Virus record (IMG/VR): IMGVR_UViG_3300029705_000039
Direction: 5' to 3' (one strand)
Length of the DNA stretch: 64,000 nt
DNA from: a virus
Taxonomy: Duplodnaviria; Caudoviricetes
A program made the translations under genes and the position numbers. Each line of letters begins with the position of its first letter. Positions within the stretch are counted from its first letter, which is position 1. This document shows positions 1 through 64,000 of this stretch, piece after piece. Under the pieces are notes generated by a model. That model saw only the letters and a list, made by a program, of their open reading frames with translations. It was not told where the DNA came from and did not search any database.

Positions 1-158
1 ATTGCCTACTGTAAAAGCATATAAAGATGTTGAAGACTATGGCTATTGGATGCCTGGTAGTGGTCTAAAGGTGAAATGTTCCTCATGTAAAGAAGAAACC
101 TATGGCGGCAAAACTAAATTTTGTCCGCACTGCGGCATTGAAATGAAGGAGAAGCAAG

Positions 159-494
159 ATGTATTGGCGAGATTGTGTTAAAGACCCGCCCGCAAATGAT
201 ATCGAATGTGAAGTATTGGTTTTAGACCATAATATTTATCGCGGCACTAGATGGCTTCGAACTTTTGCACGATATAATTCAAAAGATGGTAATTGGGATT
301 TATGGATAGATGGATTTGGTTGGTCGAGTGATTCAGGATATACGCCGTCTTATTGGATAGAATTGCCGTCCCTCCCACCTCTTCCTTATGAAGGACCAAA
401 ATGTGGTTATCTTTATGGTAATAGTTATTGTATGGCTCAAAAAAATATGCCCCGTTGTTATTGTCAAGGGGATAAAAATAAATGTGAAAAGTGA
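159..494 (+). CDS. hypothetical phage protein (DUF551-like)
   Basis: ORF with RBS; W..C...PP start and YWIELP motif typical of small phage proteins. Confidence 0.55.
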   Translation: MYWRDCVKDPPANDIECEVLVLDHNIYRGTRWLRTFARYNSKDGNWDLWIDGFGWSSDSGYTPSYWIELPSLPPLPYEGPKCGYLYGNSYCMAQKNMPRCYCQGDKNKCEK

Positions 495-507
495 GGAAAA
501 TTTTATT

Positions 508-816
508 ATGTCTAATTACAATTATATTATTGGCGGCCGCAGCACTGGTAAAACTCGTAGGCTTCTTGAACACGCTAAAGAAAATAATGCCCTTGTTATT
601 TGTAAAAACCCGGCCGCGATGGCCCGTAAGGCAGAGGCGTATGGCATTTTTGGTCTTGCTTTTGCCAGTTATGAAGATACCTTAAATAATATTTTAGATG
701 TATCTATTGGCAATGCAGAAAATTGTGAAGACGTAGTTGTGGATGAAATGAAGGAATATTTTAAGTATCTTCTTGCGGCTGACTGTATTGGTTTTACGTT
801 GACGGAGGATGATTAA
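508..816 (+). CDS. small P-loop-like protein
   Basis: GAGG RBS before ATG 508; GGRSTGKT Walker A-like, VVVDE Walker B-like. Confidence 0.6.
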   Translation: MSNYNYIIGGRSTGKTRRLLEHAKENNALVICKNPAAMARKAEAYGIFGLAFASYEDTLNNILDVSIGNAENCEDVVVDEMKEYFKYLLAADCIGFTLTEDD

Positions 817-1138
817 TATGTTTGAAAAGCATATTTGTCCGGTCTGTTGGGCTTTTCAAGACCCTGATACTGGAAAGTGTTTAATATGCGGCAAACGCTA
901 TCATATATTAGATATTCCTGAGCCTATTGGTGATTTTATCGTGCCTCTTTCAAATGGCTTTTTAACATTTAAGGCATCAGTAGAAACGAGAATAGAGGAA
1001 AAAGCAGATACCATACTAGACCCCAGATGTGGAGAAATATTAATTCCTCCTACTTATGACGCTAAAATAATTTTTCATTTTCTTGCTGACGATAATAATA
1101 CTTTATATCAATTTTATAGTGGGCGGCACTTTAGTTGA
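809..1138 (+). CDS. zinc-ribbon hypothetical protein
   Basis: CPVC...CLIC pairs; GGAGG RBS. Confidence 0.55.
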   Translation: MINMFEKHICPVCWAFQDPDTGKCLICGKRYHILDIPEPIGDFIVPLSNGFLTFKASVETRIEEKADTILDPRCGEILIPPTYDAKIIFHFLADDNNTLYQFYSGRHFS

Positions 1139-1162
1139 CTAAAGTGTCGCTTATAATAAAAT

Positions 1163-1191
1163 TTGACAAAAATATATTTTTATTGTATAAT
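1163..1191 (+). promoter_or_regulatory. sigma70/sigmaA-type promoter
   Basis: TTGACA-17nt-TATAAT. Confidence 0.8.
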
Positions 1192-1220
1192 TATTATGTT
1201 AAATGAAAGGGGAAAAGAAA

Positions 1221-1937
1221 ATGTCAGTAGCCAAGTCTTACGCAAATCGTGAAATTGTTGGCGAGCCCTATGAACATGACAAACGGCAATATGTGAAAAT
1301 CAAATATCCCTGTTGCCGCAAATCTTCTTGTTCTAAATGTGGCGGCGAAGGCTATTATCTTAAAGAAGTAAGATGGTATGATGAACCTATTATTTTTGAT
1401 GGACGTAAGGGTTTTGGTTTCTTTGAAGCAGGTTATATTACCTTGTTTAAAGGCAATAGTAGCGAAATAGAAGAATTTTGTAAAGAGCACCTTCTTCGGA
1501 AAGCGCGATATAATCTGTTATTTTCTTGGTATTTGCCTTCATCTTATATTATTCCCGACAACCTCCCTTCCTCAATTATTCCTATTAAACTAACTTGGGA
1601 AGAGATTACTCTTAACAATCAATTAAAAGATTATGATATTATCCGTAATTACGTTGGCAGCCTTATAAATAAATCTTTCTGCTCCCAATATGTAGGGGTA
1701 ATAAATGGAAAGATTGAAAAAGATTTTGTTGTAATCGAAGATACCCTTAATTCCGGCTATTATGGTGATACCCATACTTATATTTTAGAAGATGAAGATG
1801 GCAATCGTTATATTTGGAAAACTGCGGCGAGAAAATTAGAAGTAGAAGAAATCTATCATTTAAAAGGCACTATTAAAGAACACAAAAAAATAGAAGAAAT
1901 AAAATATACTGTTTTAACTCGTTGTAGGGAGGGTTAA
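1221..1937 (+). CDS. hypothetical protein, Cys cluster and probable C-terminal OB fold
   Basis: CCRKSSCSKCGGEG; C-terminal LKGTIKEH...TVLTRC. Confidence 0.6.
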   Translation: MSVAKSYANREIVGEPYEHDKRQYVKIKYPCCRKSSCSKCGGEGYYLKEVRWYDEPIIFDGRKGFGFFEAGYITLFKGNSSEIEEFCKEHLLRKARYNLLFSWYLPSSYIIPDNLPSSIIPIKLTWEEITLNNQLKDYDIIRNYVGSLINKSFCSQYVGVINGKIEKDFVVIEDTLNSGYYGDTHTYILEDEDGNRYIWKTAARKLEVEEIYHLKGTIKEHKKIEEIKYTVLTRCREG

Positions 1938-1940
1938 AGA

Positions 1941-2300
1941 ATGGAATTAATTAAGGCAACTGAGGCTTATGCCAGCACGCTTTTAGCGCGGCGTTTAAAG
2001 ATGGAGAAATTAGCTTTATATTTTAATAAAGTCATTACAGGAGCCGCGGCAAAGGGTAATACAACTTGTATTATTCGCTGGAAAGATTTCGATATGGATG
2101 AAGAATTAGCCACCGATGAAGATACTACCATTCAATTAATTGATAGTATTGTGTCCGCAGGTTATGACGCTGAATTTTGTTATAATAATCCATATGCCTT
2201 CAATCCTTGCGGTATTATCATTGCTTGGGGTGAAGGGACCGAGGAACTTCTAAATGAAGTGTTTGCGCAGGTTGAAGGCCAACTTTATAGAGGAGAATAA
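1941..2300 (+). CDS. hypothetical protein
   Basis: ORF in operon with RBS. Confidence 0.6.
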   Translation: MELIKATEAYASTLLARRLKMEKLALYFNKVITGAAAKGNTTCIIRWKDFDMDEELATDEDTTIQLIDSIVSAGYDAEFCYNNPYAFNPCGIIIAWGEGTEELLNEVFAQVEGQLYRGE

Positions 2301-2301
2301 T

Positions 2302-2673
2302 ATGGAGTTTAACAATCTTGAAAGACAATGGATAAAAGAAATTGATACATATGCCTTTAAAGAAGAAATCGAAAGACTTGATATGATTTATTCCTCCGCG
2401 CAAATTGAAACCTATGAGCACACTATGGATAATTTTACATTAGACTCGTCTTTCGGTAAAACCCTACATAATCTCCGAAGTAATGGATATGCTTTTATGG
2501 GCATTGGCCGCGCCCCTTGGATACATAGCGGACGAGAGATGGCAGTAATTTTTGAGGATGTAGATACCTTTCAGAAATATTGGTATCATATCAATGCCTT
2601 TATCATTGAATGGTGGCAAGAACAAGTTGCTTTGTATTTAAGAAAGGAGCCTAATGCGCTAGGAATTCTTTGA
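2302..2673 (+). CDS. hypothetical protein
   Basis: AGGAG RBS before ATG 2302. Confidence 0.6.
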   Translation: MEFNNLERQWIKEIDTYAFKEEIERLDMIYSSAQIETYEHTMDNFTLDSSFGKTLHNLRSNGYAFMGIGRAPWIHSGREMAVIFEDVDTFQKYWYHINAFIIEWWQEQVALYLRKEPNALGIL

Positions 2674-3073
2674 GGCCGCACGAAAATGTGCAGAACAATC
2701 TGATTATAATGGGGCATCGAGTGCAAAAATTGGTGCGGTTGCCGTTTTCCGAAGAACCATTATTGCGCGCGGCCACAATCAAAACAAAACGCATCCCCTA
2801 CAACAGCGTTATAATATTTATAGATATGATGTAAATGGAGATCATTACTATCCCAGTAAAATGCACGCTGAGATAGAATTGATTTCTAAAATTAGATACC
2901 TTGACATTAATTTCAGCGAAGTTGAAATTTATGTATATAGAGAAACCAAGGGCGGCCGCAAGGCATTGGCGAGACCATGTGCGGCTTGTACAAAGGCTTT
3001 GCGGGACCTTGGGATTAAAAAAGTTTGCTATACTACTAATGATGGATATTGTGAAGAAAGGTATGAGGATTAA
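2654..3073 (+). CDS. cytidine/dCMP deaminase-like Zn protein (TAG=Gln at codon 3)
   Basis: RBS AAGGAG, ATG CGC TAG GAA in frame with HAE and PCAAC deaminase motifs. Confidence 0.75.
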
Positions 3074-3075
3074 TT

Positions 3076-3609
3076 ATGGAAAGACAGAAACACGGTTTTG
3101 ATTATCAAGCAGAAGTGATTGAGCGATTTGGATTAGTTAAAGATGAAAATTACACTGGTAAATGGGATGCTTATTGTGAAGGGGTTCCAGTGTCAATTAA
3201 AAGTCCTAAAATTGGTAGTGATATTGAATTAGCAGATTTTTTTAGACAAAGTAATATTAATGAAGATTTTTATATGATCGTAGGTTTTCATGATCACGAA
3301 AATAAAAACAGTATTATTGAAGAATATGTCTTATATATTCCTAAAGAAAAATGGGCCGCACTTTTTAATCCTTCATTTAATGCGCGATTTAAAGAATTAC
3401 TTGATAATTGTTCAAATGAACATTCGTATGATTCAATTTGGGCAGAAAAAGTTAAACTTTTAAAAGCAGATTGGAAGAAGAGTACTTCTAACTTAATTCG
3501 CCCTCGTTTTAAGCGCGACCATAAAACTCAAAGACGTATTCAGTGTGCAATTAATAATAAAGATTTTTATAAGTATTTTATTCCACAGTATGTGGTCGGA
3601 GTTGTTTAA
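3076..3609 (+). CDS. putative restriction-endonuclease-like PD-(D/E)XK protein
   Basis: WD...VSIKS motif; directly upstream of a DNA methyltransferase. Confidence 0.45.
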   Translation: MERQKHGFDYQAEVIERFGLVKDENYTGKWDAYCEGVPVSIKSPKIGSDIELADFFRQSNINEDFYMIVGFHDHENKNSIIEEYVLYIPKEKWAALFNPSFNARFKELLDNCSNEHSYDSIWAEKVKLLKADWKKSTSNLIRPRFKRDHKTQRRIQCAINNKDFYKYFIPQYVVGVV

Positions 3610-3612
3610 TTA

Positions 3613-4428
3613 ATGAAAGGAACAACAAAATCATTAGGACAAAAAGATCTTAATGATAAATTTTATACTAAATCAGCCATTGCTAAACAATTAATTGGTT
3701 ATCTTGATTTACAAAAATATGATTTAATTATAGAACCTTCCGCGGGAAATGGTAGTTTTTCTAAAAACCTGACTAATTGTTTAGCTTTAGACTTATTTCC
3801 GGAAGATGAATCTATTTTGCAACAAGACTTTTTTTCTTTTGTTCCACCTCAAGCGAATAATTGTTTAGTAATAGGAAATCCCCCTTTTGGGCAACAAGCA
3901 AAATTAGCAATTGCTTTTTTCAGATATGCAGCGAGTTTTGCCAATACTATCGCTTTTATTTTGCCAAAATCCTTTAAAAAACATTCTATACAAAATAGAT
4001 TACCGCTTAATTTTCACTTAGAACAAGAATATGAGCTTCCCGAAAACAGTTTTACTTTAATGGGACAAGATTATAACGTTCCCTGTGTTTTTCAGATTTG
4101 GATTAAAAAAGAAAACGAAAGAAAGAAATATATCTATCCCATGAAAACCTCCTTATTTACTTTTACTAAGAATCCTTTAGAAGCTCATTTTCGTGTTCAA
4201 AGAGTTGGTGGTTCCGCAGGAAAAGCTTTTATAGATAAAAACGGTGCTATTTCTTCGAATTATTATTTAATTAATACAAGTGATTACAATGTTGAATATT
4301 TAGTTGATAGCATTAATTCTATTGAATTTCCTTCTATTAGCGATACTGTTGGACCAAAGTCTTTACCAAAAGGCGAATTTATTTATGAAATTGAAAATTT
4401 TTTACAAAAAAATAAAGAGGAAGCCTAA
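3613..4428 (+). CDS. N6-adenine (amino) DNA methyltransferase
   Basis: FYT, IEPSAGNGSF SAM motif I, GNPPF motif IV. Confidence 0.85.
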   Translation: MKGTTKSLGQKDLNDKFYTKSAIAKQLIGYLDLQKYDLIIEPSAGNGSFSKNLTNCLALDLFPEDESILQQDFFSFVPPQANNCLVIGNPPFGQQAKLAIAFFRYAASFANTIAFILPKSFKKHSIQNRLPLNFHLEQEYELPENSFTLMGQDYNVPCVFQIWIKKENERKKYIYPMKTSLFTFTKNPLEAHFRVQRVGGSAGKAFIDKNGAISSNYYLINTSDYNVEYLVDSINSIEFPSISDTVGPKSLPKGEFIYEIENFLQKNKEEA

Positions 4429-4439
4429 GCTTCCTCTTT
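4414..4439. terminator. bidirectional intrinsic terminator
   Basis: AAAGAGGAAGC-CTAA-GCTTCCTCTTT between convergent genes. Confidence 0.75.
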
Positions 4440-4488
4440 GGTTTAACTACTACAACTATTAGCATAACATTCCGGTCCTAGTATGCCT

Positions 4489-5127
4489 TTAACTGGGAGT
4501 GGTCGTTCCTGTAGCATTAGTGCTATTACCTGATTGTCCGCTCCCATTATTGGAACTGCCATTGGAATTTGTTCCTTGTTCGTATTGATTTCTCGGATAT
4601 GTATATTGGTTATATTGGTCTTGCCCACGTCCTCCACGTCCACCACGTTCGTAGCGAAAAGGAGGCATATAATACTCGCCATAGCCCCAATCCATATCAT
4701 CCATGTAATCAGCATCGTCATGAGGGAATGGTAAATAGTGATACTAAGTAGGCATATAATTATAGTTTTGGCGCATTCCACCATTACGTCTCATGCGAGG
4801 GGCCATTGCATAATCATTAGGCTCCCACTCACGACCATACTTATGTGCTTTCTTTTTCATTTTCTTCCATTCTTCTTCCTCATCGTCGTCATCTTCTTCC
4901 TCATCCATATCATAACTATGCGGCATTTTATGCTTCATCTTTTTCATTTTCTTTTTAAGATGCTCTTTGCCGCCACCATTTTCCATTTCTTCTAAGCATT
5001 TTAAACCCATTAGAAGTTCTTCTAAAGCTTCCGCGTGCTTAGGAGTCCATTTCTTTTCATACATAATTTCGTCAATTTCCCGTTCTAAACGGTCTTTAAT
5101 ATGATTAAAATCACGCATCGTTATCAC
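4489..5127 (-). CDS. low-complexity hypothetical protein (one TAG=Gln joins ORFs 4744-5127 and 4489-4704)
   Basis: Both ORFs are in frame across the TAG at 4744-4746; ends TAA. Confidence 0.65.
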
Positions 5128-5128
5128 C

Positions 5129-5539
5129 TCACTTTAGACGGAAAATTACAATGTTGCCACTGGATAGAGTGCCAGGCTCTTCAGAAGTCACTACAAGACG
5201 AAGATTTACTTCATTATCTACATAGCAACAAGAAGGCGCAACATTAACAATTGTTCCTAAAGATAGAGTTTGTTCATCTCCTGCGGCAGTTGATGTAATT
5301 GTAGTTTCTACACCGGGAACGGCAACATTATTCAAATACAAAGCAACTGTAAAAGGAGATGCTGCCGTATTGGAAGCGCCAACGCCGTGGAACTCCACGT
5401 AGTAGCGACCAGGTGTTACAATCCTAAAGGAAGTAGGAGTAGCAGTTGTGATACGGCAGTCACGATAACGAATATCGGTAAAGGCAATCGCAGCATCGGT
5501 TTCATAAACCGCTGATGTAGTTGTATAGGCTTCAAACAT
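5129..5539 (-). CDS. beta-sandwich protein, BclA C-terminal-like
   Basis: PGRYYVEF, FTVALYLNNVAVPG pattern. Confidence 0.5.
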   Translation of the reverse strand: MFEAYTTTSAVYETDAAIAFTDIRYRDCRITTATPTSFRIVTPGRYYVEFHGVGASNTAASPFTVALYLNNVAVPGVETTITSTAAGDEQTLSLGTIVNVAPSCCYVDNEVNLRLVVTSEEPGTLSSGNIVIFRLK

Positions 5540-5617
5540 TTCTCATCTCTCCTTGCGGCTGACCCGCATCTAAAATTGAGGAGAGGGTGGCAACCCTCTC
5601 CTCAAGAAAGGTTCATA

Positions 5618-6505
5618 TTAGGTGAAATAGTTGCCACAGCCGCAAGGATTGGGATTGCAAGTGGGCATCTGATACTGATAGATTCCAAAAGCATAATTGT
5701 TTGCGTACTGTGGAGCAGGATAAGCAGGGATTGGTAACTGAGGAACACGAGCGTCCAAAGAAGCTACACGGTTCATAATAGGAGTTACCGCGGCATTTAC
5801 ATAAGCATTAATCGCGGCAGTCTGATTAGCATTATTAGCAGCGTTCTCAAGAGTAGTAACTTTCTGGCGTAGACCGTCAATCTTTTCAGAAGTTAGATAA
5901 TCTTGTAGACCCTGGAAGCCCGCATCTAAGCGGTTCTGGACGCCGGCGAAGCCCGCATTCATTACGCCAGTTAGATGTTCGGTTTGCTGCATGTTAGCAA
6001 TACGATTTTCATAATTAAGAGTTGTGACTAATTGTTTCATTTCGCAGCAGCAGTTCGCTAACTGGCTAGTGAGTGCGCAATTACCAGACTGGATAGCATT
6101 GATAATTTGCTGTCCGCTCATACCTAACTGGCTGCTTAGTTGTAGAATAGACTTGTCAATACTGCAAATAGCATTGCGTAGGTCACCAATACCGCAATTT
6201 AGAGTAGAAGCAATCTGCGCTAGAGCGGCATCATTGCCATGAATGGCATCAAGAACCACCTGGTCAGATAGGCCAGCAGCGCGAGCTTCAACGACAGCTT
6301 TTTCGACTGCCTGGGGACCAGCACCACCATCACCGTTGCCGCCCCAGCCATTGCCCCAGCGGCCGCCCATCATTAGGAATAGAAGTAGCCAGAGGAAGCC
6401 GTTGCCTCCGCCCCAGCCTTCATCGCCGCCGAAACCGCCGCCTCCACGACAGGCGCTGTTAATAAAAGTAGCAAGATCTAAACCGTTTCCTTCAGTAAAC
6501 ATCAT
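5618..6505 (-). CDS. Gly/Trp-rich membrane plus coiled-coil protein with QLANCCC motif
   Basis: GGWGG tract, hydrophobic helix, CCC, Cys-containing tail; GGAGG RBS. Confidence 0.7.
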   Translation of the reverse strand: MMFTEGNGLDLATFINSACRGGGGFGGDEGWGGGNGFLWLLLFLMMGGRWGNGWGGNGDGGAGPQAVEKAVVEARAAGLSDQVVLDAIHGNDAALAQIASTLNCGIGDLRNAICSIDKSILQLSSQLGMSGQQIINAIQSGNCALTSQLANCCCEMKQLVTTLNYENRIANMQQTEHLTGVMNAGFAGVQNRLDAGFQGLQDYLTSEKIDGLRQKVTTLENAANNANQTAAINAYVNAAVTPIMNRVASLDARVPQLPIPAYPAPQYANNYAFGIYQYQMPTCNPNPCGCGNYFT

Positions 6506-6574
6506 AGAGAAAACCTCCTTAAAAATAAGATTTTGTTGATTTATAATTACGCGCCTAGGTTCGCGGAATTATCA

Positions 6575-6955
6575 TTAAGCATCCCATGGAATGGGCTATT
6601 GAGGGGATTGTTCTTTCGCGGCTCGTGTGTCATTTTTATTTAATGCCGCGATTAAAGAACTTAGTTGTTGTTCCATTGAGGATAAACGTTGTTCTAAGTT
6701 ATTATTGCTGTCATTGGTTTTTACAGGCTCTACATATGGAGTTAGTTTATATGTAGCAGTACCATTATTAGCAGATTTTAAGTATAGTAAATTTTCTTGC
6801 ATATTAATGGCCGCCACAATTCCTGCGGCAACAGGAATAGCATTAACTTCCATACTATTTTGAACCTAATAAACCATACCAGAAGGCTAGAGTGGAGGCG
6901 TTAACGCTCCGAAATAATTTTGATTTCCATATGGATTGTTGTTTTGTCCATACAT
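6575..6955 (-). CDS. hypothetical protein (3 TAG=Gln)
   Basis: ATG at 6955 with AGGGG RBS; frame open to TAA at 6575 if TAG is sense. Confidence 0.65.
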
Positions 6956-7137
6956 TTCTATCACCCCTTTCATACAATAAGTGAAAAAGTTGGAGGGCTA
7001 TTTGGATTTTTAATACTGAAAATTATTAACTTTCACTTATAAAAATCTTTACAAAATTTTTAAAAAAATAACAATTTTATTACAAATTGAAAAGTTGTTT
7101 TTTTAATTTTTTCACTTTATAATTAAATCGTAAAGAG

Positions 7138-7464
7138 GTGATAAAAGTGATTAATCATGCAGTAATTGTTAAGGACGATTTTATTGTAAGCCAAGAAATA
7201 GAATATATTTATGAGGGACAGCTTACAGTACAGTGCAATGCAATTTTAAAAGCGTTCTTAGCAAGTAGGCAAAGTGAAGTCGAGGGTGGCATTTTATTCG
7301 TTACCGGATGTCCAGGGCTAACTTCTGTTAGTCTGATAATCGCGGCAAAGCTATCTAAAGTAGTCTATAACCGTGAGCCAGCTGATTCAGATGAAATGTG
7401 CGCCATTGAATTATTAAGAGAACGAGGAATTGAAACAGTTTGTAATCCTTCAATTATTTTATAA
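7138..7464 (+). CDS. degenerate dCMP-deaminase-like protein
   Basis: LFVTGCP...KVVY...IELLRERGIE resembles the deaminase C-terminus; HAE absent. Confidence 0.45.
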   Translation: MIKVINHAVIVKDDFIVSQEIEYIYEGQLTVQCNAILKAFLASRQSEVEGGILFVTGCPGLTSVSLIIAAKLSKVVYNREPADSDEMCAIELLRERGIETVCNPSIIL

Positions 7465-7473
7465 GGTGATTTT

Positions 7474-7899
7474 ATGGAACTATCTAATATTATCTTTCTT
7501 GTAATTAGCCTTTTATTACTTACTGGTATTGGATTGGCTTATTACTTCAAAAAAGACTATTTATCTTATAGTAAACTCATTACTCCCATCTTAATGGCAT
7601 TACTGGAAGTTCTTAAGGCAGTAGGCGGCCTGTTTCCTAATGAAACTGTATTAAATACTTTAATTGTAGTTATCTCTTCTGCAATCAAAGCCGCTGGCAA
7701 TGCAGAAGATTTATGGTTAAAGGGGGAAATTGATAAAGATAAACGACCAGACCACGCCGCTAATTATATCTATGAAGCTTTAAAAGATGCGAATATTACT
7801 ATTACAGATAATATTTTAACAATTATTAATGGTGTGGTTGCAATTACTTGTTATCTTATGCCGCATCACGATACGGATAAAAAGGAGGAAGAGGTATAA
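7474..7899 (+). CDS. holin, LL-H-like
   Basis: N-terminal TM helices, AIKAA..AE.L motif, upstream of lysin genes. Confidence 0.55.
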   Translation: MELSNIIFLVISLLLLTGIGLAYYFKKDYLSYSKLITPILMALLEVLKAVGGLFPNETVLNTLIVVISSAIKAAGNAEDLWLKGEIDKDKRPDHAANYIYEALKDANITITDNILTIINGVVAITCYLMPHHDTDKKEEEV

Positions 7900-7976
7900 T
7901 TCTCTTCCTTCTTTTTTTATTTGAAGAAAAATTGTTTTACTAAGATGCGCCGGAACTTTACTTATAAAGTGAAAAG

Positions 7977-8684
7977 GTGGTGAAAATAATGAAAATCCGT
8001 CAAGCCCCTGTGGCTGATTTACTGAAATATATTGGAGAATTATATGCTAATCGCAACCATAATAAACAAAAGAGTATTTTTGATGTTATTAATAACTATT
8101 ATTGCTCTTTAAGTAAGCATAAGACTATTATGCCAGTTGCGGGCGACTATTTTAACGATTGGTGCGATTTAAATTGGAGTCCCACTATGAAGAATTGCCC
8201 TAATATTCCTGGTATTATTATTTATAAAGATAATCCAAATGGCACAAGAAAATATGGACTAATCTATCATAGTGGCTATATTATTTCCGAGCCACTTCAA
8301 ACTAATTATATGTCTTTTTATGAAATTGATAATAATGGTCGTGTATCTTCCCATGTTTATTGTAAGGATGATTGGGATGGTTGGGGCGCGCCTATAAGAT
8401 TTTTTAGCTTCCCGCCAGAAGATTATGTTGATAGTAGCACTTGGACTTTAGGTGAACGTGTATTATCAAAAGATGTATTTGGCCACGACGTAAGGCAATT
8501 ATAGGCTTTATTACATAGAGCGCACGAGGAAGTGCCATTACATGGCTACTTTGAAGACCAAACCCTAAAAGCACTACATTTAACGCAATATTGGTGTAAT
8601 ATTCCTCAAACCAATAGCTTCAACTTAAATAGTGTTGAAGGCAAAAAAATTATTGAGTATTTAACCAATGGTAATAAAGATTAA
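7977..8684 (+). CDS. peptidoglycan-binding domain protein (1 TAG=Gln)
   Basis: GHDVRQL*ALL matches PG_binding_1 G.DV..LQ.LL; open to TAA 8684. Confidence 0.7.
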
Positions 8685-10125
8685 ACTATCTAGAGAAGAG
8701 AATATCAATTATTATGGCTCTTCTGAAATTGAACTTGATATTGAGGAATATTTAAAAGGTGTAGTTCCAAGCGAAATTGGTAATGCTCATATTGAAGCGT
8801 GCGCGGCCTAGGCTGTATGCGCTCGCACCTATGCGGTAATTAAAATTAATTCCAAAGGCTATATTACTGATGAGTCCGCAAAAGATTAGGCATTTCGGAC
8901 TTCTCGTTTAACTGGCTATCCCAATGCTTATGAAGGAATTAAAAAGACAGCGGGAGAAATATTATATTATAATAATAAAATTGCTCACTGCTATTATAGT
9001 TCTTCTAATGGCGGCCGCACTACTTCTTCAAAGGAGCGTTGGGGCGGAGACTATCCTTATCTAATTAGTTAGGATGACCCCTATGATAGTGGTAGCGGTA
9101 ATGGCCATGGTGTGGGCATGAGCCAATTAGGAGCAAAGAATCGTGCGGCCGCGGGTCAAACTTATAATGAAATTTTAAGCTTCTATTTTCCCGGCACATA
9201 TGTGCGAGGAGATGAATCTAAAGTAATGACAATCGAACAATTTATTTTAAATTGGTGTAAAGAAAGAGTAGGAAATCCTTATATTTATGGTGCAACTCAA
9301 AAGAAATGTACCGTTTCTTATCGTAAGGAACGCATGGCACAATATCCAAGCTTTGCCGCGAATATTAAAAAATATTGTTATGTCTTAAGTGGCAAGGGCT
9401 CTGCCTGTTCCAACTGTAAATGGTATGACAAAGAGCGCAATACTCATAAATATGCTTATGACTGTGCTCAATTTATTCGTTGGGGCGCAAACGCCGCGGG
9501 CCTGCCACCTGTGAAAAGTGGCGCAACAAGTCAGTGGAAAAGTGATATTTGGCAAGAGAAAGGCGATTTTAAGGATATTCCTACTAATAAGTTATGTTGT
9601 GTTTTCCGTGACAAAAATGGTACAAAAGAACATGTTGGATGGTATTATAATGGCATTGCCTATCACGCCCAAGGACATTCCACTGGTGTGGTAGCGACTG
9701 ATAATAAATAGTACAAATCTTGGACACATTATGCCATTATGACAGGTATTTATACCTCTAATGGTGTTCCTATTGAACTTAGTAATAATATTTAGCCTGA
9801 AACTTAGGATGTGATTAAAGTGCTTTATCAAGCAAAAGTAAAATCTACCGATACAAAATTAAATATGCGCAAGGAGCCTAATAAGTCTTCCGAGCGTATT
9901 ATGTATATTCCACCTCAAGGTATGGTTGATGTTATTGAAGAAACTAATGCAGATTGGTGGAAAGTTATTTATGCTGGCGAGACTGGCTATGTAATGTAGG
10001 AATACTTAACTAAGGAGTTAAGTGATACTTCTAAGGACTATTATATTAAAATAAAATGCGGGAGTGAGGCAGATGCAAGGCTTATAGCAAAAGCGCTCCA
10101 AGGCGCAGCAGTCATAGAGGGGTAA
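8668..10125 (+). CDS. endolysin: SpoIID/LytB + NlpC/P60-like + SH3b (7 TAG=Gln)
   Basis: EEYLKGVVPSE, AA*AVCARTYA, GHGVGMSQLGA; YIYGA..YDCAQF..HVGWY; LNMRKEP..WWKV.Y.GETGYV; single frame, 485 aa. Confidence 0.85.
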
Positions 10126-10420
10126 AGGATTAATTTCTATTCTCCTTGGAAATGCTGAGTTTTCCAAAAAAATGGCAGTTTTTGATACAATTTATTATAT
10201 TGTTTTCGCAATTGCTTCTATAACTTTAGCGTGTATTTGGCAACCCTTTGCCGCGATTTGCCCTGAGTTATTGACCATTTTTACTACTGGTTTAGTAACT
10301 TTGCGGCTCGGCTATGTTGCTAAGGCAGGAGCGGAAAACTTCGCAAAAATTAAGAGCACCTTTGATTCCGCGCGTGGCTTATAGGAAGAGATTAATGCGG
10401 AAGAAGAGGAAGCAGGCTAA
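10073..10420 (+). CDS. holin-like two-TM membrane protein (3 TAG=Gln)
   Basis: GAGG RBS before ATG 10073, EFSKK then two TM helices; follows lysin; start uncertain (alternative 10172). Confidence 0.55.
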
Positions 10421-10486
10421 AAATTGACTTTTTTAAAAAAATGGATTATAATGTATATGTAATAAATAAAAGGAGAGTAATATAAA

Positions 10487-10786
10487 ATGAAGTTCTATTC
10501 GGAATTAACTAACAAACTATATGATACTGCTGATGAATGTAGTGTTGAAGAAGCAAAGTTCCGCCAGGCAAAAGAGGAAGAAGAGAAGACTTACTCTATG
10601 GCTATTGCTGATTTGGACGACATTACCGCTCTATTTAAACAGTGTCAAAAGGAACAGGAAGCAGCTTATAATAAGATGGTAGAAGTTTCTCGTGAAATGC
10701 ATAAGAAATATCGTGATTTCCAGCATAGATTTGGCCGTCTACCGGAAAAGTATTATACAAATTATATAATGTCTAAAATACTTTAA
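10487..10786 (+). CDS. hypothetical coiled-coil protein
   Basis: sigmaA promoter 10424-10452 and AAGGAG RBS. Confidence 0.7.
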   Translation: MKFYSELTNKLYDTADECSVEEAKFRQAKEEEEKTYSMAIADLDDITALFKQCQKEQEAAYNKMVEVSREMHKKYRDFQHRFGRLPEKYYTNYIMSKIL

Positions 10787-10794
10787 TTGTGATT

Positions 10795-10855
10795 GAGGCG
10801 CATACAGCAATCTTTTATGGTATGAATAGCATATTTATAATATAACTGTGCCTCG
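10795..10855 (+). ncRNA. CAGCAA stem module copy 1
   Basis: GAGGCGCA-TA-CAGCAA ... TGTGCCTC-G-TTTT. Confidence 0.6.
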
Positions 10856-10861
10856 TTTTAT

Positions 10862-10956
10862 GGTTGTGTACCCAAGCGGTTATAAGGGGACTGACTCGAA
10901 ATCAGTTAGGGCGGTTCATAGCCGCTGCGTGGGTTCAAATCCCACCGCAACCGCCA
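10862..10956 (+). tRNA. tRNA-Ser(CGA)
   Basis: cloverleaf, long variable arm, loop CTCGAAA, GCCA end. Confidence 0.9.
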
Positions 10957-10968
10957 AATGGAGAAAAA

Positions 10969-11262
10969 ATGGAACATTTAGATACTATTATGAAAGAATC
11001 CGTCTGTGGTAGATGCGGCAATTTACGATATTGGGATGGATATTTTTGCAGTAATTTGCCAGAGGAATTTAATAAATACGTAGAATATACTGAATTAGAT
11101 GAATTATATCATTTTAAATTTGGTATTCAAATTAAAGAGTGTAAGCATTTTATTCCTCGCATTCCTTGTAATGTGGCGCCTGCGAATCACGAATGCCAGT
11201 TCTGGTGCTTGGGATTGCCTGGTAAGAATAAGTGTGTTTATGCTGATTTATTTTTACATTAA
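10969..11262 (+). CDS. Cys-rich hypothetical protein
   Basis: GGAG RBS, multiple Cys motifs. Confidence 0.55.
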   Translation: MEHLDTIMKESVCGRCGNLRYWDGYFCSNLPEEFNKYVEYTELDELYHFKFGIQIKECKHFIPRIPCNVAPANHECQFWCLGLPGKNKCVYADLFLH

Positions 11263-11328
11263 AAATTTGACAAAAATAAAAAATCATTATATAATATATT
11301 TATAAGGTTGAGGAAAACTCAACCATAT

Positions 11329-11415
11329 GCCCGGATGGCGGAATTGGCGAGACGCGCTCGACTCAAAATCGAGTACATTGATACACTGTGGGTTCAAATC
11401 CCACTCTGGGTACCA
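11329..11415 (+). tRNA. tRNA-Leu(CAA)
   Basis: cloverleaf, loop CTCAAAA, ACCA. Confidence 0.9.
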
Positions 11416-11419
11416 TTTT

Positions 11420-11540
11420 TAGACGTTTACAGCAAATTTTGATAGTAATCAAAGTGTCGTTGGTTCGATCCCAACATTGCAAGCCAATAATTTTGCAGTT
11501 CGCCCAGTAGGTAGGGCATTTGACTAAAAAGAACGTCTAG
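11420..11540 (+). ncRNA. circularly permuted tRNA-like RNA inside CAGCAA stem module copy 2
   Basis: T arm and 3' acceptor+GCCA precede 5' acceptor and D arm; enclosed by TAGACGTT/AACGTCTA. Confidence 0.75.
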
Positions 11541-11556
11541 TTTTATATAATTAAAT

Positions 11557-11647
11557 TGGGGATTGGTGTAATGGCAGCACGGCGGACTCTAAATCCGTGA
11601 GCCCCCTGAAGGCGTAAGTCAGGGTTCAAATCCCTGGTCCCCAGCCA
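11557..11647 (+). tRNA. amber-decoding tRNA (CTA), Gln-like
   Basis: GCGGA-CTCTAAA-TCCGT; U1-A72, G73, CCA; extended variable region. Confidence 0.88.
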
Positions 11648-11654
11648 TTATATT

Positions 11655-11718
11655 TAGACACAACCAGCAAGTTATTTGTATTGCTAATAGAGAATTGATA
11701 CGACTAAATTGTGTCTAG
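11655..11718 (+). ncRNA. CAGCAA stem module copy 3
   Basis: TAGACACAA-C-CAGCAA ... TTGTGTCTA-G-TTT. Confidence 0.6.
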
Positions 11719-11775
11719 TTTAAGTAAAAATATAAGCGCCTATATGGCGCTTTCTTTGTATAAGGAGTGATTCCC

Positions 11776-12387
11776 ATGGCTGTTTAGGGTGAAAAAATTT
11801 CATATTCTGAATTATTAAATTGGTATGAAGTATTTAATAATCTTGCTACCAATTATAGTGAAAATGTTACCGCTTTATCAATTCCTGTTTCTGGTAAAAA
11901 GGCTGAGCCTTCAGATATTAATAACCTTCATGAAAAAATTAATCAATTTCGTTCTGATACTTATCTCGGCACAAAGGCAGAATGGTTCCCTATTGGAACT
12001 GATGTAAGTAAAAATGAATATATTCGCGCTATTGACCCTACTGCTATTCTTGGCGTAGTTTCTAATGCTACTTTAGTAAAATGTCGAAATGTAGCTACTA
12101 ATACTTGTGGCGTTCATGGCAGTGGTTCTTTAAGCCACGGCAGTAAAGGGAATGGTACGTGGGGCAATACACAAAAATCTTGTGGCACAAAGTCGCATGG
12201 AGACTGGCACAATGAAGGTAATACCGATGGATGGTATTCTAGTGGTAAGAAAACGAATGGATGGTGGAGCCATAGTACCCGCAGTTGCGGAGAGCATGGT
12301 TGCGGCACTAATAATCATGCCAGCAAAGGCAACACAACTGTAATTGATATTACCTGTGTCCATTCTACAAAAGTTAATCAAGCCTAA
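11776..12387 (+). CDS. putative radical-SAM substrate with pentapeptide G/H/W/C repeats (TAG=Gln at codon 4; absent from ORF track)
   Basis: AAGGAG RBS, 203-aa open frame ending TAA 8 nt before the first rSAM gene. Confidence 0.8.
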
Positions 12388-12395
12388 GGAGTATT

Positions 12396-13772
12396 ATGGA
12401 ACATCTTTATAAAAATCTTTCTACTGTAGTTTTTTATACTTGCGGCACCTGTAATCTTAAATGCCGTTATTGTGGTATTAATAAAAATCCAATATTAAAA
12501 GATATAGATAGTGCTCTTGCCAAAAGTTTTGAAGGAGATTATTACTTTCGACGAGTAAAAGATTATTTCCCCCGTAAAGATATGCTACTTAACTTTGAAA
12601 CTTGGGGCGGCGAACCTTTTCTCCATATGGAGCGTTTATATCCAGTTTTAAAAACTCTATTGGATTATTATCCTTACTTACAAAATGGTTATTCTTCTAC
12701 CAATTTTTCTTTTGAAAATTGGAATGAAAAATTTTTTGGTTTAATGGACTGTTTTGGACAATATCCAAATCGCTTATTTAAATATTGTCTACAGCTTTCA
12801 GTAGATGGCCCTGAATATATTAACGATGCTGGCCGCGGAACAGGTGTAACTAAAAAATGCTTGGCTAATTTTAATAAATTAGTAGCGCTTTTAGCGGCGG
12901 GCCGCCTACCTAAAAATGTAGACCTAACCATTACCCTAAAGGGAACTTTAGATAATGACACTATTAAACAACTTTGTCAAAAAGATAAGATTATAGAGTA
13001 TTTTCAATTTTATGAAAATAATTTTATAAATCCTATCAAACAACTAAATTTATCTAATGTTGATATCATTCCCACAATTCCTAATACTGCGGTCCCTTCT
13101 CCTGTTACTAAAGAAGATGGAAAAATCTTTGCTAAACTAGTTAAGCTTTGTCGCGAAATCGAAGAAGAGAATAAGACTTGTAATTATTTTAATTATTATA
13201 ATATAATTACACCTTATTATAGTAATATCTGCCAAAATTGTTTAACCTACAAATATGGTTGGCATACTTGCGGCACAGGAGATAGCGTTATCGGTTTATT
13301 ACCTGATAATATGGTTTCTACCTGCCATGAGGGTTTTACCCAAATTGTAGAAGAATATCAAAAATTAGCGGCACAAGATAAGAATCTTAATTCTACGATT
13401 ACTTTCGATAAATTTAGAGATGAACAAGCGATTAGTTTATGCGTCGATGACGAAGGATTTTATGAACATCACTATAAAATGTCTTTATATCAACACGATG
13501 ATGCCACAGCACGTGTCGCAACTAGTGCTAGTTTAATTGTAGCATTAGCTCTTGCCAAACAAATTGATGAATGCTATATTAATCAGACTAACGCTTTAAA
13601 GGCCGCGATTTTTATTCAAAGTCATACTTCTTATTGTATTAAAGACAACTACAATAAGACTGGTTCTTACACTCTACCGCCCGTAGGTTTATATAAATTA
13701 TTACTTAACGGTGCGATGGAATACATACAAGGAGAAGGAGAACTAAAAGTTAATGATGTTAGAAAAGACTAA
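12396..13772 (+). CDS. radical SAM protein 1 (SPASM/twitch-like)
   Basis: CNLKCRYC, WGGEP, SVDGP, CGTG...TCH. Confidence 0.9.
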   Translation: MEHLYKNLSTVVFYTCGTCNLKCRYCGINKNPILKDIDSALAKSFEGDYYFRRVKDYFPRKDMLLNFETWGGEPFLHMERLYPVLKTLLDYYPYLQNGYSSTNFSFENWNEKFFGLMDCFGQYPNRLFKYCLQLSVDGPEYINDAGRGTGVTKKCLANFNKLVALLAAGRLPKNVDLTITLKGTLDNDTIKQLCQKDKIIEYFQFYENNFINPIKQLNLSNVDIIPTIPNTAVPSPVTKEDGKIFAKLVKLCREIEEENKTCNYFNYYNIITPYYSNICQNCLTYKYGWHTCGTGDSVIGLLPDNMVSTCHEGFTQIVEEYQKLAAQDKNLNSTITFDKFRDEQAISLCVDDEGFYEHHYKMSLYQHDDATARVATSASLIVALALAKQIDECYINQTNALKAAIFIQSHTSYCIKDNYNKTGSYTLPPVGLYKLLLNGAMEYIQGEGELKVNDVRKD

Positions 13773-15165
13773 AAATATATTTCAAAAGGAGCAAGATGCT
13801 CTTTTACAAACTGTCTTGGGGCTAAGATTCTTAGACCCCTGGACAGATAAAGAATATGATGATTTCTCATTGGTAGCAGATGCTAACCTAGAAATCTTTA
13901 TTACTAGCGCTTGTAATCAAAAATGCGAATATTGCTATCTAATTAAACATAAAGATTTATATCCGCAAGAATTTCGAGATAAAAGTTTAATATTAGATAA
14001 TTTAAGAAAATTATATGATTGGATTTATGATAATAATTATCATATCCCTCTTTGTACTTTTTTCTCTGGTGAAATTTGGCATATCAATTTTGGTTTGGAA
14101 GTATTAGATATTACTTTAGAATATTTAAAGAAGGGAATTAATATCGATAGATTTATGATTCCTTCTAATTGTTCTTTTGTCTTAGATGAATCTCAACTAG
14201 AAAAAATTCAAACCTATATTGATCTATTTGATAAATATGGATATCCTCTACAATTTTCTATTTCAGTAGATGGCGCTATTTTAGAATCTGAAACGAGACC
14301 ATTAAATAATGGAATTGCCAAAACAGAAGATTATTATGATAGATTATTTCTATTTGCTAAACATAATAATTATTATTTTCATCCAATGGTCAGCGCCTTT
14401 AGCGTGGAAAAGTGGATAGAAAATTACAAATGGTGGGAAAAACAATTTAACAAATGGGATATGAATATTTCAGCCTTAATGATGTTAGAGGTTAGAAATG
14501 ATGATTGGACAGAAGAAAAAATCACCGCTTATACATCCTTTCTTAATTTTTTAATTGATAAATATTTTGAAGAAGAATGTGGAAAAAATGTAGAAGTGTT
14601 TTCTAATCGTCTAATGAATATTCGCAATTATATTCCACAAAAAATTCATCCTGCCGAATTAGCCGGTTATACTCCTTGGGCATTACCAGAAACTGACAGT
14701 TTTATTGGTTGTACCTGCGCTAATGAACTAACTGTACGGCTTGGCGATTTGGCAATTATACCTTGCCATAGATTGGGATATAATAAATATAAATATGGCA
14801 ACTTTACATTAAAAAATAATCATATTGACACAATTGAAGCAAATAATCCTCAAATGGCAGTTAAAATCTTAATGAGCAACTTTAATCTTGCTAGTTTTGG
14901 TTGCGATACTTGTTTATTTAATCATTATTGCCTTAAAGGGTGCTATGGTAGCCAATATGAAAATATGGGCGATCCATTTATTCCTGTTCCGAATATTTGT
15001 AACTTCTTTAAAAAGAAATATAGTTTTCTTTTACAAAAGTATAAGGATATGGGAGTATTTGATTATTACAAAACTATTGCACCGCAGGAATTAGAATATC
15101 CGCGTATTAAGAAATTATTAGACCTTTTTGAAGAGTGGGAGGTTTCGCCGCTATGCAATGGATAA
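13753..15165 (+). CDS. radical SAM/SPASM protein 2
   Basis: CNQKCEYC, SISVDG, GC...PCHR...CDTC...C..GC...C. Confidence 0.9.
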   Translation: MMLEKTKNIFQKEQDALLQTVLGLRFLDPWTDKEYDDFSLVADANLEIFITSACNQKCEYCYLIKHKDLYPQEFRDKSLILDNLRKLYDWIYDNNYHIPLCTFFSGEIWHINFGLEVLDITLEYLKKGINIDRFMIPSNCSFVLDESQLEKIQTYIDLFDKYGYPLQFSISVDGAILESETRPLNNGIAKTEDYYDRLFLFAKHNNYYFHPMVSAFSVEKWIENYKWWEKQFNKWDMNISALMMLEVRNDDWTEEKITAYTSFLNFLIDKYFEEECGKNVEVFSNRLMNIRNYIPQKIHPAELAGYTPWALPETDSFIGCTCANELTVRLGDLAIIPCHRLGYNKYKYGNFTLKNNHIDTIEANNPQMAVKILMSNFNLASFGCDTCLFNHYCLKGCYGSQYENMGDPFIPVPNICNFFKKKYSFLLQKYKDMGVFDYYKTIAPQELEYPRIKKLLDLFEEWEVSPLCNG

Positions 15166-15497
15166 ACGGTATGAAAATGTTCCCTTATGGGCGAACTCCA
15201 GTACAAAATATTACTCTAGAACAATTAGAGAATGATAATATAGAAGAAATTAATATGTATCTCTTGAAAATGGCGCGCCAAATGATTATTTATTAGGAAT
15301 TAGTTAGTTGGAAAGCTGATGGAACTCGCTCTAATAAGTATGCTTACAATATTTTCCCTGATGATTTGCCTGATAATGTATCTTGTTTAAGTGCTTATGG
15401 TCAAAAGATGGTTAATGATTGGTATTCTAGAAATAAATACCATGGCGATAAAGGAGTAAAGCAGACAGATGTTGGATTTAATTATACCGGTATATAA
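15153..15497 (+). CDS. hypothetical protein (1 TAG=Gln)
   Basis: GGAGG RBS; 114-aa frame filling the gap between rSAM2 and GT2. Confidence 0.6.
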
Positions 15498-16479
15498 TAA
15501 TTTGGAAGGGTTGTATAGAACTTTGTTATCTATTGGTGCGGAAACTAAGCAAAAAGTTTACGTGACTATTGTAGATGATGCCTCAGATATTAACTATGAT
15601 GAAGTGATTCCGCTATTCCAAAAACTTTTCCCTATTCGTATTCTAAAATTAAGTGAAAATATGGGTCCTGGTGTGGCAAGACAGCAAGGCATACGAGAGA
15701 CTAATAACCCATATTTTTCTTTTATTGATTGCGGCGATACATTTTATTCTCCTTTAATATTGCCTACGATGTTAGAAGCAATAGAAAAGCATCCTCAAGC
15801 AATGATGTTTTCTTGGGCTCATATAGAAGAGAATAGCGATGGAAGTTTGGATATGGTTAATTCTTATCATAATCGCATTCATGGTAAAATTTATAATAGG
15901 GAGTTTATAAATAAACATAATATTACTTTTTCTCAATTATCCCCGTATGCAAACGAAGACATCGGCTTTAATCTTGCGTGTCGTATGATATTAAAATCTT
16001 TATATCCTGAAACAGCATTGTATTCTAATGAAGATGCGGCAGTTGTATGGAAATGGAGCGGTCCTTCTATTGTTCGTGCGAATGACTGTGAATTCTATTA
16101 TAGAAAACAACATTTAGGATTGGCTTTGAACAGTTTACACGCGATTAATATAGCAAAAGAAAATAATGTATTAGAGCGTATAATTATAGAAGAAATATAT
16201 ACAACAATGATATATTTATATATGTTCTATTTACAAACTTTATATGTAAGGCCGCAATTTAAAGATGAGGCTTATATGGGTTGCAAATATTATTATTCAA
16301 AAATTTTTAGAGAATATGGGATAAAAAACCCATCTTTATTTAGAGATTATTACTATAAAGTGCTACTTTCTTTCCTCTCCGATGAAGATGACCCAATGCT
16401 ACAATCTCTTGTAAGTTTTGATGTTCTTAAATTCTTACAAGAATTGGAGGAAAATACGCATGAGGGACTTAAAAATTAA
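15469..16479 (+). CDS. glycosyltransferase family 2
   Basis: IIPVYN, VDDAS, GPGVARQ.G, FIDCGD, NED. Confidence 0.9.
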   Translation: MLDLIIPVYNNLEGLYRTLLSIGAETKQKVYVTIVDDASDINYDEVIPLFQKLFPIRILKLSENMGPGVARQQGIRETNNPYFSFIDCGDTFYSPLILPTMLEAIEKHPQAMMFSWAHIEENSDGSLDMVNSYHNRIHGKIYNREFINKHNITFSQLSPYANEDIGFNLACRMILKSLYPETALYSNEDAAVVWKWSGPSIVRANDCEFYYRKQHLGLALNSLHAINIAKENNVLERIIIEEIYTTMIYLYMFYLQTLYVRPQFKDEAYMGCKYYYSKIFREYGIKNPSLFRDYYYKVLLSFLSDEDDPMLQSLVSFDVLKFLQELEENTHEGLKN

Positions 16480-17221
16480 ATAGGGCTTTGTAACCTTATT
16501 ATCTTCTGAAAATTATATAGAAGCGGTTTTAATTCTGAATGCCAGCCTAAAAGCAGTGCAATCTAAATATCCCTTAATAGTTGCCTGTACTCCTTCTGTA
16601 ATAAAAAATGAACGCATTATTGCGGCTCTGCTAGCAGAAAATTGTATAGTAGAGCCAATAGCACCATTACGTTTTCCAGAAGGTTTAGAACATCTTCTAC
16701 AAAAAGATTATCCTAATTTGCCAAATCTTTTAAATACCGGCGCGAAATTAGAAGTATTTTCTTTGAAACATTATGATAAACTCGTCTTTATCGACGCAGA
16801 TGGATTTTTGGTAAAAAATATAGATTTTTTATTTAATAAAAAAGATGGCTCTTCTACTATTCAAAAAGACGAGCGCGATGAAATTAGTAGTAATTGTAGT
16901 GTTTTTGTTTTTTGCCCTCGTAATCATAATATAAATTTTTATCGAGGCCTAGTATTTAAAATGGGGCACAATGATGGCGCAGTTTTTGAAAGTATGTGGT
17001 TTTAGGTTAAAGACAATGAAGATTATAGAATAAAAGATAATATCTATTATCTTCCTTTTGATGAAAATATACATACTGAAGTCTATGGTTATCATTTATG
17101 GAAACCGCATTTAAAATATTGGTTATTAAAAGATATGCCTAATACAGATTTAGCTAATTTGTATAAAAACTTTTTAATACCAATTAGAGCCAAATATAAA
17201 TTTGACTTTTCTCAAAAATAA
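16460..17221 (+). CDS. glycosyltransferase family 8 (2 TAG=Gln)
   Basis: FVTLLSSENY..., KLEVF.L..YDKLVFIDAD, H...KYW; 253 aa with read-through. Confidence 0.8.
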
Positions 17222-17259
17222 CTTTATAATATATGTAAGATGAAAGAAAGGAGTATTGT

Positions 17260-17511
17260 ATGAATAATCATATTCGTGCCCATATCCAATTAACTACCTT
17301 AGCCGATATTAACAATTTCGTAAATGAACTTAATAAAGATAATTTCACTAATTGTTATACTCTTGAAAATTTCGATGGCTCTCTACGTGTCAATGCACGC
17401 TCAATTCACGGTATAATTTATGCCGCGAGCGATTATAATGATGAAATGTTTTTAGTTAATGAAAGTAATGATGGTGCTTTCCCGTCAAGCATTGATAAAT
17501 ACAGAGTTTAA
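17260..17511 (+). CDS. HPr-fold (PTS phosphocarrier-like) protein
   Basis: FVNEL...VNARSIHGII resembles HPr VNAKSIMG; own sigmaA promoter. Confidence 0.55.
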   Translation: MNNHIRAHIQLTTLADINNFVNELNKDNFTNCYTLENFDGSLRVNARSIHGIIYAASDYNDEMFLVNESNDGAFPSSIDKYRV

Positions 17512-17514
17512 AAT

Positions 17515-17543
17515 TTGACAATTTTAAAAAAATAGTATATAAT
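17515..17543 (+). promoter_or_regulatory. sigmaA promoter driving the tRNA/ncRNA array
   Basis: TTGACA-17-TATAAT. Confidence 0.8.
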
Positions 17544-17581
17544 ATTTATACAAGGTTGAGGGAGATAACTCCCTCAAATAT

Positions 17582-17657
17582 GGGTATATAGTCCAGTTGG
17601 TAGAACGGTAGACTGTTAATCTATATGTCGGGGGTTCGAGTCCCTCTATACCCGCCA
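17582..17657 (+). tRNA. tRNA-Asn(GTT)
   Basis: cloverleaf, loop CTGTTAA. Confidence 0.9.
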
Positions 17658-17916
17658 CTTGTATCATCTAATGATACTAACCCTTAACACGGATTTTGAG
17701 AGTTTAAACTACCACCGGCCAGAACGACAAATGACGGATATGTGGCTAGCGGAAAAGGGTATATAAAGAAGCGAAGCAAAACTCTCAGCTGTACAGCGGG
17801 CTTGGCCCTTACCGATACAAGGCTCCTAATGCGGCTAAGTATGGGAAGAAGCGGACATTAGCGTTATGAGTGATGTGAAAATCACCATCATCCCGGGACG
17901 AGACGCCGGATCATTT

Positions 17917-17992
17917 GCCTGAGTCGAATAAAGGTAAGTTCGCGGGCCTTTCAAGCCCGTAATGTCGGGTTCGAGTCCCACCTCAGGTGCCA
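17917..17992 (+). tRNA. tRNA-Glu(TTC)
   Basis: loop CTTTCAA, GCCA. Confidence 0.85.
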
Positions 17993-17998
17993 ATTTTA

Positions 17999-18064
17999 AG
18001 GCGGCCACAGCAATTTTTCAAGCATCTGTTATTGTAGAACTGATATAACTTGAAAGCCGCCTAG
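17999..18064 (+). ncRNA. CAGCAA stem module copy 4
   Basis: AGGCGGC-CA-CAGCAA ... GCCGCCT-AG-TTTT. Confidence 0.6.
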
Positions 18065-18071
18065 TTTTTAT

Positions 18072-18147
18072 GCCGAATTAGCTCAATTGGCAGAGCAATC
18101 GCCTTGTAAGCGATAGGTTAAGAGTTCAAGTCTCTTATTCGGCTCCA
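18072..18147 (+). tRNA. tRNA-Thr(TGT)
   Basis: cloverleaf, loop CTTGTAA. Confidence 0.9.
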
Positions 18148-18263
18148 TCGTGCGTTGGAACGTAGCGATACGGTTTAGGCGAACCACCCATAAAATCGCT
18201 CACGCAGAAAGGGGTACAAGATGATTCCAACCGTCGAAAGAGACCGTTAGCCTTTCAACTTTT

Positions 18264-18379
18264 TAGGCACATACAGCAAAACAGTAGTCCAATTGGGCCG
18301 GTAGCTCAGATGGTAAGAGCATTAGATTGATAATCTGAAGGTCGTTGGTTCGAGTCCAACCTGTTAAATATGTGTCTAG
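18264..18379 (+). ncRNA. CAGCAA module copy 5 enclosing a tRNA-Ile(GAT)-like body
   Basis: TAGGCACATA-CAGCAA ... TATGTGTCTAG; D, anticodon and T arms inside; no CCA. Confidence 0.7.
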
Positions 18380-18520
18380 CAAAACATAACACTTGAGGTT
18401 ATGTTGAGTAATGAAATAATTCCCCGTCCCAAGCCGCGGTGAATTATGGAACTCTAAGGGGGTTTTAGTGTAGAACCACAACTTGGGTAGGCTTAAATGC
18501 CGAAGGAAAAACACTTTTAT

Positions 18521-18639
18521 GGAAACGTGGTGTAACGGTAGCACTTAAACAAGTCGGTATAGGCCGCGGACCGGTCAGCAATCTTTCTTTAGACGATTCT
18601 GCAAAAATTGAGGAGTTGGTTCGAATCCAACCGTTTCCA
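18521..18639 (+). ncRNA. tRNA-like RNA (GCA loop) with CAGCAA insertion between D and anticodon arms
   Basis: GGAAACG/CGTTTCC acceptor, D and T arms, CGATT-CTGCAAA-AATTG; about 48-nt insert. Confidence 0.7.
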
Positions 18640-18658
18640 AATTAGCGGCATTCATTGT

Positions 18659-18733
18659 GTGGGTATCGTCCAGCGGATAGGGCATGGAGCTTCTACCTCC
18701 ATAACGTGGGTTCGATTCCTACTACCCATACCA
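18659..18733 (+). tRNA. tRNA-Arg(TCT)
   Basis: loop CTTCTAC. Confidence 0.85.
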
Positions 18734-18738
18734 TTCAT

Positions 18739-18814
18739 AGCAGAGTAGAGAAGAGGTCATCTCGCCATGTTCATAACTTGGAGATCGTAGGTTCGAATCC
18801 TACCCCTGCTCCCA
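18739..18814 (+). tRNA. tRNA-Met/Ile2(CAT)
   Basis: loop TTCATAA. Confidence 0.8.
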
Positions 18815-18818
18815 TTAT

Positions 18819-18894
18819 GCTTCCTTTGCCAAGATGGTAAGGCGGCGGATTGCAAATCCGTGATTCATTGGTTCGACTCCAATAGGAAGCTCCA
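18819..18894 (+). tRNA. tRNA-Cys(GCA)
   Basis: loop TTGCAAA, U73. Confidence 0.9.
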
Positions 18895-18898
18895 TTAT

Positions 18899-18974
18899 CT
18901 CCCGTTAGTCTAACTGGATAAAACATATGGCTACGGACCATAGTATGTGGGTTCAAGTCCTGCACGGGAGGCCA
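18899..18974 (+). tRNA. tRNA-Arg(ACG)
   Basis: loop CTACGGA. Confidence 0.9.
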
Positions 18975-18980
18975 ATATAT

Positions 18981-19056
18981 GCCTAGGAAGCTCATAAGGA
19001 TGAGCAGCGGACTCATATCCCGCAGGTAGTTAGTTCGAATCTAACGCTAGGCACCA
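18981..19056 (+). tRNA. tRNA-Met/Ile2(CAT)
   Basis: loop CTCATAT. Confidence 0.75.
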
Positions 19057-19280
19057 AAGGTTTTATGGAGTTCCTTAATAACCATATGACTTATTGCTTC
19101 AATAGGTAAGCAACGTTTTAGAGAAGGTATCATACAACTCCCCACTGAGTTCCGTGAAAACTCGAAGGTGCCGATGTATGCGTTGGGCTAACCCACATGT
19201 AAGTCTGTGGTTAGGGGATAGTCACCAAAAGACATGTAGGAATCAGCTGATGCCTGCGCTAGCAAAGAAGAAAGCTTTTT

Positions 19281-19372
19281 GGAGAGATACCCAAGTTGGT
19301 GAAGGGGCGAGTTTGCTAAACTTGTAGGTCAGCTTGCCTGGCGCGTGGGTTCGAGTCCCACTCTTTCCGCCA
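19281..19372 (+). tRNA. tRNA-Ser(GCT)
   Basis: long variable arm, loop TTGCTAA. Confidence 0.9.
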
Positions 19373-19820
19373 AAGGTTATTTCACCTTGTAATAAAAAGG
19401 AACGCAAAAATCACAATTGGGCGAAACGAAGTAGTGACGCTTCTAGCAGAAAGCGAACAAAGGGACTAATCAACCCATTCTGTAGTCGTAAAAGGTGCGG
19501 CCACACCTATTACGCAAATGCGACGGACAAGGCTTTGGCAGGTGAGACTTGTAATAACCAAAAAGGTCAACAGACTGGTGGGACGCGAGTGGTCGCAAAC
19601 TGTAGGGATTAAAAATCGAGCACTAAGCTGTAATAATGGGATACTTCATATGGGTAAAGTTATAGGCAATTCCCATAGCCTGACTTAGAGGTATGGAGTG
19701 CTGACTTTATGAGCGGTTGGGTCAGCAACCTACAGTTATAGTAAGTTGCAATTTACTAATAATTAACTCTTGAGCGGTACAAAGATTAGAGGCGGCCCAG
19801 CCTATACCGTAGGGCGTATA
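19373..19820 (+). ncRNA. candidate large structured ncRNA
   Basis: about 450 nt, GC-elevated, many hairpins, no credible ORF, between tRNAs. Confidence 0.45.
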
Positions 19821-19821
19821 T

Positions 19822-19898
19822 AGTGCCGTAGAGAAGTTGGAGTTCTCGCCAGTCTGTCACACTGGAGATCGCGGGTCCGAGTCCCGTCGGCACTGCCA
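19822..19898 (+). tRNA. tRNA-Asp(GTC)
   Basis: loop CTGTCAC, GCCA. Confidence 0.9.
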
Positions 19899-19901
19899 TA
19901 T

Positions 19902-19977
19902 GATGTATTAGCTCAGAAGGTAGAGCGCTGGTCGTTAAGAGTTGAGGTCATAGGTTCAAGTCCTATATACATCACCA
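19902..19977 (+). tRNA. tRNA-like gene with disrupted anticodon arm (nominal TTA)
   Basis: perfect acceptor, D and T arms, ACCA; anticodon stem mispaired. Confidence 0.6.
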
Positions 19978-20048
19978 ATAGTATACGTCGGTTCAAACCC
20001 GGCACCGTCAATAGCTGGCGGTTAGTTTAAAAGGTAAAAACATACTAT
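19978..20048 (+). ncRNA. circularly permuted tRNA-like RNA
   Basis: ATAGTAT/ATACTAT stem encloses T arm, loop-closed acceptor stem, D arm. Confidence 0.7.
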
Positions 20049-20088
20049 ACCAGTTCTTACTGCGGTATCCTACGGGGCCGCAGATTTT

Positions 20089-20164
20089 GCTCCAATACCT
20101 CAGTTGGTAGAGGGCGCGCTTGGTAAGTGCGATGTCGCCAGTCCGATTCTGGCTTGGAGCTCCA
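20089..20164 (+). tRNA. tRNA-Thr(GGT)
   Basis: loop TTGGTAA. Confidence 0.85.
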
Positions 20165-20309
20165 GGGGATTAAGCTAACCCTTCTAAAAACACGCGCTGT
20201 GGTAAATAGAGAAGTGAGACGCAAGGGTATCCGGCATAAGGTATCTCTAAGCCTGACCGGTAGAGTAGCGCCCGGAGAGTTTTTACGCCTGTTCTCTCCA
20301 ACTTAATAT

Positions 20310-20395
20310 GGGTAGATATACCGTAAGTGGTAGCGGGGCAGGCTGTAAACTTGCTGTCAATGACTCGGGTGGTTCGACTCCATCTCTGCCCACCA
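20310..20395 (+). tRNA. tRNA-Tyr(GTA)
   Basis: loop CTGTAAA, long variable arm. Confidence 0.9.
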
Positions 20396-20423
20396 ATTTA
20401 AATAAAAGAAAGGAATTAATTTT

Positions 20424-20645
20424 ATGGAAAAGGAAACTAAGTTTGAAACCTATACTTTTACTCATTCTAATGAAAATGATGTTCTTACTTCCCTGAACTT
20501 CACTGTTCCCCCTGTAGGTGTAACTATTGAAACTTTCCTCTCTATGTGTCGCAAATTTGCCTATGCTCTTGGTTATGCTGAAAAGAGTATTGATGAATGG
20601 TTTGGCGAAGATGGAGACGAATCCTTTACAGAGTTTATGGAATGA
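20424..20645 (+). CDS. hypothetical protein
   Basis: AAGGA RBS. Confidence 0.6.
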   Translation: MEKETKFETYTFTHSNENDVLTSLNFTVPPVGVTIETFLSMCRKFAYALGYAEKSIDEWFGEDGDESFTEFME

Positions 20646-20697
20646 CCGCGGCAAAGGAATATATATTCATTTTTATCATAATGGAGAGTGAATAAAT

Positions 20698-21252
20698 ATG
20701 TATTCGCAAGCATTGTCCGCGGGATGTATGTTAGGCTTTGCCGCTCTTCTTTCTTGCTGTGTTGAGAATCAAATTTTAGCGGCGTTATTCTTTTCAATAG
20801 GACTTTTGTATATACGAATAAGTAAATTTTATCTATATACAGGCCAAATTCAAAATCTAAAAGACCATTCTACTTCTTTAAAAGAATTAGGAATTGGCTT
20901 ATTTGGCAATATTAGCGGCGTTACGCTTTTCTTCTCTTTATTTTTCTTCCTTGATTTTCACGCGGCCGCAGATAAATATTTTGCTATTACTGCTGTAAAA
21001 TGGTCTTATCCTTGGTATCATTATATTGCTTCTAGTATGTGTTGCGGTATTTTGATGACAATTGCAACAAAAAAAGAAAGTCCTTTATGGTTAAGTAGTT
21101 TATGTGTAATGGCTTTTATTCTTGCTGGTTTTAATCATTGTGTTGCTGATTGGTTCTATGTTTTCGGAAGCATGAGCCCGTTAAAATATTTCTATTGGTC
21201 TTTAACTGTTATTGGTAATTTTCTTGGTGGTTATTTGGCCGCAACCAAATAA
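20698..21252 (+). CDS. formate/nitrite transporter (FNT) family protein
   Basis: AG..LG, LYTG, GN..G, FILAGFNHCVAD, GNFLGG. Confidence 0.85.
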   Translation: MYSQALSAGCMLGFAALLSCCVENQILAALFFSIGLLYIRISKFYLYTGQIQNLKDHSTSLKELGIGLFGNISGVTLFFSLFFFLDFHAAADKYFAITAVKWSYPWYHYIASSMCCGILMTIATKKESPLWLSSLCVMAFILAGFNHCVADWFYVFGSMSPLKYFYWSLTVIGNFLGGYLAATK

Positions 21253-21261
21253 CCCTTACTT

Positions 21262-21818
21262 CGGGGTGTAGCGCAGTTTGGCTAGCGCATTCGCTTTGGG
21301 AAAAGAGATTTTTGCTGATATAAAATGTTAGATAATACTCAACAAAAAGGAACTATTACTGAATTACACTGTATCTTAGATTTAACTAATTTGGGTTATC
21401 GGTGTTTAAAACCAGTAGATGAAAGTTCTAAATATGATATAGTTGTCGATTTAGGGCAAGGAAAATTTAAACGCATACAATGTAAAACTGCTTCTTGGGC
21501 TAATGATACAAAACAAGAGCATGTTGCGTTTCAAATTAATACTTGCAGTCAAACCACTAATACAAAAACGACTACTCGTCATAAATATTCTAAAGATGAT
21601 ATTGATTATTTTTACACTTGGTTTGAAGGTCAAGGATATTTAGTCTCCATTGAAGAAGCAACGGGAATTGGCTTTAGATGGCGGTATGAATATCCTGAAA
21701 CGAATCAGAAACAGGGAATTCATATCGCTAGTGAATATAAAATTGAGGAGGTTTTAAAGGCAATCTAAGATTTTCCTGGAGCGAAGGGTCGTGAGTTCAA
21801 ATCTCACCTCCCCGACCA
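21262..21818 (+). tRNA. tRNA-Pro(TGG) interrupted by a 479-nt insertion (about 21299-21777)
   Basis: 5' half CGGGGTG...TTCGCTTTG, 3' half GGAGCGAA...CTCCCCGACCA; rejoining gives loop TTTGGGA. Confidence 0.85.
21325..21768 (+). CDS. PD-(D/E)XK endonuclease (PDDEXK_5 / intron-associated type) inside tRNA-Pro
   Basis: KG.ITE...P.....YDIVVD...RIQCKT...Y...DIDYF. Confidence 0.8.
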   Translation: MLDNTQQKGTITELHCILDLTNLGYRCLKPVDESSKYDIVVDLGQGKFKRIQCKTASWANDTKQEHVAFQINTCSQTTNTKTTTRHKYSKDDIDYFYTWFEGQGYLVSIEEATGIGFRWRYEYPETNQKQGIHIASEYKIEEVLKAI

Positions 21819-21949
21819 ATTAAAATTTGACATTTTTCAAATTTTATAATATAATATATACATAAGGTAAGGAACTTAATCAAATGCTCTCACCTCACGC
21901 TACACGCACCTCCTTGGGCTTTGTTCTATTACTTCCTTACCTTTTATGA

Positions 21950-22026
21950 TGCGGAGTGGAGCAGTTGGTAGCTCGTTAGCCCCATAAGCTAAAGGTCGCA
22001 GGTTCGAGTCCTGCCTCTCGCACCCA
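21950..22026 (+). tRNA. initiator-like tRNA-Met(CAT), atypical
   Basis: resembles fMet D and T arms; shortened loop CCATAA and bulged acceptor. Confidence 0.65.
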
Positions 22027-22031
22027 ATAAT

Positions 22032-22205
22032 AATTACAACAAAAAGGTATGCTTAGAAGCAGCAATCCTCTAAGGAGTAGGTCAAGCACCATAAGTGCAA
22101 ATAAAGTAGTGTAATGTCGGGCTGAATCACAGTGGCATATGGCTATGAAGTGCTTGTGGGAAAATGTGAGTAATCTTTTGGCGTAATAGCACATTTGTTG
22201 TAATT
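22032..22205 (+). ncRNA. 23S rRNA L11-binding domain (H43-H44) mimic with about 100-nt insert
   Basis: GCTTAGAAGCAGC and GCGTAATAGC loops in rRNA order, closed by a perfect 12-bp stem. Confidence 0.8.
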
Positions 22206-22710
22206 GCCTATCTACTAGCGTAGAAAAGGTTCCTGGATACGTCTAGGCGTATCCTATATGGAAAGGTTAAGGTCGCTACTTGACCTTTCCACTCACCGAC
22301 TTGCGGACGTAATCCGCTAAGGAAGAAACCGACTTTAGAAGATAAGTAGACGCGCAGGATGGCCACCATGGAGAGTGCGAGGTTCAAGTCCTCGGCGGTT
22401 AAATATACTTTATCTTTGGTTAGTCCTCAGCCAGGCGTTTGCGGAAACGTCGTGACAAACATAGATTATGGCAAAATGGCAAAAGGAATCCGCATTCTTA
22501 GTAGCCTATGGTGGGAAGAGGATGCCCCACTTTAGACGGAAATAGCTACCCGTCGGAGCCGCGTGTGCAGGATTCGCGGCGAATAAAATAAATAAATCGC
22601 TGTATGCGGCGAAGGCCGTTGAAGCACCTGTTAGCTAAAGGTGGTCTTTCGAAAGTCTATCGTAGAATAAATTTCTACGCGGTGCGGAGATAGCCGTATA
22701 AACTCCTTTT
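22206..22710 (+). ncRNA. candidate structured ncRNA(s), including degenerate tRNA-like unit about 22327-22400
   Basis: many hairpins, T-arm GAGGTTCAAGTCCTC, no ORF. Confidence 0.4.
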
Positions 22711-22714
22711 ATAT

Positions 22715-22788
22715 GGGGTCATGATGTAATGGTAACATAATTGCCCTGCAAGCAATTTTTCGGGATTCGAATTCCCGTGGCTCCACCA
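22715..22788 (+). tRNA. tRNA-Ala(TGC)
   Basis: G3-U70, loop CCTGCAA. Confidence 0.85.
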
Positions 22789-22818
22789 TTTAAAATTAAT
22801 GAAAGGAAGTACAATAAT

Positions 22819-22947
22819 ATGACCAATGAAACCAAGGTTGCTCTTCTCACCGCTCGAAAGAATCTTCTTAATGACCGCAATCCCGCGGAAAATATTCATA
22901 TTATTCATAAAATTGAAAGGCTGATTAGAAAATATTCTAAGGAGTGA
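22819..22947 (+). CDS. small hypothetical protein (42 aa)
   Basis: AAGGA RBS, MTNETKVALL... Confidence 0.5.
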   Translation: MTNETKVALLTARKNLLNDRNPAENIHIIHKIERLIRKYSKE

Positions 22948-23135
22948 TTTCAATGGAAAAATTATGGAAATGGTTAAGAGCGCATTTTTGTATTCACGAT
23001 TATGTACATCAAGAAACTCATACCATTCGTAATTTTAAAACTCAACCTCCCTATTTTCTGGCAACCTATAAATGCTCTAAGTGCGGCAAAGTAATTAGCA
23101 AATATATTGGTTAAGCGGCTTTGCCGCCGTTTTAT

Positions 23136-23291
23136 AGCCGAGTAGCCAAGTGGAAAGGCACGGGACTTCGTAAAGTAGTGTAATTGGTAGCAATGTTTCC
23201 GGTTAGCGCGCAGGGGACGGTGTTGGTTCGAATCCAACCTTTACGGCCATGACTCCCGCATTCGCTGGTTCGAGCCCAGCCTCGGCTGCCA
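23136..23291 (+). tRNA. tRNA-Gln(TTG) split in its anticodon by a nested tRNA-like RNA
   Basis: CGGGA-CTT|insert|TGAC-TCCCG; acceptor AGCCGAG/CTCGGCT, GCCA. Confidence 0.85.
23169..23249 (+). ncRNA. nested tRNA-like RNA (81 nt) ending in GCCA
   Basis: CGTAAAG/CTTTACG acceptor, D loop TGGTA, T arm GTTGG-TTCGAAT-CCAAC, 12-nt non-canonical anticodon loop. Confidence 0.85.
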
Positions 23292-23542
23292 AAGGGATAA
23301 CAATGCCCTTGTATGAAAACTTTCTTGCCCCAGTTTGTATAGATGCGGGATAATTCCTTCGTCTTAGTTTTGGACAAGAATCGTGCAAACCTTATAGAAC
23401 TGTAGGTTTATATGGAGGTCCGCGGCTTCCTAATTTAGAACAGTTCTTTTAGATTTGGTGCTTACCAAACTAAACCTATCGAGGACGTGTGAGGCGGGAA
23501 TGTTTGAGCCTGATTAAGTTCAGGGTGTAGATAGGTTTTTAT

Positions 23543-23618
23543 GCGAGGTTAGCTCAGTTGGGAGAGCACCTGCCCTACAAGCAGGGTGTCGGCGGTTCGA
23601 GCCCGTCACTTCGCACCA
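23543..23618 (+). tRNA. tRNA-Val(TAC)
   Basis: loop CCTACAA. Confidence 0.9.
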
Positions 23619-23622
23619 TTAT

Positions 23623-23707
23623 GGGGAGTTGGTGGAATTGGCAGACACGCTAGACTCAGGATCTAGTGCCGCAAAGCATAAGGGTTCAAGTCCCTTACTC
23701 CCTACCA
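23623..23707 (+). tRNA. tRNA-Leu(CAG)
   Basis: loop CTCAGGA. Confidence 0.9.
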
Positions 23708-23713
23708 TTTTAA

Positions 23714-23791
23714 CGGGCATTAGTTCAGTAGGTTTAGAACGCAGTCCTGATAAGACTGAGGTCCCTGGTTCAAATCCATCATCCCCTGCCA
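23714..23791 (+). tRNA. tRNA-Ile(GAT), with mismatched acceptor and T stems
   Basis: loop CTGATAA; possibly degenerate. Confidence 0.6.
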
Positions 23792-23795
23792 ACTT

Positions 23796-23869
23796 GCCGG
23801 CGTAGCTTAATGGCAAAGCTCCTGCCTTCCAAGCAGGCTACGTGGGTTCGATTCCCATCGCTGGCTCCA
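23796..23869 (+). tRNA. tRNA-Gly(TCC)
   Basis: loop CTTCCAA. Confidence 0.9.
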
Positions 23870-23870
23870 T

Positions 23871-23944
23871 GCAGGTATAGTATAGTGGTAATACCCCTCC
23901 TTGCCAAGGAGGTATCGCGGATTCGAATTCCGCTACTTGCTCCA
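23871..23944 (+). tRNA. tRNA-Gly(GCC)
   Basis: loop TTGCCAA. Confidence 0.9.
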
Positions 23945-24031
23945 TTTTGTGAAATTCAAGCCTGTCGACCCTACTGGGCGGACCGTAACAGCCGGTTTAA
24001 TTTTTTAATTTAATACTTAAGGAGTGATTCT

Positions 24032-24331
24032 ATGTACGAGAATGGACGAAAAGTTTCCCGTTATCACCGTATGCGCGAGCACAAACGCCGCCTAAAGGAC
24101 CGCTTCTTAAAGAACTCCTGGCGGCACAAGGGATTATCCTATGAAGAATATTTAGCAAATCTTACTGAAGAAGAACTAAATTATCGTTCAGGCGGGAATA
24201 TGATGCCTTGTTGCCTCCAATACTGGACACATTATTATGGCGGGGAACAGGAGAAAATTGCTAAACGGCAAACCTCTCGTGCTATTCGCAATTACTGGCG
24301 AAAGGAACTTAATAATTGGGAAGAACTTTAA
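24032..24331 (+). CDS. basic hypothetical protein
   Basis: AAGGAG RBS. Confidence 0.65.
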   Translation: MYENGRKVSRYHRMREHKRRLKDRFLKNSWRHKGLSYEEYLANLTEEELNYRSGGNMMPCCLQYWTHYYGGEQEKIAKRQTSRAIRNYWRKELNNWEEL

Positions 24332-24421
24332 TGCTAGTATAAATATTAAAAATATGTTGTTTGGTAAAATTTTAGCGGATAGAGGAATCTATCCGCTTAT
24401 TTTTATAGGTAGGTGAAAAAG

Positions 24422-26284
24422 ATGGTTCCATATTCATAGAATATTTATGGGTATCCCTATAGTGTTATTTTAAAAGGCAGCGACATTCAAGCCCAATCAG
24501 GTCAACTTTTAAATAATTCTGAATCTGGGATACTAGAAAATTATAATATAAGTAGATTTCAAAGAATAATTGATGGCGTGATTTCTAAGCTATAGCGAAT
24601 TATTAATAATTAGCGAAATATTTATGAAGAAATTTAGGGAATGAAAAATGGCAAGGGAGCATAGCTACTTAATGATATTTTACATAATAGAAATATTACT
24701 GTAGATGAAAATGGCAATATTAAAGGAATTGCACAAACTTATGAAGAAATGTTTACTGAAGATATAAAAAAGAGAAAAGCGACATTAAAAGAGATGAATG
24801 ATTATAAAGTTCAATATAATCAAGTTATAGAATATATAAATACAGCCTTAAAAAAAGTCAATGTAAACAACTTAAATCCATCTACTTTATAGGACGTTAT
24901 TTCTAAAATAAAAATTAACAATGATAAACAAAGAGGTATCCAAAAATAGATGCTAACCTTATTTGAAGATGAAAATAATGCGAATAGTTTTAGTAAATTA
25001 TTCATGAAATCCGGAACATTATCTAATGATAATCTACGCAAACAATATGCTACATTAATTAAAGATTATAATAACGTTCGTGAGGATTATAAGCGTATTG
25101 CAAAGGATGAGTTGCCGCAAAAAATAGGAAAAGACCTAAATACAAATTTGCAAAAGTTATCTAAAGATTTAGCAGAAGTCTATGACGTAGAATCTGATGA
25201 ATTACGAGAAGCCCTAATAGATTATTTACAGGCGAATATTGATTCATCAGCTGAATTATCAAGTCCCTAGAATTTTACTTTTACAGTTCCAAGAAAAGCA
25301 AAAGGTTTCGAGGCCGTTGAATATACAGCCTCCTTAAGTGTTCCTATTTTAACGCATAATGATTTAGAAAATATTGTTATTTCTGCTATACAAACTGGTG
25401 CTGTTACTGACCGTGTATCTTCGCAAATAAGATGCGAGGTTAAATTTAAAGATCAAGAAGCTTTAACTCGAATTTCAAGAGAAAGATATGATCAAATAAT
25501 TCAAGGTACTTTAAAATTAGAGAAAGAAATTGATTATTTGGCCCTTGATACAGTAACTACTCATGTATCTAATAAAATAGACGATATTATTACTATAATG
25601 AATGAAGACCCTAAAAATGGAAATAAAAAATATAATTTAAAATTTTCAGACAAATTAATCTTTAATGAAACGTATAATGGAGCGGGCGGTCTAGCTAATG
25701 TTAAAATGGAAGGCGGCACTTTATATTCATTAATTAATTTATTACAGGGCGATAATTTAGGTAAGTTAGGCAAAAACCCAAATAATGACAATTTTGAAGA
25801 ATTAATTTTTACCATCCTCAATATGTCTTCTGTATCTAAATTAGCAGGAGATTTAAATAAAATTGAAGTTGATAATTTTATTAAAGCTTTATTAATTTCT
25901 GAAATCTATACTTTAGCATTTAATCCAGAAAGTTTTATTGTAGATTTAGAAACATTAGATGAACGTAATTTATATTTCCATCATATAGATACAATGATTC
26001 TACCTTCTTATAACTTATTACAAAAAACAATAAATTAGTTAGAAGAAATTAAAGAAACCTTACTGACTTCAGAAGGAGCGTAGAATAATTATATAAAAGC
26101 ATCAATTACTCCTAGCACTTCTTATACGGCCTCGTAGTTATATACTCAATATGTTAAGACTCCTAATTTTTAGAACGATCCAGCAGGACAATGGAAAATT
26201 GTGGCAGATTTAATTGCTTCCGACACCGCTATTTCTGTAATGTTGGATATACCAGCTATTTTAGGTTCAGTCGCGGGAAAATAA
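24422..26284 (+). CDS. 620-aa hypothetical protein (12 TAG=Gln), possibly virion-associated
   Basis: single frame with only TAG interruptions, joining ORFs 24950-25270 and 25538-26038. Confidence 0.75.
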
Positions 26285-26340
26285 ATTTGACTTTTTCCAA
26301 ATTTTATTATACAATAAAAGAAAAAAGGAGTAAAAGTCAA

Positions 26341-26973
26341 ATGACAAACAAAACCCTTCCCTTAGGTTATGTCGGTGGCGATATTATGACCCACGGCAGT
26401 CAACTTGCCCGCCAGGAAGAATGTGATAAGATGGATGCGGCGGGGCTAAAGGTTCAGTATTATAGTCCCGCACAAAATAAGTCTATCAACGATAAATCCA
26501 ATATGACTGAAGAACAGAATAACTGCCTTGCTGAAAAAATTACGGCGGCAGATATTGAGCGTCTTTGGAATAGCGACTTCGCAGTAATGTGTACCGAACA
26601 GTCCGCCATTGGTACGATGTGCGAATTAGGTTGCTTATATGGTTGGAAGTATATGGCAGATAGGCTAATGGAAGTATTGAGTAAAGTTGGCTCGCTAGAG
26701 GATTTTGAAAAATCACAGTTAATTCGCTCTGAGGGATGTATTGCTTTATTCAACGAAATCTATCGTATTGCCAATAAAAATATCTTCGCCCATTACTTTG
26801 ATATTCGTACTAACCATCTAAATGAAAAGGACTGGCGTCGTAGTTTTAGCATCAATCAGCTTCTATATGGTATGATTTTAGATTGCACCACAGACCACAA
26901 ACTTCACGAAAACTTTGATAGTGTCCTTGAAGAACTAAAGAAACTCTATAAGGAGGGCACTACTAATGAGTAA
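26341..26973 (+). CDS. nucleoside 2-deoxyribosyltransferase-like protein
   Basis: YVGG, YSPAQN, D...L..SD, GT.CELG; AAGGAG RBS. Confidence 0.75.
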   Translation: MTNKTLPLGYVGGDIMTHGSQLARQEECDKMDAAGLKVQYYSPAQNKSINDKSNMTEEQNNCLAEKITAADIERLWNSDFAVMCTEQSAIGTMCELGCLYGWKYMADRLMEVLSKVGSLEDFEKSQLIRSEGCIALFNEIYRIANKNIFAHYFDIRTNHLNEKDWRRSFSINQLLYGMILDCTTDHKLHENFDSVLEELKKLYKEGTTNE

Positions 26974-28258
26974 TCTAATTTATCCCATCAACCAAAAACC
27001 CGCAACCGCTCGTGAATGGATTATGTATACAATTCAATTCACCTTCGCAGTTCTAACTGCTACGGTTCTAATTTCCACTATCTGCGGCACTAATATTGCC
27101 GCAGGTATGGTGGCCGCGGGTATTTCTACTTTAGTTTTCCTATGTATTACTAAGTTTAGAGCCCCTATTGTTATTTCCAATTCAGGTGCTACCGTAAGTG
27201 CGGTTTTGGGTGCAATTGCTTTATCTAACGCAGTAGAAACCAACCTACTTGGCGTTGTGCTTGGCGGCCTAACCATTATGATTATTTATAGCGTTGCCGC
27301 GTTCTTGATTAAAAAGTTTGGAATTGCTTGGCTTACAAAGTTAATTCCCCCTGTTATTAGCGGCACAACTATTATCGTAATTGGCGCTACTCTTGCTGGT
27401 TTTATTCCTACTTATGCACAGGTTGCTGGTTCTTATTCTCTTGTCGGTTGTGCTGCCGCAATTTTTACAATGTTGGTAATTGTTCTTTGTATGCACTATG
27501 GTAAAGGTATGGTTAAGACACTACCTTTCCTAATTGGCCTACTTGCCGGCTATGGTTTATCACTAATTTTAACAATTACCGGTGTTGCTCCTCTTGTTAA
27601 TATCGCGGCCCTGGACTTCAATCGTATTATTGCTATGCCAGATTTTGCTTTCCTACATCTAAATTTTGCCGCGTTTGATTGGAGCACTTTGCCGCAAATT
27701 ATTATGCTGTTCGGTCTTGTAAGCCTTGCCGCTATGACGGAACATATTGGCGATATGATGACTGCCTCCGCCGCATCAGAGCGGAAATTACTCGAAGACC
27801 CAGGTTTGCATCGCACTCTACTTGGTGATGGCGTTGGCTCTTTTATTGGCACTTTAATTGGCGCTCAACCTAATACAACTTATTCTGAATATACTTCCAC
27901 GATTGTTGTAAGTAAAGTTGCCAGTGTTTATGTTACTTTTACTACCGCCTGTGCTCTTATTTTACTTGGTATCTTCGGTCCTTTTAATCAGTTTATTACC
28001 AGTTTGCCTAACTGCGTTTTCGCAGGAGTATCTATGGTGGCCTATGGTATGATTGCTATGGCGGGATTAAGAACGATTATTGATAATAAAATTGACTTCT
28101 CTAATAATAAAAACGTCGCTATTTTCGCAACTATGTTGGCTTGTGGCGTAAGTGGTTTTGGTATTACATATGGTTCATTTAATTTAAGCGGCATTGCACT
28201 TGCTATGGTTGTAGGTATTATTCTAAATCTAATCTTAAAAGATTCTAAGAAGGCGTAA
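26966..28258 (+). CDS. uracil/xanthine permease (NCS2, UraA/PyrP family)
   Basis: PPVISG, EHIGD, DPGLHRTLLGDG, PNTTYSE. Confidence 0.92.
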   Translation: MSNLIYPINQKPATAREWIMYTIQFTFAVLTATVLISTICGTNIAAGMVAAGISTLVFLCITKFRAPIVISNSGATVSAVLGAIALSNAVETNLLGVVLGGLTIMIIYSVAAFLIKKFGIAWLTKLIPPVISGTTIIVIGATLAGFIPTYAQVAGSYSLVGCAAAIFTMLVIVLCMHYGKGMVKTLPFLIGLLAGYGLSLILTITGVAPLVNIAALDFNRIIAMPDFAFLHLNFAAFDWSTLPQIIMLFGLVSLAAMTEHIGDMMTASAASERKLLEDPGLHRTLLGDGVGSFIGTLIGAQPNTTYSEYTSTIVVSKVASVYVTFTTACALILLGIFGPFNQFITSLPNCVFAGVSMVAYGMIAMAGLRTIIDNKIDFSNNKNVAIFATMLACGVSGFGITYGSFNLSGIALAMVVGIILNLILKDSKKA

Positions 28259-28320
28259 GCCTTCTTTTTTTTGACTTTTTTTAATTTTTATGTTATACTT
28301 TATATAAAGGAGTGATATAA

Positions 28321-28650
28321 ATGCCAAAAAAGTTTATACCTGATGCCGCATTACTCAAGACAATTCTAACTCGTTATAAGGAAACTAATAGTTATGCCGC
28401 GGTTTCAAGAGAAACAGGACTTAGTGCCGCAATTATTAAGAGAATTATTACAGAAAATACAGAAAAATCTGATGGAGAAGTTAGTGCCCCTTCATTGAAA
28501 AAACCTCAAACCGCTTCTCAAATACTAGGGCAACGAGTTAAATATAATTATTGCGGCCCCGCGCCCATAGAGACATCTTTGCCGCGAAAATTTATGTTTT
28601 ATAATCAATTAATTCAATTGATGAAGGAGCATCTAAATGTTCAAGATTGA
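28321..28650 (+). CDS. HTH-containing protein
   Basis: SYAAVSRETGLSAAIIKRII. Confidence 0.6.
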   Translation: MPKKFIPDAALLKTILTRYKETNSYAAVSRETGLSAAIIKRIITENTEKSDGEVSAPSLKKPQTASQILGQRVKYNYCGPAPIETSLPRKFMFYNQLIQLMKEHLNVQD

Positions 28651-28918
28651 AGAAAAACAAGATAAATATTATGTTATCCCAACGGCAGATTACCTATTGA
28701 AGCATTTTGATAAGTTTGATTTTCCTTATGATTCAAATTGGGAAATTTATAAGTTATTTAACTATTCAGCGGAAGATTTCTTAAAATATATTATCGCGGC
28801 CCATAATGGAACAGTAGTGTTTCAATATGAATTTCCTTATATAAATTTTTATTTTACTAAATATTCAGATGCTGAAATTTTTAAAAATGAATTAATAAAA
28901 CGCGCACAAGCAGCGTGA
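28637..28918 (+). CDS. hypothetical protein
   Basis: overlapping start, AAGGAG RBS. Confidence 0.6.
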   Translation: MFKIEEKQDKYYVIPTADYLLKHFDKFDFPYDSNWEIYKLFNYSAEDFLKYIIAAHNGTVVFQYEFPYINFYFTKYSDAEIFKNELIKRAQAA

Positions 28919-28975
28919 AAAATTTTACCAAACTCACTTACCTAAAATAACCTAAATGGTGAGGAGGTGAGTAAA

Positions 28976-29425
28976 ATGGGCGACAAAGTTATGAAATTTT
29001 TAAAATTCATTAAAGATTTTTTCACCGGCCTCTTTAACTTGGCTTCTTTTTCACAATGGAAAGAATAGGTTGATACCACTTTTACAAGCGTAGCAACGCA
29101 AATGTCTAAAATCTCAAAAGACTTAAAAAAGAATACAACCGCTATGACGACTCTTTCCGGTTAGATTACTACTCTTGGAGAAGAAATTACTAAGATTAAA
29201 GATGGTCTTTAGATTGAACTTTTCGGAAGCCTACAAACACTACACGCACGTTTGGTAGAACAAAAGTTTGCTACTATTGAATAGAAATTAGAAGCCAAAC
29301 TTTATTATGACCAAATCCATAATCTTGGAAAAGATGGATGGAGTCAAAAATATTATGATGAAATTATCGCTATGTCCGAAAGCCGCGCTGAATATTGGGA
29401 ATGGGTAAAGTAGGGTAAGATTTAA
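28976..29425 (+). CDS. hypothetical coiled-coil protein (5 TAG=Gln; absent from ORF track)
   Basis: GGAGG RBS, 149-aa frame; YDQIHNLGKDG resembles a motif of lysis-module proteins. Confidence 0.7.
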
Positions 29426-29513
29426 TATACGAGCCGCTTATAGCGGCTCTTTATTTTTTTGACTTTTTTAAAATTTTGTGTTATAATAAATAAAAGTGGA
29501 GGTTAAATAAAGT

Positions 29514-29993
29514 ATGAATAAATCAGTTATTAATTATGAAATTTATACTGATGGCGCCGCTAAGGGTAATGATGCGGCCCACCGTAGTGGTGGTTGGGCT
29601 TATTGTGTTTTATTCGATGGTGATATTATTCGTAAGGATAGCGGCACAGTATTAGACACTACCAACCAACGTATGGAATTACAAGCAGTGATTGAAGGTT
29701 TAAAGGCTTGCGAATTTTTTTGGAATGAAGATTATGAATATCATTTCTATTGTGATAGTGCCTATGTAATTAATTGCTATCACCAAGGTTGGTATATTAA
29801 TTGGGAACAAAATGGTTATAAAAACGCCAAGAAGCAACCAATTGCCAATATGGATTTGTGGAGCCAAATTATTCCTTATTTTAAACGTAAGTCTTTTTTC
29901 TTCCATAAAGTAGAAGGACACGCAAATAATTATTATAATAATTTCGTAGATAAGATGGCACAGGCGGCCGCGGCTTCTATGAGTAAGAGGTAA
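29514..29993 (+). CDS. rnhA: ribonuclease HI
   Basis: IYTDGA, TTNQRMELQA, DSAYV, N.DLW, KVEGHA, VDKMA. Confidence 0.92.
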   Translation: MNKSVINYEIYTDGAAKGNDAAHRSGGWAYCVLFDGDIIRKDSGTVLDTTNQRMELQAVIEGLKACEFFWNEDYEYHFYCDSAYVINCYHQGWYINWEQNGYKNAKKQPIANMDLWSQIIPYFKRKSFFFHKVEGHANNYYNNFVDKMAQAAAASMSKR

Positions 29994-29994
29994 T

Positions 29995-30336
29995 ATGGAG
30001 ATTAATTTTTCTAAAGATATTGATATTTTTGAAGTAGAAAAACCTGACTATGATGCTTATTTTTATCGTCTTCCCGCAAAAGATTTGATGAAAACTACTC
30101 CGCGTGAAGGATTAACTGTTTATAAGGATGTAATTGAAAACGAACCTATTTGCGGCATCCTGACTGAAAATATAATGGCAACGTCCGCAAATAGATATTT
30201 TATTTTCAATTTTATGGACGAAACGCGACTTGGCTCACATAAAACTTATAAACATATTCATATGTCTGAAGAAGAATATATTAACTTTTTAAAACGACTT
30301 CAAGAAATAATCAAGGAGAAAGGGGAGAATGCTTGA
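29995..30336 (+). CDS. hypothetical protein
   Basis: ORF in operon. Confidence 0.6.
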   Translation: MEINFSKDIDIFEVEKPDYDAYFYRLPAKDLMKTTPREGLTVYKDVIENEPICGILTENIMATSANRYFIFNFMDETRLGSHKTYKHIHMSEEEYINFLKRLQEIIKEKGENA

Positions 30337-30898
30337 AAGAATTTACTTATTACATGCCCATGCGCAAAGCGGTAAAGATACTTGCGCCGCTATTATGAAA
30401 GAAGAATATGAAAAGCGCGGCAAAAGGGTAATTGTAATTGCCTTCGCAGATTATGTAAGATGGTGTTTAGATAAATATTATGGCGTAAAAGATTATAAAA
30501 CTCCCGAAGGCCGCACAATAATCCAGCATTTTGCTACCGACCTTGTGCGTAAAAATGACCCAACTTTCTGGGGCCGCACGGTAGGAGATTTGTTATTAGC
30601 AATTGAAGATGATTTTGATTATGCTATAATTCCTGACTGGCGTTTTTATAATGAATATGATGTGCTTGCTACTCGTTTTGCTCCGCATATTATAGTTCAG
30701 GTTCTAATTGACAGACCCAATAATGAATTAACTGATAATATGACTACTGAACAACGTAGTCATCAATCTGAGTCAGAAATGAATGATTATAAGAACTTTG
30801 ATTATAATATAATTAATGAGTATGGTAAATTAGAAGAAACAAAAAAACAAATAATTAAAATGATAGAAAAAGAAGATAAACTTTTTGAGGGTGATTAA
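30329..30898 (+). CDS. deoxynucleoside monophosphate kinase-like
   Basis: AQSGKDT, AFAD, IIPDWRF.NE, H.SE. Confidence 0.8.
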   Translation: MLERIYLLHAHAQSGKDTCAAIMKEEYEKRGKRVIVIAFADYVRWCLDKYYGVKDYKTPEGRTIIQHFATDLVRKNDPTFWGRTVGDLLLAIEDDFDYAIIPDWRFYNEYDVLATRFAPHIIVQVLIDRPNNELTDNMTTEQRSHQSESEMNDYKNFDYNIINEYGKLEETKKQIIKMIEKEDKLFEGD

Positions 30899-30950
30899 GA
30901 TTTGACTTTTATAATATTTTGAATTATAATATTGTAAAGGAAGTGATGAT

Positions 30951-31739
30951 ATGGGATTAATTTATATGCTAACCAGCCCCAGTGGAAGATCTTATATTGG
31001 ATAGACAAAGCGACCCTTTACTATACGATGGAATCAGCATAAAAGAGAGGCGGAAACTGGAAATGATACTCCTCTTTATAAAGCCATACGAAAATATGGC
31101 GCCGATTCTTTTTAGCATACAATATTAATAGAAACAGATAATGACAAATTAAATGAGTTAGAATAGTATTATATTAAATAGTATAATACGTATAATAATG
31201 GTTATAATTGCACTATCGGTGGCGAAGGAAATTGCAAAATTTCTGATGAGACTATTATTCAACTTTGGGAGAGTGGGTTGTGCTCAGCAGATATAGCACG
31301 GCAATTAAATGTATAGGGACATACTATTGAAAATAGAATTAAAAGTCTTTATTCTGATGCTGAAATATAGGAACGTCGATACGCTTCAATTGGGAAAAAA
31401 CTTCAATTAAAAGATAATAATATAAAAACTCTATGGGATTAGGGCTATAGTGTTACTTAGATTTCGGATATATTATCCTATGATAGACATACAGTAAGCC
31501 GTGTTTTATAGAGACTGGGAATTACTCCTGAACAGTTAGAATATTCTAGAAAGGCCCACAGCGGTGATAAGAAAAATTCTCCCATAATACAATATGATAA
31601 AAATGGTAATTTTATATAGGAATGGTTTTCAATTAGTGAAGCGGCGAGACAATTAAATATTCACGCTGGTAATATTTGCAAAGTTCTAAAAAAAGAAAGA
31701 AAAACTACTGGTGGTTATATATTTAAATATAAGGAGTAA
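30951..31739 (+). CDS. GIY-YIG homing endonuclease with HTH and NUMOD1 (10 TAG=Gln; absent from ORF track)
   Basis: MGLIYMLTSPSGRSYIG*T; GYNCT.GGEG; SISEAAR...GGYIFKY. Confidence 0.85.
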
Positions 31740-31741
31740 TT

Positions 31742-32878
31742 ATGATTAAGATTAATGATGTTGATGAATTATTTGAAATGGAGCCTATGCGCTATTGGAG
31801 TCTGCCTTCTGGTCTTACTGATATCGAACGTCAGGAAAAATTAAATATGGCACTTTCTACGGGTGAATATATTTATAGCCTTAAAACAGATGGCAATCTG
31901 ATTCGTGCTGTTATCACTCCTGACCGTTTTGCTCTTCAAACTCGCGGTAGAGGAAGAAATACCGGTGTATTTGGTGAAATTCAAGATAAAGTTTTTTGGG
32001 CAGACGCTATTGCAAATGCTTTTGAAGATACAACCGTTTTAATCGGTGAAGCGTATATTGAGGGTAAAGTAGACCGAGATGTAGGAGCCGTGCTTCGCTC
32101 ATTAACCGATAAGGCAATTGCCCGACAGAAGGGTAATAATGTTGTAAAGTTCCGCATCTTTGATTGCCTTTACTATAATGGTGAAAATCTTCTTTCTACT
32201 CCCATTATTGAGCGCATTAAGTATCTCCCGCAGGCAGTCGAAGCAATTGGACACGAACTTGTTAGTTATGTAAAGTATTATGAAGCCAAGCCTGAAACTT
32301 TCTGGGATAAACTTTCTACTATCTTTGAAAAAGGCGGCGAAGGCGTAGTTCTTTATAAAAAAAGTATGTTGCCTTGCGAAAACCGCACTCCTGCCTGGCA
32401 GACTATTAAGGTAAAGCAAGTTTTGAAGGAACATATTGATTGTTTTATTTATGGTGTAGAACCTGCGGAAAAGAACTACACTGGCAAAGAACTTCCCACG
32501 TGGCAATACTGGATGGATGATAAGACAGGAGAAAAGTTCCTTGGCTCCTATTATCTTAAGTATTGTGATGGCGGTATGATTATTCCTATTTCTAAGGGAT
32601 ATTATTATAATTGGCCTGGTGCAATTAAGTGCGCAGTTTATGATGAAAATCACAATCCTGTTGTTCTTTGTAAATGCTCTGGCCTTACTGAAGAAATGAA
32701 GGCGGCCTTGCGGGATAACTATGATGAATGGCATATGTGCCCTGTAAAGATTGACGGCATGATGATTTCAAAAGATTCAAAAACTGGCTCAATTAGCGTG
32801 CGACATCCGAAGTTGATTTCTATTAGAGATAATGACATTGATATTAATGATTGTCTATTGTCTAAGGTGGTAAAGTAA
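31742..32878 (+). CDS. ATP-dependent DNA ligase
   Basis: KTDG motif I, GEAY, FRIFD, EGVV, K.K, VRHP. Confidence 0.85.
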   Translation: MIKINDVDELFEMEPMRYWSLPSGLTDIERQEKLNMALSTGEYIYSLKTDGNLIRAVITPDRFALQTRGRGRNTGVFGEIQDKVFWADAIANAFEDTTVLIGEAYIEGKVDRDVGAVLRSLTDKAIARQKGNNVVKFRIFDCLYYNGENLLSTPIIERIKYLPQAVEAIGHELVSYVKYYEAKPETFWDKLSTIFEKGGEGVVLYKKSMLPCENRTPAWQTIKVKQVLKEHIDCFIYGVEPAEKNYTGKELPTWQYWMDDKTGEKFLGSYYLKYCDGGMIIPISKGYYYNWPGAIKCAVYDENHNPVVLCKCSGLTEEMKAALRDNYDEWHMCPVKIDGMMISKDSKTGSISVRHPKLISIRDNDIDINDCLLSKVVK

Positions 32879-32880
32879 CT

Positions 32881-33132
32881 ATGAAATATATAAAGAAACC
32901 TATCCCTGTTGAAGCATTTTGTCCTGCGGAAGAGGCTTGGCCCGAATGGTTTACGAATAATCATATTCGTGTTATATTAGAAGAAAATATGATAATTGAG
33001 ATTGATACATTAGAAGGCACAATGAAATGCTCTGGTGACGACTATATTATCCAAGGCGTAGATGGCGAACTTTACCCCTGTCGCCGCGATATTTTCTTAA
33101 AGACTTATGAAAAATTTGAAGAGGACAATTAA
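32881..33132 (+). CDS. PGDYG-like conserved phage protein
   Basis: TLEG...DYIIQGVDGELYPC..DIF.KTYE. Confidence 0.75.
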   Translation: MKYIKKPIPVEAFCPAEEAWPEWFTNNHIRVILEENMIIEIDTLEGTMKCSGDDYIIQGVDGELYPCRRDIFLKTYEKFEEDN

Positions 33133-33175
33133 AATTTGTCTTTTTTAAAAATTTAATATATAATAAGGAGAACAT

Positions 33176-33382
33176 ATGGATTTTATATTTAACTCTCGTT
33201 AGAAAAAAGTAGAAATTTTTTATGAGAACGAAATAGAACAAAAAGCATTGTTTGAATTTCTTGGTAAGCATATAAAGTTTAAAACTGGCGGCATTCCCGA
33301 CAGCATATATATAAATAGTCCTGAAATTAGTTGGACTACTGTAAATACTTAGCCGCCTTATACTATAAGCACAGCAGATTAA
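33176..33382 (+). CDS. hypothetical protein (2 TAG=Gln)
   Basis: AAGGAG RBS; frame stays open past the TAA to 33547. Confidence 0.45.
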
Positions 33383-34088
33383 GCCATTACTTTAAATAAT
33401 GGTAATGTCTCTACTATTGACACCGCTTCAATAGAAAAAGCAGTTTCTAATTCAATTAATTCCAATTTTCGCGAAGCAAAAATTTCTTTAGAATTAGATA
33501 ACTCCTCTGATGAAGGTGGATATATTACTTGTTCCCCACAAAACTAAATAATAGGTCTCCGCATTATTGACCTTTATAAAAATGCCGTGTGCCGTTACGT
33601 TAAGACAGGGAGGCAGACCCGCCGCAAGAATCTGCTCGCTCATTGACAATCGTCAGGGCGTCAATCCGTAGAACTCTACTACGGGTCAGGAGTAATCCAG
33701 TTAAGTGAGGGATGGTAGCGTAGTTATCGTAGGGCCGCTGATAACCCAGAAGAGCAATCTTCTGGAAGGTAAAATTTTTTTACCTTTGCCGTAGGGATTT
33801 ATTATTTTATAAAAATTATCTTAATATAAACTCGTTGTCGTTCCGCTTCGCGGAACTCCGCACTTCGTTCTTGTGAAGATTGCTTCGTCTCGCACTGCGT
33901 GCTCAACGAACCAACTTCTACAAGAGAGTAAAAGATGAACGAAAAAATGTATATAATTATAAAGGGTTTAAGGATAAATTTGTCCGTAATCAAATTATTA
34001 TCGAGAAAACTTTTATCACAAAATAAATATACTTATTTACTTATAAAAGAGAGAAATCTCTCAAATTATTTTGGAGGATATTCTATAT

Positions 34089-34688
34089 ATGAATGATGGT
34101 TTTTTAACATTAGTTGAGGAGCAATCCACGTTAGACCCAGTAATGTATCAATATTTTAATCATTATAAAAATCATCGAACTATTATTTTTAATCGCGCAG
34201 TAGATGATAGTATTGTAGAGACTGTTATTTTACCGCTATTAGAGTTTGAAAATGATAGTAATATCGAGCCCGTCAAACTTATTCTATCTACACCTGGCGG
34301 CTCCGTAAGTGATGGGTTAATTTTATGTAATGTTATTGATAATTACAAAAAACCTTTAGAAATTTATGTGTATGGATATGCTTGTTCTATGGGCACAATT
34401 ATTTTATGCGCAGGAAATAAGAACCCAAATGTTAAGAAGTATTGCTATCCCTTTTCTTTCGGTCTTTTCCACGCTGGTTATTCGGCCGTAGAAGGTGAAA
34501 GTCTAAGTGTTGAGGACCAAATCGCTTTTAATAAGAAAACCGATAACACTATTCGTGATTATGTCGTAGAAAATACTAAAATTACCGCAGAAGAATATAA
34601 AGCAAATGAACGTCGTCAATGGTATCTGAGTGCCCAAGAAATGAAAGAAAAGGGACTTGTTGATATTATTATTGGCGGAGATGAATAA
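34089..34688 (+). CDS. clpP: ClpP-family protease
   Basis: LSTPGGSV, ACSMG, H, YLSAQE..EKGLVD. Confidence 0.85.
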   Translation: MNDGFLTLVEEQSTLDPVMYQYFNHYKNHRTIIFNRAVDDSIVETVILPLLEFENDSNIEPVKLILSTPGGSVSDGLILCNVIDNYKKPLEIYVYGYACSMGTIILCAGNKNPNVKKYCYPFSFGLFHAGYSAVEGESLSVEDQIAFNKKTDNTIRDYVVENTKITAEEYKANERRQWYLSAQEMKEKGLVDIIIGGDE

Positions 34689-34693
34689 TTATT

Positions 34694-35926
34694 ATGCTTA
34701 AAGAAACAATTCGTTTCTACGACACAAGCGCTCTTCTTGGCGGCGCAACCATTGATGAAAATGCGTATATTAGTTCTATTGTATTAGATGAGATAGAACA
34801 TATTAAAACAAGTGCGGTAAAAGATGAGGAAATAAAGTTCGCGGCGAGGGCATTAGTTCGTAAATTAATGAAAGCCAATAATTTTAAACACGAAATCTTT
34901 TCGCAAGAAGCACTTGAAAAAGTTATGAAGAAGTATCGTTTCTTGGAACGTAAAAATGATAGCCTTCTAATTTGTGAGGCTATTCTATTAACAAAAAAAT
35001 ATCACGTTATTTTTATTACTCAGGATGCTTGCCAATATCTTATTATTAAAGACCGTTTTCCAGAAATAGTGCCAGAGTATTTTGAAGAAGAAAAACATAA
35101 AGAAAATTTATGGAAAGGCTTTATTACTATCACTCCAAGCGAACAAGAATTAAATAAAATCTACTCCAATCCAAATGATAATATCTTAAATTTAGTCAAT
35201 AATGAATATGCTATTATTCAAAATGGTAATGAAATTGCTGATATTATTAAATGGACGGAGGATGGTTATAGAAGTCTAAACTATAAACCAATTCAATCTG
35301 AATACTTTGGTAAAATTAATCCACGAAATATCCAACAAAAGATGTTTTTTGATTTACTCCAAGATAGGAACATTCCTATAAAACTATGTCGCGGGCCTTA
35401 TGGTAGCGGGAAGACTTATTTAGCCTTGGCACAGGCGATGCACCTTATTAAATTTCATAAGTTTGATAAGTTAGTCTTTATTAGAAATAATATTGAAGTC
35501 GCGGGCTCAAAGCAATTAGGCGCGCTACCGGGCGACCAAATTGAAAAATTACTACCTTATTTGATGCCTTTAGCAGATCATTTAGGAGATATAAGTATTT
35601 TAGAACAGTATATCACCGAAGGTATCATTGAACCGATACACGTTGGTTTCCTGCGCGGCCGCAGTTTTAATAATAGCATTATATTTGTCGATGAAGGCGA
35701 AAACCTAACAGATAATATTATGAAACTTATTATTGGACGAGTCGGTGAAGGTAGCGAATTATGGATATTAGGAGATGAAGCGCAAGCGGACCTAAATATC
35801 TTTAAGAAAAATGGCGGCATCGCGGCTTTAGTGAATAGTCTAAAAGGGCACGGAATGTTTGGTACAGTTGAATTACAAAAGACGGAGCGTTCTGCTGTAG
35901 CTCAATTATGCGATTTAATTAAATAA
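34694..35926 (+). CDS. phoH: PIN-PhoH family protein
   Basis: YDTS PIN motif, GPYGSGKT, LGALPG, FLRGRSF, VDE, GD..Q.D. Confidence 0.9.
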   Translation: MLKETIRFYDTSALLGGATIDENAYISSIVLDEIEHIKTSAVKDEEIKFAARALVRKLMKANNFKHEIFSQEALEKVMKKYRFLERKNDSLLICEAILLTKKYHVIFITQDACQYLIIKDRFPEIVPEYFEEEKHKENLWKGFITITPSEQELNKIYSNPNDNILNLVNNEYAIIQNGNEIADIIKWTEDGYRSLNYKPIQSEYFGKINPRNIQQKMFFDLLQDRNIPIKLCRGPYGSGKTYLALAQAMHLIKFHKFDKLVFIRNNIEVAGSKQLGALPGDQIEKLLPYLMPLADHLGDISILEQYITEGIIEPIHVGFLRGRSFNNSIIFVDEGENLTDNIMKLIIGRVGEGSELWILGDEAQADLNIFKKNGGIAALVNSLKGHGMFGTVELQKTERSAVAQLCDLIK

Positions 35927-36012
35927 TAATTAGGGGTAGATTTTCTACCCCTAATTTTTTGACTTCTTTTAAATTTTATTTTATAATATTTATATAAAAG
36001 GAGTGAAGTCAA

Positions 36013-36297
36013 ATGCCGAAAACTGTTTATGTATGTGAATATTGTCATACCGCTTATCCCAATCGTATGGATGCTCGTTGGTGCGAAATTCTCCACGAGC
36101 ATAAGACAGGTCTTGGTTTATATAATGAGCGAGTCATGGCAGAGATAAAGCGTCTTAATCAAAATCCTTGCGATTATTGCCGACGCGCATATTATGTATA
36201 TGGCTCTGAATGGAATTGTGATTGTCAAAAGAATTGTCATAATTTCTCTTTATTCATTGCCAAGGAGAATGAAAATGGTGACTCATTAGTTAATTGA
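36013..36297 (+). CDS. Cys-rich hypothetical protein
   Basis: CEYC..C..H, CDYC; sigmaA promoter. Confidence 0.65.
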   Translation: MPKTVYVCEYCHTAYPNRMDARWCEILHEHKTGLGLYNERVMAEIKRLNQNPCDYCRRAYYVYGSEWNCDCQKNCHNFSLFIAKENENGDSLVN

Positions 36298-36568
36298 CAA
36301 AAATGTATTCTCGCATATGGTAAACGAATTACCGCAAGTAGAATTTAATGGATAGATACTAATTCCTTTAAAACGAATTAATCAAATATTGTCTTTCCTA
36401 CCAATAGAAGTTCGTGGGAGAACTACTATGTAGAAAAATAGTTATAATACAATTCGATGCACCTATTGTGGAGAATTTTTACCTAATAGCGAAATGGAAG
36501 TAGCACATTTTAAATACTGCCCGTATTGCGGATTAGATATTGAAGAATTAAAATTTGACAATTATTAA
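36275..36568 (+). CDS. zinc-ribbon protein (3 TAG=Gln)
   Basis: CTYCG...YCPYCG in read-through frame; AAGGAG RBS. Confidence 0.65.
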
Positions 36569-36620
36569 AAATCGTATTATAATATAATGTAAAGAAAAGT
36601 GAGAAAAGGAGTTTAAGTAT

Positions 36621-38489
36621 ATGAATTATACCGCTAATGACCTTCAAACACTTTCCGCAGGACGAGCATACCGAGAGAAGATTGGTATGTATTTGTCTGC
36701 TGATAGACAGGAAGCAATTGACCTTGGTTTAAGAGAATTGATTTATAACGCTCAAGACGAATTCGAAGCAACTCATCAAAAGAATGCTTTTGTAAAGGTT
36801 TCTATTGATACTGACGCGCAGGAAATTCAAGTTGAAGATAATATGCGTGGTATTCCAGTTGCTATTCGTGATGACGGTATTAATTCCTTAACTGCGGCTT
36901 TCCTTATTCCCCACAGCGGAGCCAAGCATAAAGAAGGCGTATATCAAGCCGCGGTAGGTGTTAATGGTCAGGGCAATAAGATTGTGTGTCATACTTCAAA
37001 GTGGTTAAGAGTCCAAGTTTGCCGCGATGGTAAAATTTATCAGCAGTCTTTTCACGAGACTGACGAAGGTGCTGTCCCAGATGGAGATATTCAAGTAATT
37101 GGTAAAACCGCGGCAACAGGCACCAAAATTACTTATGTTCCCAGTGAGAAAGTATACCAAGGTGCGAAGATTGATATTGAAAATCTAATTGACAGTCTTA
37201 CAATGCTTTCATACTTTACCAAAGGTTTAAAGATTATTCTTAATGTCGATGGCGATACAATGGAGTTCTATTCCGCGAATGGACTTGCGGATGGGCTTAA
37301 AGCAGAAGAGCGTATTCATAAGAATATTATTCATTTTGTAAAAGACTATGAAGATTGCTCCGTTGAACTCGCTCTTCAATGGAATAAAAAGAAAGGTGAA
37401 ATTAAGCCTTATGCCAACAATCTTTATGTAAAAGATGGTGGTGCATTCATCAGCGGTTTTAAGAGTTCTCTGACTAAAACCTTTAATACTATTTGCGGCG
37501 GTTCTTTTACTGGCGAACAAATTCGTAAAGGACTGGACGGTTTCGTAAGCGTTAAAGTTCATAACGTTCAATTTACAAACCAGCAAAAAAGTTCTCTTGC
37601 TAATCCTGAAGCAAGGACCGCTACTTCCGCCGCGATTACAGAAGCCTTAAAGATTTTTGCCGCGAATAATCACGATGATTTCTATAAAATTGTGGCTATC
37701 CTTTCTAAAGAGCAGAAAGCAGACGAAGCCGCAGAACGAGCCCGCAATGCTATTCTAAATCAAGAAAAAAAAGAAGCCGCCTCTAAAAAGCGTAAAGTCC
37801 AAATGCCCGATAAGTTTAAGGACTGTGAAAGGCACGGCGAAGATAGTATCCTTATTATCTGCGAAGGTAATTCCGCTCTTGCTGGTCTAATGCCTGCTCG
37901 TGATGTTAATACCGAAGCTCTATATGCGGTTCGTGGTAAGGTGAAAAATCTTCTAAAACATCCGCTTGAAGAGTGCCTTGAAAATCAGGAAATTAGCGAT
38001 ATCATCTGTGCTCTTGGTTGCGGCATTCAGGAAAAGTATAATCCTAAGAAACTTAATTATGGTAAGGTCGCAATCGCAACTGATGGTGATGCGGACGGTT
38101 TTAACATTATGTGTCTAATTGCTACGATGTTTTCTGTCCTTATGCCGGAATTTTTAACCGAAGGTCGTCTTTGTTGGTTGCGCGCTCCATTATTTAAACT
38201 TGAAAATGGTAGCCAAAAAGTATTTGCTTATACCGAAGAAGAGCTTAATGACATTCGTAAAGATAAAAGCTCTTGGAATCAAGTGCGTTTTAAAGGGTTG
38301 GGCGAGCTCTCCGCCGATGATATGGAACGATCTATGCTTCATAAGGAAAATCGTCGTCTTGAGGTTTTAACAGTAGATGACTTTGATTCTGCTATGGAGA
38401 GCCTTAACATTCTAATGGGTGCTGGACGGGTTAAGGAACGTAGAGATTTTTTGTTTGAGAATGTAGATTTCGGAGCATTGTATGAGTAA
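36621..38489 (+). CDS. gyrB: type IIA topoisomerase B subunit (GyrB/ParE-like)
   Basis: ELIYNAQDE, DNMRGIP, EGNSA, RGK, TDGDADG, RFKGLGE. Confidence 0.9.
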   Translation: MNYTANDLQTLSAGRAYREKIGMYLSADRQEAIDLGLRELIYNAQDEFEATHQKNAFVKVSIDTDAQEIQVEDNMRGIPVAIRDDGINSLTAAFLIPHSGAKHKEGVYQAAVGVNGQGNKIVCHTSKWLRVQVCRDGKIYQQSFHETDEGAVPDGDIQVIGKTAATGTKITYVPSEKVYQGAKIDIENLIDSLTMLSYFTKGLKIILNVDGDTMEFYSANGLADGLKAEERIHKNIIHFVKDYEDCSVELALQWNKKKGEIKPYANNLYVKDGGAFISGFKSSLTKTFNTICGGSFTGEQIRKGLDGFVSVKVHNVQFTNQQKSSLANPEARTATSAAITEALKIFAANNHDDFYKIVAILSKEQKADEAAERARNAILNQEKKEAASKKRKVQMPDKFKDCERHGEDSILIICEGNSALAGLMPARDVNTEALYAVRGKVKNLLKHPLEECLENQEISDIICALGCGIQEKYNPKKLNYGKVAIATDGDADGFNIMCLIATMFSVLMPEFLTEGRLCWLRAPLFKLENGSQKVFAYTEEELNDIRKDKSSWNQVRFKGLGELSADDMERSMLHKENRRLEVLTVDDFDSAMESLNILMGAGRVKERRDFLFENVDFGALYE

Positions 38490-38877
38490 TAAATATAAGT
38501 TTGAAACATTGGAAGAACTGCAATTAGCATTTCCAATCCATTCTGTTTTTTCAGAACAAAAAGTAATTAACGAAATTACTTGTTATAATGTTTATGATTT
38601 TGATACAGAATTAATTAATATGTTAAAAGAAGAATCTATCAGTTTAAAAAAGATTGATGATGGAACTTATTTACGTATTACCGCTAAAATGAATACAATT
38701 TCTGTTGATGGTTATATATACGATGGAACATATTGGTATCCAGCACAAAGAACTCTTGATACATATAAACGACTTAATGAATATGATATTTTTCGAGATA
38801 AAGAAATTATTCGTGAAGGAAAAGAGTGCCATTATCGTCCTGGTATAAATATGAAAATTATTTATCCATCAGAATAA
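38482..38877 (+). CDS. hypothetical protein
   Basis: overlapping ORF. Confidence 0.55.
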   Translation: MSNKYKFETLEELQLAFPIHSVFSEQKVINEITCYNVYDFDTELINMLKEESISLKKIDDGTYLRITAKMNTISVDGYIYDGTYWYPAQRTLDTYKRLNEYDIFRDKEIIREGKECHYRPGINMKIIYPSE

Positions 38878-38933
38878 ATTACTTTGGATAATGCCAAATA
38901 TAAGAGACAATATCTTTAAGGAGGCTTTTCATT

Positions 38934-39401
38934 TTGGCTAATTATTGGTATATAGATATTAATAGTAATAATTTAACCGCAGAAGTAGCCAGCGAAATTT
39001 TAAAATATACTGGTGAAAATCATTTTATTCGTAGTTTTAGTTATCAGCACGGTGATTGTGTAAATAGAAAAGTTGGCGGAAAACTTTATATGAATACTCG
39101 CGGCCTGCCCAATATCATCGATATTCTTAAAAAATATGATATTGCAGAGAGTGAAATAAAGTGTGAAGATGAGTTTGAGAGCGCTTGGACTGCGATTTTC
39201 GAACAGTATTTCGCCGACTTGCCCGTTACCAGGGAGTATCATTCTATTCTCGAAAAGAATATAAATGAAAAGATAATTGAGTTAGATTGGGATGGAAAAA
39301 ATTGGGACAAACTTGAAGATTACTTTAAAACTTGTTGGGGAAGTAGAAGTTTTCAATTCGAGCCTGAAAATTGGACGATTATTGGAATTAAAGAAGAATA
39401 A
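38934..39401 (+). CDS. hypothetical protein
   Basis: AGGAGG RBS, TTG start. Confidence 0.6.
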   Translation: MANYWYIDINSNNLTAEVASEILKYTGENHFIRSFSYQHGDCVNRKVGGKLYMNTRGLPNIIDILKKYDIAESEIKCEDEFESAWTAIFEQYFADLPVTREYHSILEKNINEKIIELDWDGKNWDKLEDYFKTCWGSRSFQFEPENWTIIGIKEE

Positions 39402-39429
39402 TATTGTTATTATAACAATGGAGGATTCT

Positions 39430-40065
39430 ATGAAACAAGGCGAAAGATATGGCGCTTTGACTCTAAGATACAAGGAAGGTAATTATTGGGTTTGTTCTTG
39501 TGATTGTGGAAATTAGAACGTAATAGCCGAAGCAAAAAATTTATTAAATCATTGTTATCCTTGCTGTGGCAAATGTAGGCGTTTAGGCACTTGGGCAATA
39601 AAAGAGGCAGGATTGCGTAAATAGAAAGCATTAAATATTGAGCATCAAGAAGTCGTGAAGAAAAATAAAAAACATTATTATTCTGAGACTTCCCGGGGCT
39701 ATATTAAGAGTTCTAAGAAAGAAACTATAATTTATAAAAAATTAACTCAACTAGGAAAAATATTTGAAACTGAAAAAGAGTTTGGTGTTTGCTACCCAGG
39801 AAGTTATACTCCTTTTAGATTTGATTTCTGTGTCGCTTCTTCTGAAAGTCCAGTTGGATTTTATTTAATTGAATATGACGGATAGCAACATCAAAAACCA
39901 ATTAAAATATTTGGTGGAGAAGCGCAATTTAAAAAGCAGCAATGGCGAGATCAGTATAAAAACCAATGGTGTAAAAATAATAACATTCCTTTAATTCGAA
40001 TTACGGGGAACGTTATTTCCGATGCTGATTTAGAACTTAAAACTACAGAATTCCGTGCGGTTTAA
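39430..40065 (+). CDS. free-standing endonuclease, Zn finger + Vsr/DUF559-like domain (3 TAG=Gln)
   Basis: W.CSCDCGN; RFDF...LIEYDG*QH...D..KN.WC..NNIPLIRI. Confidence 0.8.
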
Positions 40066-40126
40066 AATTGACAAAATTTAAATTTTATCATATAATAAAT
40101 AAAGAAAGAAAGGAGTAAAGCAACCT

Positions 40127-42067
40127 ATGAATTATAATGTAGATTTTCAAAAAACTATTGAAGATGCTTTCCTTATTTATGGCGGAAGCGTCGCACAAGA
40201 GCGTTCTGTCCCTGATGTGCGTGATGGCTTAAAAATTGGTTTGCGGCAGGGACTTTATTCTCAGTATCATAGCAAGCTTACTCATTCCCATAAATTCCAA
40301 AAGGCTCAGAAGTCTGTCGCAGCAGCAATGAGTCTTTGTTATGTTCATGGCGACGCTGCTATGTATGATACCTTCATTCGCGCGGCAAAGCCTTGGGCAT
40401 ATCGGTATCCTCTTGAAGAAGCTCAAGGTGCCGTTGGCAGCCAAGCTTCTCCCGATGACCATTCTGCCGCTCGATATGTTGAAATGCGTAGCAGCGAACT
40501 GGCAGATTATTTATTCGCAGGTTTGAAGAAGAATGCAGTCAAGGATTGGTATAATAACTATGACGATACCGAAAAAATCCCCAGTGTTCTCTGCCCTGTT
40601 GGTTTTTGGCCGCTGATTAATGGCTGTCAGGGTATTGCTGTTAGTTTTTCTACAAGTTCTCCGCAGTATAATCTTCGAGAAGTAAATGCGGCTCTTGAAA
40701 AACTTATCCTCAATCCTGACGCCGATTTTAATAGCATTTATTGTGCTCCCGATTTTGCTACTGGTGGCATTGTGGTAAATGCACAAGAAACCAAAGAAAG
40801 CATTAAAAATGGTAGCGGTAAGGCTTGCCGCATTAGAGCAAAGCTTGAATATATGGGCAAGGAAAATTGTATTAAGGCAACGGAACTTCCTTACGGTGTT
40901 TATACCAATACCGTTATTGCCCAGCTTGCCGCTCTTACTGAGGAAGATGAAAATTATGGTATTGCGAAAGTAATCGACCATACAAAGAAAACCGCAGATA
41001 TTCGTATTTATCTAAATAAGGATGCTAATCCCGCAGTTATGATGCGGAAGCTTTACGCAGATACTTCTCTTGAAAGTTCTTTTGCGATTAATCAAATCTT
41101 TCTTGACCAAGGCCGCTTTCCGCGTGTATTCGGTTGGCGAGATGCTTGCCTTGCTTATATCGCTCATATGAATGAATGTAAGCGACGCGAACTGAAATTC
41201 GATATGGATGCTCTTATTCATCGCAATCATATCCTTGATGGCCTCAAAATTGCCCTCGCCAATATCGATGATGTTGTAGCCCTTATTCGCAACAGTGAAA
41301 ACGCGGCAAAGGCTAAGATTGGTCTAATGGAACGTTATGGTTTGGATGACGAGCAGGCCAAGGCAATTCTGGATATGAAGCTTCAGCGACTTGCTAATCT
41401 TGAGGCGATTAAGGTTAATACAGAGTTTGAAGAAAACGCCGCGAAAATCGACTATCTTGGCAACATTCTCGGCAGTCAGGATGAAGTTAATAAACTTCTA
41501 ATTGCGGCCTTGCGAGAAGTTGCGGAAAAGTTTGGCGATGCCCGCCGCACTCAGTTGATGAATCTGTCTGAACAGGTAGAAGAAATTAAGGAAGAAGAAG
41601 TAATTCTTAGTGTAAGTGGCAATACTATTAAGGTTGTTAAGCGTGGCGTAAAAGATATTATTAAAACCACCAATCTTAGCACTATTGTTTTCGTCACTGA
41701 TGAAGCAAAGATGTATAAGGTTCCTGTTGCTAATATTATCGAAGCAGGTAGCGCGAAAATTTCTACTCTTATCAAGGACAGTGCCACTATTGTATTTGTT
41801 GGCGATTTAGCACAAATCCAATTAAATAAATATTGGATGTTTGCTACAAAAGATGGTATGATTAAAAAGAGCGCCGTCGGAGAATATAATTATAACGGTC
41901 GCCAAGGCAATAAAATGATGAAGTTGCGGGAAAAAGATTCTATCATTTCTTGTGGAGTTTTCACTTCAGATTTGGAGAGTTTCAACTTTTTTGGCGGTGG
42001 TTCTGTTTTAGTGGGCAATGTAAAAGTCACCACTAAAACCGCAATGGGTAATAAAATGATTAAATGA
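40127..42067 (+). CDS. gyrA: type IIA topoisomerase A subunit (GyrA/ParC-like)
   Basis: PDVRDGLK, HGD, AARYVE catalytic Tyr, PDFATGG. Confidence 0.9.
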   Translation: MNYNVDFQKTIEDAFLIYGGSVAQERSVPDVRDGLKIGLRQGLYSQYHSKLTHSHKFQKAQKSVAAAMSLCYVHGDAAMYDTFIRAAKPWAYRYPLEEAQGAVGSQASPDDHSAARYVEMRSSELADYLFAGLKKNAVKDWYNNYDDTEKIPSVLCPVGFWPLINGCQGIAVSFSTSSPQYNLREVNAALEKLILNPDADFNSIYCAPDFATGGIVVNAQETKESIKNGSGKACRIRAKLEYMGKENCIKATELPYGVYTNTVIAQLAALTEEDENYGIAKVIDHTKKTADIRIYLNKDANPAVMMRKLYADTSLESSFAINQIFLDQGRFPRVFGWRDACLAYIAHMNECKRRELKFDMDALIHRNHILDGLKIALANIDDVVALIRNSENAAKAKIGLMERYGLDDEQAKAILDMKLQRLANLEAIKVNTEFEENAAKIDYLGNILGSQDEVNKLLIAALREVAEKFGDARRTQLMNLSEQVEEIKEEEVILSVSGNTIKVVKRGVKDIIKTTNLSTIVFVTDEAKMYKVPVANIIEAGSAKISTLIKDSATIVFVGDLAQIQLNKYWMFATKDGMIKKSAVGEYNYNGRQGNKMMKLREKDSIISCGVFTSDLESFNFFGGGSVLVGNVKVTTKTAMGNKMIK

Positions 42068-42077
42068 GGAGAAAAGA

Positions 42078-42446
42078 ATGAATAAGCAGTATTAGGAATT
42101 ATTTCAAATGGTAGCCCGCAACGGCGCGTTGAATGCGGAAAAAGCAATGGAAACATTAGGTGAGAATGCGGATGCCGAAAAGATAGACGTATTGGTTGAG
42201 ATGCGAGACCGTTTTAATCTTTTAGAGGATAAGTTTCTAAAAGGAGAAAGTGATTTTGAATTAACTGATTTTATGCAGTTATATGCGGGCGCGATGGTAT
42301 CTCGTAATATTATTCAGAAAAATATTGATACCTGGGCCGCGATTGTAAAGGAATATGACGATAATCTAATTCCCAAATTATATGAAGTAGCAAGCACTAC
42401 AGAAGATGCTAAACGTGCTTCATTAATTGAAGAATATTTTTCATAA
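42078..42446 (+). CDS. hypothetical protein (1 TAG=Gln)
   Basis: GAGGAG RBS before ATG 42078, TAG at codon 6. Confidence 0.6.
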
Positions 42447-42502
42447 TTTGACAAAACTAAAATTTTAATATATAATATTTATGTAATGAGGTAAATCAAA
42501 TT

Positions 42503-42859
42503 ATGACTGAAAATGCTAAAAAGGTTTTAAACTTTCTACAGAAAAATTATGGTAAAGAATTTACAAAACACGAAATTGTTGAAAAAATCGATATTAATAT
42601 GTCCGCGGTAAGTGGCTCTGTTAATGGATTAGTTAGTAGAGGGCTTGCGACTGAGCGAAGAGAACTCATTCAGGGGCGCTTTAAGGGTGAAAAAGATACT
42701 GAAATTCGTTATGTGAAATTAACTGAAAAAGGTAAAGAATATGACCCTGATGAAGAAGAACGTCGTCAAGCGGAAGCCCATCTTGAACTGGTCGCGGCAC
42801 GAAAGAAAGAACGAGCAAGGCTTAAAGCCGAACGTGCTAAATTAAATTCTGTACTATAA
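42503..42859 (+). CDS. winged-HTH protein
   Basis: AVSGSVNGLVSRGL...YVKLTEKG. Confidence 0.7.
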   Translation: MTENAKKVLNFLQKNYGKEFTKHEIVEKIDINMSAVSGSVNGLVSRGLATERRELIQGRFKGEKDTEIRYVKLTEKGKEYDPDEEERRQAEAHLELVAARKKERARLKAERAKLNSVL

Positions 42860-42901
42860 ATAATAAAATAATTAAAAGATATTTTGGAGGAAAAAGAAAT
42901 T

Positions 42902-43861
42902 ATGTATAAGTCTATTGATACCCCTGCTCTAAATAGTGTTGTAATTAATGGTGCTCTACTCGGTCTGGATATGCGTGAAGGCAAGAGCGCGCCTTCTAAG
43001 GGAAGCAAGCCTTATCGTTCTGTAAATGCTACTGTTCGTGTAAATCAGACTTATGGCGGCAAGAGCGAAGTAAGCGAACTTCCTGTAAGTTTTATTGCTA
43101 TGAAGCATAAGAAGGATGGCACTGATAACCCCGTATATGAAACTCTTGGCAAGTATGCTACTGAGTATCATACTGCTCAGAAGGATGGCATTGAGAATGC
43201 GACTAATGTAAATGTCAATGGCCGTCGTGGCAATGGCTCTCTAAGTGAGAATATGTTTGCCACTCCTCAGAATCCCGAAACTGTTGTTTCTGGTTGGAAT
43301 ATTAATGCCTCTTTCCTAAACGAAAATCGCAATGTTGCTCCTGGCAACAGTGGTGATTGTGCTACTTTTGATATTGAAATTTTCATCCTCAATCTAGACC
43401 GTGAAGTTTCTCCCGAAGGCGAAGAGACTGGACGTCTAAAGATTCGCGGCGGCGTAGTTAAGTTCGGTCGTAAGTTAGATTGTTTGGATTTCTTTGTAGA
43501 AGATAAGGGCGCGATTGATTATATCGAGCGCAACTATAATGTAAATGATACTGCTCACTTTGTTGGCCGCATTCGTTTCACTTCTGAAACTGTGTCTTAC
43601 GAAACCTCCAATACTTGGGGTGAATCCATTCCTCAGACTTCTACTCGTAAGAAGCGTGAGCTAATCATTACTGGTCCTGGTGTCGGCGGCGAAGATGGTC
43701 CCTATGATGAGGAACGTTCCTATGACCCTGAAGATATTCGTGTTCTGGTTGCCGACCGCAACGCTCTAAAGGAACAGAAGAAGATGGAAGCTCGTGCCAA
43801 GGCTTCCAAGCCCACAGCAAGCGCGGCAGCACCTAAGCCCACTTACGGTTGGGAAGAGTAA
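42902..43861 (+). CDS. single-stranded DNA-binding protein (putative)
   Basis: OB-like strands, flexible tail, position before AAA ATPase and helicase. Confidence 0.65.
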   Translation: MYKSIDTPALNSVVINGALLGLDMREGKSAPSKGSKPYRSVNATVRVNQTYGGKSEVSELPVSFIAMKHKKDGTDNPVYETLGKYATEYHTAQKDGIENATNVNVNGRRGNGSLSENMFATPQNPETVVSGWNINASFLNENRNVAPGNSGDCATFDIEIFILNLDREVSPEGEETGRLKIRGGVVKFGRKLDCLDFFVEDKGAIDYIERNYNVNDTAHFVGRIRFTSETVSYETSNTWGESIPQTSTRKKRELIITGPGVGGEDGPYDEERSYDPEDIRVLVADRNALKEQKKMEARAKASKPTASAAAPKPTYGWEE

Positions 43862-43926
43862 TCTCTTCCCACCGTCCCCTCGTAGAATAAATAAGAAAGA
43901 TATAAGAAAGGAGAATATAATTAATT

Positions 43927-44919
43927 ATGGCTAATATTGATATTTTTAACATTCAACCTACACAGCTATGTAAGGACCTACGAGGTCGTTTTGTAATGTT
44001 ATATGGTCAGGCTAAGAGTGGTAAGACTTCTATGTCCGCAATGTGGCCTAAGCCCCTACTGGTTGCTTTTGAGAAAGGCTATAACGCTCTGGTTGGTGTG
44101 CGGCCTGCTGACGTTGCTTCTTGGGCAGATTTTAAGTCCATTTGCCGCCAGCTAAAGAAGCCTGAAGCAAAAGAACTTTATGAAACCATTGTAATTGATA
44201 CTATCGCTATTGCTTATGCTCTCTGCGAAAAGTACATTCTAAATCGCGAAGGTGTCCAGGCAATTGGTGATATTGGTTATGGTAAGGGCTGGGGTATGCT
44301 AAAGGACGAGTTTGAAACTACTTTCCGTGAGTTAACCCAGTTGGGTTATGCTATTGTATTCATTGCTCACTCTAAGACTAAGAAAACTGAATATACTGAT
44401 GAAGAGGGCAATGAACTTGATGCTTTGGCTCCTGACCTGCCCAATGCTGCTTATCAGATTGTAAACCGAATGGTTGACGTTATTGGTTATATCGGCGTTG
44501 AATATGACCTAAAGAGCGGTCAGTCTTATCGCTACCTCTATACTCGCGGCACGCCCACTATTTTTGCGGGTAGTCGTTATAAGTACCTGGCTCCTAAGAT
44601 TGAACTTGGTTATAAGCAGTTGGTAGATGCTATTGCGGAAGCCATGGAAAAGGAAGCGGAACTAACTGGCACTGGTTTTGTAAGTGAGCAGGAAATCAAT
44701 TATAATGTTGGTATTCCGAAGCGTTCTTTTGAAGAGACTATGACCGAAGCAAAGGACCTATGGAATAAGATTATTAAGGCTAAGGGTGAGGAAGGCCGCG
44801 AAGCCATTAAAAACGCAATTTCTCAGGTATTCGGCCACGATATGCAGCTCTCTCGCGCCACTCCTGAACAGCAGGATATGGTAGAGTTGGTAATTGAAGA
44901 CCTGCGTAAAATCCTATAA
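43927..44919 (+). CDS. AAA_24 / Sak4-like ATPase
   Basis: LYGQAKSGKTS, TIVIDT, IVFIAH. Confidence 0.85.
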   Translation: MANIDIFNIQPTQLCKDLRGRFVMLYGQAKSGKTSMSAMWPKPLLVAFEKGYNALVGVRPADVASWADFKSICRQLKKPEAKELYETIVIDTIAIAYALCEKYILNREGVQAIGDIGYGKGWGMLKDEFETTFRELTQLGYAIVFIAHSKTKKTEYTDEEGNELDALAPDLPNAAYQIVNRMVDVIGYIGVEYDLKSGQSYRYLYTRGTPTIFAGSRYKYLAPKIELGYKQLVDAIAEAMEKEAELTGTGFVSEQEINYNVGIPKRSFEETMTEAKDLWNKIIKAKGEEGREAIKNAISQVFGHDMQLSRATPEQQDMVELVIEDLRKIL

Positions 44920-45020
44920 TAGAGGTTAGATAGATAATAACCCCGGTAGTTATACCGGGGTTTTATTTGACAAAAGTTAAATTTTATTATATAATGGTTA
45001 TAGAAAGGTGGTATATAAAT

Positions 45021-45503
45021 ATGCTTAGATGTAAAACTTGTCGCAAACAATGTCCAGAAAATACAGTGATTACTCATAATGGTTTGTATTTTTGTTGTGA
45101 AGAATGTTTTACGTCTTTTTTGATTAAAGAAAAGGAACAAGAAGATAGGAATTATTGTTATGCTACAATTAGCCGCATATTTGGAGTAAGGCCGCTTACA
45201 CCAAAATTATTTACAGAAGTAAAGCGGACTTGCGAAAATGAAAAACTTACATACAAAAATCTTGCGGCGGTACTTCATTATATGTATGAAGTAAAGCAAA
45301 TTCCTATTTATAGTCCTACTTTATTTTATGTGCCACAATATGTAGAGGAAGCAAAAGGATATTATCAAACAATTCAGACTAGAATTGACCAAGCAGAAGA
45401 GCTAATCAAAAAGGACAAAAAAAGAAATAGTGTTGTTGTGAAACCTAATTATAAAAATAATAAACGAACTTTGGGTATCAAAATTAATCTAGAAGATGTA
45501 TAA
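45021..45503 (+). CDS. Zn-binding replication-associated hypothetical protein
   Basis: CKTC...CCEEC, upstream of helicase. Confidence 0.6.
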   Translation: MLRCKTCRKQCPENTVITHNGLYFCCEECFTSFLIKEKEQEDRNYCYATISRIFGVRPLTPKLFTEVKRTCENEKLTYKNLAAVLHYMYEVKQIPIYSPTLFYVPQYVEEAKGYYQTIQTRIDQAEELIKKDKKRNSVVVKPNYKNNKRTLGIKINLEDV

Positions 45504-45515
45504 AGGAGTAGGCCA

Positions 45516-47102
45516 ATGACTTTTAATAATACTGATTTGTATTGCCAGGTTCTTGGCAGTATTATGAAAGAACCGTCAGTGTTAGGTAATTTGCCTATGC
45601 CTATTGCCATAGACGATTTTAGCACAGAAAACCAAATTACTCGGGTAGTTTATTTCTCACTATCAAATCTAATTGAGGGCGGCACGGTAACTATTAATGC
45701 TGTTACCATTGAGGCATTTTTGCAAGGTTATCCTTCACTATTACAAACTTATAATAAAAACAACGGGCGTCAATTTGTTCTAATGTGCTTAGATAAAGGA
45801 CAGCCTGAAAATTTTATGGCATTCTATAGTAGACTAAAAAAGAATGCCTTACTGCGCGAACTAAGTCTTAAGGGATATGATATTTCTCCTTATGACTTTG
45901 AATCGGCTTCCCCTGGTAGCCGGCAAGAATTTGAATGTATTACACGTTATGAAGAAGCAACTGAAGAAGATATTCTTGCCTATGTAGAAAAAACATTTGC
46001 ATCTATTCGTTCTAAATATACTTATGGAGCTTCAGGATATATCAATGCAGCAGATGGACTTGAAGAGTTGCTTGAAGAATTAAAAGTAAGTCCTGAAATT
46101 GGTCCGGAATTGAATGGAGCCTATTATAATTCTATTGTTGGTGGCGCATTGCGCGGCCGTATGTATCTTCGTTCTGGCGGCACCAATGTAGGTAAGACTC
46201 GTTGGGCAGTATTCGATGCTTGTAGTATTATTTATCCTATCAGATATGATGAAAACGCAAAGAACTTTATATGGATTAAAGATAAAGTTCCTCAAAAGGT
46301 TTTATTTGTTACTACAGAAATGACCGCGAAAGAAATACAAACAATTATTTTGGCTTACGTTTCTGGTGTAGAAGAACAACATATTAAACGAAATGCTTGT
46401 ACAACAGAAGAAGCCGAACGCGTAAAGATTGGTCTAGAAATTATGAAAAAATATAATCAATTTTTCTTTTTGGAAATGATTGAAAATCCAAATCTTACGA
46501 ATGTACAGAGTACGATTAAAAAACATATTTTGCTTAATGATGTAGGATATATATTTTATGACTACATCTTTACTTCACCTTCTCTAATTAGTCAATTTAG
46601 TTCTAGTGGTATTCGAGAAGATGTGGCCCTAGGATTGTTGAGTAATCAATTAAAAGAAATTGCGGCAAATTATAATGTATTTGTAGCGACAAGTACGCAG
46701 GTAAATGGCGATGGTTTAAAAGCGGGAGAAAAACGTGACCAACGGGCATTAAGAGGTTCAAAAGCCATTGCTGATAAAGCAGATGTCGGCTGTCTTATTG
46801 CAAAAGTAACTCCTGAAGAATTAGAGCAAATTCATCCATATATTAAGGAATACGGTTCTCCAACTCATGTAACAGATATTTACAAATTACGTAGTGGTAC
46901 ATATAAAGGATGCCGCATTTGGTCAAAAATAAATCTTGGTACTGGCCATAAAATTGATTTGTTTTTGACTGATGAGGCAGGTAATTTAATTACTATGGAA
47001 GATTATGAGTATCTTCCTCCGCTTCCAGGTGAAACAATTTGGATTAATAAGCAGTTTTTAGATTCTATCCCAATAGATGATGAAAGGAATGATGAATTTT
47101 AA
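45516..47102 (+). CDS. dnaB: DnaB-like replicative helicase
   Basis: GGTNVGKTR, FVTTEM, FYDYI, TSTQVN, LRGSKAIADKAD. Confidence 0.88.
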   Translation: MTFNNTDLYCQVLGSIMKEPSVLGNLPMPIAIDDFSTENQITRVVYFSLSNLIEGGTVTINAVTIEAFLQGYPSLLQTYNKNNGRQFVLMCLDKGQPENFMAFYSRLKKNALLRELSLKGYDISPYDFESASPGSRQEFECITRYEEATEEDILAYVEKTFASIRSKYTYGASGYINAADGLEELLEELKVSPEIGPELNGAYYNSIVGGALRGRMYLRSGGTNVGKTRWAVFDACSIIYPIRYDENAKNFIWIKDKVPQKVLFVTTEMTAKEIQTIILAYVSGVEEQHIKRNACTTEEAERVKIGLEIMKKYNQFFFLEMIENPNLTNVQSTIKKHILLNDVGYIFYDYIFTSPSLISQFSSSGIREDVALGLLSNQLKEIAANYNVFVATSTQVNGDGLKAGEKRDQRALRGSKAIADKADVGCLIAKVTPEELEQIHPYIKEYGSPTHVTDIYKLRSGTYKGCRIWSKINLGTGHKIDLFLTDEAGNLITMEDYEYLPPLPGETIWINKQFLDSIPIDDERNDEF

Positions 47103-48220
47103 TGTGTCAATTTTCTGCTGATTTTAATGATGAATTAGCCCGCAGAAATGGATATAGTGATGATATCATTATTCAGTCTTTTACTTTAGATGATGTAGAA
47201 CGTTTTTTGCGTAGCCTTGGTGTAGAAGAAATTGACAAACAAGATGAATATCTAATTTGTCCCACAATTTGTCATAATCCGCTTGACCAGGCGGAAACAA
47301 TGAAGTTATATTATTATAATAAAACTAAAAACTTCCATTGTTATACCCAATGTAGTGAGAATTTTTCCATTATAACTTTATATCAACGTTATATGGAACT
47401 TAATCATCAAAAAATTACTTTTGATGAAGCAATTGATTATCTTCGTCGTTTTGTTTCTTTAAGGAACTATAATGAAGAAGATGTGCGGCCTAGTAATATT
47501 ACTTATGATTTTAGTATCGAAGAAAAGCAAGATATTATTACTTTGCCGCGTATTAATCCTAATGTAATGGATATGTTTATTCCTATGAGTCATCCCCTAT
47601 GGTTAAGTGAAGGAATTGACAGAGTAGTTCAAGAACAATTTAACATAAGGTTTTCATATCAGCAAAATAAAATTATTATTCCTCATTATGATATTAATGG
47701 CAATTTGGTTGGTATTAGAAGTAGAGCCATTGATAAGGAAGATTTAGCTTTTGGCAAATACCGTCCGGTACAAATCGGTACTGAGATGTATAACCATCAG
47801 TTAGGTTTTAATTTATATGGAATATGGGAACATAAGAAAGCGATTCAACGCACGAAAAGGGCAGTTATCTATGAAGGAGAAAAAAGCGTAATGCGCGATA
47901 GTTCTTTTTATGGCCCTTATAGTGTTGCAGTCGCGACTTGTGGTTCTCAATTAAATAGATTTCAAATTAATCTATTAATAAAAGAACTTGGCGTTAATGA
48001 AATTATTCTTGCCTATGATAAAGAGTATGAAAAAACTTTTGATACTGATGGTAAGAAATATAGACAGCGATTGATAAGTAAATGCGAAAAATATCGTGGC
48101 CTTGCAAATTTTTATTATATTTTTGATGAACACAATTTGCTTGATAGAAAAGATGCGCCTTGTGATAAAGGACAAGAAATATTAGAAACGTTAATGAAAA
48201 GGAGAATTAAAATTAAATGA
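47102..48220 (+). CDS. DNA primase
   Basis: CH...CYTQC Zn finger, IIIPH, YEGEKSV, LAYD TOPRIM. Confidence 0.85.
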   Translation: MCQFSADFNDELARRNGYSDDIIIQSFTLDDVERFLRSLGVEEIDKQDEYLICPTICHNPLDQAETMKLYYYNKTKNFHCYTQCSENFSIITLYQRYMELNHQKITFDEAIDYLRRFVSLRNYNEEDVRPSNITYDFSIEEKQDIITLPRINPNVMDMFIPMSHPLWLSEGIDRVVQEQFNIRFSYQQNKIIIPHYDINGNLVGIRSRAIDKEDLAFGKYRPVQIGTEMYNHQLGFNLYGIWEHKKAIQRTKRAVIYEGEKSVMRDSSFYGPYSVAVATCGSQLNRFQINLLIKELGVNEIILAYDKEYEKTFDTDGKKYRQRLISKCEKYRGLANFYYIFDEHNLLDRKDAPCDKGQEILETLMKRRIKIK

Positions 48221-49950
48221 AATATAAGCTAAAATGGGAACTACCCCATGATGCCGCGACCTGTCTAGGATGGTTATTAGACGCACGCGGCGTAGAAGAT
48301 ATTGAAGGTTATGTATATCCAAGTAAAGATTATGAATTAAATCCTCGTCTACTTGATAATATTGATAGAGGCGCGAATTTGCTAAAGAAGCATCTTGATA
48401 ATGATAGTAATATTCTATTAGTTCAAGACTGTGATACAGATGGCATTATGAGTTCGGCGATGCTGTGGCTGTATATTAAAGATTTTTATCCAAATGCTAA
48501 GTTAGAGTATGTTTGCCACGAACATAAGCAGCATGGCCTAGAAGATATTATTGATGATATCGAAGAAAGTGATTATGATTTAATCATTCTTCCCGATGCC
48601 AGTAGCAACGATTATGATTATCATGAACGACTACATAATGCTCATAAAGATATCTTAGTAATTGATCACCATGAAGCAGAAAAATATAGCTATTATGCCG
48701 TTGTTGTAAATAATCAGTTATCTACAAATTATTCTAATAAATCCTTTAGCGGCGCAGGCATTGTTTATAAGTTTCTAATGGTAATGGATGAATTAATGGG
48801 TAAGCCGGGCCATTGCGAAAAATATATGGACCTATGTGCGCTAGCCAATGTTGCCGATTGTATGAGTATGAAGCATCCTGAAACTCGTTATTACATCATA
48901 GAAGGTTTAAAGCGAGTTCAGAATGATGGTTTCAAGGCTTTTATTAATCAGCAATCTTATTCTTTATTTAAAGAAACCAAAGAGCTTGGCTACATTGGAG
49001 TGGCTTTTTATATTGCTCCTCTACTAAATGCGGTAGTTCGTGTAGGCACAATGGAAGAAAAACGACTATTATTTGAAGCTTTTATTAACCCTAATAAGCT
49101 TATCCAGTCTGACAAGCGCGGAGCCAAGCCAGGCGATATGGAACGAGTTGCAGTTGAAATGGCTCGGCGTGCCTCCAATGCTCGTAATCGTCAGAATAAA
49201 ACGAAAGAGCGGGCAACAGAACTACTTGATATGCGGGTTCATAAGTACGATTTACTAGATAACAAAATTCTAATTATTCAGGTAGATGATAAAGACAATA
49301 TTCCCCAGGAACTGCGCGGTCTTATCTGCGCTCAATTTGTAAATCGCTATCATCGTCCTTGCGCGATTGTAGCACGAAATGATGAAGGTTTCCTCCGCGG
49401 CAGTATTCGTGGCAATGATTCGTTCGAAGAAGTTCCTGATTTCAAAGCGTTTCTAGAAAAGTCTGGTTTAATGGATTATGTCCAAGGCCATGCTAATGCG
49501 GCAGGTATGAGTATTCATGAAAGTAATCTGGAAGATTTACTTGCTTATGCGAATACACATATTTCAAATGAGGGCCTTTCAAATGTATATTATGTAGATT
49601 ATATCTTTAATGAAGATGAAGATTTTTCTGCTTTATTATTAAATATTGCGGCCCAACCTAATCTATGGGGCAATGATATTGAAGAGCCTATGGTTGTTGT
49701 AGAACGCATTCCTTATTATCGTGAGCAATTATTCGTAATGGGCGAAAATAAGGATTCTTCTAAATTTAATCATAATGGTGTGGAATACGTGAAATTTAAG
49801 GATTCTGATTATATTCAGGAAATGACCGCCTATGAACGCGGCTATATTACCGTTTATGGTAGCATTAAGCAGAATACTTGGGCTGGCCGCACCACTCCAC
49901 AAATTCTTATTCAAGATTACATTATTGAAGACGCTACCTATGATTTTTGA
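48217..49950 (+). CDS. recJ: RecJ-like DHH exonuclease
   Basis: DCDTDG, HG, IDHH, SGAG, GHANAAG. Confidence 0.9.
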   Translation: MKYKLKWELPHDAATCLGWLLDARGVEDIEGYVYPSKDYELNPRLLDNIDRGANLLKKHLDNDSNILLVQDCDTDGIMSSAMLWLYIKDFYPNAKLEYVCHEHKQHGLEDIIDDIEESDYDLIILPDASSNDYDYHERLHNAHKDILVIDHHEAEKYSYYAVVVNNQLSTNYSNKSFSGAGIVYKFLMVMDELMGKPGHCEKYMDLCALANVADCMSMKHPETRYYIIEGLKRVQNDGFKAFINQQSYSLFKETKELGYIGVAFYIAPLLNAVVRVGTMEEKRLLFEAFINPNKLIQSDKRGAKPGDMERVAVEMARRASNARNRQNKTKERATELLDMRVHKYDLLDNKILIIQVDDKDNIPQELRGLICAQFVNRYHRPCAIVARNDEGFLRGSIRGNDSFEEVPDFKAFLEKSGLMDYVQGHANAAGMSIHESNLEDLLAYANTHISNEGLSNVYYVDYIFNEDEDFSALLLNIAAQPNLWGNDIEEPMVVVERIPYYREQLFVMGENKDSSKFNHNGVEYVKFKDSDYIQEMTAYERGYITVYGSIKQNTWAGRTTPQILIQDYIIEDATYDF

Positions 49951-50007
49951 CAAAATTTAAATTTTAGTGTATAATATAAATAATTAGAGGAAGGAGAAAG
50001 TTGAAAG

Positions 50008-53000
50008 ATGGTAAAGCAATACCCTGGTACTTTGCATGCTCATACGGATTTTAGCAATCTTCGTCTTCGAGACTCGATTAATAAAGTCCCTACACTAATT
50101 AATAAAGCAATTGAACTTGGCCATACTTGTGTAGCAATTACCGACCACGAAACAATTAGTAGTTTCGTACAGGTTGAAGAATACGCGGCCAAGGTAAAGG
50201 ATAAGATTAAGGTTATTCGTGGCAATGAGATTTATCTTACTCGTAATAATCTTAATAGTTCTAACTTCAATAAGGAACGTGGCGATGATTACTTTCACTT
50301 TATCCTTCTTGCTAAGGATATCGAAGGGTATCATCAGATTTGCGAACTTTCTACGAGAGCCTGGATGCGTTCTTATGTTTCTCGTAGAATGCGTCGTGTT
50401 CCTACTTATTATAGAGACTTAAAGGAAATTGTGGCGCCGAATCCCGGACATCTGGTAGCAAGTACGGCTTGTCTGGGCGGTCAGCTTCCTAAGTTTATTC
50501 TTAAATATCGTGAAACCGGTGATATGAATTATATTGATACTGCGAAGAACTGGTGTCAATATATGACTGGTATTTTTGGAAAGGGTAATTTTTATTTGGA
50601 GATGCAACCTTCCAATAATGCTGAACAGGTTTATGTAAATAAAACTCTATTAAAGTTCAGTGAAGAACTTGACATTCCATATATTATTACAACTGACGCT
50701 CATTATCTTTCTAAAGAAGATGCCAATATTCACGAAAAATATCTAAATTCACAAGATGGCGACCGTGAGGTAAAGTCATTCTACGAGACAACTTATATGA
50801 TGGGCACAGAAGAAATTGAAGGCTTCTTTAAGTATTTTAGTAAGTCTCAAATTGACGCGGCTTATGATAGTATTAATCATATCGTCTCTATGTGCGAAGA
50901 GTTTAGTATTAAGCGCCCGCTTCGTATTCCGGAACTTCCTTGGTTAGAGTATAATCATGACGTTCCTAATCTTGAGTTTTACTTAACTAAAATGCCTACT
51001 CTTCGTAAGTTCCAGACTTCTAGTCGTAATGCAGATCGAGAAATGGTTTATGCAGTTATTGACGGTATTCATCGTCATAAAGATTTGCAGAATGATGCCG
51101 CTTATGCCGCACTTGAGGAATGTTTGGATATGACTTGGGTTTCAAGTGAAATCAATAACGCAAGTTGGAGCGCTTATTGTTTGAATCTTCAAAAGATTAT
51201 CGAGGAATGTTGGAACTCCGGAACTATTGTGGGTCCCGCCCGTGGTTCTGGTGGTGGCTTTATTCTTCTGTATTGTTTGGATATTATTCAGATGAATGCA
51301 CTTCGTGAAAAGACGACCATGTATCCTTGGCGTTTCTTGAACCCGCAACGTGTTAGCCCGTTGGATGTTGACTTTGATATTTCTGGTTTAAAACGCGCTT
51401 CAACTCTTGAGCATCTTCGTAAAGTGTATGGTCAAGATCGTGTTTGTAATGTTCTTACCTTGAGAACTGAAAAGTCTAAGAGTGCTATTTTAACTGCGGC
51501 TCGTGGTTTGGAAATGTCTCCCGAAGAAGGTCAGTATCTTTCTTCTTTAGTTAGCGCCGAGCGCGGCCAGCTATATACTCTTAAGCAGATGTATTATGGC
51601 GATGAAGAAAATGGTATCGCACCGAGTTCCACTTTCGTGGAGGAAATGAATAATCATCCTGACCTTTGGGCGATTGCTCAGCGAATTGAAGGTTTGGTAT
51701 GCGGCGCAGGCATCCACGCGGGCGGCATTATTTTTAATGATGAACCTTTCACTAATACGGCATCTTTGATGCGGGCACCTGATGGAACAGTAATTAGTGG
51801 ATTCGAACTTCATGACGCGGAAAAACTTTCACTGATTAAGTATGATGCTTTGTCCGTTGAAGGTATGGATAAGATTCAGATTTGTTTAGAGTTGCTTATT
51901 GAAAATGGTTTTGTAAAACCGGAGGCAACTTTAAAAGAAACCTATGAAAAGGTAATTGGTATTTATAATATTGAGCGTGATGACCCGACGATGTGGAAAA
52001 AAGTTTGGAATCACGATATCATCAGTCTATTCCAAATGGAACAGCAAAGTGGTATTCAAGGTATTGCGGCCACCAAGCCGAATAATGTTGATGACCTTGC
52101 CTCATTGAACTCCGTTATTCGTCTAATGGCGCAGGAAAAAGGTGCAGAAACTCCTATTGAGAAATATGCGCGTTTTAGAAAGAATCCTATGGCGTGGGAA
52201 CAGGAAATGAAGGCTGCGGGTTTAAGCGAAGAGGAACGCAAACTTCTTCACAAAGAGCTGGATGTTTCATCTGGTCTATGCATTGCTCAGGAACAGTTTA
52301 TGATGTTGGTTCAACTTCCGGAAATTGGCGGTTTTGATCTTCAGTGGGCAGACCGACTTCGTAAGTCCATTGCGAAAAAGAATCCAAAGGAATATGATAA
52401 GCTAACTACTGAGTTTTATGAAAATATGCGGCAAAAGAATCTTTCTGAAAATTTGTGTGCATATGTTTGGAATACTCTAATTGCTATGAACCGCGGCTAT
52501 GGCTTCAATGCCGCCCATACCCTTGGCTATTCATTGGTTGCACTACAAGAAATGAACCTCGCGCATAAGTATCCAATTATCTTCTGGAATACAGCGAATC
52601 TTATTGTTGATAGCGCCGGTGTTGCTGAAACAGATGAAGGCGATGAAGAAACTTTAGTTGTTGAACTGGAAGATTCTGAAGAAGTAGAGGAAATTGTAGA
52701 CATCTATGAGCCGGAAGAATGGGAAGAGTATGAATATGAAGATCTTCCTGATCGTTCTGCGAAAAAGAAAAAGAAAACAAAGTCTATTAACTTCGGTAAG
52801 ATTGCAACTGCAATTGGTAAATTCCAAATGGCGGGCATTAAAGTAACTCCTCCGAATATCAACGAAAGTGGTTTTACTTTTACTCCTCTGGTAAAAGAAA
52901 ATGCAATTGCAAGCGGTTTGCGTAATATTACCCGTATTTCCGCAGATTTGGTTAATCAGATTATTGCGAATCGTCCATATACTTCTATGGATGATTTCCA

Positions 53001-53979
53001 GGCAAAGGTAAAAGTGAATCGCACTCAGATGTTGAACCTTCTAAAGTGTGGAGCTTTTGATAGTTTGCATCCCGACCGAATGGCGGCCATCCAGAGCTAT
53101 CTATCTAGCAAAGCCGCGACCAAAGAAAAATTAACCTTGGCAAATGTACCGATGTTAATTAAATATGGTATTCTCGATGAAGAAGCCGCGAAATATTGTG
53201 AGTTATATTCTTTTAATAAGTTTTTAAGAAAGAATATTAAAGATGATGTTATCGTATTTCCCAATGAAAATGCATTAAATTATTATTGCGATCGATATGA
53301 CATTGATTTACTAATTAATGGAGAAAGCATTAGTGTAAAAGTTTGGGAAAAGATTTATAAAAAGAATATTGCTCCGCTAAGTGATTTCATCAAAGACAAT
53401 ATGGATGAATTGCTTGATAGGTTAAATGAAGCATTAATTCAAGAACAATTTGAGAATTATGCCAAAGGAACGATTTCTCATTATGAGATTGAATCTATGT
53501 CTTTCTATTATCATGAGCACGAGCTTCAAAATGTAAATCGTATGATTTATGATATTCAGGACTTTAATCGCCTTCCAGAGAAGCCAACTGTTGAGCGAGT
53601 TATTCCCACAAAAGATGGAAAGTCTATTGAATTACTAGAACTTTCTCATATTTGTGGCACAGTTTTAGATAAAAATAAAATGAAAAATTCCATCTCACTT
53701 CTAACACCTACTGGTGTGGTAACTGTGAAAATTTGGAAAAATCAGTTTGCCAAGTATGACAAACAAATCTCCGAAATCCAATCTGACGGAAAAAAGAAAG
53801 TTCGAGAAAAGTCTTGGTTTAGTCGCGGCAATCTTTTATATCTACAAGGTATTCGTCGTGGTGATACTTTTATTCCCAAGGCATATAAAAATAGCCTACA
53901 TAGAATTCCCATTATGAAAATTACATCAGTTGAAGGAGATAGGATAACTTATACTGACAAGAGGTATGATGAGGAATGA
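50008..53979 (+). CDS. dnaE: DNA polymerase III alpha subunit
   Basis: PHP HAHT/TDH, ARGSGGG, DVDFD, GIHAGG, GFNAAH. Confidence 0.95.
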   Translation: MVKQYPGTLHAHTDFSNLRLRDSINKVPTLINKAIELGHTCVAITDHETISSFVQVEEYAAKVKDKIKVIRGNEIYLTRNNLNSSNFNKERGDDYFHFILLAKDIEGYHQICELSTRAWMRSYVSRRMRRVPTYYRDLKEIVAPNPGHLVASTACLGGQLPKFILKYRETGDMNYIDTAKNWCQYMTGIFGKGNFYLEMQPSNNAEQVYVNKTLLKFSEELDIPYIITTDAHYLSKEDANIHEKYLNSQDGDREVKSFYETTYMMGTEEIEGFFKYFSKSQIDAAYDSINHIVSMCEEFSIKRPLRIPELPWLEYNHDVPNLEFYLTKMPTLRKFQTSSRNADREMVYAVIDGIHRHKDLQNDAAYAALEECLDMTWVSSEINNASWSAYCLNLQKIIEECWNSGTIVGPARGSGGGFILLYCLDIIQMNALREKTTMYPWRFLNPQRVSPLDVDFDISGLKRASTLEHLRKVYGQDRVCNVLTLRTEKSKSAILTAARGLEMSPEEGQYLSSLVSAERGQLYTLKQMYYGDEENGIAPSSTFVEEMNNHPDLWAIAQRIEGLVCGAGIHAGGIIFNDEPFTNTASLMRAPDGTVISGFELHDAEKLSLIKYDALSVEGMDKIQICLELLIENGFVKPEATLKETYEKVIGIYNIERDDPTMWKKVWNHDIISLFQMEQQSGIQGIAATKPNNVDDLASLNSVIRLMAQEKGAETPIEKYARFRKNPMAWEQEMKAAGLSEEERKLLHKELDVSSGLCIAQEQFMMLVQLPEIGGFDLQWADRLRKSIAKKNPKEYDKLTTEFYENMRQKNLSENLCAYVWNTLIAMNRGYGFNAAHTLGYSLVALQEMNLAHKYPIIFWNTANLIVDSAGVAETDEGDEETLVVELEDSEEVEEIVDIYEPEEWEEYEYEDLPDRSAKKKKKTKSINFGKIATAIGKFQMAGIKVTPPNINESGFTFTPLVKENAIASGLRNITRISADLVNQIIANRPYTSMDDFQAKVKVNRTQMLNLLKCGAFDSLHPDRMAAIQSYLSSKAATKEKLTLANVPMLIKYGILDEEAAKYCELYSFNKFLRKNIKDDVIVFPNENALNYYCDRYDIDLLINGESISVKVWEKIYKKNIAPLSDFIKDNMDELLDRLNEALIQEQFENYAKGTISHYEIESMSFYYHEHELQNVNRMIYDIQDFNRLPEKPTVERVIPTKDGKSIELLELSHICGTVLDKNKMKNSISLLTPTGVVTVKIWKNQFAKYDKQISEIQSDGKKKVREKSWFSRGNLLYLQGIRRGDTFIPKAYKNSLHRIPIMKITSVEGDRITYTDKRYDEE

Positions 53980-55034
53980 TTGGAATATATGATAATGACT
54001 TTATGGCGGTGAAGAGAGGACTTCCCTCTCCTTCACTAGCCGCGATGAAAATGTCGGCTTTTTTAAAAACAAACGAAGAAGATAACGTATATTTAATTAC
54101 TTCTTTAGAAACCGCGGCCCAGTGTAATAAGGTTTATTTTTTTAGTGATAGAATTATAGATAAACTTCCTAAAGAAATATTCACAATGGATAACATTGAA
54201 CTATATGGAAAGTATTTAGAAAAACTTCCTAAGATAGTAGAACACATGGTGCCTGATATTACATTATATCATGATGTGGTTCAAGACCGTTTAGTGAATA
54301 AAATTACTGCTACAAATAGAGCACTACAATTTTTGGATAGCATTTATTATCAAGCATATGGTTCAGAAGGAGAAAGATTGCCTTTGCCGCCTTCTTCTAC
54401 AAGAAAAAGATTTTATATTTATGATGAAGATTTTTTAGGGTATGAAGATTGTTGGGATATTTTAAATGAGCTATTAGAACGTGCTCCTTCTGGTATTTAT
54501 ATGACACAACCAATCCAATGCCATACTGTAAAACAGTTTTTTACATTGCGTGAGGATTATGAAAAAGTTAGCCGCAGTAATAAAGTAATATTAGATTATT
54601 TTGTTCCACTTCATCACTTTGATATGTATTTTAGTAAATATAAATTGAGGTTGCTTGGTGAAATTACCAAAACCTCGGAGGTTTATATTTACTTAGGTAA
54701 AAATTATTCTAATAATGCTTATGGGGACACCTTTTATATAAAGAACTTGTATTATTGTTTAAACCTTATTTTCAGTTATTGGTCCCGCAATATTCCCATT
54801 AAAGCAGAGATGTTTGAAAAAGAAGACGCAATTAACCCATATAAAGATATTTATAACTGTATAAGACTTTGGACTAATAGTGAAAATCAAAATATGAAAT
54901 TAAAAGAAAGTTTCAACTCTAAAAAACTTAAGACCAAATTAGAAGAATTTCTTAAAGAACATTCTGTGATGGAGCAATTCTTTGAGAAAAGCAAAAATGA
55001 CTTAATTACTACAAGGGGGATATGGAGAATATGA
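53976..55034 (+). CDS. hypothetical protein
   Basis: 352-aa ORF coupled to dnaE. Confidence 0.7.
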   Translation: MIGIYDNDFMAVKRGLPSPSLAAMKMSAFLKTNEEDNVYLITSLETAAQCNKVYFFSDRIIDKLPKEIFTMDNIELYGKYLEKLPKIVEHMVPDITLYHDVVQDRLVNKITATNRALQFLDSIYYQAYGSEGERLPLPPSSTRKRFYIYDEDFLGYEDCWDILNELLERAPSGIYMTQPIQCHTVKQFFTLREDYEKVSRSNKVILDYFVPLHHFDMYFSKYKLRLLGEITKTSEVYIYLGKNYSNNAYGDTFYIKNLYYCLNLIFSYWSRNIPIKAEMFEKEDAINPYKDIYNCIRLWTNSENQNMKLKESFNSKKLKTKLEEFLKEHSVMEQFFEKSKNDLITTRGIWRI

Positions 55035-55249
55035 GACAAAATGAGGATATTCGTGCTGAGATGCAGGAAATTCAATTAAAACTCCAAAAGAAATTAGCAG
55101 AATGTTGCGCTACATTTGAACTACATCCTGAAATTAATGCTTTAAGACAGCAAATTGATGCTCTCCGCAAGGAATGCACGCATCTTAATACGAATCACGA
55201 AATTGAACTTTATAATGGACGCTGTATCTACTGTGGAAAAAAGATGTGA
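55031..55249 (+). CDS. small coiled-coil / Zn protein
   Basis: C.H...CIYCG. Confidence 0.55.
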   Translation: MRQNEDIRAEMQEIQLKLQKKLAECCATFELHPEINALRQQIDALRKECTHLNTNHEIELYNGRCIYCGKKM

Positions 55250-55260
55250 GGTGATAAGAT

Positions 55261-56508
55261 ATGGAATATGTAATCAAACGTGATGGTTCTCAGGTCTTAT
55301 ATAATAAAGATAAAATTTATGAAGCTATTAATGCCGCGAATGAAGAATGTATTCTTAAAGAAGAAGGGTATTTAACATTAGAATCTCTCTATGATGCCTT
55401 AGAGGATATTGATAGTCGTTGCAACGACCATGTGTCTGATATTGGTGTAGAAGAAATTCAGAACATTGTTGAACGTGTATTAATGTCCTATGAACCTGAT
55501 GTTGCTCGTGCTTATATTCGCTATCGTTATATGAAAGAAGTCGCTCGTGAATATAAGGCAGACTTTTTTGAAGCGATTGGCGATAAACTCGCGGCTAAGA
55601 ATGTAGTCAACCAAAATGCCAACGTAGACGAGCATTCCTTCGGCGGCCGCGTAGGCGAAGCATCTGATGCTATGATGAAAGAGTATGCACTTAACTTCTG
55701 CATGTCCAAGATGGCGCGCGAAAATCATTTAAATAATGAAATTTATATTCATGACCTAAGTGCTTATGCAGTTGGGATGCACAATTGCCTTACTGTTCCT
55801 TTTGACCATCTACTTGAAAAAGGCTTCAATACTCGTCAAGTTGATATTCGTCCCGCTAATAGTGTAGATACTGCTTTCCAGTTAGTTGCTGTTATTTTCC
55901 AACTACAATCTCTAATGCAGTTTGGCGGCGTAAGTGCTTCTCATATTGACTGGACTATGGTACCTTATGTAAGAAAGAGTTTTAGAAAACATTGGAACAA
56001 TGGATTAAAATATTTAGCATTTTGGGAAGTAAAAGATGAAGACTATGAAACTGAAAATAAGCCCTTGGATGAATATCCCAATTTTGATGATTATCAAGAT
56101 ATTTATCGGTATGCTATGGAAATGACTGAAAAAGAACTATCCCAAGCCGCAGAAGGCTTATATCATAACCTCAATTCTCTCCAAAGCCGCAGCGGAAACC
56201 AGTTGCCCTTTACCTCCCTTAACTATGGAACTTGCACTCTTCCTGAAGGTCGCATGGTAATTAAGGCTCTACTTGAAGGCTCCATTAAAGGCGTAGGCAA
56301 GCATCATCGCACTCCTATCTTCCCTTGCGGTATTTTCCAAGTCGGCGAAGGAATCAACAAGCATCCTGGCGACCCTAATTATGATTTATTCCAGCTGGCA
56401 CTAAAATCAACTTCTTTACGTCTATATCCCAATTATGCTAATATTGATTGGTCTGGTAATGCAGGATATGATAAAAACGACCCAAAAACTTATTTCTCTA
56501 CCATGGGT
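55261..56508 (+). CDS. nrdD: anaerobic ribonucleoside-triphosphate reductase, exon 1
   Basis: ATP cone VIKRDG, IYIHDL, HNC, QLPFTS; ends ...STMG. Confidence 0.92.
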
Positions 56509-57334
56509 AAGTGCAAACTACAGCTCATGTAAAATCTTTTGAACCTCGCCCGAGGGTGTCTGCGTAAGCAGGCTAACGGTTAGGTCCCACGAGGATGAGA
56601 CCGTGCGAAGATTCGTTATAATATTCATCTCTGTGAGGTGAATATATGGAAGTTTATAAGATTACTAACCTAATAAATGATAAAGTTTATATTGGTTAGA
56701 CAATTCGACCTATTTAGTAGCGTTTTCATCGGCATATAAGCGATGCTATGAATAATATACTTGATACACATTTTGCAAGAGCAATAAGAAAATACGGTCC
56801 AGATAATTGGAAAATAGAAAGTATAGACATCGCTAAAACATAGGAAGAATTAAATCAAAAAGAACAGTATTGGATTAATTATTATAATTCTGTTATAGAT
56901 GGATATAATGAAACAAATGCCATTAGCAAGTGCGGTGGAAATACTTATCAATCTAAAACAGAAGAAGAAATGAAAATTATTAAGGAAAAGATACGAAAAA
57001 CTAAACTTGGTGGTAAAAATCCCATGGCACGAAAAATAAAAAGAACAAATATACAAACTGGAGAAACCGATATTTTTGAAACAGTTATATCTTGTGCCAA
57101 AGCTTGCGGGATACAAAATGGAAAAACATCAATTACCACCCGGCTAAATAAACAAATAACTTCTCCTTATAAAAATACTTGGACTTTTGAATATTATAAC
57201 GAATAACGTGTATCGACTATCCCTGATGAATGTAAGGGAGTAGGACAGGAGATAGGCACCTGTCCGAAGCGGAAGACTATCTTGACAAAGATAGAAGATA
57301 TAGTCAGTGCTGATGGCAACATCAGATAAACATG
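56509..57334 (+). mobile_element. group I intron in nrdD
   Basis: exon ends in U, intron ends in G; splicing restores TMG|CRT; P7-type CGACTA / GATATAGTC. Confidence 0.9.
56646..57206 (+). CDS. intron-encoded GIY-YIG homing endonuclease (4 TAG=Gln)
   Basis: MEVYKITNLINDKVYIG*T...GYN; NUMOD-like tail. Confidence 0.85.
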
Positions 57335-58339
57335 TGTAGAACGGCGAACGGCTGGGATGTAAATGGTTTGGGTCAGCAAAAGGACGGCCGCGGTAATATT
57401 TGTCCTGTAACGATTATTATGCCTACGCTTGCAATGATGGCTTTGGGTGGTGGAGGAGGTCCTTGTGAGGAATTGACACTAGAACACCCAGTAATAGAAG
57501 AGCGTATTAAGAAATTTATGACTCTTCTTGATAAGAAAATCCACGAAGCCAAAGATATGCTAATTGAGCGCTTTGAATATATTTGCCGCCAAAGTCCTGA
57601 CTCAGCCAAGTTTATGTATGAAAATAATACTATGGCAGGCTATGTGCCAGAAGAAGGTATTCGCTCTGCCTTAAAGCATGGAACAGTTGTAATTGGACAA
57701 CTTGGTTTAGCAGAAACCTTAGAAATTTTAATCGGTAAGAATCACACTACTCCCGAAGGTATGGAACTTGCAAAGCGTATTGAGCAGTTATTTAAAGATA
57801 GATGTGCTGAATTTAAGCAACAGTATAAATTGAACTTTGGTGTATATTATACGCCTGCTGAAAACCTCTGCTATACTGCTATGAAGAAGTTCCAAGATAA
57901 ATATGGAACTATTCCTCATGTAAGCGACCATGAATACTTCACTAATAGTATCCACGTTCCTGTTTGGGAAAAGGTTAATGTTCTTGAAAAAATCGATATT
58001 GAAAGCGAACTAACTGGTTATAGTTCCGCAGGCTGCATTACTTATGTTGAACTTGAAAGCGGCATTAAAAATAACCTATCCGCCTTGGAACAAATTGTTA
58101 TCTATGCTATGGATAAAGATATTCCTTATCTTGCTATCAATGTCCCCAATGATACTTGCCTTGATTGCGGCTATACTGATGAATTTAACGACAAGTGTCC
58201 TGAGTGCGGCAGTACCAATATTCAGCAGCTTCGCCGCGTAACAGGCTACTTAACAGGCGACTATAAAACCGCCTTCAATAAAGGTAAACAATATGAAACT
58301 GAAGACCGAGTAAAACATACCGGAAGGATGGAACAGTAA
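57335..58339 (+). CDS. nrdD: anaerobic ribonucleoside-triphosphate reductase, exon 2
   Basis: CRT, TPAENL, YFTNS, CLDC/CPEC, RRVTGYL glycyl loop. Confidence 0.92.
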   Translation, partial: CRTANGWDVNGLGQQKDGRGNICPVTIIMPTLAMMALGGGGGPCEELTLEHPVIEERIKKFMTLLDKKIHEAKDMLIERFEYICRQSPDSAKFMYENNTMAGYVPEEGIRSALKHGTVVIGQLGLAETLEILIGKNHTTPEGMELAKRIEQLFKDRCAEFKQQYKLNFGVYYTPAENLCYTAMKKFQDKYGTIPHVSDHEYFTNSIHVPVWEKVNVLEKIDIESELTGYSSAGCITYVELESGIKNNLSALEQIVIYAMDKDIPYLAINVPNDTCLDCGYTDEFNDKCPECGSTNIQQLRRVTGYLTGDYKTAFNKGKQYETEDRVKHTGRMEQ

Positions 58340-58341
58340 TT

Positions 58342-58935
58342 ATGAAATACGCAGGAATTATTTATGATGATACCGCCGCGGCCCCTGGTTTAAGTCTATC
58401 CTTCTACACTCAAGGTTGCCCTATCCACTGTCCTGGTTGCCATAACCAGGATATGTGGGATTTTGAAGGCGGATATGAATTTACAGACGAAGTAAGAGAT
58501 AAAGTTATTGCTAAACTCAATGAAAACGGAGTTCTCCGCAATCTTTGTATTATTGGCGGCGAACCACTTTGTCCGCAAAATGCTCATATGACAGAATTGC
58601 TTTGCGGCTTTGCAAGAGTAGAATATCCAGATATTAAGATTTATGTTTGGACTGGTTATACTTTAGAAGAATTATGCAAACGCGAGCAAGATATAGATAC
58701 GCTTGATGGTAAGCATATTCGTAATATTCTAGAATGTGTTGATGTTCTAATTGCTAATCCATTTGATATCTCCAAACGAGACATCACATTAGAATTACGC
58801 GGTTCTTCTAATCAGGAGATTTATAAATTCGTCACTGAAAATGAGTTCGCTGATGGCGGCAAACAATTTGGGTTTGAACGCGCAAACAAAATCTATCCTT
58901 ATGTTATTAAGGAAGGAAAATTTAAAGAGGGCTAA
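58342..58935 (+). CDS. nrdG: NrdD activating radical SAM enzyme
   Basis: GCPIHCPGCHN, GGEP, WTGY, RGSSNQ. Confidence 0.92.
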   Translation: MKYAGIIYDDTAAAPGLSLSFYTQGCPIHCPGCHNQDMWDFEGGYEFTDEVRDKVIAKLNENGVLRNLCIIGGEPLCPQNAHMTELLCGFARVEYPDIKIYVWTGYTLEELCKREQDIDTLDGKHIRNILECVDVLIANPFDISKRDITLELRGSSNQEIYKFVTENEFADGGKQFGFERANKIYPYVIKEGKFKEG

Positions 58936-59031
58936 GCCCTCTTTATTTTTTTGCTTAAAATTTGACAAAAATATTTTTTTAGCTTATAATTAATACATAA
59001 GAAATACAGGAGTAGTGAAGTTTAGGATAGT

Positions 59032-60033
59032 ATGGATATCTTTATTATTATATGTCTAATTGGTTTATCTCTTTACCTTGCTTATAAATATACTCAATTA
59101 CAAAAGTAGCAATCTAGTTATAAGGAACTATAGACGGATATTTAGAACGCGAATAGTATCTTAGACGATATTAAAGCATAGACTAAAACCGCCACAGAAG
59201 AGCTACAAGATATATAGCAATCTTAGACTAGTCATCAGTTTGAATTGGTTGCTCTACTTGCTAAAGAAGACGAATTACGCAAAAATATTGATAGTAATTA
59301 GGCAATCGTAGCAAGCCAAACCGAAATTATTAATAACTATCGAGAGCAATACAGTGCCCTAAAAGATGAGTAGGATAAAAAATGTCTACAAATCATTTAG
59401 GATACTTCCTTAAAAATTAATTAGATTGAAGCAAGTTATAAATTAACTATTGAATAGAAGGAACAAGAAACCAAAGCGATTATTGAATAGTTAGCTGCCA
59501 ATCTTGAGGAAGAGCGGCAAAAATATCTTTCTATTATCGAAACTGTCTAGAATGCTTAGACAGAAGATGAAAAAGATGCCAATAGGCATATTAAAATTCG
59601 TGATGCCACAAAAGATGATATTAATTATCTTTTAAATAATGTTGCCAATAAACTATCTAATCCTGATATTTTATATAAGCTTATTTGGTCTGAATATATT
59701 CAAAAACCTACTAATGAGATGTTAGACTTTATTTTACCACAACGTGATTGCCCGGGTATTTATAAAATCACTAACGATAAAAATAAAAAAGCGTATATCG
59801 GTCGTTCCACTTCTGTCCGTAAACGTCTAACCGACCACATCAAAAGCGCGGTTGGCATAAGCACCATCGCGGATTAGCGAGTTCATCAAGCAATGCGGGA
59901 AGAAGGCTTATGGAATTTTACTTTTGAACTGATAGAAGAATGCGATAAAGACAAGCTTAATGAGCGAGAAAAATTTTATATCCAATTCTTCTCAACCGAA
60001 CAACTTGGATATAATCAGAAAGCAGGAGGCTAA
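59032..60033 (+). CDS. membrane-anchored coiled-coil GIY-YIG nuclease (15 TAG=Gln; absent from ORF track)
   Basis: N-terminal TM, long coiled coil, GIYKITN...YIGRS...R...H...E..GYN. Confidence 0.85.
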
Positions 60034-60035
60034 TT

Positions 60036-60431
60036 GTGTTAGTAAATCAAATTATTCCCACCGAAATGCGTGAGCGTATATGCGTGCATTGCGACCATCA
60101 CGATAATGATACTGGCGACCCAATGACCTATCTAATCGCTGGGCCGCGGCAGGGTAAATCAACAGAAACCATTCGTCAAGCAGTCTTTCGCCGCAATACG
60201 ATTCTTTCTACCGAATATGATTTTTATAGAAGCGCGGGAATGAAGCACGTGAGTGAAGCCCGACCAGGAGAAGTGTCATACTTAGGTTTGCGCGACATAT
60301 TCGCTAATGAGCTAAAATTAACTGAACCTCTAAATTTATGTGTAGATAATGCTCGGACTGTCTTGGAAGAACTCTTAACCGAAAGGTTTAATGTCCCAGT
60401 AAAAATTAACTTTATGTCCTTGGAGGCTTAA
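60036..60431 (+). CDS. small P-loop-like protein
   Basis: GPRQGKST; similar architecture to 508-816. Confidence 0.5.
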   Translation: MLVNQIIPTEMRERICVHCDHHDNDTGDPMTYLIAGPRQGKSTETIRQAVFRRNTILSTEYDFYRSAGMKHVSEARPGEVSYLGLRDIFANELKLTEPLNLCVDNARTVLEELLTERFNVPVKINFMSLEA

Positions 60432-60433
60432 TC

Positions 60434-60775
60434 ATGGACGATAAAATGCTAAAAGATATGGAAAAAGTTAAAGTCACCGCCGCGGCGCAAGATTTATGGG
60501 AGCCCGCAAAACCTGGCGAGACTTTAGATAATATTTGGATACCTAATCGTCGCGAACGCAGAAAGATGTTAAAAGCTAAAGGCAAAAAACGTCATATGCG
60601 CGTTATGGGTAAAATCCTGCAAGAAGCGGAAAATTGCGCAAAAGGTAGCCCTGAATTTAAAAAAGAAATCTACAAGGCCCTTTATGATAATCTTAAAAAA
60701 ATGACTGAAAATATTGAAGAAGAACTAAAAGAAAAGAACGAAAAGGAGAACACTGAAAATGTTGGAACTGATTAA
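60434..60775 (+). CDS. hypothetical protein
   Basis: NRRERR motif, GGAGG RBS. Confidence 0.65.
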   Translation: MDDKMLKDMEKVKVTAAAQDLWEPAKPGETLDNIWIPNRRERRKMLKAKGKKRHMRVMGKILQEAENCAKGSPEFKKEIYKALYDNLKKMTENIEEELKEKNEKENTENVGTD

Positions 60776-60959
60776 GGAAACTAAGGTATGGCGCGTAAGC
60801 TCTGAAGATGCGGCTGTTGATATGATTAATGAAGAGAAAGAAAAGGCCGCAGGCTATACTATCACTAAAGCCGCTTATGTAATTAAGATTAAGAAATCTA
60901 AGGGAGAAATTGTAGATTCTTGGTGTATTGTAACGATTGAATATTCTTATGAGGTGTAA
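60759..60959 (+). CDS. hypothetical protein
   Basis: AAGGAG RBS. Confidence 0.6.
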   Translation: MLELIKETKVWRVSSEDAAVDMINEEKEKAAGYTITKAAYVIKIKKSKGEIVDSWCIVTIEYSYEV

Positions 60960-60963
60960 ATAA

Positions 60964-61758
60964 ATGCCCACTAATGATTGGACTGAATTATTTGATAGTT
61001 TTCAAGAACTATTTGCTATGACAGACGAAGATTTAGAACGAGTAAAACCTATTATTCTACGCGAAATTTCTGAAAATATTAGCGGCCCTAATTCTCTTGT
61101 CAGTATTGAGAATTATATTAAGGAATGCGATTTAATGGGATATGATATTAATCGATATAATGAAGATATCGAAAATAGTCGTATCTTAATCTATAATACT
61201 ATGATGGAACTAAAAGAGAAATATGCCGATTCCGAAATGAAGGCAGAATTAATTGATAATATCTATAGCCTTATGGAATCTTATTTAGCCTTAGTTGCTC
61301 TTAAAGTAGCCAATCGTGAAAGCGCGAATATTGGTATTGAATTGATTCATCCTGCTGCTAAGATTCCTACTTACGCCCATGATGGCGACCAGGGTGCTGA
61401 TATTTATGTTCCTGAGGATAACATTATCCCTGCCAATGCACGCGGCCATATGGTTCATACTGGCATCAAACTCTTAATCCCTCGCGGCTGGGCAATTTCT
61501 ATTCGACCTCGTAGTGGTATGAGTAAGAATACCCCCTTGCGCATTTCCAATTCTCCTGCGACTATCGACCAGCAGTATCGCGGAGAAGTTAATATTCTTT
61601 TTGATAATTTGAGTGATGAACCTTATGAAATTAAGGCTGGCGAACGAATTGCTCAATTTATCTTAGAAAAGAATTATAAGGCAGATTATAGTCAGGTTGA
61701 TACTGTTGAGCCTGATACCGACCGCGGCGAAGGCGGCTTTGGAAGTTCTGGCAACTAA
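60964..61758 (+). CDS. dut: dUTPase with about 120-aa N-terminal extension
   Basis: GADI, RPRSG, TIDQQYRGE, ERIAQ, RGEGGFGSSG. Confidence 0.92.
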   Translation: MPTNDWTELFDSFQELFAMTDEDLERVKPIILREISENISGPNSLVSIENYIKECDLMGYDINRYNEDIENSRILIYNTMMELKEKYADSEMKAELIDNIYSLMESYLALVALKVANRESANIGIELIHPAAKIPTYAHDGDQGADIYVPEDNIIPANARGHMVHTGIKLLIPRGWAISIRPRSGMSKNTPLRISNSPATIDQQYRGEVNILFDNLSDEPYEIKAGERIAQFILEKNYKADYSQVDTVEPDTDRGEGGFGSSGN

Positions 61759-62498
61759 TGGCAATTAATATTTTCACGGTTTAGTCAGACCTTGAAAATG
61801 CTGGTTGGTAGTTATTATCTACTACATATAAAAATTTAAAAACTCCTCTTGAAATGGTATGTCCTAAAGGGCATATCATTCAAGAGACTTATGAAGTTTG
61901 GCGTAAAAAACACGAATGCTCTGAATGCGCAAAGTTGGCGGCCAAGGCATCAAAAAGAAATAAATTACCATAGAAAAATAATAATGTTTATCGTATTTTA
62001 GCCCTGGACGCCGCCACCGGTACAACAGGCTATTCAATTTATGACGATAAACAATTAGTTGCTTATGGAACATTTACTACACAATATAGTGATGATTCTA
62101 CTGATAAAATTAATTAGGTAAAAAAATGGGTAGATGAAGTTTGCCAAGTTTGTGCGCCAGATGCTATTGGTATTGAAAATATTTAGTATCAAAAAGAACA
62201 CGGTGTAAAAACATTTTAGACACTTGCCAATTTATAGGGCGTCCTATTAGATTTCTGTTTTGAAAATCGCGATAAATATAAATATGGCTTGGCCGCGTCT
62301 TCTACTTGGCGCTCATATCTAGGAATTAATCACGGCGATTAGCGCGAAAGTGCAAAGAAGTAGGCATAGTCCTATGTAAAACTTATGTTTGGAATTGATG
62401 CCACACAAGATGAAGCGGATGCTATTTGTTTAGGTAAATATTTTACAAGTAAATTTATAGAAAAGCGAAAAATCGCTTGGGGAGAAGATATTTTATGA
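61758..62498 (+). CDS. RuvC-like Holliday junction resolvase with N-terminal Zn finger (10 TAG=Gln; absent from ORF track)
   Basis: CPKGH...CSEC; ILALDAATGTTGY, IE, WR, DEADAI. Confidence 0.85.
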
Positions 62499-62875
62499 TT
62501 ACTCTAACTGTTAAAGATTTATTGAATATGAAAGATGTCCTTCAGGTTATGGCAAATACTCCTATGGCCGCGAAAGATAGTTTAAATATGTATCGTATGC
62601 TTAAGGTATTTGATAAAGAATATGAAGGCATTAGTGAAACTCAAGCTAATCTACTAAAGAAATATGTTGCCAAAGAGGGTGAAGAATACCTTACCGATAA
62701 GAATGGTAATTATGTAATTACTGCGGATAAGATGGAAGATTATAATAAGGAAGCAATTGAATTTTTAAATACTACTATTGAATTTAATATTAATCCTTTG
62801 TCTTGGAATGCGGTAGAAAGTATGAAACTAACTCCTAATCAGATTTCTACTTTAGAAAAGATTATGGAAGAGTAA
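62495..62875 (+). CDS. hypothetical protein (DUF1617-like)
   Basis: ATG overlaps the RuvC stop; L...P.QI..L tail. Confidence 0.55.
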   Translation: MITLTVKDLLNMKDVLQVMANTPMAAKDSLNMYRMLKVFDKEYEGISETQANLLKKYVAKEGEEYLTDKNGNYVITADKMEDYNKEAIEFLNTTIEFNINPLSWNAVESMKLTPNQISTLEKIMEE

Positions 62876-62888
62876 GATAGGTAAAAAG

Positions 62889-62916
62889 AAAAAGAGGGCG
62901 AAAGCCCTCTTTTATT
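62889..62916. terminator. bidirectional intrinsic terminator
   Basis: AAAAGAGGGC-GAAA-GCCCTCTTTT between convergent genes. Confidence 0.8.
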
Positions 62917-62917
62917 T

Positions 62918-64000
62918 TTATAGATAAACATACATAACATAAGCGTTCGACCACGTATGGTCCTCACCTTCATTCAAACCTTCCAAATTTACTGTCATTT
63001 TTATAATAGAGCCCGCGGGAATATTATGAACATAATTGCCGGAACTCTGATTATGAATCTAAAATTCAATACCTAATTGTGTTGAATTTACCAAATTAGT
63101 AATTGTTGTTTTATCTGTTGAAGTGAAGGTAAAAGAATATTCTCTAGTACCGCCAGAGGTAGCCAATGTTATACCGCCATTTAAAGAACTAGAAAATAAT
63201 TTTATGTATTTACCAGTAGACTCTTGCCACCATCCAATAGCGCATCTAAGTCTACGTGGATCATAGCCAGACGAGGAGCAATTAATGGGGACTTTAACCG
63301 TTACAGACATACTAGTCGCGCCAGCATCGGAAGCATTCACTTTATTATTATATAATGTATAACCACAATGACGGTTCTCTGCTGCGCCTCCATCAGTAAA
63401 AAGATAATACTCACTCGTAGTGCTTTTCGACGTAAAAGTTTTCTTGGCTTCAGTACCAGTATTTTGATAAATTTTTGTGCTAGAACCAGAAGGACAAATC
63501 CATATATTCCCTAGTTCAGCAGGAGGTTCGTCTGGGCCAACATAAATTTTTTTCTATAACATTAACTCTTCGCCATTTAATAACAAAGATAAAGCATTAA
63601 TATTGGCATTTTCTATTGTAACAGTACCAGATTCGGGAGTAATCTCAATATCTTCAGCCTAAGTAGATAATTGAGTATTATCCTATATGGTAAAAAGCGG
63701 AGAAACTAAATTTAAACTATTAGCTATAATACGAACATCAGGAGCCTATTCATAATCAGAAGGTTCAAACGTTAATTTTTCATCCTCATCAGTTTCACCA
63801 ATATAATTGCCTGTGACTCTGAAAATCTCACCAGCTTTAAAATCCGCTTTCGTACCTTTTGTAAAAATGCCCTCCTAACTAATAGACAAAGATGTTAATA
63901 TTATATCATTATTGTATTGATTTAATTCTATCGCTAACTGCGAACTCTCGTCTTGGCCTAAAAGAATTACAGAGTGGTATCCGGAATCTTCTCCTGTTTT
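62918..64000 (-). CDS. 3' part of a recoded tail/structural-type protein (runs off window)
   Basis: minus frame interrupted by TAG codons, S/T/G-rich, IYVGPDEP...IWI motif; ends TAA 62918. Confidence 0.6.

What the first reader, a model, noticed from the sequence alone, without database searches (positions are those of the whole stretch)
17580..23945. The tRNA array as a whole looks like a translation-apparatus mimic and repair system
Seen: about 20 normal tRNAs interleaved with split, nested, permuted and anticodon-less tRNA-like RNAs, an rRNA-domain mimic and several 100-500 nt structured spacers, mostly under two sigmaA promoters. Inference: a co-transcribed RNA arsenal supplying tRNAs plus decoys against anticodon nucleases and ribosome-targeting or stringent-response defences, needing an RNA ligase not seen in this window.
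Basis: inference. Interest (0 to 1): 0.8.

Follow-up and report, generated by a model that had tools for sequence, protein, structure and literature searches.

The report
Phage tRNA operon packed with tRNA-like RNAs
The main tRNA gene cluster of a large gut phage carries 20 ordinary tRNAs. It also carries conserved tRNA-shaped and stem-clamped small RNAs, a tRNA nested inside another tRNA, and a tRNA split by a mobile nuclease gene; these probably work with the phage's own Ro60-like protein and RNA-repair enzymes, not as decoys.

Summary
Window 17580-23945 has 20 canonical tRNA genes and two perfect sigma70-type promoter matches. It also holds:
- a drum RNA;
- tRNA-Pro(UGG) split by a PD-(D/E)XK homing-endonuclease gene, with no ribozyme;
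- tRNA-Gln(UUG) split between positions 34 and 35 by a tRNA-shaped, CCA-ended insert;
- a 71-nt permuted tRNA mimic, and tRNA-like RNAs lacking an anticodon or acceptor arm;
- two loops identical to the 23S rRNA L11-binding site.

These elements are not decaying pseudogenes. In related phages most spacer RNAs are 80-97% identical, against 62-75% for neighbouring coding DNA, and several helices keep pairing through compensatory changes.

A repeated module (8-bp clamp stem, ACAGCAA, YUUUUCAAG) is built like a Y RNA. It occurs only in viral records that encode a DUF2828 protein, whose model matches Ro60. That gene lies about 15 kb upstream of the window, alongside RNA ligase, RlaP-like, Thg1-like, kinase and phosphoesterase genes.

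Best reading: tRNA supply, plus Ro60/Y-RNA-type RNA repair or quality control, plus mobile inserts. The decoy idea has no direct support. Expression could not be tested.

tRNA-shaped introns were noted once before (Lak phages, 2019). This scan has also found them on other DNA.

The parts
17515..17543 (+). Promoter-like site P1 (TTGACA-17-TATAAT, 12/12), followed by a leader hairpin
   Evidence: one of ten perfect matches in the window, all on the + strand
17582..17657 (+). tRNA-Asn(GTT)
17658..17916 (+). Spacer RNA. The first half (about 17680-17790) is conserved in four lineages
   Evidence: 84-94% identity; MFE z -0.3
17917..17992 (+). tRNA-Glu(TTC)
17996..18066 (+). Stand-alone clamp-ACAGCAA-UUUUUCAAG hairpin RNA
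18072..18147 (+). tRNA-Thr(TGT)
18148..18263 (+). Highly conserved spacer RNA of unknown class
   Evidence: 93-95% identity in three lineages; MFE z +0.6
18264..18379 (+). Clamp-ACAGCAA RNA holding a tRNA body (D, anticodon GAT and T arms) without an acceptor stem
   Evidence: Rfam tRNA positions 5-66; alignment with compensatory changes, and anticodon GAC in L009; z -3.5
18406..18519 (+). drum RNA (RF02958)
   Evidence: 75.8 bits against a gathering score of 43; also found in L007 and L009
18520..18640 (+). tRNA-like RNA with open acceptor, D and T arms. The anticodon region is replaced by a hairpin plus CAGCAA. It has no CCA
   Evidence: 92-97% identity in three lineages; the L009 copy scores 41 bits as tRNA; same topology in IMG/VR locus L075
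18659..19056 (+). Five tRNAs: Arg(TCT), Met, Cys, Arg(ACG), Met
19057..19280 (+). Spacer RNA of unknown class
   Evidence: 71-90% identity in relatives
19281..19372 (+). tRNA-Ser(GCT)
19373..19821 (+). 449-nt spacer of unknown class, conserved
   Evidence: 84-89% identity in four lineages
19822..19898 (+). tRNA-Asp(GTC)
19902..19977 (+). CCA-ended tRNA-like RNA without a pairable anticodon stem (ARAGORN 'Leu-TAA'). Seen in this lineage only
   Evidence: read from sequence
19978..20048 (+). 71-nt permuted tRNA mimic: closing stem, T arm, acceptor-like hairpin, D arm
   Evidence: four pairs with compensatory changes; 67 nt are 100% identical in L011
20089..20164 (+). tRNA-Thr(GGT)
20310..20395 (+). 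tRNA-Tyr(GTA)
   Evidence: Rfam 25.5 bits
20424..21252 (+). Two protein genes inside the array: a 73-aa ORF and a 184-aa formate/nitrite-transporter-like protein
21262..21818 (+). tRNA-Pro(TGG) interrupted in the anticodon loop by a 477-479-nt insert
   Evidence: same insert at the same site in L011; intact tRNA-Pro in L005, L007, L009 and L013
21325..21768 (+). PD-(D/E)XK homing endonuclease gene (I-Ssp6803I-like), 147 aa
   Evidence: Pfam PF11645 7e-22; PDB 2OST 8e-6
21827..21855 (+). Promoter-like site P2 (12/12); a leader hairpin follows at 21860-21949
   Evidence: (z -4.7)
21950..22026 (+). tRNA-Met(CAT)
22032..22205 (+). Stem-closed RNA carrying the two loops of the 23S rRNA GTPase-associated centre, separated by an extra hairpin of about 115 nt
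22300..22425 (+). Conserved RNA with a long closing stem and a T-arm motif (22378)
   Evidence: z -3.2 for 22211-22420
22715..22788 (+). tRNA-Ala(TGC)
23136..23291 (+). tRNA-Gln(TTG), outer gene, split between positions 34 and 35
   Evidence: uninterrupted in L005, L007, L011 and L014
23169..23249 (+). Inner tRNA-shaped insert, running from its acceptor +1 to its CCA, with no usable anticodon
   Evidence: compensatory changes against L009
23292..23455 (+). Conserved structured RNA downstream of tRNA-Gln
   Evidence: five lineages; z -2.4 for 23292-23542
23543..23944 (+). Five tRNAs: Val(TAC), Leu(CAG), Ile(GAT), Gly(TCC), Gly(GCC)

Best explanation
This is the main tRNA operon region of a large phage that probably reads TAG as a sense codon. 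It has three layers.

1. About 20 working tRNAs are supplied to the infected cell.
2. Between them lie conserved small RNAs. Their 5' and 3' ends would be set by the same enzymes that cut out the neighbouring tRNAs (RNase P and 3'-end processing). Several of these RNAs share a clamp stem followed by ACAGCAA-YUUUUCAAG. They carry either a simple hairpin or a tRNA-like domain, which is the design of bacterial Y RNAs (YrlA). They most likely bind the phage's Ro60-like DUF2828/vWA protein. Together with the phage RNA ligase, RlaP-like nucleotidyltransferase, Thg1-like enzyme, kinase and phosphoesterases, this would form an RNA repair or quality-control system for tRNAs during infection.
3. Mobile inserts have colonised the tRNA genes. 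One is a tRNA-shaped insert in tRNA-Gln. It would be cut out by RNase P at its +1 and by an endonuclease after its CCA, leaving 3'-OH and 5'-phosphate halves for the phage ligase to seal. The other is a homing-endonuclease gene in tRNA-Pro, whose removal route is unknown.

Shown here: the anatomy, the conservation, the compensatory changes, the Ro60-like fold, and the co-occurrence of RNA module and protein gene.
Inferred: transcription, processing, protein binding, ligation and biological role.
For: Anatomy.

Conservation: spacer RNAs are 80-97% identical in relatives whose coding DNA is 62-75% identical.

Compensatory changes:
- Clamp stem: 5 of 8 pairs in 14 copies (stem variants).
- Mini permuted mimic: 4 pairs.
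- Inner acceptor, inner T stem and outer T stem of nested tRNA-Gln, window against L009.

Y-RNA likeness:
- The order T arm, acceptor-like stem-loop, D arm is the YrlA layout (paper PMC4201824).
- The element at 11436-11545 gives a weak full-length YrlA match (22 bits, E 0.07).

Ro60-like protein: the best 13 PDB matches of the model are all Ro60/TROVE proteins, including a Thermus phage Ro60.

Co-occurrence: DUF2828 is present in 8 of 8 records holding a true clamp module (7 IMG/VR records plus the window's own contig) and in 0 of 6 large IMG/VR records with only chance motif hits.

Repair genes on the same contig, overlapping the window at 100% identity:
- RNA ligase: PHROG 1e-67, TIGR02306 2e-11.
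- Thg1: 8e-32.
- Kinase and phosphoesterase.
- RlaP-like nucleotidyltransferase.

Nested tRNAs recur in the relatives, with hosts Gln, Val, Thr, Asn and Ile. Each insert runs from +1 to CCA and its distribution is patchy. All 26 tRNA-shaped units encode CCA. Jumbo phages are known to carry RNA ligase, RlaP, Thg1 and TROVE proteins (PMC7824862).
Against:
- The clamp module fails two defining YrlA features. It lacks the GNCGAA motif, and its Rfam score is far below gathering. No YrlA match was found in 17000-24500 at E<=1.
- The Ro60-like gene is 30-40 kb from the RNAs, not adjacent as in bacteria.
- The co-occurrence may reflect shared descent of one phage clade, and the sample is small.
- The Ro60-like fold comes from a moderate model (pLDDT 76; TM 0.35-0.57).
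- A precise cut after CCA is not the usual activity of bacterial RNase Z.
- Several spacers show no thermodynamic structure signal.
- The element at 19902-19977 and the spacer at 20165-20309 are not conserved and may be decay products.
Confidence: 0.5

Rival explanations
1. The atypical RNAs are decoys that soak up host anticodon nucleases, ribosome-targeting toxins or stringent-response factors, while the normal tRNAs replace cleaved host tRNAs.
For: - tRNA-shaped RNAs without usable anticodons are conserved.
- An element carries both 23S L11-site loops. L009 has the same pair at the same relative place, with different closing pairs.
- The phage carries an RNA-repair set typical of conflicts with tRNA nucleases (PMC7824862).
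Against: - No test bears on decoy action.
- Several mimics lack the anticodon loop that anticodon nucleases recognise.
- The array has no tRNA-Lys, a classic nuclease target.
- The rRNA-like element is absent by BLAST from four of five comparable relatives.
- The two loops are separated by about 115 nt, against about 15 nt in rRNA.
Confidence: 0.15
2. The odd elements are by-products of selfish DNA and gene decay: homing endonucleases, insert-carrying alleles spread by recombination, and duplicated tRNAs losing function. They have no role for the phage. The interrupted tRNA-Pro and tRNA-Gln are dead genes.
For: - Endonuclease genes differ between relatives at the array: PD-(D/E)XK, HNH and GIY-YIG.
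- One sample variant carries an extra tRNA and a GIY-YIG gene after window 22667.
- Inserts are present or absent among close relatives.
- The tRNA-Pro insert has no ribozyme and no room for one.
- 19902-19977 is lineage-specific.
Against: - Spacer RNAs are better conserved than coding DNA.
- Compensatory changes keep the helices of the clamp, the mimics, and both inner and outer nested tRNAs.
- Two different tRNA-Pro bodies carrying the same insert both keep a full cloverleaf.
- The interrupted genes are the only tRNA-Pro and tRNA-Gln in the window.
Confidence: 0.2
3. The spacers are only cis-acting processing or regulatory signals of the tRNA operon, such as nuclease entry sites, transcript stabilisers or attenuators. 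They are not trans-acting RNAs.
For: - Clamp hairpins sit directly after a CCA and end in a U-run.
- Each promoter is followed by a stable leader hairpin.
Against: - Cis signals would not need tRNA-like domains with T, D and acceptor mimicry, or a 16-nt conserved motif.
- The module is tied to a Ro60-like gene across records.
- drum RNA is held to act with a protein partner (PMC5737381).
Confidence: 0.12

Closest known systems
Bacterial and phage Y RNAs (YrlA) with Ro60/Rsr (Chen et al. 2014, PMC4201824)
   Same: - The 5' and 3' ends pair into a stem.
- The cargo includes a tRNA-like domain in the order T arm, acceptor-like stem-loop, D arm.
- There are several paralogues per genome.
- A Ro60-fold protein is encoded in the same genome.
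- RNA-repair genes are present.
   Different: - The conserved motif is ACAGCAA-YUUUUCAAG, not GNCGAA(N)G.
- The Rfam YrlA score is far below threshold.
- The RNAs sit inside tRNA arrays, 30-40 kb from the protein gene.
- The protein belongs to DUF2828/DUF7788, not Pfam TROVE.
- One version has the opposite topology, with an open acceptor and a closed clamp.
'Enigmatic' tRNA introns of Lak megaphages (Devoto et al. 2019, PMC6784885)
   Same: - A phage tRNA gene is interrupted in the anticodon loop by an insert that itself looks like a tRNA.
- Presence or absence varies between related genomes.
- The Lak case is tRNA-Thr(TGT), which is also a host in relatives L011 and L013.
   Different: - This is a different phage group, with smaller genomes (records of about 110-174 kb).
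- Here the hosts are Gln, Val, Thr, Asn and Ile.
- Boundaries are defined as +1 to CCA.
- Compensatory changes are seen, and an RNA ligase is present in the genome.
Group I intron with I-Ssp6803I in cyanobacterial tRNA-fMet
   Same: A PD-(D/E)XK homing endonuclease of the same family sits in a tRNA anticodon loop.
   Different: - There is no group I ribozyme. Only about 23 and 10 nt flank the ORF.
- The boundaries lack the U/G rule.
- The insert ends pair with the anticodon loop and stem to give a 15-bp helix.
Phage T4 Pnkp/Rnl1 tRNA repair and jumbo-phage RNA repair sets (Iyer et al. 2021, PMC7824862)
   Same: One phage genome holds RNA ligase, kinase, phosphoesterase, RlaP-like, Thg1-like and TROVE-like proteins.
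   Different: - The ligase is of the DRB0094/PHA02142 type, not Rnl1.
- Here the likely clients include the phage's own interrupted tRNAs and tRNA mimics.
23S rRNA GTPase-associated centre (helices 43-44, L11/thiostrepton site)
   Same: The loop sequences UUAGAAGCA and GCGUAAUAGC are identical, in the same order, inside a stem-closed domain.
   Different: - An extra hairpin of about 115 nt lies between the two loops.
- The element is seen in only two phage lineages.
- No binding is shown.

Membership tests
Phage tRNA gene array | Many co-oriented, closely spaced cloverleaf tRNA genes | tested here: met
   20 canonical tRNAs on the + strand; all encode CCA
drum RNA (RF02958) | Covariance-model score above the gathering threshold | tested here: met
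   75.8 bits against 43, full length
YrlA / Y RNA | tRNA-like domain in the order T arm, acceptor-like stem-loop, D arm, closed by a stem formed by the RNA ends | tested here: met
   19978-20048; 11420-11540; L029; layout as described in PMC4201824
YrlA / Y RNA | Rfam YrlA model at or above the gathering score | tested here: not met
   22.1 bits against 69 for 11436-11545; no match at E<=1 in 17000-24500
YrlA / Y RNA | Conserved GNCGAA(N)G motif of the Ro-binding module | tested here: not met
   The copies carry ACAGCAA-YUUUUCAAG instead
YrlA / Y RNA | Encoded with a Ro60 orthologue and bound by it | tested here: inconclusive
   A Ro60-fold protein is in the same genome but about 30-40 kb away. 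Co-occurrence is 8/8 against 0/6. Binding is not testable here
tRNA-shaped intron (Lak-phage type) | The insert lies in the anticodon loop and its exact removal restores a 7-nt loop | tested here: met
   Removing 23169-23249 gives CTTTGAC, the same loop as in uninterrupted orthologues
tRNA-shaped intron (Lak-phage type) | The insert is tRNA-shaped from acceptor +1 to CCA | tested here: met
   also true for 11 further cases in relatives
tRNA-shaped intron (Lak-phage type) | The insert is removed from the RNA and the halves are joined | not testable with these tools
   No RNA data
Group I intron with homing endonuclease | Group I catalytic core | tested here: not met
   No Intron_gpI match at E<=1; 444 of about 479 nt is ORF
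Group I intron with homing endonuclease | Homing endonuclease ORF inside the insert | tested here: met
   PF11645 7e-22; PDB 2OST
23S GTPase-associated-centre mimic | Both the 1067 and 1095 loops in one stem-closed domain | tested here: met
   L009 has both loops 96 nt apart
23S GTPase-associated-centre mimic | Compact three-way junction able to bind L11 | tested here: inconclusive
   A hairpin of about 115 nt separates the loops; binding is not testable
Phage RNA repair system | RNA ligase together with end-healing kinase and phosphoesterase | tested here: met
   On the same contig upstream of the window
Ro60/TROVE protein | TROVE ring plus vWA fold | tested here: met
   The model of close homologue P0076 (79% identical to the window genome's protein P0067 in alignment A2) matches only Ro60/TROVE chains at ranks 1-13. 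There is no Pfam TROVE sequence match

The most novel reading that the evidence does not exclude
This phage group may run a protein-only tRNA splicing route. tRNA-shaped inserts would be cut out of tRNA anticodons by the ordinary tRNA end-processing enzymes, and the halves sealed by a phage RNA ligase. Alongside, a new family of Y-like RNAs would serve a phage Ro60-like protein. These RNAs exist in two circularly permuted topologies and are released from tRNA operons by the same enzymes. One member may copy the ribosomal L11-binding site.
Probability: 0.3. Interest if true: 0.85.

Novelty: new variant of a known kind. Interest (0 to 1): 0.68.

Why it matters
Phage tRNA arrays are usually read as codon-usage helpers or as spares for tRNAs cut by host defences. 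This array is also a dense locus of non-coding RNA genes.

If the clamp RNAs are partners of a phage Ro60-like protein, they give a tractable viral Ro/Y RNA system and a new RNA family absent from Rfam.

If the nested tRNAs are spliced by RNase P, a 3' endonuclease and an RNA ligase, that would be a tRNA splicing route not yet shown in any organism. It would also explain why large phages keep RNA ligases.

The material suits direct testing: relatives with and without each insert are available for comparison.

Tried and rejected
- Near-identity search of the array in GenBank phages found only chance tRNA matches.
- Single-protein scans of IMG/VR with the transporter-like and glycosyltransferase genes found no relatives.
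- No whole genome is held for the window, and ENA/JGI loci cannot be searched as records.
- One contig look-up failed because of the start-codon choice.
- MFE z-scores do not separate spacers from coding controls. A first attempt timed out.
- Group I intron, tmRNA, self-cleaving ribozymes, ROOL and GOLLD: no Rfam match in the array at E<=1.
- An RNase III route for the tRNA-Pro insert was considered and rejected. The possible exon boundaries in the 15-bp helix are staggered by 1, 3, 5 or 7 bp, never the 2 nt that RNase III leaves (reasoned).
- The 16-nt motif scan of IMG/VR gave mostly chance hits, as expected for its length. Only 12 of 118 had a tRNA nearby.
- The first 'control' set for DUF2828 turned out to hold true modules, so it was replaced.
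- Literature searches for nested tRNAs found nothing beyond the Lak phage paper.
- The supplement of the drum RNA paper is not held.

Full report
**What the window is.** The 64-kb window comes from a large double-stranded DNA phage. It encodes a DnaE-type polymerase, gyrase B and A, a DnaB-like helicase, RecJ and NrdD. A tRNA with anticodon CTA lies at 11557-11647, which fits a genome that reads TAG as sense. Ten perfect TTGACA-17-TATAAT matches lie on the + strand and none on the - strand. The same phage occurs at 100% identity in several JGI metagenome contigs. No whole genome is held.

**Checking the observation.**
- ARAGORN finds 21 tRNA-shaped genes between 17582 and 23944. Twenty have normal anticodons.
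- Rfam confirms them. It adds a drum RNA at 18406-18519 (75.8 bits against 43) and a tRNA body without an acceptor stem at 18299-18363.
- With introns allowed, ARAGORN finds tRNA-Pro at 21262-21818 with a 477-nt insert, an outer tRNA at 23136-23291 around the inner element at 23169-23249, and a tRNA-like RNA with an internal insert at 18520-18640.
- The two promoter matches at 17515 and 21827 are perfect.
- T-arm motifs outside canonical tRNAs number eight in the tRNA clusters. The other 50 kb has four on the + strand and none on the - strand.
- All 26 tRNA-shaped units, including the inner, outer and split ones, encode CCA.
- So the listed kinds of element are all present at the stated places.

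Two qualifiers apply.
- MFE z-scores are near zero for four spacers and clearly negative only for five elements. They do not differ from coding controls.
- Co-transcription is unproven, and a terminator-like hairpin lies at 23115.

**Relatives and conservation.** The transporter-like protein inside the array (20698-21252) has a graded series of homologues from 90% to about 50% identity. I fetched the contigs that encode eight of them; seven gave DNA, in six lineages (L005-L015). Their arrays share the layout but differ in detail.

Mapped on the window, coding DNA is 62-75% identical in the more distant lineages. Many spacers are much better kept:

| Element | Identity in relatives |
|---|---|
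| 18148-18263 | 93-95% |
| 18520-18640 | 92-97% |
| 17658-17916 | 84-94% |
| 19373-19821 | 84-89% |
| 23292-23455 | about 85% |
| 19981-20047 | 100% in L011 |

The exceptions are 19902-19977, 20165-20309 and most of 22027-22210, which have no BLAST counterpart.

**The nested tRNA.** Alignment with orthologues shows that the outer gene is tRNA-Gln(UUG).
- L005, L007, L011 and L014 have it uninterrupted, with loop CTTTGAC.
- The window and L009 carry an insert between positions 34 and 35. It runs exactly from the first acceptor base to CCA.
- Between the window and L009 there are compensatory changes in the inner acceptor stem (A-T to G-C), the inner T stem (G-C to A-T) and the outer T stem (C-G to T-A). 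The inner anticodon arm is unrelated.

The arrangement recurs in the relatives:

| Host tRNA | Loci | Insert site |
|---|---|---|
| Val(UAC) | L006, L007, L009 | 34/35 |
| Thr(UGU) | L011, L013 | 34/35 |
| Asn(GUU) | L007, L013 | 35/36 |
| Ile(GAU) | L005, L006, L009 | 35/36 |

Each insert again runs from +1 to CCA. In L011 and L013 the insert and the flanking anticodon stem are nearly identical while the rest of the host tRNA differs. This is the pattern expected when an insert-bearing allele spreads by recombination.

Devoto et al. reported 'enigmatic' introns in Lak phage tRNAs, one of which may itself encode a tRNA (PMC6784885). This scan has also met tRNA-shaped introns on other phage DNA. 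I found no paper that explains them.

**The split tRNA-Pro.**
- The insert holds a 147-aa PD-(D/E)XK endonuclease of the I-Ssp6803I family.
- L011 has the same insert, 80% identical, at the same loop position of a different tRNA-Pro body. Both bodies keep a full cloverleaf.
- L005, L007, L009 and L013 have intact tRNA-Pro(UGG).
- There is no ribozyme: Rfam gives nothing at E<=1, and only about 23 and 10 nt flank the ORF.
- The insert ends pair with the anticodon loop and stem into a continuous 15-bp helix.
- I could not find a splicing route. The gene may be inactive.
- Endonuclease genes at the array differ among relatives (HNH, GIY-YIG, PD-(D/E)XK). One sample variant carries an extra tRNA and a GIY-YIG gene after 22667. 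The array is a hot spot for mobile DNA.

**The clamp RNAs.** A repeated module occurs about twenty times in the window and its relatives, usually directly after a CCA. It consists of:
- a 7-11-bp stem with a conserved base (TAGRC/GYCTA);
- then ACAGCAA and usually YUUUUCAAG;
- then a variable cargo;
- then the 3' strand and a U-run.

In 14 short-cargo copies, five of eight stem pairs show double compensatory changes.

The cargo varies:
- a plain hairpin (17996-18066);
- a tRNA body (18264-18379; L009 keeps the anticodon hairpin through compensatory changes but reads GAC instead of GAT);
- a permuted tRNA domain (11420-11540).

The RNA at 18520-18640 has the reverse topology: an open acceptor stem, with the hairpin-CAGCAA part in place of the anticodon arm. 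The 71-nt element at 19978-20048 has a closing stem, T arm, acceptor-like hairpin and D arm, with four covarying pairs.

This order of arms is that of YrlA, the tRNA-like Y RNA bound by bacterial Ro60 (PMC4201824). Membership of the YrlA family itself fails. The best Rfam score is 22 bits against 69, and the GNCGAA motif is absent.

**The protein side.** Walking upstream along contigs that overlap the window at 100% identity gives, from about 15.7 kb to 0.4 kb before window position 1:
- a DUF2828/DUF7788 protein;
- YqeY;
- a 491-aa RNA ligase (PHROG 1e-67; TIGR02306 2e-11);
- an RlaP-like nucleotidyltransferase (20.5 bits against a cut-off of 23; PHROG 1e-21);
- a Thg1-like enzyme (8e-32);
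- a metallophosphoesterase;
- a polynucleotide-kinase-like P-loop protein with an adjacent phosphoesterase.

A model of a close DUF2828 homologue (79% identical in alignment A2; pLDDT 76) matches only Ro60/TROVE structures at ranks 1-13. These include Ro60 of Thermus phage phiLo and D. radiodurans Rsr. A CCA-ended tRNA mimic with a 13-nt loop lies right after this gene. Such repair sets, including TROVE proteins with a tRNA-like partner, are known in jumbo phages (PMC7824862).

The ORF at 31742-32878 looks like a DNA ligase. The predicted ligase does exist elsewhere in the genome.

**Linking RNA and protein.** A scan of IMG/VR for the 16-nt motif gave mostly chance hits, but seven records hold true modules next to tRNAs (L029, L085, L095, L028, L040 and L092). 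The seventh, L075, has the open-acceptor form and no tRNA gene within 1.5 kb.
- All seven encode DUF2828, as does the window's genome.
- None of six large records with only chance hits does.
- Fisher's test on 8/8 against 0/6 gives about 3e-4 by my own arithmetic, and about 1e-3 if the three related records count once. Relatedness of the phages is not controlled for.

**The rRNA-like element.** 22051-22063 equals E. coli 23S 1063-1075, and 22181-22190 equals 1092-1101. They lie in the right order inside a 12-bp closing stem, but with a hairpin of about 115 nt between them. L009 has both loops 96 nt apart at the same relative position, with different closing pairs. By my estimate two such co-occurrences are unlikely by chance (of the order of 1e-3). 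Even so, the element is missing from the other relatives, and nothing shows that it binds L11.

**Verdict.**
- The array supplies tRNAs.
- It carries conserved tRNA-like RNAs tied to an RNA-repair gene set.
- The evidence points to a Ro60/Y-RNA-type system plus mobile inserts, not to decoys, which remain untested.
- Transcription, processing, binding and ligation are all inferred.

Noticed in passing
window 10862-11647: A first, smaller tRNA cluster holds Ser(CGA), Leu(CAA) and a CTA-anticodon suppressor tRNA, behind another perfect promoter at 11267. Clamp RNAs lie at 10795-10855 and 11655-11718, and a YrlA-like permuted tRNA at 11420-11540. The suppressor suggests that TAG is read as sense.
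   Followed up: partly
L004:3124-4015 (diverges from the window after 22667): A variant of the same phage from another sample carries an extra tRNA and a GIY-YIG endonuclease gene just upstream of tRNA-Ala. This is a strain-level polymorphism of the array.
   Followed up: partly
window 55261-56532: The NrdD-like ORF matches only the first 268 of 562 profile positions. The gene may be split by an insert or by a recoded stop.
   Followed up: no
L009:10758-11894: The 1.1-kb spacer between tRNA-Met and tRNA-Ala in this relative holds two copies of a large repeated module (for example GGGAGTAAATTGACCCCA twice) and a skipping-rope RNA at 11677-11752. Its class is unknown.
   Followed up: no
L009:353-700 (- strand): A relative has a group I intron match (60 bits against 50) about 9 kb from its array. 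These phages therefore do carry classical introns elsewhere.
   Followed up: no
L018:1787-1970: A stand-alone CCA-ended tRNA mimic with a 13-nt loop in place of the anticodon loop lies directly downstream of the Ro60-like gene, after a structured leader.
   Followed up: partly
L016:3099-3953: A 285-aa protein gives a borderline match to the U32 family (22.5 bits against 22.4). From my own knowledge, this family includes RNA hydroxylation enzymes. It sits among the RNA-repair genes.
   Followed up: no
window 12396-16479: Two radical-SAM-like proteins and a family-2 glycosyltransferase lie between the two tRNA clusters. Relatives L007, L009 and L011 instead have lysis-type genes (SpoIID, SH3) upstream of their arrays.
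   Followed up: no
window 22820-23114: Two small ORFs (42 and 53 aa) just upstream of tRNA-Gln are kept in L005, L006, L007 and L009; L014 keeps only the first of the two. Their function is unknown.
   Followed up: no

Follow-up and report, generated by a model that had tools for sequence, protein, structure and literature searches.

Archaeal and eukaryal tRNA introns are removed by proteins: they present a bulge-helix-bulge (BHB) motif, in archaea a 4-bp helix between two bulges of 3 nt that contain the splice sites, they are cut by EndA/Sen enzymes and rejoined by an RtcB or Trl1 ligase, and some of the archaeal ones carry homing endonuclease ORFs or K-turn (box C/D) guides. Protein-dependent tRNA splicing is not known in bacteria or phages, and homing endonuclease genes are not known to persist within genes other than by means of self-splicing introns or inteins. 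Among the former, group I introns follow the rule that the 5' exon ends in U, which forms a U.G pair in P1, and that the intron ends in G. The described intron nearest to the element presented here is the group I intron in the tRNA-fMet gene of Synechocystis PCC 6803, which is 655 nt long and contains a 150-aa ORF encoding the homing endonuclease I-Ssp6803I (PMC1995217, PMC3384342; PDB 2OST). The archaeal enzyme EndA also has a PD-(D/E)XK-derived fold (PMC3424549). As for phages, introns had been seen in protein-coding genes only, and in no tRNA gene, according to a 2014 review (PMC3984707), and surveys of intron-rich, recoded gut phages leave tRNA introns unmentioned (PMC7886860; bioRxiv 2021.08.26.457843). 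Our own literature search found no description of phage tRNA inserts of the kind reported below.

The stretch of DNA analysed here (64,000 nt, IMGVR_UViG_3300029705_000039; hereafter the window) comes from an animal feces/gut metagenome and covers the replication and tRNA-array region of a large phage. Among its genes are those for a Pol III-type DNA polymerase, gyrase A and B, a DnaB-like helicase, primase, RecJ, NrdD and PhoH, and it has 24 standard tRNAs, a CUA suppressor among them. Inspection of the sequence revealed a tRNA-Pro(UGG) gene at 21262–21818, on the plus strand like all features described here, which is split by a 479-nt insert at 21300–21778. Standard ARAGORN and Rfam searches of the window missed this gene, and ARAGORN in intron mode detected it. 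The 5' exon (21262–21299) runs from C1 to G36 at position 21299 and comprises the acceptor strand, the D arm, the 5' strand of the anticodon stem (21290–21294) and loop nucleotides 32–36 (UUUGG); its assignment is based on the sequence, ARAGORN intron mode, in-silico splicing and stem covariation among 26 unique relatives. The 3' exon (21779–21818) resumes with G37 and A38, followed by the 3' strand of the anticodon stem (21781–21785), the variable loop, the T arm, the 3' strand of the acceptor stem, A73 and CCA. The tRNA is bacterial in type, with a C1-G72 pair, A73 and an encoded CCA, and contains a U6.U67 mismatch. Just 3' of the split gene lies a sigma-70-type promoter (21827–21855; TTGACA-17-TATAAT, 12 of 12 consensus positions), which marks the end of the transcription unit containing the split tRNA-Pro.

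Most of the insert is taken up by a homing endonuclease gene of the PD-(D/E)XK type (21325–21768; 444 nt, 147 aa plus stop). The product matches PF11645 (PDDEXK_5, the I-Ssp6803I family) with an E value of 6.9e-22 and a score of 78.4 bits, against a curated cut-off of 26.1, and its sole match among solved structures is I-Ssp6803I itself (2OST, E = 8e-6), with the YD...QxK motif aligned. Residues D38, Q52 and K54 are invariant across 51 diverse relatives of the ORF. The non-coding part of the insert amounts to 25 nt 5' and 10 nt 3' of the ORF (~35 nt in total). A preliminary description, made from the sequence alone, had reported a tRNA-Pro anticodon loop with a 479-nt insert and, within it, a 444-nt ORF for a PD-(D/E)XK nuclease, and both statements are confirmed by these results; the short flanks it gave, of about 26 and 9 nt, also stand, except that their exact lengths are 25 and 10 nt. 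The phage insert and the Synechocystis tRNA-fMet intron have in common a PF11645 nuclease with the D...QxK motif, a tRNA as host gene, a position in the anticodon loop and mobility by homing. They differ in that the Synechocystis intron has a ribozyme of ~200 nt and self-splices, whereas the phage insert lacks a core, its 5' exon does not end in U and a terminal G is not conserved.

Relatives of the ORF were found on five contigs of IMG/VR and on 31 metagenome contigs of gut and rumen origin (59–85% identical, plus two at ~33%). At 31 loci besides the window the insert is in tRNA-Pro, and 30 of these could be spliced in silico; insert length across 31 tRNA-Pro loci is 476–494 nt. In the window sequence alone the register of the insert is indeed ambiguous between 35/36 and 38/39, as first described, but this ambiguity disappears once the relatives are compared. 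In two loci (L022 and L033) the 3' junction reads UAGA, which excludes 35|36, and in another two (L026 and L034) the 5' junction reads UUUGGA, so that 37|38 and 38|39 drop out provided the universal G37 is retained. These variants place the insertion point of the intervening sequence (21300–21778) between nucleotides 36 and 37. After in-silico splicing at 36|37, ARAGORN calls a tRNA-Pro in 31 of 31 loci (29 with a UGG anticodon, two with CGG). Alignment with phage EFDG1, whose gene lacks the intron, places the insert of Enterococcus phage EFP01 unambiguously at 36|37.

Neither a ribozyme nor a known class of intron was detected. Rfam searches gave no group I, group II or small-ribozyme match in the insert at E ≤ 10 (21000–22100) or at the gathering threshold in the window, and at E ≤ 1 they detected none of the intron or ribozyme families in 12 relatives of several clades. 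In a codon alignment of 24 non-redundant ORFs, synonymous diversity is approximately as expected along the whole ORF; its synonymous sites are unconstrained, and therefore no RNA core of ~200 nt is hidden within it. The first few sense codons have low synonymous diversity. The junction bases also break the U and terminal-G rules of group I introns, the last base of the 5' exon being G36 in tRNA-Pro and C36 in tRNA-Ala and tRNA-Val, and the last base of the intron being G or A in Pro, C in Asn, Ile and Ser, and A in Ala, Thr and Val, which argues against assignment to that class. The preliminary description had seen no room for a group I ribozyme; the covariance-model search for a group I core agrees with this, as do the free synonymous sites. 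It had also likened the intron to archaeal-style ones, a label that our results do not support. No BHB could be formed in any register of the Pro, Ala or Asn clades by MFE folding and hand pairing, the helix being continuous through both junctions, and EndA (PF01974) is absent from four 91–100% complete phage relatives, in searches whose controls were positive in archaea only. The same four relatives encode no RNase III, L7Ae or RtcB.

The ends of the insert instead form an elaborate RNA helix with the exons. The MFE fold keeps the cloverleaf and lengthens the anticodon stem to ~15 bp (z = −4.2), in line with the initial observation that the insert ends pair and extend this stem. The anticodon U34 G35 G36 (21297–21299) pairs with C U G at 21776–21778 (U.G, G.U and G-C), and across 22 unique ends this pairing is canonical in 65 of 66 cells (34:−1 in 21/22, 35:−2 in 22/22, 36:−3 in 22/22). 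It continues into a helix, P-a, in which GAAAA (21300–21304) pairs with UUUUC (21771–21775); pairs of +1 to +4 with −4 to −7 are canonical throughout (88 of 88 cells), and each position has compensatory variants (for example GUUUA/UAAAC and AGAC/GUCU). The pair that follows P-a, at the 3b.3n position, is often non-canonical among the 22 ends. A kink comes next, whose 5' side (21305–21311) provides G21305 and A21306 as sheared partners of A21770 and G21769, then G21307-A21308 opposite C21765 and U21764 as a G-C/A-U mini-helix, and finally a UUU bulge (21309–21311) facing a UAA bulge (21766–21768), the latter being the stop codon of the ORF. The G.A pair is invariant (22/22); in the pair after it, 12 ends have A.G and 10 have C.A, its two positions always changing together. 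Beyond the bulges, UUGCU (21312–21316) pairs with GGCAA (21759–21763) to form P-b, which encloses the ORF in its loop. All 88 cells for the first four pairs of P-b are canonical, compensatory changes and G.U wobbles included, and the helix extends to 9–12 bp in some relatives.

The 3' end of the intron (21759–21778) is accordingly made up of the P-b strand, UC (21764–21765), the UAA bulge, G A (21769–21770), the P-a strand and CUG. Its UCUAAGA segment is kept even in two loci whose ORF stops earlier (L029 and L030), therefore the constraint is on the RNA and not on the stop codon. Overall, one continuous helix is formed by the anticodon stem, 32.38, 33.37, the 3-bp anticodon:intron helix and 5–7 bp of P-a, and it ends at the kink, 7–8 stacked pairs from the 5' junction. 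Within this helix the two junctions are separated by 3 bp and belong to opposite strands. DNA terminal inverted repeats were considered in place of an RNA stem and ruled out by the G.U wobbles in P-a, P-b and the anticodon pairing.

The resemblance to protein-spliced tRNA introns of archaea and eukaryotes is partial. Shared are the lack of a ribozyme, the pairing of anticodon with intron, an ORF, a K-turn or a K-turn-like kink in the terminal stem and the RNA ligase that would be needed. The phage insert differs in its junction, at 36|37 instead of 37|38, in a continuous helix instead of a BHB, in cuts that would be 3 bp apart, in the absence of EndA from the phage relatives, and in a host and a tRNA that are bacterial in type.

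The same arrangement recurs in other phage tRNAs. Other nuclease lineages (33–57% identical) split tRNA-Asn (Enterococcus phage EFP01 and L065–L067), tRNA-Ala (L049, L055), tRNA-Thr (L056, L057, L060), tRNA-Ile (L059), tRNA-Ser (L069) and tRNA-Val (complete genome G001, which also has a tRNA-Pro insert), with each insert at 36|37. The 3' trinucleotide of the intron complements the anticodon throughout (Pro CUG, Asn AGC, Ala GCA/GUA, Thr ACA/AUA, Ile AUC, Ser AGC, Val GUA); the chance of such a seven-anticodon match is ~0.375^21 if the contexts are independent, which is generous as five of them share one scaffold lineage. Non-Pro clades have a P-a of 6–7 bp, a hinge 7–8 pairs from the junction and then a covarying P-b. 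The hinge is GAGAUUU/UCUAAGA in the Pro clade, CUGA/UGAUG with a U.U pair in the Asn clades, and, in the Ala/Thr/Ile/Ser/Val clade, a 1x2 internal loop (A/CA) inside a GCAUUG that is conserved there. Outside the helices the clades share no base, and the junction bases vary, which argues against a common ribozyme and for recognition by shape. Variants of the tRNA part also occur: L031 has C33, and in L068 the hairpin is kept with a mere remnant of the anticodon stem, the tRNA body being gone. Directly 3' of the split tRNA-Asn of L065 there is a sub-threshold HDV-like match.

The hinges invite comparison with the K-turns of box C/D RNAs, rRNA and Firmicute riboswitches. Likenesses in sequence are a C-G closed helix, the UAA bulge, the tandem G.A/A.G, a variable 3b.3n pair and a regular helix, and the hinge of the Asn clades with its U.U pair is as in box C/D. 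By sequence alone, the K-turn pattern (tandem sheared G.A/A.G, 3-nt bulge and C-G closed helix) fits 12 of the 22 unique Pro-clade ends; the other 10 have A.C where a K-turn has its first G.A. Furthermore, the Ala/Thr/Ile/Ser/Val clade has a mere 1x2 loop, and an L7Ae-type protein is absent from the phage relatives, in both respects unlike a K-turn. We therefore describe the Pro-clade kink as K-turn-like, its A.C variant being atypical for K-turns.

The suggestion, made at the outset, that the insert is a mobile element is borne out by presence/absence polymorphism around EFP01 and by near-identical introns in diverged alleles. EFP01 carries a 463-nt insert in its tRNA-Asn gene, which is uninterrupted in ~29 other Schiekvirus phages, and its tRNA-Asn exons match those of EFDG1, the one sister aligned. 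Introns that are 0–0.2% divergent occur in tRNA-Pro alleles differing at 7–14 of 77 nt (e.g. L004/L015/L003 and L002/L011), and such alleles cease to be identical at nt 31 on the 5' side, which is 6 nt short of the junction, and on the 3' side at nt 39, the third one past the junction. The exons of L002 and L007, by comparison, are identical and their introns 14% apart. These patterns indicate that the element moves precisely and often, essentially without exon co-conversion. Among close relatives of the window phage no intron-less allele was found, the 45 IMG/VR contigs that have the same anticodon arm without an insert all being more distant.

Free-standing relatives of the nuclease occur in tRNA arrays (L027, L050–L052, Kuttervirus and Vibrio phage River4), and in L044 the nuclease gene is flanked by a tRNA-Pro remnant truncated at nt 36 and by a complete replacement tRNA-Pro. 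In this the family resembles the free-standing homing endonuclease genes of phages (intronless homing, 'genes in pieces'): relatives of the ORF sit between tRNA genes of numerous phages, and mobility would proceed by cleavage of the empty site. Unlike those genes, the ORF of the phage insert lies within a tRNA, in an RNA with a covarying stem that pairs exon bases up to both junctions. From the 36|37 insertion site and the mobility of the element, the nuclease would cut the intron-less tRNA gene at the anticodon. The cut made by I-Ssp6803I in DNA around the anticodon reportedly leaves a 3-nt 3' overhang (Bonocora and Shub 2001). Taken together, the comparisons point to a widespread family of actively mobile, ribozyme-less intervening sequences in phage tRNA genes.

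Whether the interrupted tRNAs could function was considered from their exons, from ligases and from RNA data. Among 26 unique alleles the exon stems are paired in 540 of 546 cells, 19 of 21 pairs show double changes and few exons have decayed, at a mean intron divergence of 23%. The split gene is the sole tRNA-Pro in two complete relatives, and the sole tRNA-Val of G001 is split in the same manner. Exon integrity is nevertheless weak evidence for function, because hopping without co-conversion allows for recent arrival. An RNA ligase is encoded in nine of nine carrier genomes or contigs checked, the window not being among these nine: Rnl-family ligases in eight of eight IMG/VR contigs with such inserts, and RtcB in EFP01. 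No RNA ligase gene is present within the 64-kb window, and the association may only reflect large phages with tRNA arrays. The two types of enzyme have different requirements, Rnl needing 3'-OH/5'-P ends and RtcB 2',3'-cyclic-P/5'-OH ends. In two bovine metatranscriptomes a ~95% identical relative is represented only by intron-containing contigs and no spliced RNA was seen, although contigs of this kind cannot show tRNA joints. Apparent exon 'joints' in metatranscriptome contigs were traced to other tRNA genes of the community.

Several other routes for removal of the insert fit poorly. RNase III as the cutter, with its 2-nt stagger, would leave an anticodon loop of 6 or 8 nt, and none is encoded by the phage relatives. 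RNase P and RNase Z acting on P-a as a mimic of an acceptor stem would have to accept a 3' cut 3 nt past the helix instead of 1, and a 'leader' that is base-paired. Excision at the DNA level by microhomology is at odds with the lack of direct repeats at the Asn, Ala and Val junctions.

We tentatively favour removal of the insert by protein-dependent splicing, while regarding it as a possibility rather than a probable outcome. The kinked helix would be the processing substrate, recognised by its shape rather than its sequence. A protein endonuclease would cut both junctions to leave 3-nt 3' overhangs, a geometry like that reported for the I-Ssp6803I cut in DNA around the anticodon. The tRNA body would keep the two exon ends in position, and a phage or host RNA ligase would rejoin G36 and G37 to restore tRNA-Pro, with the released or the unspliced RNA serving as endonuclease mRNA. 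At the DNA level the endonuclease would cut the intron-less tRNA-Pro gene at the anticodon, and repair would copy the element in with almost no exon co-conversion. Covariation of P-a, P-b and the G.A kink across the 22 unique ends, with G.U wobbles that fit an RNA, is consistent with this model. An intron 3' trinucleotide tailored to seven anticodons, in a helix exact to the junctions, looks like a cleavage substrate, and each clade has its kink or internal loop 7–8 pairs away from the 5' junction. The lack of a ribozyme in Rfam searches, the ordinary synonymous diversity of the ORF and the differing junction bases of the clades point the same way, as do the in-silico products (tRNA-Pro in every case), the intact exon stems, the split gene as sole tRNA-Pro of two complete genomes, the ligases of the carriers and the mobility of the element (EFP01 against its sisters, and identical introns in diverged alleles).

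Other observations weigh against protein splicing. It is not known from bacteria or phages, and no spliced RNA was seen in the two metatranscriptomes. EndA, RNase III and L7Ae are not encoded by the phage relatives, and the sole endonuclease candidate is the intron's own DNase; Rnl and RtcB represent two incompatible ligase chemistries, hence no single cutter would suit every carrier. The hairpin without a tRNA body in L068, the C33 of L031 and the U6.U67 mismatch of the window are further difficulties. One version of the model would make the homing endonuclease of the intron itself the enzyme that also cuts the pre-tRNA at both junctions, with a phage or host ligase resealing the exons. In this version the pre-tRNA helix would mimic the DNA target of the nuclease, with a paired anticodon triplet and scissile bonds on each strand 3 bp apart. 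We consider this specific version unlikely.

The main competitor to protein splicing, and one that we also rate as possible if slightly less so, is that the insert is not spliced at all and is a selfish homing-endonuclease cassette residing at the enzyme's own cut site, where it silences a dispensable phage tRNA while the helix serves the cassette. Both leading explanations, a protein-spliced intron and a homing element that inactivated the tRNA, had been put forward in the preliminary description. The helix would close the broken anticodon loop into a nuclease-resistant stem, and the tRNA body, with its RNase P-trimmed 5' end and its CCA 3' end, would act as a protective scaffold or a processing handle for the endonuclease mRNA. 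Rampant mobility into diverged alleles without co-conversion suits this explanation, as intact exons would need no selection after insertion, and phage tRNA sets are incomplete anyway. L068 retains the hairpin and the anticodon stem with the tRNA body absent, and the free-standing lineages, together with L044 and its replacement tRNA, show that the nuclease family does not depend on the intron state. No splicing enzyme was identified in the phage relatives searched, and a stable scaffold would need a fully paired junction. A stabilising hairpin could, however, use the intron ends alone, yet the pairing reaches both junctions exactly and has been re-tailored to seven anticodons. The hinge, placed at a constant distance from the junction although the stem sequences are unrelated, resembles a device that measures where to cleave. 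Moreover, a spare tRNA is found where the hairpin is absent (L044) and none where it is present, as expected if the hairpin makes the insert harmless, and few exons among the 26 unique alleles have decayed in spite of the divergence of their introns.

A new small ribozyme, in which the kinked stem, perhaps in combination with the tRNA body or the ORF's 5' end, cuts and rejoins both junctions, seems to us very unlikely. The conserved kinked stem has distal parts that could fold back onto the junctions, synonymous diversity is low in the first few sense codons, and small ribozymes accompany such tRNA arrays, as in the HDV-like match of L065; but a shared catalytic core should be kept between clades, and no nucleotide outside the helices is, nor is there an Rfam match in an insert with so few nucleotides outside the ORF. 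Least credible, to the point of being almost dismissible, are the known classes: a canonical group I intron with a core overlapping the ORF, or an archaeal-type BHB intron that an EndA-like enzyme would cut. In their favour, the nuclease family has its other known home in the group I intron of Synechocystis tRNA-fMet, 655 nt long (PMC1995217), and archaeal and eukaryal pre-tRNAs share the pairing of anticodon with intron. Against them, there is no RF00028-type match, synonymous sites are free, 5' exons end in G or C and introns in G, A or C, no 3-nt bulges are found 4 bp apart, and EndA is absent from the four 91–100% complete relatives.

In this large family, at least seven kinds of phage tRNA have an endonuclease gene in the anticodon loop, accompanied by no ribozyme but by what appears to be a purpose-built RNA helix that pairs with the anticodon. 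As standard tRNA finders miss the split genes, the tRNA repertoires of gut and rumen phages are under-counted. The existence of a cultured phage with the insert, EFP01, and of ~29 sisters without it makes the question of splicing answerable at the bench. If the inserts are not spliced, selfish genes silence phage tRNAs widely and use the tRNA fold as an mRNA scaffold. If they are spliced by proteins, as we tentatively prefer, a protein-based pathway of tRNA splicing would exist in bacteria or their viruses and would offer selfish genes a third route to phenotypic neutrality, with a bearing on the origin of archaeal and eukaryal tRNA splicing. Should the nuclease cut RNA as well, bacterial viruses would possess a self-contained, protein-only splicing system, a living analogue of the change by which PD-(D/E)XK nucleases became the tRNA-splicing enzymes of archaea and eukaryotes.

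Two inserts can reside in one phage genome. The complete genome G001, from a relative of the window phage, carries the tRNA-Pro insert together with a second one of the other scaffold type, which splits the only tRNA-Val of the genome, tRNA-Val(UAC), on the minus strand (33936–34492 of the contig, locus L071). Several nuclease gene fragments were also present in this genome.

The hairpin and the tRNA were not always found together. At locus L068 (about 270–760), no tRNA body surrounds the element and its hairpin, the only tRNA sequence on either side being an anticodon stem-loop of tRNA-Thr (UCUGC UUUGU ... ACAAA GCAGA). At locus L044, a related nuclease gene (352–893) lies, without the hairpin, between a 5′ remnant of tRNA-Pro which stops exactly at nucleotide 36 and a complete tRNA-Pro, the 5′ end of which is overlapped by the last codons of the ORF. 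The arrangement resembles a “bring your own replacement tRNA” strategy. The nuclease ORF of Vibrio phage River4 (L099, 486–956) abuts tRNA-Pro in the same manner. In Enterococcus phage EFP01, the last ~30 nt of the insert in tRNA-Asn (L001, 1890–1925) resemble the D-arm/anticodon-stem part of that tRNA's own 5′ half, a resemblance which hints that the 3′ end of the insert was derived from a duplicated piece of tRNA.

Structured RNAs were detected close to several split tRNAs. EFP01 encodes a ROOL RNA (RF03087, 265 bits; L001, 2427–3013) ~450 nt downstream of its split tRNA-Asn, and a second copy adjoins the split tRNA-Ala of locus L055 (1–224). At locus L065, a sub-threshold match to an HDV-like ribozyme (773–840; RF02682, 38.4 bits, gathering threshold 44) begins right at the 3′ end of a split tRNA-Asn. 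Ribozymes trailing tRNAs have been described in recoded gut phages, and the L065 match resembles these in its placement. Within the tRNA array of the window, a full-length “drum” RNA (18406–18519; Rfam RF02958, 75.8 bits) closely follows a tRNA-like stretch (18299–18363) matching model positions 5–66 only. A further tRNA-like gene (23169–23249) has an 8-nt anticodon loop, read by ARAGORN as anticodon “agcg”, and scores only 36 bits with the Rfam tRNA model.

Nine nucleotides after the split tRNA-Pro, the window contains a sigma-70 promoter of perfect consensus (TTGACA-17-TATAAT, 21827–21855), which suggests a host using sigmaA/sigma-70-type promoters, and not one of the Bacteroidota. The window also encodes a CUA tRNA, a TAG suppressor with a long variable arm (11557–11647), and an NrdD-like ORF (55261–56532) which covers only the first half of its family profile (positions 5–393 of 718) and may represent a split, interrupted or recoded gene. 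In the relative L034, the intron ORF has TGA at the codon of the invariant Trp58 and a UCA tRNA is encoded close by (652–748). TGA is apparently decoded as Trp in this phage, within the mobile element too.

What the first reader, a model, noticed from the sequence alone, without database searches (positions are those of the whole stretch)
22032..22205. Phage RNA mimicking the 23S rRNA GTPase-associated centre (L11/thiostrepton site)
Seen: AAGGTATGCTTAGAAGCAGCAATCCTCTAAGGAGT (22044-22078) ... GCGTAATAGCACATT (22181-22195), closed by a perfect 12-bp stem AATTACAACAAA/TTTGTTGTAATT. From recall, 23S nt 1056-1104 reads GAUGUUGGCUUAGAAGCAGCCAUCAUUUAAAGAAAGCGUAAUAGCUCAC. The 1067 and 1095 loops are identical, and differences are compensatory (1058-1080 G-C, 1062-1076 U-A, tertiary 1082-1086 C-G, 1090-1101 U-A), implying selection on the fold. 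About 100 nt is inserted at 1090/1091, and no other rRNA is present. Inference: a decoy or scaffold binding uL11 (needed for RelA activation and affecting release-factor function, relevant to TAG recoding), translation GTPases, thiopeptides or rRNA-attacking toxins.
Basis: partly seen in the sequence, partly recalled or inferred. Interest (0 to 1): 0.95.

Follow-up and report, generated by a model that had tools for sequence, protein, structure and literature searches.

The report
Phage RNA copying ribosome's GTPase centre
Among its tRNA genes, this gut phage encodes a 174-nt RNA whose two ends fold into a copy of the piece of 23S ribosomal RNA that binds protein uL11 and meets the translation factors; it belongs to a large phage RNA family that I could not find described, and it probably works off the ribosome as an imitation of that site.

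Summary
Window 22032-22205 (+) holds a self-closed copy of the tip of H42 plus H43 and H44 of 23S rRNA. A 98-nt branch and a UUUG linker sit between positions 1090 and 1091.

It is one member of a large phage RNA family:
- It occurs in more than 200 IMG/VR contigs.
- About 15 cultured Pseudomonas, Xanthomonas and Aeromonas phages and Rak2-like jumbo phages carry it.
- 69 stretches in bacterial genome assemblies carry its signature.

The evidence that the fold is selected:
- The helices and the 1082-1086 tertiary pair covary strongly.
- A covariance model built without this window scores it at 104 bits.
- A phage-only model aligns genuine 23S rRNA at 53-60 bits, with the branch deleted.
- The nucleotides that contact the uL11 C-terminal domain are conserved. 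The factor/thiostrepton-pocket nucleotides 1068, 1070 and 1096 vary more than in real rRNA.

The most likely mechanism is a stable RNA cut out of a tRNA precursor that binds host uL11 and imitates the site off the ribosome. Its biological purpose is unknown. The proposed link to TAG recoding is not supported.

Rfam 15 has no such family, and ten literature searches found nothing. This scan has noted the same family before on other DNA (80 notes, at least 65 genomes).

The parts
21827..21855 (+). Sigma-70-type promoter-like site (TTGACA, 17 nt, TATAAT; 12 of 12) upstream of the tRNA-Met / mimic unit
   Evidence: no terminator-like site on the + strand between it and the mimic
21950..22026 (+). 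tRNA-Met(CAU), ending 5 nt before the mimic's closing stem. Context only: it implies co-transcription and release by tRNA-processing enzymes
22032..22043 (+). 5' strand of the 12-bp closing stem (equivalent to the tip of H42; 22041-22043 = positions 1053-1055)
   Evidence: This stem covaries with all four Watson-Crick types across the family
22045..22069 (+). H43 copy (positions 1057-1081). The 1067 loop GCUUAGAAGCAGC lies at 22051-22063. The window has the rarer U1062-A1076 pair and A1061
22070..22074 (+). Positions 1082-1086 (CUAAG), with the C1082-G1086 long-range pair
   Evidence: Family counts for 1082-1086: U-A 61, C-G 39, A-U 8
22075..22078 (+). GAGU = positions 1087-1090, the 5' strand of the base of H44. 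G1087 pairs with C1102 and U1090 with A1101
   Evidence: G1087 and A1088 are invariant in 121 of 121 copies
22079..22176 (+). 98-nt branch inserted between 1090 and 1091. It has a 4-bp basal stem (22079-22082 / 22173-22176), a 10-bp stem (22089-22098 / 22150-22159) and a distal hairpin
   Evidence: The basal stem covaries family-wide. The branch subtype is shared with L010/L269, L140/L220 and L253
22177..22180 (+). UUUG linker, a family-specific conserved element with no counterpart in rRNA
   Evidence: UUUG in 107 of 121 copies; 89-97% per position in the set free of search bias
22181..22193 (+). Top and 3' strand of H44 (positions 1091-1103) with the 1095 loop GCGUAAUAGC. A1101 is a family-specific change (real rRNA has U)
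22194..22205 (+). 3' strand of the closing stem

Best explanation
Window 22032-22205 encodes a non-coding RNA of a large phage family. It is most likely transcribed from the promoter at 21827-21855 together with tRNA-Met, and is probably cut out of the precursor like a tRNA (inferred).

Its 5' and 3' parts come together, clamped by a 12-bp stem, to rebuild the compact fold of the 23S rRNA GTPase-associated centre. H43 carries the 1067 loop, H44 carries the 1095 loop, and the 1082-1086 pair and the invariant core nucleotides are all present (shown by sequence and covariation).

A variable branch leaves the 5' strand of H44 between 1090 and 1091 and returns through a conserved UUUG linker. The 3' strand of H44 is unbroken, so H44 can still stack as in the ribosome (inferred).

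I think the RNA acts away from the ribosome by binding what normally binds this rRNA domain, first of all host protein uL11 through its C-terminal domain (inferred, about 55% likely). The resulting particle would then compete with ribosomes for uL11 or for whatever recognises the uL11-RNA site. What the phage gains is not known. Candidates are a blunted uL11-dependent stringent response, altered termination, or absorption of a molecule aimed at this site.
For: 1. The mimicry is real.
- A covariance model built only from phage copies aligns genuine 23S rRNA of Salmonella LT2 (52.6 bits) and of a Paenibacillus (60.1 bits) across H42 tip, H43 and H44. Only the branch and UUUG are deleted (alignment).

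2. The window's copy belongs to the family.
- The leave-one-out model R2 scores it at 104.2 bits.
- Blastn finds the same architecture in Pseudomonas phages pf16 and UNO-G1W1, Xanthomonas XacN1 and Aeromonas 4_4572.

3. The family is large.
- 94 matches in 100 loci and 75 in 89 loci passed the model.
- 154 distinct elements were extracted.
- 69 stretches in bacterial genome assemblies carry the phage-type signature, and most are confirmed by the model.

4. Selection acts on the fold.
- 1058-1080 reads U-A 48, G-C 41, A-U 21, C-G 7.
- 1057-1081 reads A-U 103, C-G 15.
- The tertiary pair 1082-1086 reads U-A 61, C-G 39, A-U 8.
- The closing stem and the base of the branch show all four pair types.
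- On alignment A1, 91.6% of cells pair against 66.4% in shuffles. The covariation score is 0.637 against 0.157, and 0.10-0.20 when partners are slid.

5. The uL11 interface is kept.
- PMC1802607 lists 1058-1060, 1062-1065, 1075-1083 and 1088 as the RNA surface for the uL11 C-terminal domain.
- In the family U1060, A1077 and A1088 are 121 of 121. G1059-C1079 is 120 of 121. G1063 and C1075 are invariant. The rest change only as compensated pairs.
- The branch point 1090/1091 is outside that list.

6. The pocket is less constrained.
- A1067 is 77%, G1068 65%, A1070 75%, A1096 75% and U1097 52% in sets free of search bias.
- G1068, A1070 and A1096 are about 95-100% fixed in 39 distinct real 23S sequences from 64 loci.

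7. The context fits a processed stable RNA.
- It lies on the same strand, 5 nt after tRNA-Met and behind a 12-of-12 promoter.
- 81 of 121 family copies have a tRNA within 1.5 kb. About a quarter have one within 60 nt upstream, and about a quarter within 60 nt downstream, on the same strand.

8. The partner must be a host protein.
- Five cultured carriers encode no uL11 and no bL12 above threshold.

Established knowledge, not tested here: the isolated 58-nt domain binds L11 tightly in vitro (Draper, Wimberly and Conn laboratories; summarised in PMC1802607 and PMC6239185).
Against: - No binding, structure-probing or expression data exist for any member.
- Nearest-neighbour folding does not favour the proposed junction. 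The constrained GAC-like secondary structure is -30.8 kcal/mol against an MFE of -44.2, and the whole element has a z-score of only -1.39.
- In the MFE, the UUUG linker and the end of the branch pair with A1084-A1088. That pairing would compete with the native fold.
- The same energy model also under-rates the genuine Salmonella 58-mer (-9.1 native against -16.0 MFE), so this objection is weak.
- A 98-nt branch in the middle of H44 has no precedent in rRNA, and its effect on the tertiary fold is unknown.
- uL11 is mostly locked in ribosomes, so it is unclear how much a sponge could achieve.
- Rfam's LSU models give no hit on the region at E up to 10.
Confidence: 0.6

Rival explanations
1. The RNA is a decoy target. 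It soaks up a molecule that attacks or blocks the ribosomal GTPase-associated centre, such as a host or competitor toxin that modifies or cuts H43/H44, or a thiopeptide antibiotic. This would protect the ribosomes the phage needs.
For: - Such attackers exist. The Tre23 toxin ADP-ribosylates 23S rRNA within 1095-1098 of H44, and thiostrepton, nosiheptide and micrococcin bind H43/H44 (PMC8661411).
- The RNA sits in tRNA arrays, which are thought to supply spare parts against tRNA-targeting defences (my knowledge, not tested here).
- G1093, U1094, A1095 and A1098 are 95-100% conserved.
Against: - Positions 1096 and 1097 inside the mapped Tre23 site, and A1067, G1068 and A1070 of the thiopeptide pocket, vary in 23-48% of copies. 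Most of these are nearly fixed in real rRNA.
- A stoichiometric decoy protects poorly against a catalytic toxin.
- No defence system aimed at this site is known in the hosts of the cultured carriers.
Confidence: 0.17
2. The RNA imitates the factor-docking site. With or without uL11, it binds translational GTPases (EF-G, EF-Tu, IF2, RF3) or RelA and diverts or tunes them.
For: - Both factor-contacting loops are present and identical to rRNA in this window.
- A long-branch subclass (L041, L059, L074, L154) carries, at the same place in the branch, a hairpin of sarcin-ricin-loop type. It reads AGUAC, a tetraloop, then GGA(A/G), with a covarying stem.
- Earlier notes of this scan report the same on other long members.
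Against: - The window's branch has no such hairpin.
- The motif is not enriched family-wide: 11 matches against 6.7 +/- 2.3 in shuffles, and the four clear cases are related sequences.
- Its tetraloop is not the invariant GAGA in all four.
- The loop nucleotides that factors touch are the least conserved part of the mimic.
Confidence: 0.12
3. The element is a punctuation or stability device. It would be a very stable folded module that guides cutting of the tRNA precursor or protects it from exonucleases, with the rRNA likeness a by-product of its origin.
For: - It lies within tRNA arrays on the same strand, with a clamping stem.
- Other stem-clamped RNAs lie in the same array (for 21861-21947; earlier notes).
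Against: - Any stable hairpin would do for that job.
- Here some 40 nucleotides of a specific tertiary fold, including a long-range pair, are held across phages of many hosts while the stems change freely.
- GAP32, Serratia BF and Vibrio 2.275.O carry it between protein genes with no annotated tRNA in the 2.4-kb stretch examined.
Confidence: 0.06
4. The element is a cis-acting regulatory leader of the ribosomal-protein-operon kind, in which an mRNA copies an rRNA site so that a ribosomal protein represses a downstream gene.
For: - rRNA mimicry by mRNA leaders is the classic use of such copies (L10, L1 and S8 leaders; my knowledge).
- In GAP32 and Serratia BF a 109-110-aa gene starts about 30 nt after the element.
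Against: - In the window and in most loci the neighbours are tRNAs, not protein genes.
- No ribosomal-protein gene follows.
- The neighbouring proteins in GAP32, BF, XacN1 and the Vibrio phage match no Pfam family.
- No Rfam leader family matches.
Confidence: 0.03
5. The element is a decaying piece of captured host rRNA, or a chance resemblance.
For: Phage records sometimes hold real rRNA fragments. Paenibacillus phage Pd_22F has a genuine 23S stretch.
Against: - There are compensatory changes in every helix, shared derived characters (branch at 1090/1091, UUUG, A1101), and hundreds of copies in unrelated phages.
- No other rRNA is in the window.
Confidence: 0.01

Closest known systems
GTPase-associated centre of bacterial 23S rRNA (tip of H42, H43, H44; E. 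coli 1051-1108; the 58-nt domain that binds uL11 and thiostrepton)
   Same: - Same secondary and long-range pairs.
- The 1067-loop and 1095-loop sequences in this window are identical to rRNA.
- The core nucleotides are invariant.
- A phage-only covariance model aligns real 23S at 53-60 bits.
   Different: - It is a free-standing gene of about 174 nt closed by its own stem, not part of an rRNA.
- A 41-365-nt branch plus a UUUG linker lies between 1090 and 1091.
- It has A1101 where rRNA has U.
- Position 1061 and pocket positions 1068, 1070 and 1096 vary.
- It is encoded by phages, mostly in tRNA arrays.
Ribosomal-protein operon leaders that mimic rRNA sites (for example the rplJ / L10 leader, Rfam RF00557, which copies the neighbouring L10 site at H42)
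   Same: An RNA outside the ribosome copies an rRNA protein-binding site so that the ribosomal protein binds it.
   Different: - Those are cis-acting parts of cellular mRNAs upstream of ribosomal-protein genes and are loose mimics.
- This is a near-exact copy of the whole domain, stands alone among tRNA genes, is phage-encoded, and matches no Rfam leader.
Other non-coding RNAs of phage tRNA clusters: phage tRNAs and tmRNA, drum RNA (RF02958, present at 18406-18519), ROOL and GOLLD, and T4 species 1 and 2 RNAs (rnaC, rnaD)
   Same: Same genomic niche and probably the same transcription and processing route. For most of them the function is unknown.
   Different: - None of them resembles rRNA.
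- T4 rnaC and rnaD were tested here with the family model and do not match.
Viral decoy or mimic RNAs in general (adenovirus VA RNA against PKR; tRNA-like structures of plant viruses)
   Same: A virus makes an abundant structured RNA that imitates a cellular RNA in order to capture a host protein (my knowledge).
   Different: The hosts, targets and folds differ. I know of no case in which a virus copies a domain of ribosomal RNA.

Membership tests
Phage GTPase-associated-centre mimic RNA (unnamed; defined here by models R1 and R2) | Scores with a covariance model built from other members | tested here: met
   R2, built without the window and without L010, gives 104.2 bits, E about 2e-30, at 22031-22209. 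It is the only hit in the window
Phage GTPase-associated-centre mimic RNA (unnamed; defined here by models R1 and R2) | Branch inserted exactly between 1090 and 1091, with a paired base, followed by a UUUG linker | tested here: met
   98-nt branch at 22079-22176 with basal stem AGGU / AUCU, and UUUG at 22177-22180. In the family UUUG occurs in 107 of 121 copies
Phage GTPase-associated-centre mimic RNA (unnamed; defined here by models R1 and R2) | Own closing stem in place of H42, and A at 1101 pairing with U1090 | tested here: met
   12-bp stem 22032-22043 / 22194-22205, with U22078 and A22191
23S rRNA GTPase-associated-centre fold (works like it) | H43 and H44 helices with the 1067 and 1095 loops | tested here: met
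   The loops are identical to Salmonella LT2 23S, and helix differences are compensated
23S rRNA GTPase-associated-centre fold (works like it) | Long-range pair 1082-1086 and invariant core nucleotides (U1060, A1077, A1084, A1085, G1087, A1088, G1071, C1072) | tested here: met
   The window has C1082-G1086. The family covaries U-A 61, C-G 39, A-U 8. The core is 98-100% conserved
23S rRNA GTPase-associated-centre fold (works like it) | Binds uL11, and binds thiostrepton cooperatively | not testable with these tools
   Indirect evidence only. The nucleotides of the uL11 C-terminal-domain interface (PMC1802607) are conserved, and the branch lies outside it
Bacterial large-subunit rRNA gene (Rfam RF02541) | Is part of a 23S rRNA gene and matches the Rfam model | tested here: not met
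   No LSU hit at the gathering score in the window, and none at E up to 10 in 21500-22750. tRNA genes flank it, and no other 23S-like stretch occurs in 21860-22720
Ribosomal-protein leader (for example L10 leader RF00557) | Lies in the 5' UTR of a ribosomal-protein gene and matches a leader model | tested here: not met
   Downstream are structured RNA and tRNA-Ala. No leader family matches

The most novel reading that the evidence does not exclude
Phages encode a free-standing imitation of the ribosome's factor-docking platform. It consists of the uL11-binding GTPase-associated centre, joined in long forms to a sarcin-ricin-type hairpin. It would assemble with host uL11 into a mini-particle that traps or diverts translational GTPases, RelA, or defence toxins aimed at this site. 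That would be a new class of host-takeover or anti-defence RNA acting by mimicry of ribosomal RNA.
Probability: 0.35. Interest if true: 0.95.

Novelty: categorically new. Interest (0 to 1): 0.85.

Why it matters
Phages are known to bring their own tRNAs, tmRNA and a few ribosomal proteins. A copy of a functional centre of ribosomal RNA has not been described.

This domain is where uL11, EF-G, EF-Tu, IF2, release factors and RelA meet the ribosome. It is also where thiopeptide antibiotics and at least one bacterial toxin strike.

A conserved, widespread phage RNA that imitates it points to an unknown layer of phage-host conflict or control at this site. It also gives a natural, self-folding and evolutionarily diversified version of a classic RNA-protein model system.

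Cultured phages of Pseudomonas, Aeromonas, Xanthomonas, Cronobacter, Serratia and Erwinia carry members. The question can therefore be tested directly at the bench.

Tried and rejected
- **Rfam.** cmscan at the gathering score and at E up to 10 over 21500-22750 gave no LSU or other family on the element.
- **Own genome.** No whole genome is held for the window, so I could not look for further copies or for phage uL11 in the rest of this phage.
- **Expression.** Four metatranscriptome runs held only short pieces. The contigs over tRNA-Met and over 22044-22081 run on into unlike sequence, and genuine tRNA and 23S rRNA of other organisms explain them as well. Nothing can be said about expression of the mimic.
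- **T4 small stable RNAs.** rnaC and rnaD are not members.
- **Does the branch copy another rRNA region?** Short-word blast of 121 branches against Salmonella 23S gave chance-level hits. A sarcin-ricin-type hairpin exists only in one long-branch subclass and not in the window.
- **Phage-encoded partner.** No uL11 and no bL12 above threshold in five cultured carriers. Neighbouring ORFs in GAP32, Serratia BF, XacN1 and a Vibrio phage match no Pfam family.
- **Preferred neighbouring tRNA.** None.
- **Correlation between the two loops** (1067, 1068, 1070 against 1096, 1097). None.
- **Link to TAG recoding.** The window does look recoded: it has a tRNA(CUA) at 11557-11647, and seven more ORFs of 250 aa or longer open when TAG is read through. 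But only 9 of 120 family loci have a tRNA(CUA) nearby, and the cultured carriers use the standard code.
- **Thermodynamics.** MFE and z-score do not single out the fold. The control on genuine rRNA shows the method is blind to it.
- **Literature.** Ten full-text searches found no description of such a phage RNA.

Full report
**1. What is there**

Window 22032-22205 (+) reads as follows:
- a 12-nt strand, 22032-22043;
- an unpaired A;
- a 25-nt hairpin, 22045-22069, whose loop is GCUUAGAAGCAGC;
- CUAAG, 22070-22074;
- GAGU, 22075-22078;
- a 98-nt stretch, 22079-22176;
- UUUG, 22177-22180;
- GCGUAAUAGCACA, 22181-22193;
- the perfect complement of the first strand, 22194-22205.

The pattern of the two loops at this spacing occurs once in the window and never in 100 shuffles.

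The window's two halves align to positions about 1043-1090 and 1091-1115. Against Salmonella the differences inside helices keep the pairs:
- 1058-1080 is G-C;
- 1062-1076 is U-A;
- 1082-1086 is C-G;
- 1090-1101 is U-A.

**2. It is a family, and a large one**

Blastn of the element against deposited phage genomes found the 5' half in unannotated gaps. Three of these were in or next to tRNA genes: Pseudomonas phages pf16 and UNO-G1W1 and Aeromonas 4_4572. The fourth, in Xanthomonas XacN1, lies between protein genes.

Reading these loci showed the whole architecture each time: closing stem, H43 copy, GAGU, a branch of 120-220 nt, UUUG, then the H44 copy.

- In 100 and 89 of these loci the family model found 94 and 75 matches.
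- I extracted 154 distinct elements, and none is a real 23S gene.
- The branch is 41-365 nt long (median 136) and always sits at the same place.
- Further cultured carriers are Pseudomonas phages Astolliot and Milchi, Xanthomonas XbC2 and XaC1, and the Rak2-like jumbo phages GAP32, CBB, Serratia BF, Erwinia pEa_SNUABM_12/19/44/47/49/50 and Kaldavass, and Yersinia fHe-Yen9-03 and -04. A Vibrio phage also carries it.
- The phage-type 3' signature occurs in 69 stretches of the 185,579-species genome collection. Most are metagenome-bin contigs, but some are isolates such as Flintibacter muris DSM 110149.
- The window's branch subtype is shared with that Flintibacter copy, a Clostridiaceae isolate and a Eubacteriales bin. 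This is a weak hint that the host is a gut member of the Clostridia.

This scan has also noted the family before on other DNA, in 80 notes from at least 65 genomes. My tests are independent of those notes.

**3. The fold is under selection**

On 121 elements with standard spacing:
- 1058-1080 shows U-A 48, G-C 41, A-U 21, C-G 7.
- 1057-1081 shows A-U 103, C-G 15.
- The long-range pair 1082-1086 shows U-A 61, C-G 39, A-U 8.
- The closing stem shows all four Watson-Crick types at every position from 1053 outwards.
- The first three to four pairs of the branch covary too.

On a 50-sequence MAFFT alignment, 91.6% of cells pair, against 66.4% after shuffling. The covariation score is 0.637 against 0.157. 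Sliding the partners by one to three columns drops it to 0.10-0.20.

Outside the search anchors, U1060, A1077, A1084, A1085, G1087 and A1088 are invariant in 121 of 121 copies.

**4. Reciprocal test of the mimicry**

Model R1, built only from phage copies, aligns Salmonella and Paenibacillus 23S rRNA at 52.6 and 60.1 bits from the tip of H42 to the end of H44. Exactly the branch and UUUG are deleted.

Model R2, built without the window and its nearest relative, scores the window at 104.2 bits.

Shared derived characters are the branch at 1090/1091, the UUUG linker, and A1101 where 38 of 39 distinct real sequences have U. These point to one origin followed by spread among phages, not repeated capture from hosts. 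Rare members lack the branch (L016).

**5. What the conservation pattern says about the partner**

PMC1802607 lists the RNA surface for the uL11 C-terminal domain as 1058-1060, 1062-1065, 1075-1083 and 1088. It lists the thiostrepton / N-terminal-domain pocket around 1067-1070 and 1095-1098.

In the family the first set is either invariant or changes only as compensated pairs. The branch point lies outside it.

For the two loops I used sets free of search bias: the 3' half in loci found by the 5' pattern, and the reverse.
- G1071, C1072, G1093, U1094 and A1098 are about 100% conserved, and A1095 is 95%.
- A1067 is 77% (G 20%).
- G1068 is 65% (A 35%).
- A1070 is 75% (G 25%).
- A1096 is 75%.
- U1097 is 52%.

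As a control I collected 64 genuine 23S loci from samples of the phyla of two reference genomes, a Flintibacter (Bacillota) and an Olivibacter (Bacteroidota), plus three other genomes. These gave 39 distinct sequences, 2-3 of them spurious matches.
- There G1068, A1070 and A1096 are about 95-100% fixed.
- G1067 and C1097 do occur in a minority of the real sequences.

So the mimic keeps the fold and the uL11 C-terminal-domain surface as strictly as the ribosome does, but is freer in part of the factor and antibiotic pocket.

Position 1061 is U in all sampled rRNAs. It is A in 26% of phage copies, including this window. PMC6239185 describes U1061A as the variant used for structural work on this domain.

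**6. Context and likely biogenesis**

- A 12-of-12 sigma-70-type promoter lies at 21827-21855, and no terminator follows on the + strand.
- tRNA-Met ends at 22026, 5 nt before the closing stem.
- Across the family, 81 of 121 copies have a tRNA within 1.5 kb. About a quarter have one within 60 nt upstream on the same strand, and about a quarter downstream. No isoacceptor is preferred.

I infer that the RNA is released from a tRNA precursor and protected by its terminal stem.

Five cultured carriers encode neither uL11 nor bL12. A protein partner from the ribosome would therefore have to be the host's.

**7. Mechanism**

Shown: the RNA is a selected, self-closed copy of the domain, encoded by many phages.

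Inferred: it folds like the rRNA domain. The unbroken 3' strand of H44 would let the two halves of H44 stack, with the branch leaving sideways. It then binds host uL11 off the ribosome.

What follows is open. The options are:
- competition for free uL11, which RelA activation and RF1-dependent termination need (PMC1802607);
- a decoy for agents aimed at this site (Tre23 modifies 1095-1098 and thiopeptides bind H43/H44; PMC8661411);
- capture of translational GTPases.

The GTPase option gains some support from a sarcin-ricin-type hairpin at the same position in the branch of one long-branch subclass (L041, L059, L074, L154). Earlier notes report the same on other long members. The window has no such hairpin, and the motif is not enriched family-wide.

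**8. Caveats**

- Nothing has been tested experimentally.
- Energy models prefer an alternative in which UUUG and the end of the branch pair with A1084-A1088. The same models also miss the native fold of genuine rRNA.
The window does look recoded, but the family is mostly found in phages without a nearby suppressor tRNA and in standard-code phages.

**9. Novelty**

Rfam 15 has no such family. Ten full-text searches found no description.

Known relatives in concept are the rRNA-mimicking leaders of ribosomal-protein operons and viral decoy RNAs. A virus-encoded copy of an rRNA functional centre is, as far as I can find, a new kind of element.

Noticed in passing
window 22319-22531: RNA-library contigs from four runs of two studies cover this stretch end to end, with about 4-10 differences and a few indels. 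Some contigs are only 97-127 nt long and span just 22329-22427 or 22408-22530. No Rfam family matches at E up to 10. It looks like a separate conserved RNA, with a tRNA-like T arm near 22360-22400, whose relatives occur in gut metatranscriptomes.
   Followed up: partly
window 21861-21947: Between the promoter and tRNA-Met lies a stem-clamped RNA of about 87 nt. AAGGUAAGGAA near the 5' end pairs with UUCCUUACCUU near the 3' end, with an MFE of -21 kcal/mol. Its function is unknown.
   Followed up: partly
window 18406-18519: A drum RNA (Rfam RF02958, 75.8 bits against a gathering score of 43) lies inside the same tRNA array. It is a known family of unknown function.
   Followed up: no
window 11557-11647, and ORFs such as 8668-10125, 24413-26284 and 59032-60033: A tRNA with anticodon CUA is present. 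Seven additional ORFs of 250 aa or longer open only when TAG is read as a residue, with 2-15 in-frame TAGs each. This fits TAG recoding in part of the genome.
   Followed up: partly
window 21745-21818: A tRNA-like 3' end (T arm, acceptor strand and CCA) gives a weak tmRNA-model hit (13.9 bits).
   Followed up: no
L041, L059, L074, L154 (IMG/VR contigs), about 225-245 nt into the branch: Long-branch members carry a hairpin of sarcin-ricin-loop type. It reads (A/G)GUAC, a tetraloop, then GGA(A/G), closed by a stem that covaries between the four. Together with the core, this would copy both rRNA elements of the factor-binding site.
   Followed up: partly
L144 and L083 (branch, about 33 nt in): The branch of these short members holds a second hairpin resembling the H44 loop (GUUAAUAGCUCAC and GGUAAGAGCUGGCAC), so the 1095 loop may be present twice.
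   Followed up: no
L050 5120-5369 and 5437-5715: Two family members lie in tandem on one viral contig, at 65 and 83.5 bits.
   Followed up: no
L016 3703-3780: A branch-less version of about 75 nt, closed by its own stem and lying about 300 nt upstream of a tRNA-Ser. It has a divergent H44 half.
   Followed up: partly
L215 (Paenibacillus phage Pd_22F, MZ092003.1, about 83.9-84.0 kb): This deposited phage genome holds a stretch of genuine 23S rRNA, continuous with flanking rRNA sequence and without a branch. It is host DNA or an assembly artefact, not a mimic.
   Followed up: partly
L338 and one other real 23S locus from the phylum sample taken around the Olivibacter genome: Some genuine 23S rRNAs have the same U1062-A1076 pair as the window's mimic, which is rare in the phage family at 4 of 121. 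Whether mimics track host-specific rRNA variants is untested.
   Followed up: no

Follow-up and report, generated by a model that had tools for sequence, protein, structure and literature searches.

Positions 23136 to 23291 of the stretch of phage DNA analysed here (64,000 nt, hereafter the window) hold a tRNA-Gln(UUG) gene on the + strand that is split inside its anticodon by a second, tRNA-like RNA. The 5′ exon (23136–23168, 33 nt) comprises the 5′ strand of the acceptor stem, the D arm, the 5′ strand of the anticodon stem and the loop bases C32, U33 and U34. It is followed on the same strand by a tRNA-shaped intron of 81 nt (23169–23249), which ARAGORN reports as tRNA-??? and which scores 36 bits against the Rfam tRNA model RF00005 (gathering score 29). 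The 3′ exon (23250–23291, + strand, 42 nt) then contributes U35, G36, A37 and C38, the 3′ strand of the anticodon stem, the variable loop, the T arm, the 3′ strand of the acceptor stem, G73 and CCA. Joining the two exons yields a 75-nt tRNA identified by ARAGORN as tRNA-Gln(UUG), with a 7-nt loop CTTTGAC (CUUUGAC in RNA), an A1-U72 pair, discriminator G73 and an encoded CCA. A first-pass annotation of the window had claimed that removing exactly 23169–23249 restores this loop; its coordinates and arithmetic are exact, and its observation of a tRNA split inside the anticodon by a tRNA-like RNA is confirmed. The boundaries of the insert are fixed, since the flanking bases differ from its end bases and do not permit a slide by a single position. 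When the entire 156 nt are folded, the minimum-energy structure retains the acceptor and anticodon stems of the outer tRNA together with the inner acceptor and T stems, and its 3 x 8 nt internal loop holds the junctions, which flank a 7-bp stem. According to a scan that ignored the sequence of the tail (the tail-agnostic scan), which recovered this insert, it is the single nested tRNA of the 64-kb window. A terminator-like GC hairpin with a T run lies upstream (23115–23135, + strand), its end 8 nt before the first tRNA base, and is mentioned for context only. Another odd tRNA-like element at 18521–18639 was set aside after a brute-force deletion scan gave no unique solution.

In shape the insert corresponds to the upper half of a tRNA, without a usable anticodon arm. 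Its acceptor strands, CGTAAAG (23169–23175) and CTTTACG (23239–23245), form 7/7 pairs, and its T stem-loop (23222–23238; GTTGG TTCGAAT CCAAC) is canonical with 5/5 stem pairs. The 3′ tail is GCCA, with the discriminator G at 23246 and CCA at 23247–23249. The D stem is weak, and the anticodon arm is aberrant: the minimum-energy fold gives it a stem of 6 bp and a loop of 12 nt, and ARAGORN draws a loop of 8 nt that holds a 4-base ‘anticodon’, with a G.A mismatch. A decoding tRNA would possess a 5-bp anticodon stem, a 7-nt loop, U33, a three-base anticodon and a purine at position 37, a combination that the insert does not display, and the earlier statement that it has no real anticodon was right on either version of the arm.

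The surrounding sequence is a phage fragment of 36% G+C with approximately 25 tRNA genes on the + strand, encoding DnaE, gyrase A/B, DnaB, RecJ, NrdD and a SpoIID-SH3 lysin, the last of which suggests a Firmicutes host. Three GIY-YIG genes are present, and a gene for a PF11645 nuclease lies inside the tRNA array (21325–21768). The window also encodes a suppressor tRNA(CUA) at 11557–11647 and contains genes with 7–15 in-frame TAG codons. A contig of 181 kb rated as complete (record G001, which carries the nested locus L003) is syntenic with the window, with 50–76% amino-acid identity over most genes, and TAG is read as sense in both. Window TAG codons correspond in G001 to TAG 12 times and to Gln four times, and never to Ser, Leu or Tyr, so that in this small sample the codon alignment is compatible with TAG being read as Gln.

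In 32 IMG/VR contigs, a tRNA-Gln(UUG) gene sharing this anticodon arm is uninterrupted, and all of these genes read CTTTGAC. The joined exons of the window share 64–68 of 75 bases with uninterrupted phage tRNA-Gln genes, and these matches did not include an intron-less counterpart of the outer tRNA of the window. A sister insert type of 62 nt provides such an allele: the intron-less gene of L113 is identical to the joined exons of L038 at 75/75 positions, the flanks are ~97% identical, and the sole gap is the 62-nt insert, from the first acceptor base through CCA. For the sister type, this allele shows exactly that the inserted unit is discrete and extends from the first acceptor base to the CCA, which lends comparative support to the boundaries given in the first-pass annotation.

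We searched for further cases with a gapped pattern on the outer anticodon stem, and then with the 3′ junction, CCA followed directly by TGACTCCCGCATTC(G). Most matches to the first gapped pattern (31/33) were chance matches in coding DNA and were discarded. The same architecture occurs in 13 further contigs from different projects, six from IMG/VR (L003, L013 and L035–L038) and seven from metagenomes (L051, L055, L057, L059, L060, L064 and L065). Seven insert types of 48, 62, 75, 76, 81, 91 and 111 nt were distinguished, all located between U34 and U35 of tRNA-Gln(UUG). Every type has a 7/7 terminal stem and, in fixed register immediately 5′ of its 3′ strand, a 5/5 hairpin with a 7-nt loop. 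Position 3 of that loop is always C, the discriminator is always a purine, and the exon resumes with TGAC directly after the CCA. The base preceding the insert is U in all cases but one. When strands are swapped between inserts, pairing drops to 4.2/7 positions in the acceptor stem and 3.6/5 in the T stem; since the stems differ in sequence and swapped strands pair poorly, pairing is kept by compensatory change. The interior is variable, the 48-nt type consisting of the acceptor/T-arm minihelix alone, while the tRNA-Gln insert of L013 is a complete, normal-looking tRNA-Lys(UUU) that scores 51.7 bits in Rfam. The inner RNAs of the 48-nt and 62-nt types share with the window insert the lack of decoding ability.

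Several searches drew blanks within their scope. The window's own exon–intron junction was not found in IMG/VR, the matches that the 3′ junction pattern gave in IMG/VR, metagenomes and genomes included no copy of the 81-nt insert, and BLAST of the insert against the loci fetched to that point returned no relatives, as did BLAST of the 18521–18639 element, the drum RNA and the 251-nt spacer against the same loci. The cultured-phage database yielded generic tRNA similarity only, and in bacterial genome contigs the 3′ junction pattern gave 17 matches and 0 tRNAs, that is, no chromosomal example with that pattern.

The recurrence of one design in independent assemblies argues that the insert is not a misassembly. 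An artefact could take the form of an assembly chimera, or of a tRNA-Arg(UCG) whose intron lies two bases further 3′, as in the ARAGORN -i call for the locus, tRNA-Arg(tcg) i(35,81). We rejected the latter identity as wrong, the ARAGORN boundary being a mere default placement, and ARAGORN -i was also dropped as a general intron finder since most of its calls fuse neighbouring tRNAs. Given the same architecture in 13 independent contigs, and an intron-less allele and 32 uninterrupted homologues that all read CTTTGAC, an artefactual origin is barely credible.

The outer tRNAs of the nested loci differ from one another, and nevertheless all of their stems are paired and G73 and a weak 1-72 pair are kept. 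This combination of variation and full pairing points to selection on the interrupted gene as a tRNA-Gln, and it bears on the suggestion that nothing is spliced at all. In that case a tRNA-like mobile element or tRNA gene would have killed tRNA-Gln, and RNase P would free the inner RNA as the real product, leaving the halves as debris. The inner RNA is indeed tRNA-like in relatives, including the tRNA-Lys(UUU) of L013 and an amber-suppressor tRNA(CUA) in L037 (49.7 bits in Rfam), and tRNA-Gln could come from the host. However, the outer tRNA is intact in at least seven lineages, its acceptor and T stems being fully compensated and its 7-nt loop perfect once the insert is removed, and the interrupted gene is the only tRNA-Gln of the complete relative G001. 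In addition, the inner RNA cannot decode in the window or in the 48-nt and 62-nt types, and the inserts co-vary with an RNA ligase (see below). We consider the loss of tRNA-Gln without splicing to be improbable, and favour an outer tRNA that is spliced.

Inserts of this kind are found in other tRNAs as well. An initial scan, which demanded a 7/7 terminal stem and CCA and allowed the junction anywhere in the outer tRNA, detected a 50-nt insert at 34/35 of a tRNA with anticodon UAA (tRNA-Leu) in L013, a 63-nt insert at 35/36 of tRNA-Lys(UUU) in L051, and the amber suppressor of L037, which is nested in tRNA-Ile(UAU) at 36/37. Two more cases came from the tail-agnostic scan, a 73-nt insert ending in ACAA within tRNA-Ile(UAU) of G003 and a 135-nt insert within tRNA-Ile(GAU) of G031; the tails recorded in that scan were ACCA (n=4), GCCA (n=1) and ACAA (n=1). 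Despite this free placement in the outer tRNA, the junction fell within the anticodon in every match of both scans. The first-pass annotation had linked the split tRNA-Gln to Gln as the recoded amino acid and to regulation of its tRNA supply, a connection that now appears weak, since the same inserts occur in tRNA-Lys, tRNA-Leu and tRNA-Ile and the regulatory idea is thus not specific to Gln. The window insert belongs to a ‘CGTA-R-A...T-A-C-G-R-CCA’ group that has members in Gln, Lys and UAA-anticodon tRNAs. Based on homologous inserts in different tRNA genes, and on near-identical genomes with and without an insert, the intron family looks mobile.

Such a distribution would also be expected of a device that acts on DNA, in which the insert breaks a homing endonuclease site in anticodon-loop DNA and is propagated or maintained for the immunity it gives (collaborative homing), with splicing as the price. 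The window is rich in homing endonucleases, comprising the three GIY-YIG genes and the PF11645 gene inside the tRNA array, and PF11645 is the family of I-Ssp6803I, a cutter of the anticodon-loop DNA of a tRNA gene. The presence or absence of the insert between near-identical genomes and the homologous inserts in different tRNA genes also fit this scenario. However, no endonuclease gene adjoins the insert, and PF11645 was not found in five related insert-bearing records in a search that was without a control signal. As the main account of the locus, immunity to homing is quite improbable; it complements the splicing explanation rather than replacing it, since a splicing route would still be required.

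A candidate for the rejoining step is a phage RNA ligase. A phrog_968 ‘RNA ligase’ protein of 440–500 aa (E down to 1e-75) is encoded by each of the six IMG/VR records in which a nested tRNA-Gln occurs; it combines an N-terminal PHA02142 OB domain with a PF09414 RNA-ligase domain and has as its nearest solved relative the Naegleria gruberi RNA ligase 5cot, i.e. the Rnl5 architecture. The gene is located at 157924–159267 in the syntenic relative G001. The 64-kb window itself encodes no RNA ligase, its only ligase being an ATP-dependent DNA ligase (31742–32878), and we infer an RNA ligase for the window's phage solely from G001. An AAA_33 kinase is encoded in 5/5 related records, at a distance of ~1.5–2 kb or less from the ligase in G002–G005, and a metallophosphoesterase or RlaP-like gene lies between kinase and ligase in G003–G005. 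RtcB and EndA were not found in 5/5 related phage records, and neither was a Lactamase_B_2 or metallo-beta-lactamase nuclease in the five; T4 Rnl1 was likewise not found in five related records, a weak negative as the search was without a positive control signal.

The ligase is also present in phages with an uninterrupted tRNA-Gln, in 16/30 such records and in 3/8 of those at least 90% complete. We scanned 11 whole records for tRNA-shaped inserts, ten rated 90–100% complete and G004 at 76%. Among the ligase-positive records, G001, G003, G004 and G031 have such inserts and G018 and G020 have none; the ligase-negative records G008, G012, G024, G028 and G030 are all without them. The inserts are thus present in 4/6 ligase-positive versus 0/5 ligase-negative records (one-sided Fisher ~0.045, for 11 genomes that are few and partly related), and appear to co-occur with the phage Rnl5-like RNA ligase in the records scanned. 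One pair is particularly close, G004 and G008 being 95–98% identical over 84% of G004, with ~16% of G004 unaligned. G008 is complete with terminal repeats, and is without the 62-nt intron and without exactly the segment G004:4373–5918, which is the ligase gene, while keeping the kinase and phosphoesterase that adjoin the ligase in G004. The two genomes also differ by approximately ten other segments, so the joint loss of intron and ligase could be a coincidence.

Bacterial RNase P reads the stack of acceptor stem and T arm, prefers a U at −1, pairs with the RCCA tail and leaves a 3′-OH and a 5′-phosphate. Judged by sequence criteria, the window insert carries the features of an RNase P substrate, namely a 7/7 acceptor stem, a 5/5 T stem, the T loop TTCGAAT, the GCCA tail and U34 at −1. 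Rnl5-type ligases join 3′-OH to 5′-phosphate RNA ends; to our knowledge they are recognised as sealers of nicks in duplex RNA and not of breaks in anticodon loops. We propose, with a probability of roughly 0.55, that the phage tRNA-Gln(UUG) gene is functional and carries a tRNA-mimic intron between U34 and U35, which would be excised by enzymes that process tRNA ends, after which the exons would be ligated. The intron would keep only what these enzymes read, namely an acceptor stem of 7 bp that stacks on a T arm, and a CCA end preceded by a purine discriminator; the precursor would fold as the outer tRNA with its anticodon stem extended by the inner mini-tRNA. RNase P could then cut 5′ of the first base of the intron (23168/23169), leaving U34 with a 3′-OH, and a candidate endonuclease, for which an RNase Z/BN-like activity is the obvious choice, could cut right after the intron CCA (23249). 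The exon halves would stay paired through the stems of the outer tRNA until the phage Rnl5-like ATP-dependent RNA ligase joins U34-OH to pU35, giving the loop CUUUGAC and a ligated product of 75 nt that should read GGGACUU followed by UGACUCCCG at the exon junction. Any healing of the ends that proves necessary might come from the kinase and phosphoesterase encoded nearby.

The confidence that can be placed in this scheme differs between its parts. The pathway in full, with RNase P, a cut after CCA and the phage ligase, has something between a rather less than even and a slightly better than even chance of being correct, and ‘some protein route ending in phage ligase’ is somewhat more probable. 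The scheme is weakest at the cut after CCA. There are RNase Z enzymes that cleave immediately behind an encoded CCA, whereas CCA strongly inhibits the RNase Z of B. subtilis (PMC7479834). This inhibition, together with the SpoIID/SH3 lysin, would make the 3′ cut difficult in a Firmicutes-type host. Of the mechanism put forward in the first-pass annotation, tRNA-maturation enzymes plus an RNA ligase, the conserved minihelix with R-CCA and the co-occurrence of the ligase in relatives speak in favour, and the absence of an RNA ligase gene from the window and the CCA-inhibited RNase Z of B. subtilis speak against. We regard it as the best available explanation, with comparative support, and as unproven.

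Given the cassette of kinase and phosphoesterase, a cut with cyclic-phosphate ends is also conceivable. A dedicated endonuclease, from phage or host, could act at both junctions and produce 2′,3′-cyclic phosphate and 5′-OH ends, which the kinase and phosphoesterase would heal and the ligase would seal in the manner of T4 Pnkp/Rnl1 repair, the tRNA shape then serving for stability, as a decoy or for a use of the released RNA. The kinase is found in all five related records and close to the ligase in G002–G005, with a phosphoesterase or RlaP-like gene in between in G003–G005, and ends of the RNase P type would not need such a cassette; furthermore, no enzyme is established as cutting after CCA in a Firmicutes host. 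However, healing and sealing leave unexplained why the minihelix, R-CCA and the preceding base are invariant while the remainder shrinks to 48 nt. EndA and RtcB are missing from the related records, and G008 retains the kinase and phosphoesterase without ligase or intron, which argues that the cassette is useful beyond the intron. For these reasons we consider excision by a dedicated endonuclease doubtful, and prefer excision by RNase P and a second enzyme acting at the CCA end.

The inserts can be compared with several known systems. Group I introns occupy tRNA anticodon loops in bacteria and plastids, for example in tRNA-Leu(UAA) and, with I-Ssp6803I, in tRNA-fMet, and have a P3–P9 core that is usually at least 200 nt long. 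They share with the present inserts the position in the anticodon loop (that of tRNA-Leu(UAA) is also at 34/35), a patchy, mobile-looking distribution and nearby homing endonucleases. However, 81 nt, and 48 nt in relatives, is far too small for the core, and no Rfam intron family was detected in the window; the identity was rejected on these two grounds, and the small size implies removal by proteins or RNase P and not self-splicing. In archaeal and eukaryal tRNA introns (EndA/Sen; RtcB or Trl1), proteins likewise cut and ligate an anticodon-loop intron while the tRNA body holds the exons. In contrast to those introns, the window insert has no bulge-helix-bulge, an identity rejected because of the 3 x 8 nt internal loop beside the 7-bp stem; EndA and RtcB were not found in related phage records, and the hosts are bacteria.

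T4 Pnkp/Rnl1 repairs tRNA-Lys that PrrC has cut in the anticodon loop. There, as proposed here, a phage RNA ligase with a kinase/phosphatase reseals an anticodon-loop break beside the wobble base in tRNAs with U34. The difference lies in the origin of the break, a host defence nuclease cutting mature tRNA in T4 versus the removal of an encoded insert here, and in the ligase, which is Rnl5-like and not Rnl1. The MALAT1 mascRNA and mitochondrial tRNA punctuation are instances of a tRNA-shaped module within a longer RNA that is read by RNase P and RNase Z. As would be the case here, the module sets the ends of the flanking RNAs. Those flanks are not rejoined, whereas here a tRNA can arise only by their ligation.

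The closest precedent comes from other large phages. Lak megaphages carry ‘enigmatic’ tRNA introns (Devoto et al. 2019, PMC6784885, Fig. 4); one of these, for which a tRNA was predicted, interrupts tRNA-Thr(UGU) in some cohorts and not in others. The precedent named in the first-pass annotation is thus real. A 2026 survey of jumbo phages similarly states that tRNA introns of alternatively coded members ‘could encode another tRNA’ (PMC13037316). Common to these introns and ours are a phage tRNA whose anticodon loop is interrupted by a short insert predicted as a tRNA, stop recoding, and, here for the sister 62-nt type, presence or absence between relatives, and the window shows the traits of the class, i.e. 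an insert in the anticodon loop that is predicted as a tRNA, and stop recoding with a suppressor tRNA in a large phage. The phages considered here are of a different lineage (~180 kb, with a Firmicutes-type lysin), and the interrupted gene is tRNA-Gln rather than Thr or Tyr. Whereas the earlier papers describe no anatomy or mechanism, the minihelix, the R-CCA tail, the fixed site and the co-variation with a ligase are documented here. This kind of intron has hence been noted before in large phages with its mechanism unexplained, the window adds a further member, and our literature search found no described mechanism for tRNA-shaped tRNA introns.

On the evidence of these comparisons, we tentatively suggest, at somewhat less than even confidence, that large phages have a third, previously undescribed way of splicing tRNAs, in which a mobile intron mimicking the acceptor stem and T arm would be excised by RNase P and a CCA-end endonuclease and the exons rejoined by an Rnl5-type phage ligase. 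The pair of G004 and G008, one with intron and ligase and the other with neither, makes the idea directly testable. If true, bacteria and their phages would have a protein- and RNase P-based form of tRNA splicing that is distinct from the group I and the archaeal/eukaryal routes. The design would be simple and portable, since a minihelix could serve to split any RNA, the parts being rejoined afterwards. The maturation of certain tRNAs would depend on a phage enzyme, that of tRNA-Gln(UUG) in the present case and elsewhere even that of the amber suppressor carried as an ‘intron’. This may bear on the control of tRNA supply in recoded phages, given that the nested RNA of relatives is a working-looking tRNA-Lys or amber suppressor. 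Phage RNA ligases, which are widespread, would gain a housekeeping role beyond the repair of damage by host nucleases.

The tRNA array of the window contains an odd tRNA-like gene (18521-18639, + strand), which scored 41.9 bits against the Rfam tRNA model; its alignment to that model includes an insertion of 59 nt. Its acceptor stem, D arm and T arm are all good, the place of the anticodon arm is taken by ~65 nt of other sequence, and an encoded CCA is missing. It has exactly the same T arm as the insert nested in tRNA-Gln(UUG), and a 'CAGCAAT.TTTC' stretch is common to both. The gene could represent a tRNA mimic that lacks an anticodon, or a tRNA interrupted by a second type of intron. Short inserts (41-68 nt) of a type distinct from the tRNA-shaped ones were detected in the anticodon regions of phage tRNAs, in the 181-kb syntenic relative G001 (171489-171632) and in two other IMG/VR records (G003:120885-121153; G020:52597-53168). 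These inserts are not tRNA-like in shape; they have a hairpin and, after it, the motif 'ACAGCAA...TTT.AAA', which they share, and were found only in records carrying the phrog_968 Rnl5-like RNA ligase gene.

This gene starts directly after a drum RNA (RF02958; 18406-18519, + strand, 75.8 bits), which lies within the array and is flanked on its other side by a partial tRNA, a tRNA-Ile(GAU)-like sequence (18299-18363, + strand, 52 bits) that covers model positions 5-66 only and is not followed by the complementary 3' acceptor strand. A similar partial tRNA occurs just 3' of the nested tRNA-Gln of contig L003 (5429-5491). Orphan RNA motifs of other kinds also lie beside tRNAs at related loci, as in contig L013, where RAGATH-33 (11235-11365) is near tRNAs and DUF3800-XI (13778-13828) is immediately 3' of the nested tRNA-Gln. 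The 251-nt non-coding spacer between the window's nested tRNA and tRNA-Val (23292-23542, + strand) matched nothing in Rfam and resembled none of the fetched loci.

A free-standing PF11645 PD-(D/E)XK endonuclease gene (21325-21768, + strand) is located within the tRNA array with a tRNA-Met downstream, and was not found in five related records. PF11645 is the family of I-Ssp6803I, an enzyme that cleaves tRNA-gene DNA at the anticodon loop. Elsewhere in the window, the anaerobic ribonucleotide reductase gene nrdD (55261-58339, + strand) is in two pieces ~800 bp apart (55261-56532 and 57332-58339), and the gap encodes a GIY-YIG endonuclease (56646-57206, + strand, 4 in-frame TAG); Rfam reported no group I intron in this gap. 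Together with two GIY-YIG homing-endonuclease genes (30951-31739 and 59032-60033, both + strand, with 10 and 15 in-frame TAG, respectively), it ranks among the most TAG-recoded genes of the window, and most replication genes have no in-frame TAG.

The best alignment partners of window TAG codons in G001 are TAG or Gln. The window encodes a 91-nt amber suppressor tRNA(CUA) (11557-11647, + strand) with Gln-like ends (U1-A72, G73) and a 21-nt extra region separating the anticodon arm from the T arm, and G001 encodes a 91-nt counterpart (150928-151018). In the near-identical phages L038 (- strand) and L113, the latter carrying an intron-less tRNA-Gln allele, a Gln-like tRNA with loop CTTTAAC and anticodon UUA is kept ~190 nt downstream of tRNA-Gln. 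Anticodon UUA would read the stop codon UAA. Since this tRNA is conserved and tRNA(UUA) calls are also present in contigs L035-L037, our results suggest that these lineages translate TAA as a sense codon.

In two relatives, the nested RNA itself has the look of a working tRNA. L013 carries a tRNA-Lys(UUU) inside tRNA-Gln(UUG) (13658-13733, + strand), and L037 an amber suppressor tRNA(CUA) inside tRNA-Ile(UAU) at 36/37 (2742-2818, - strand). Release of the suppressor would in that case be coupled to the processing of another tRNA.
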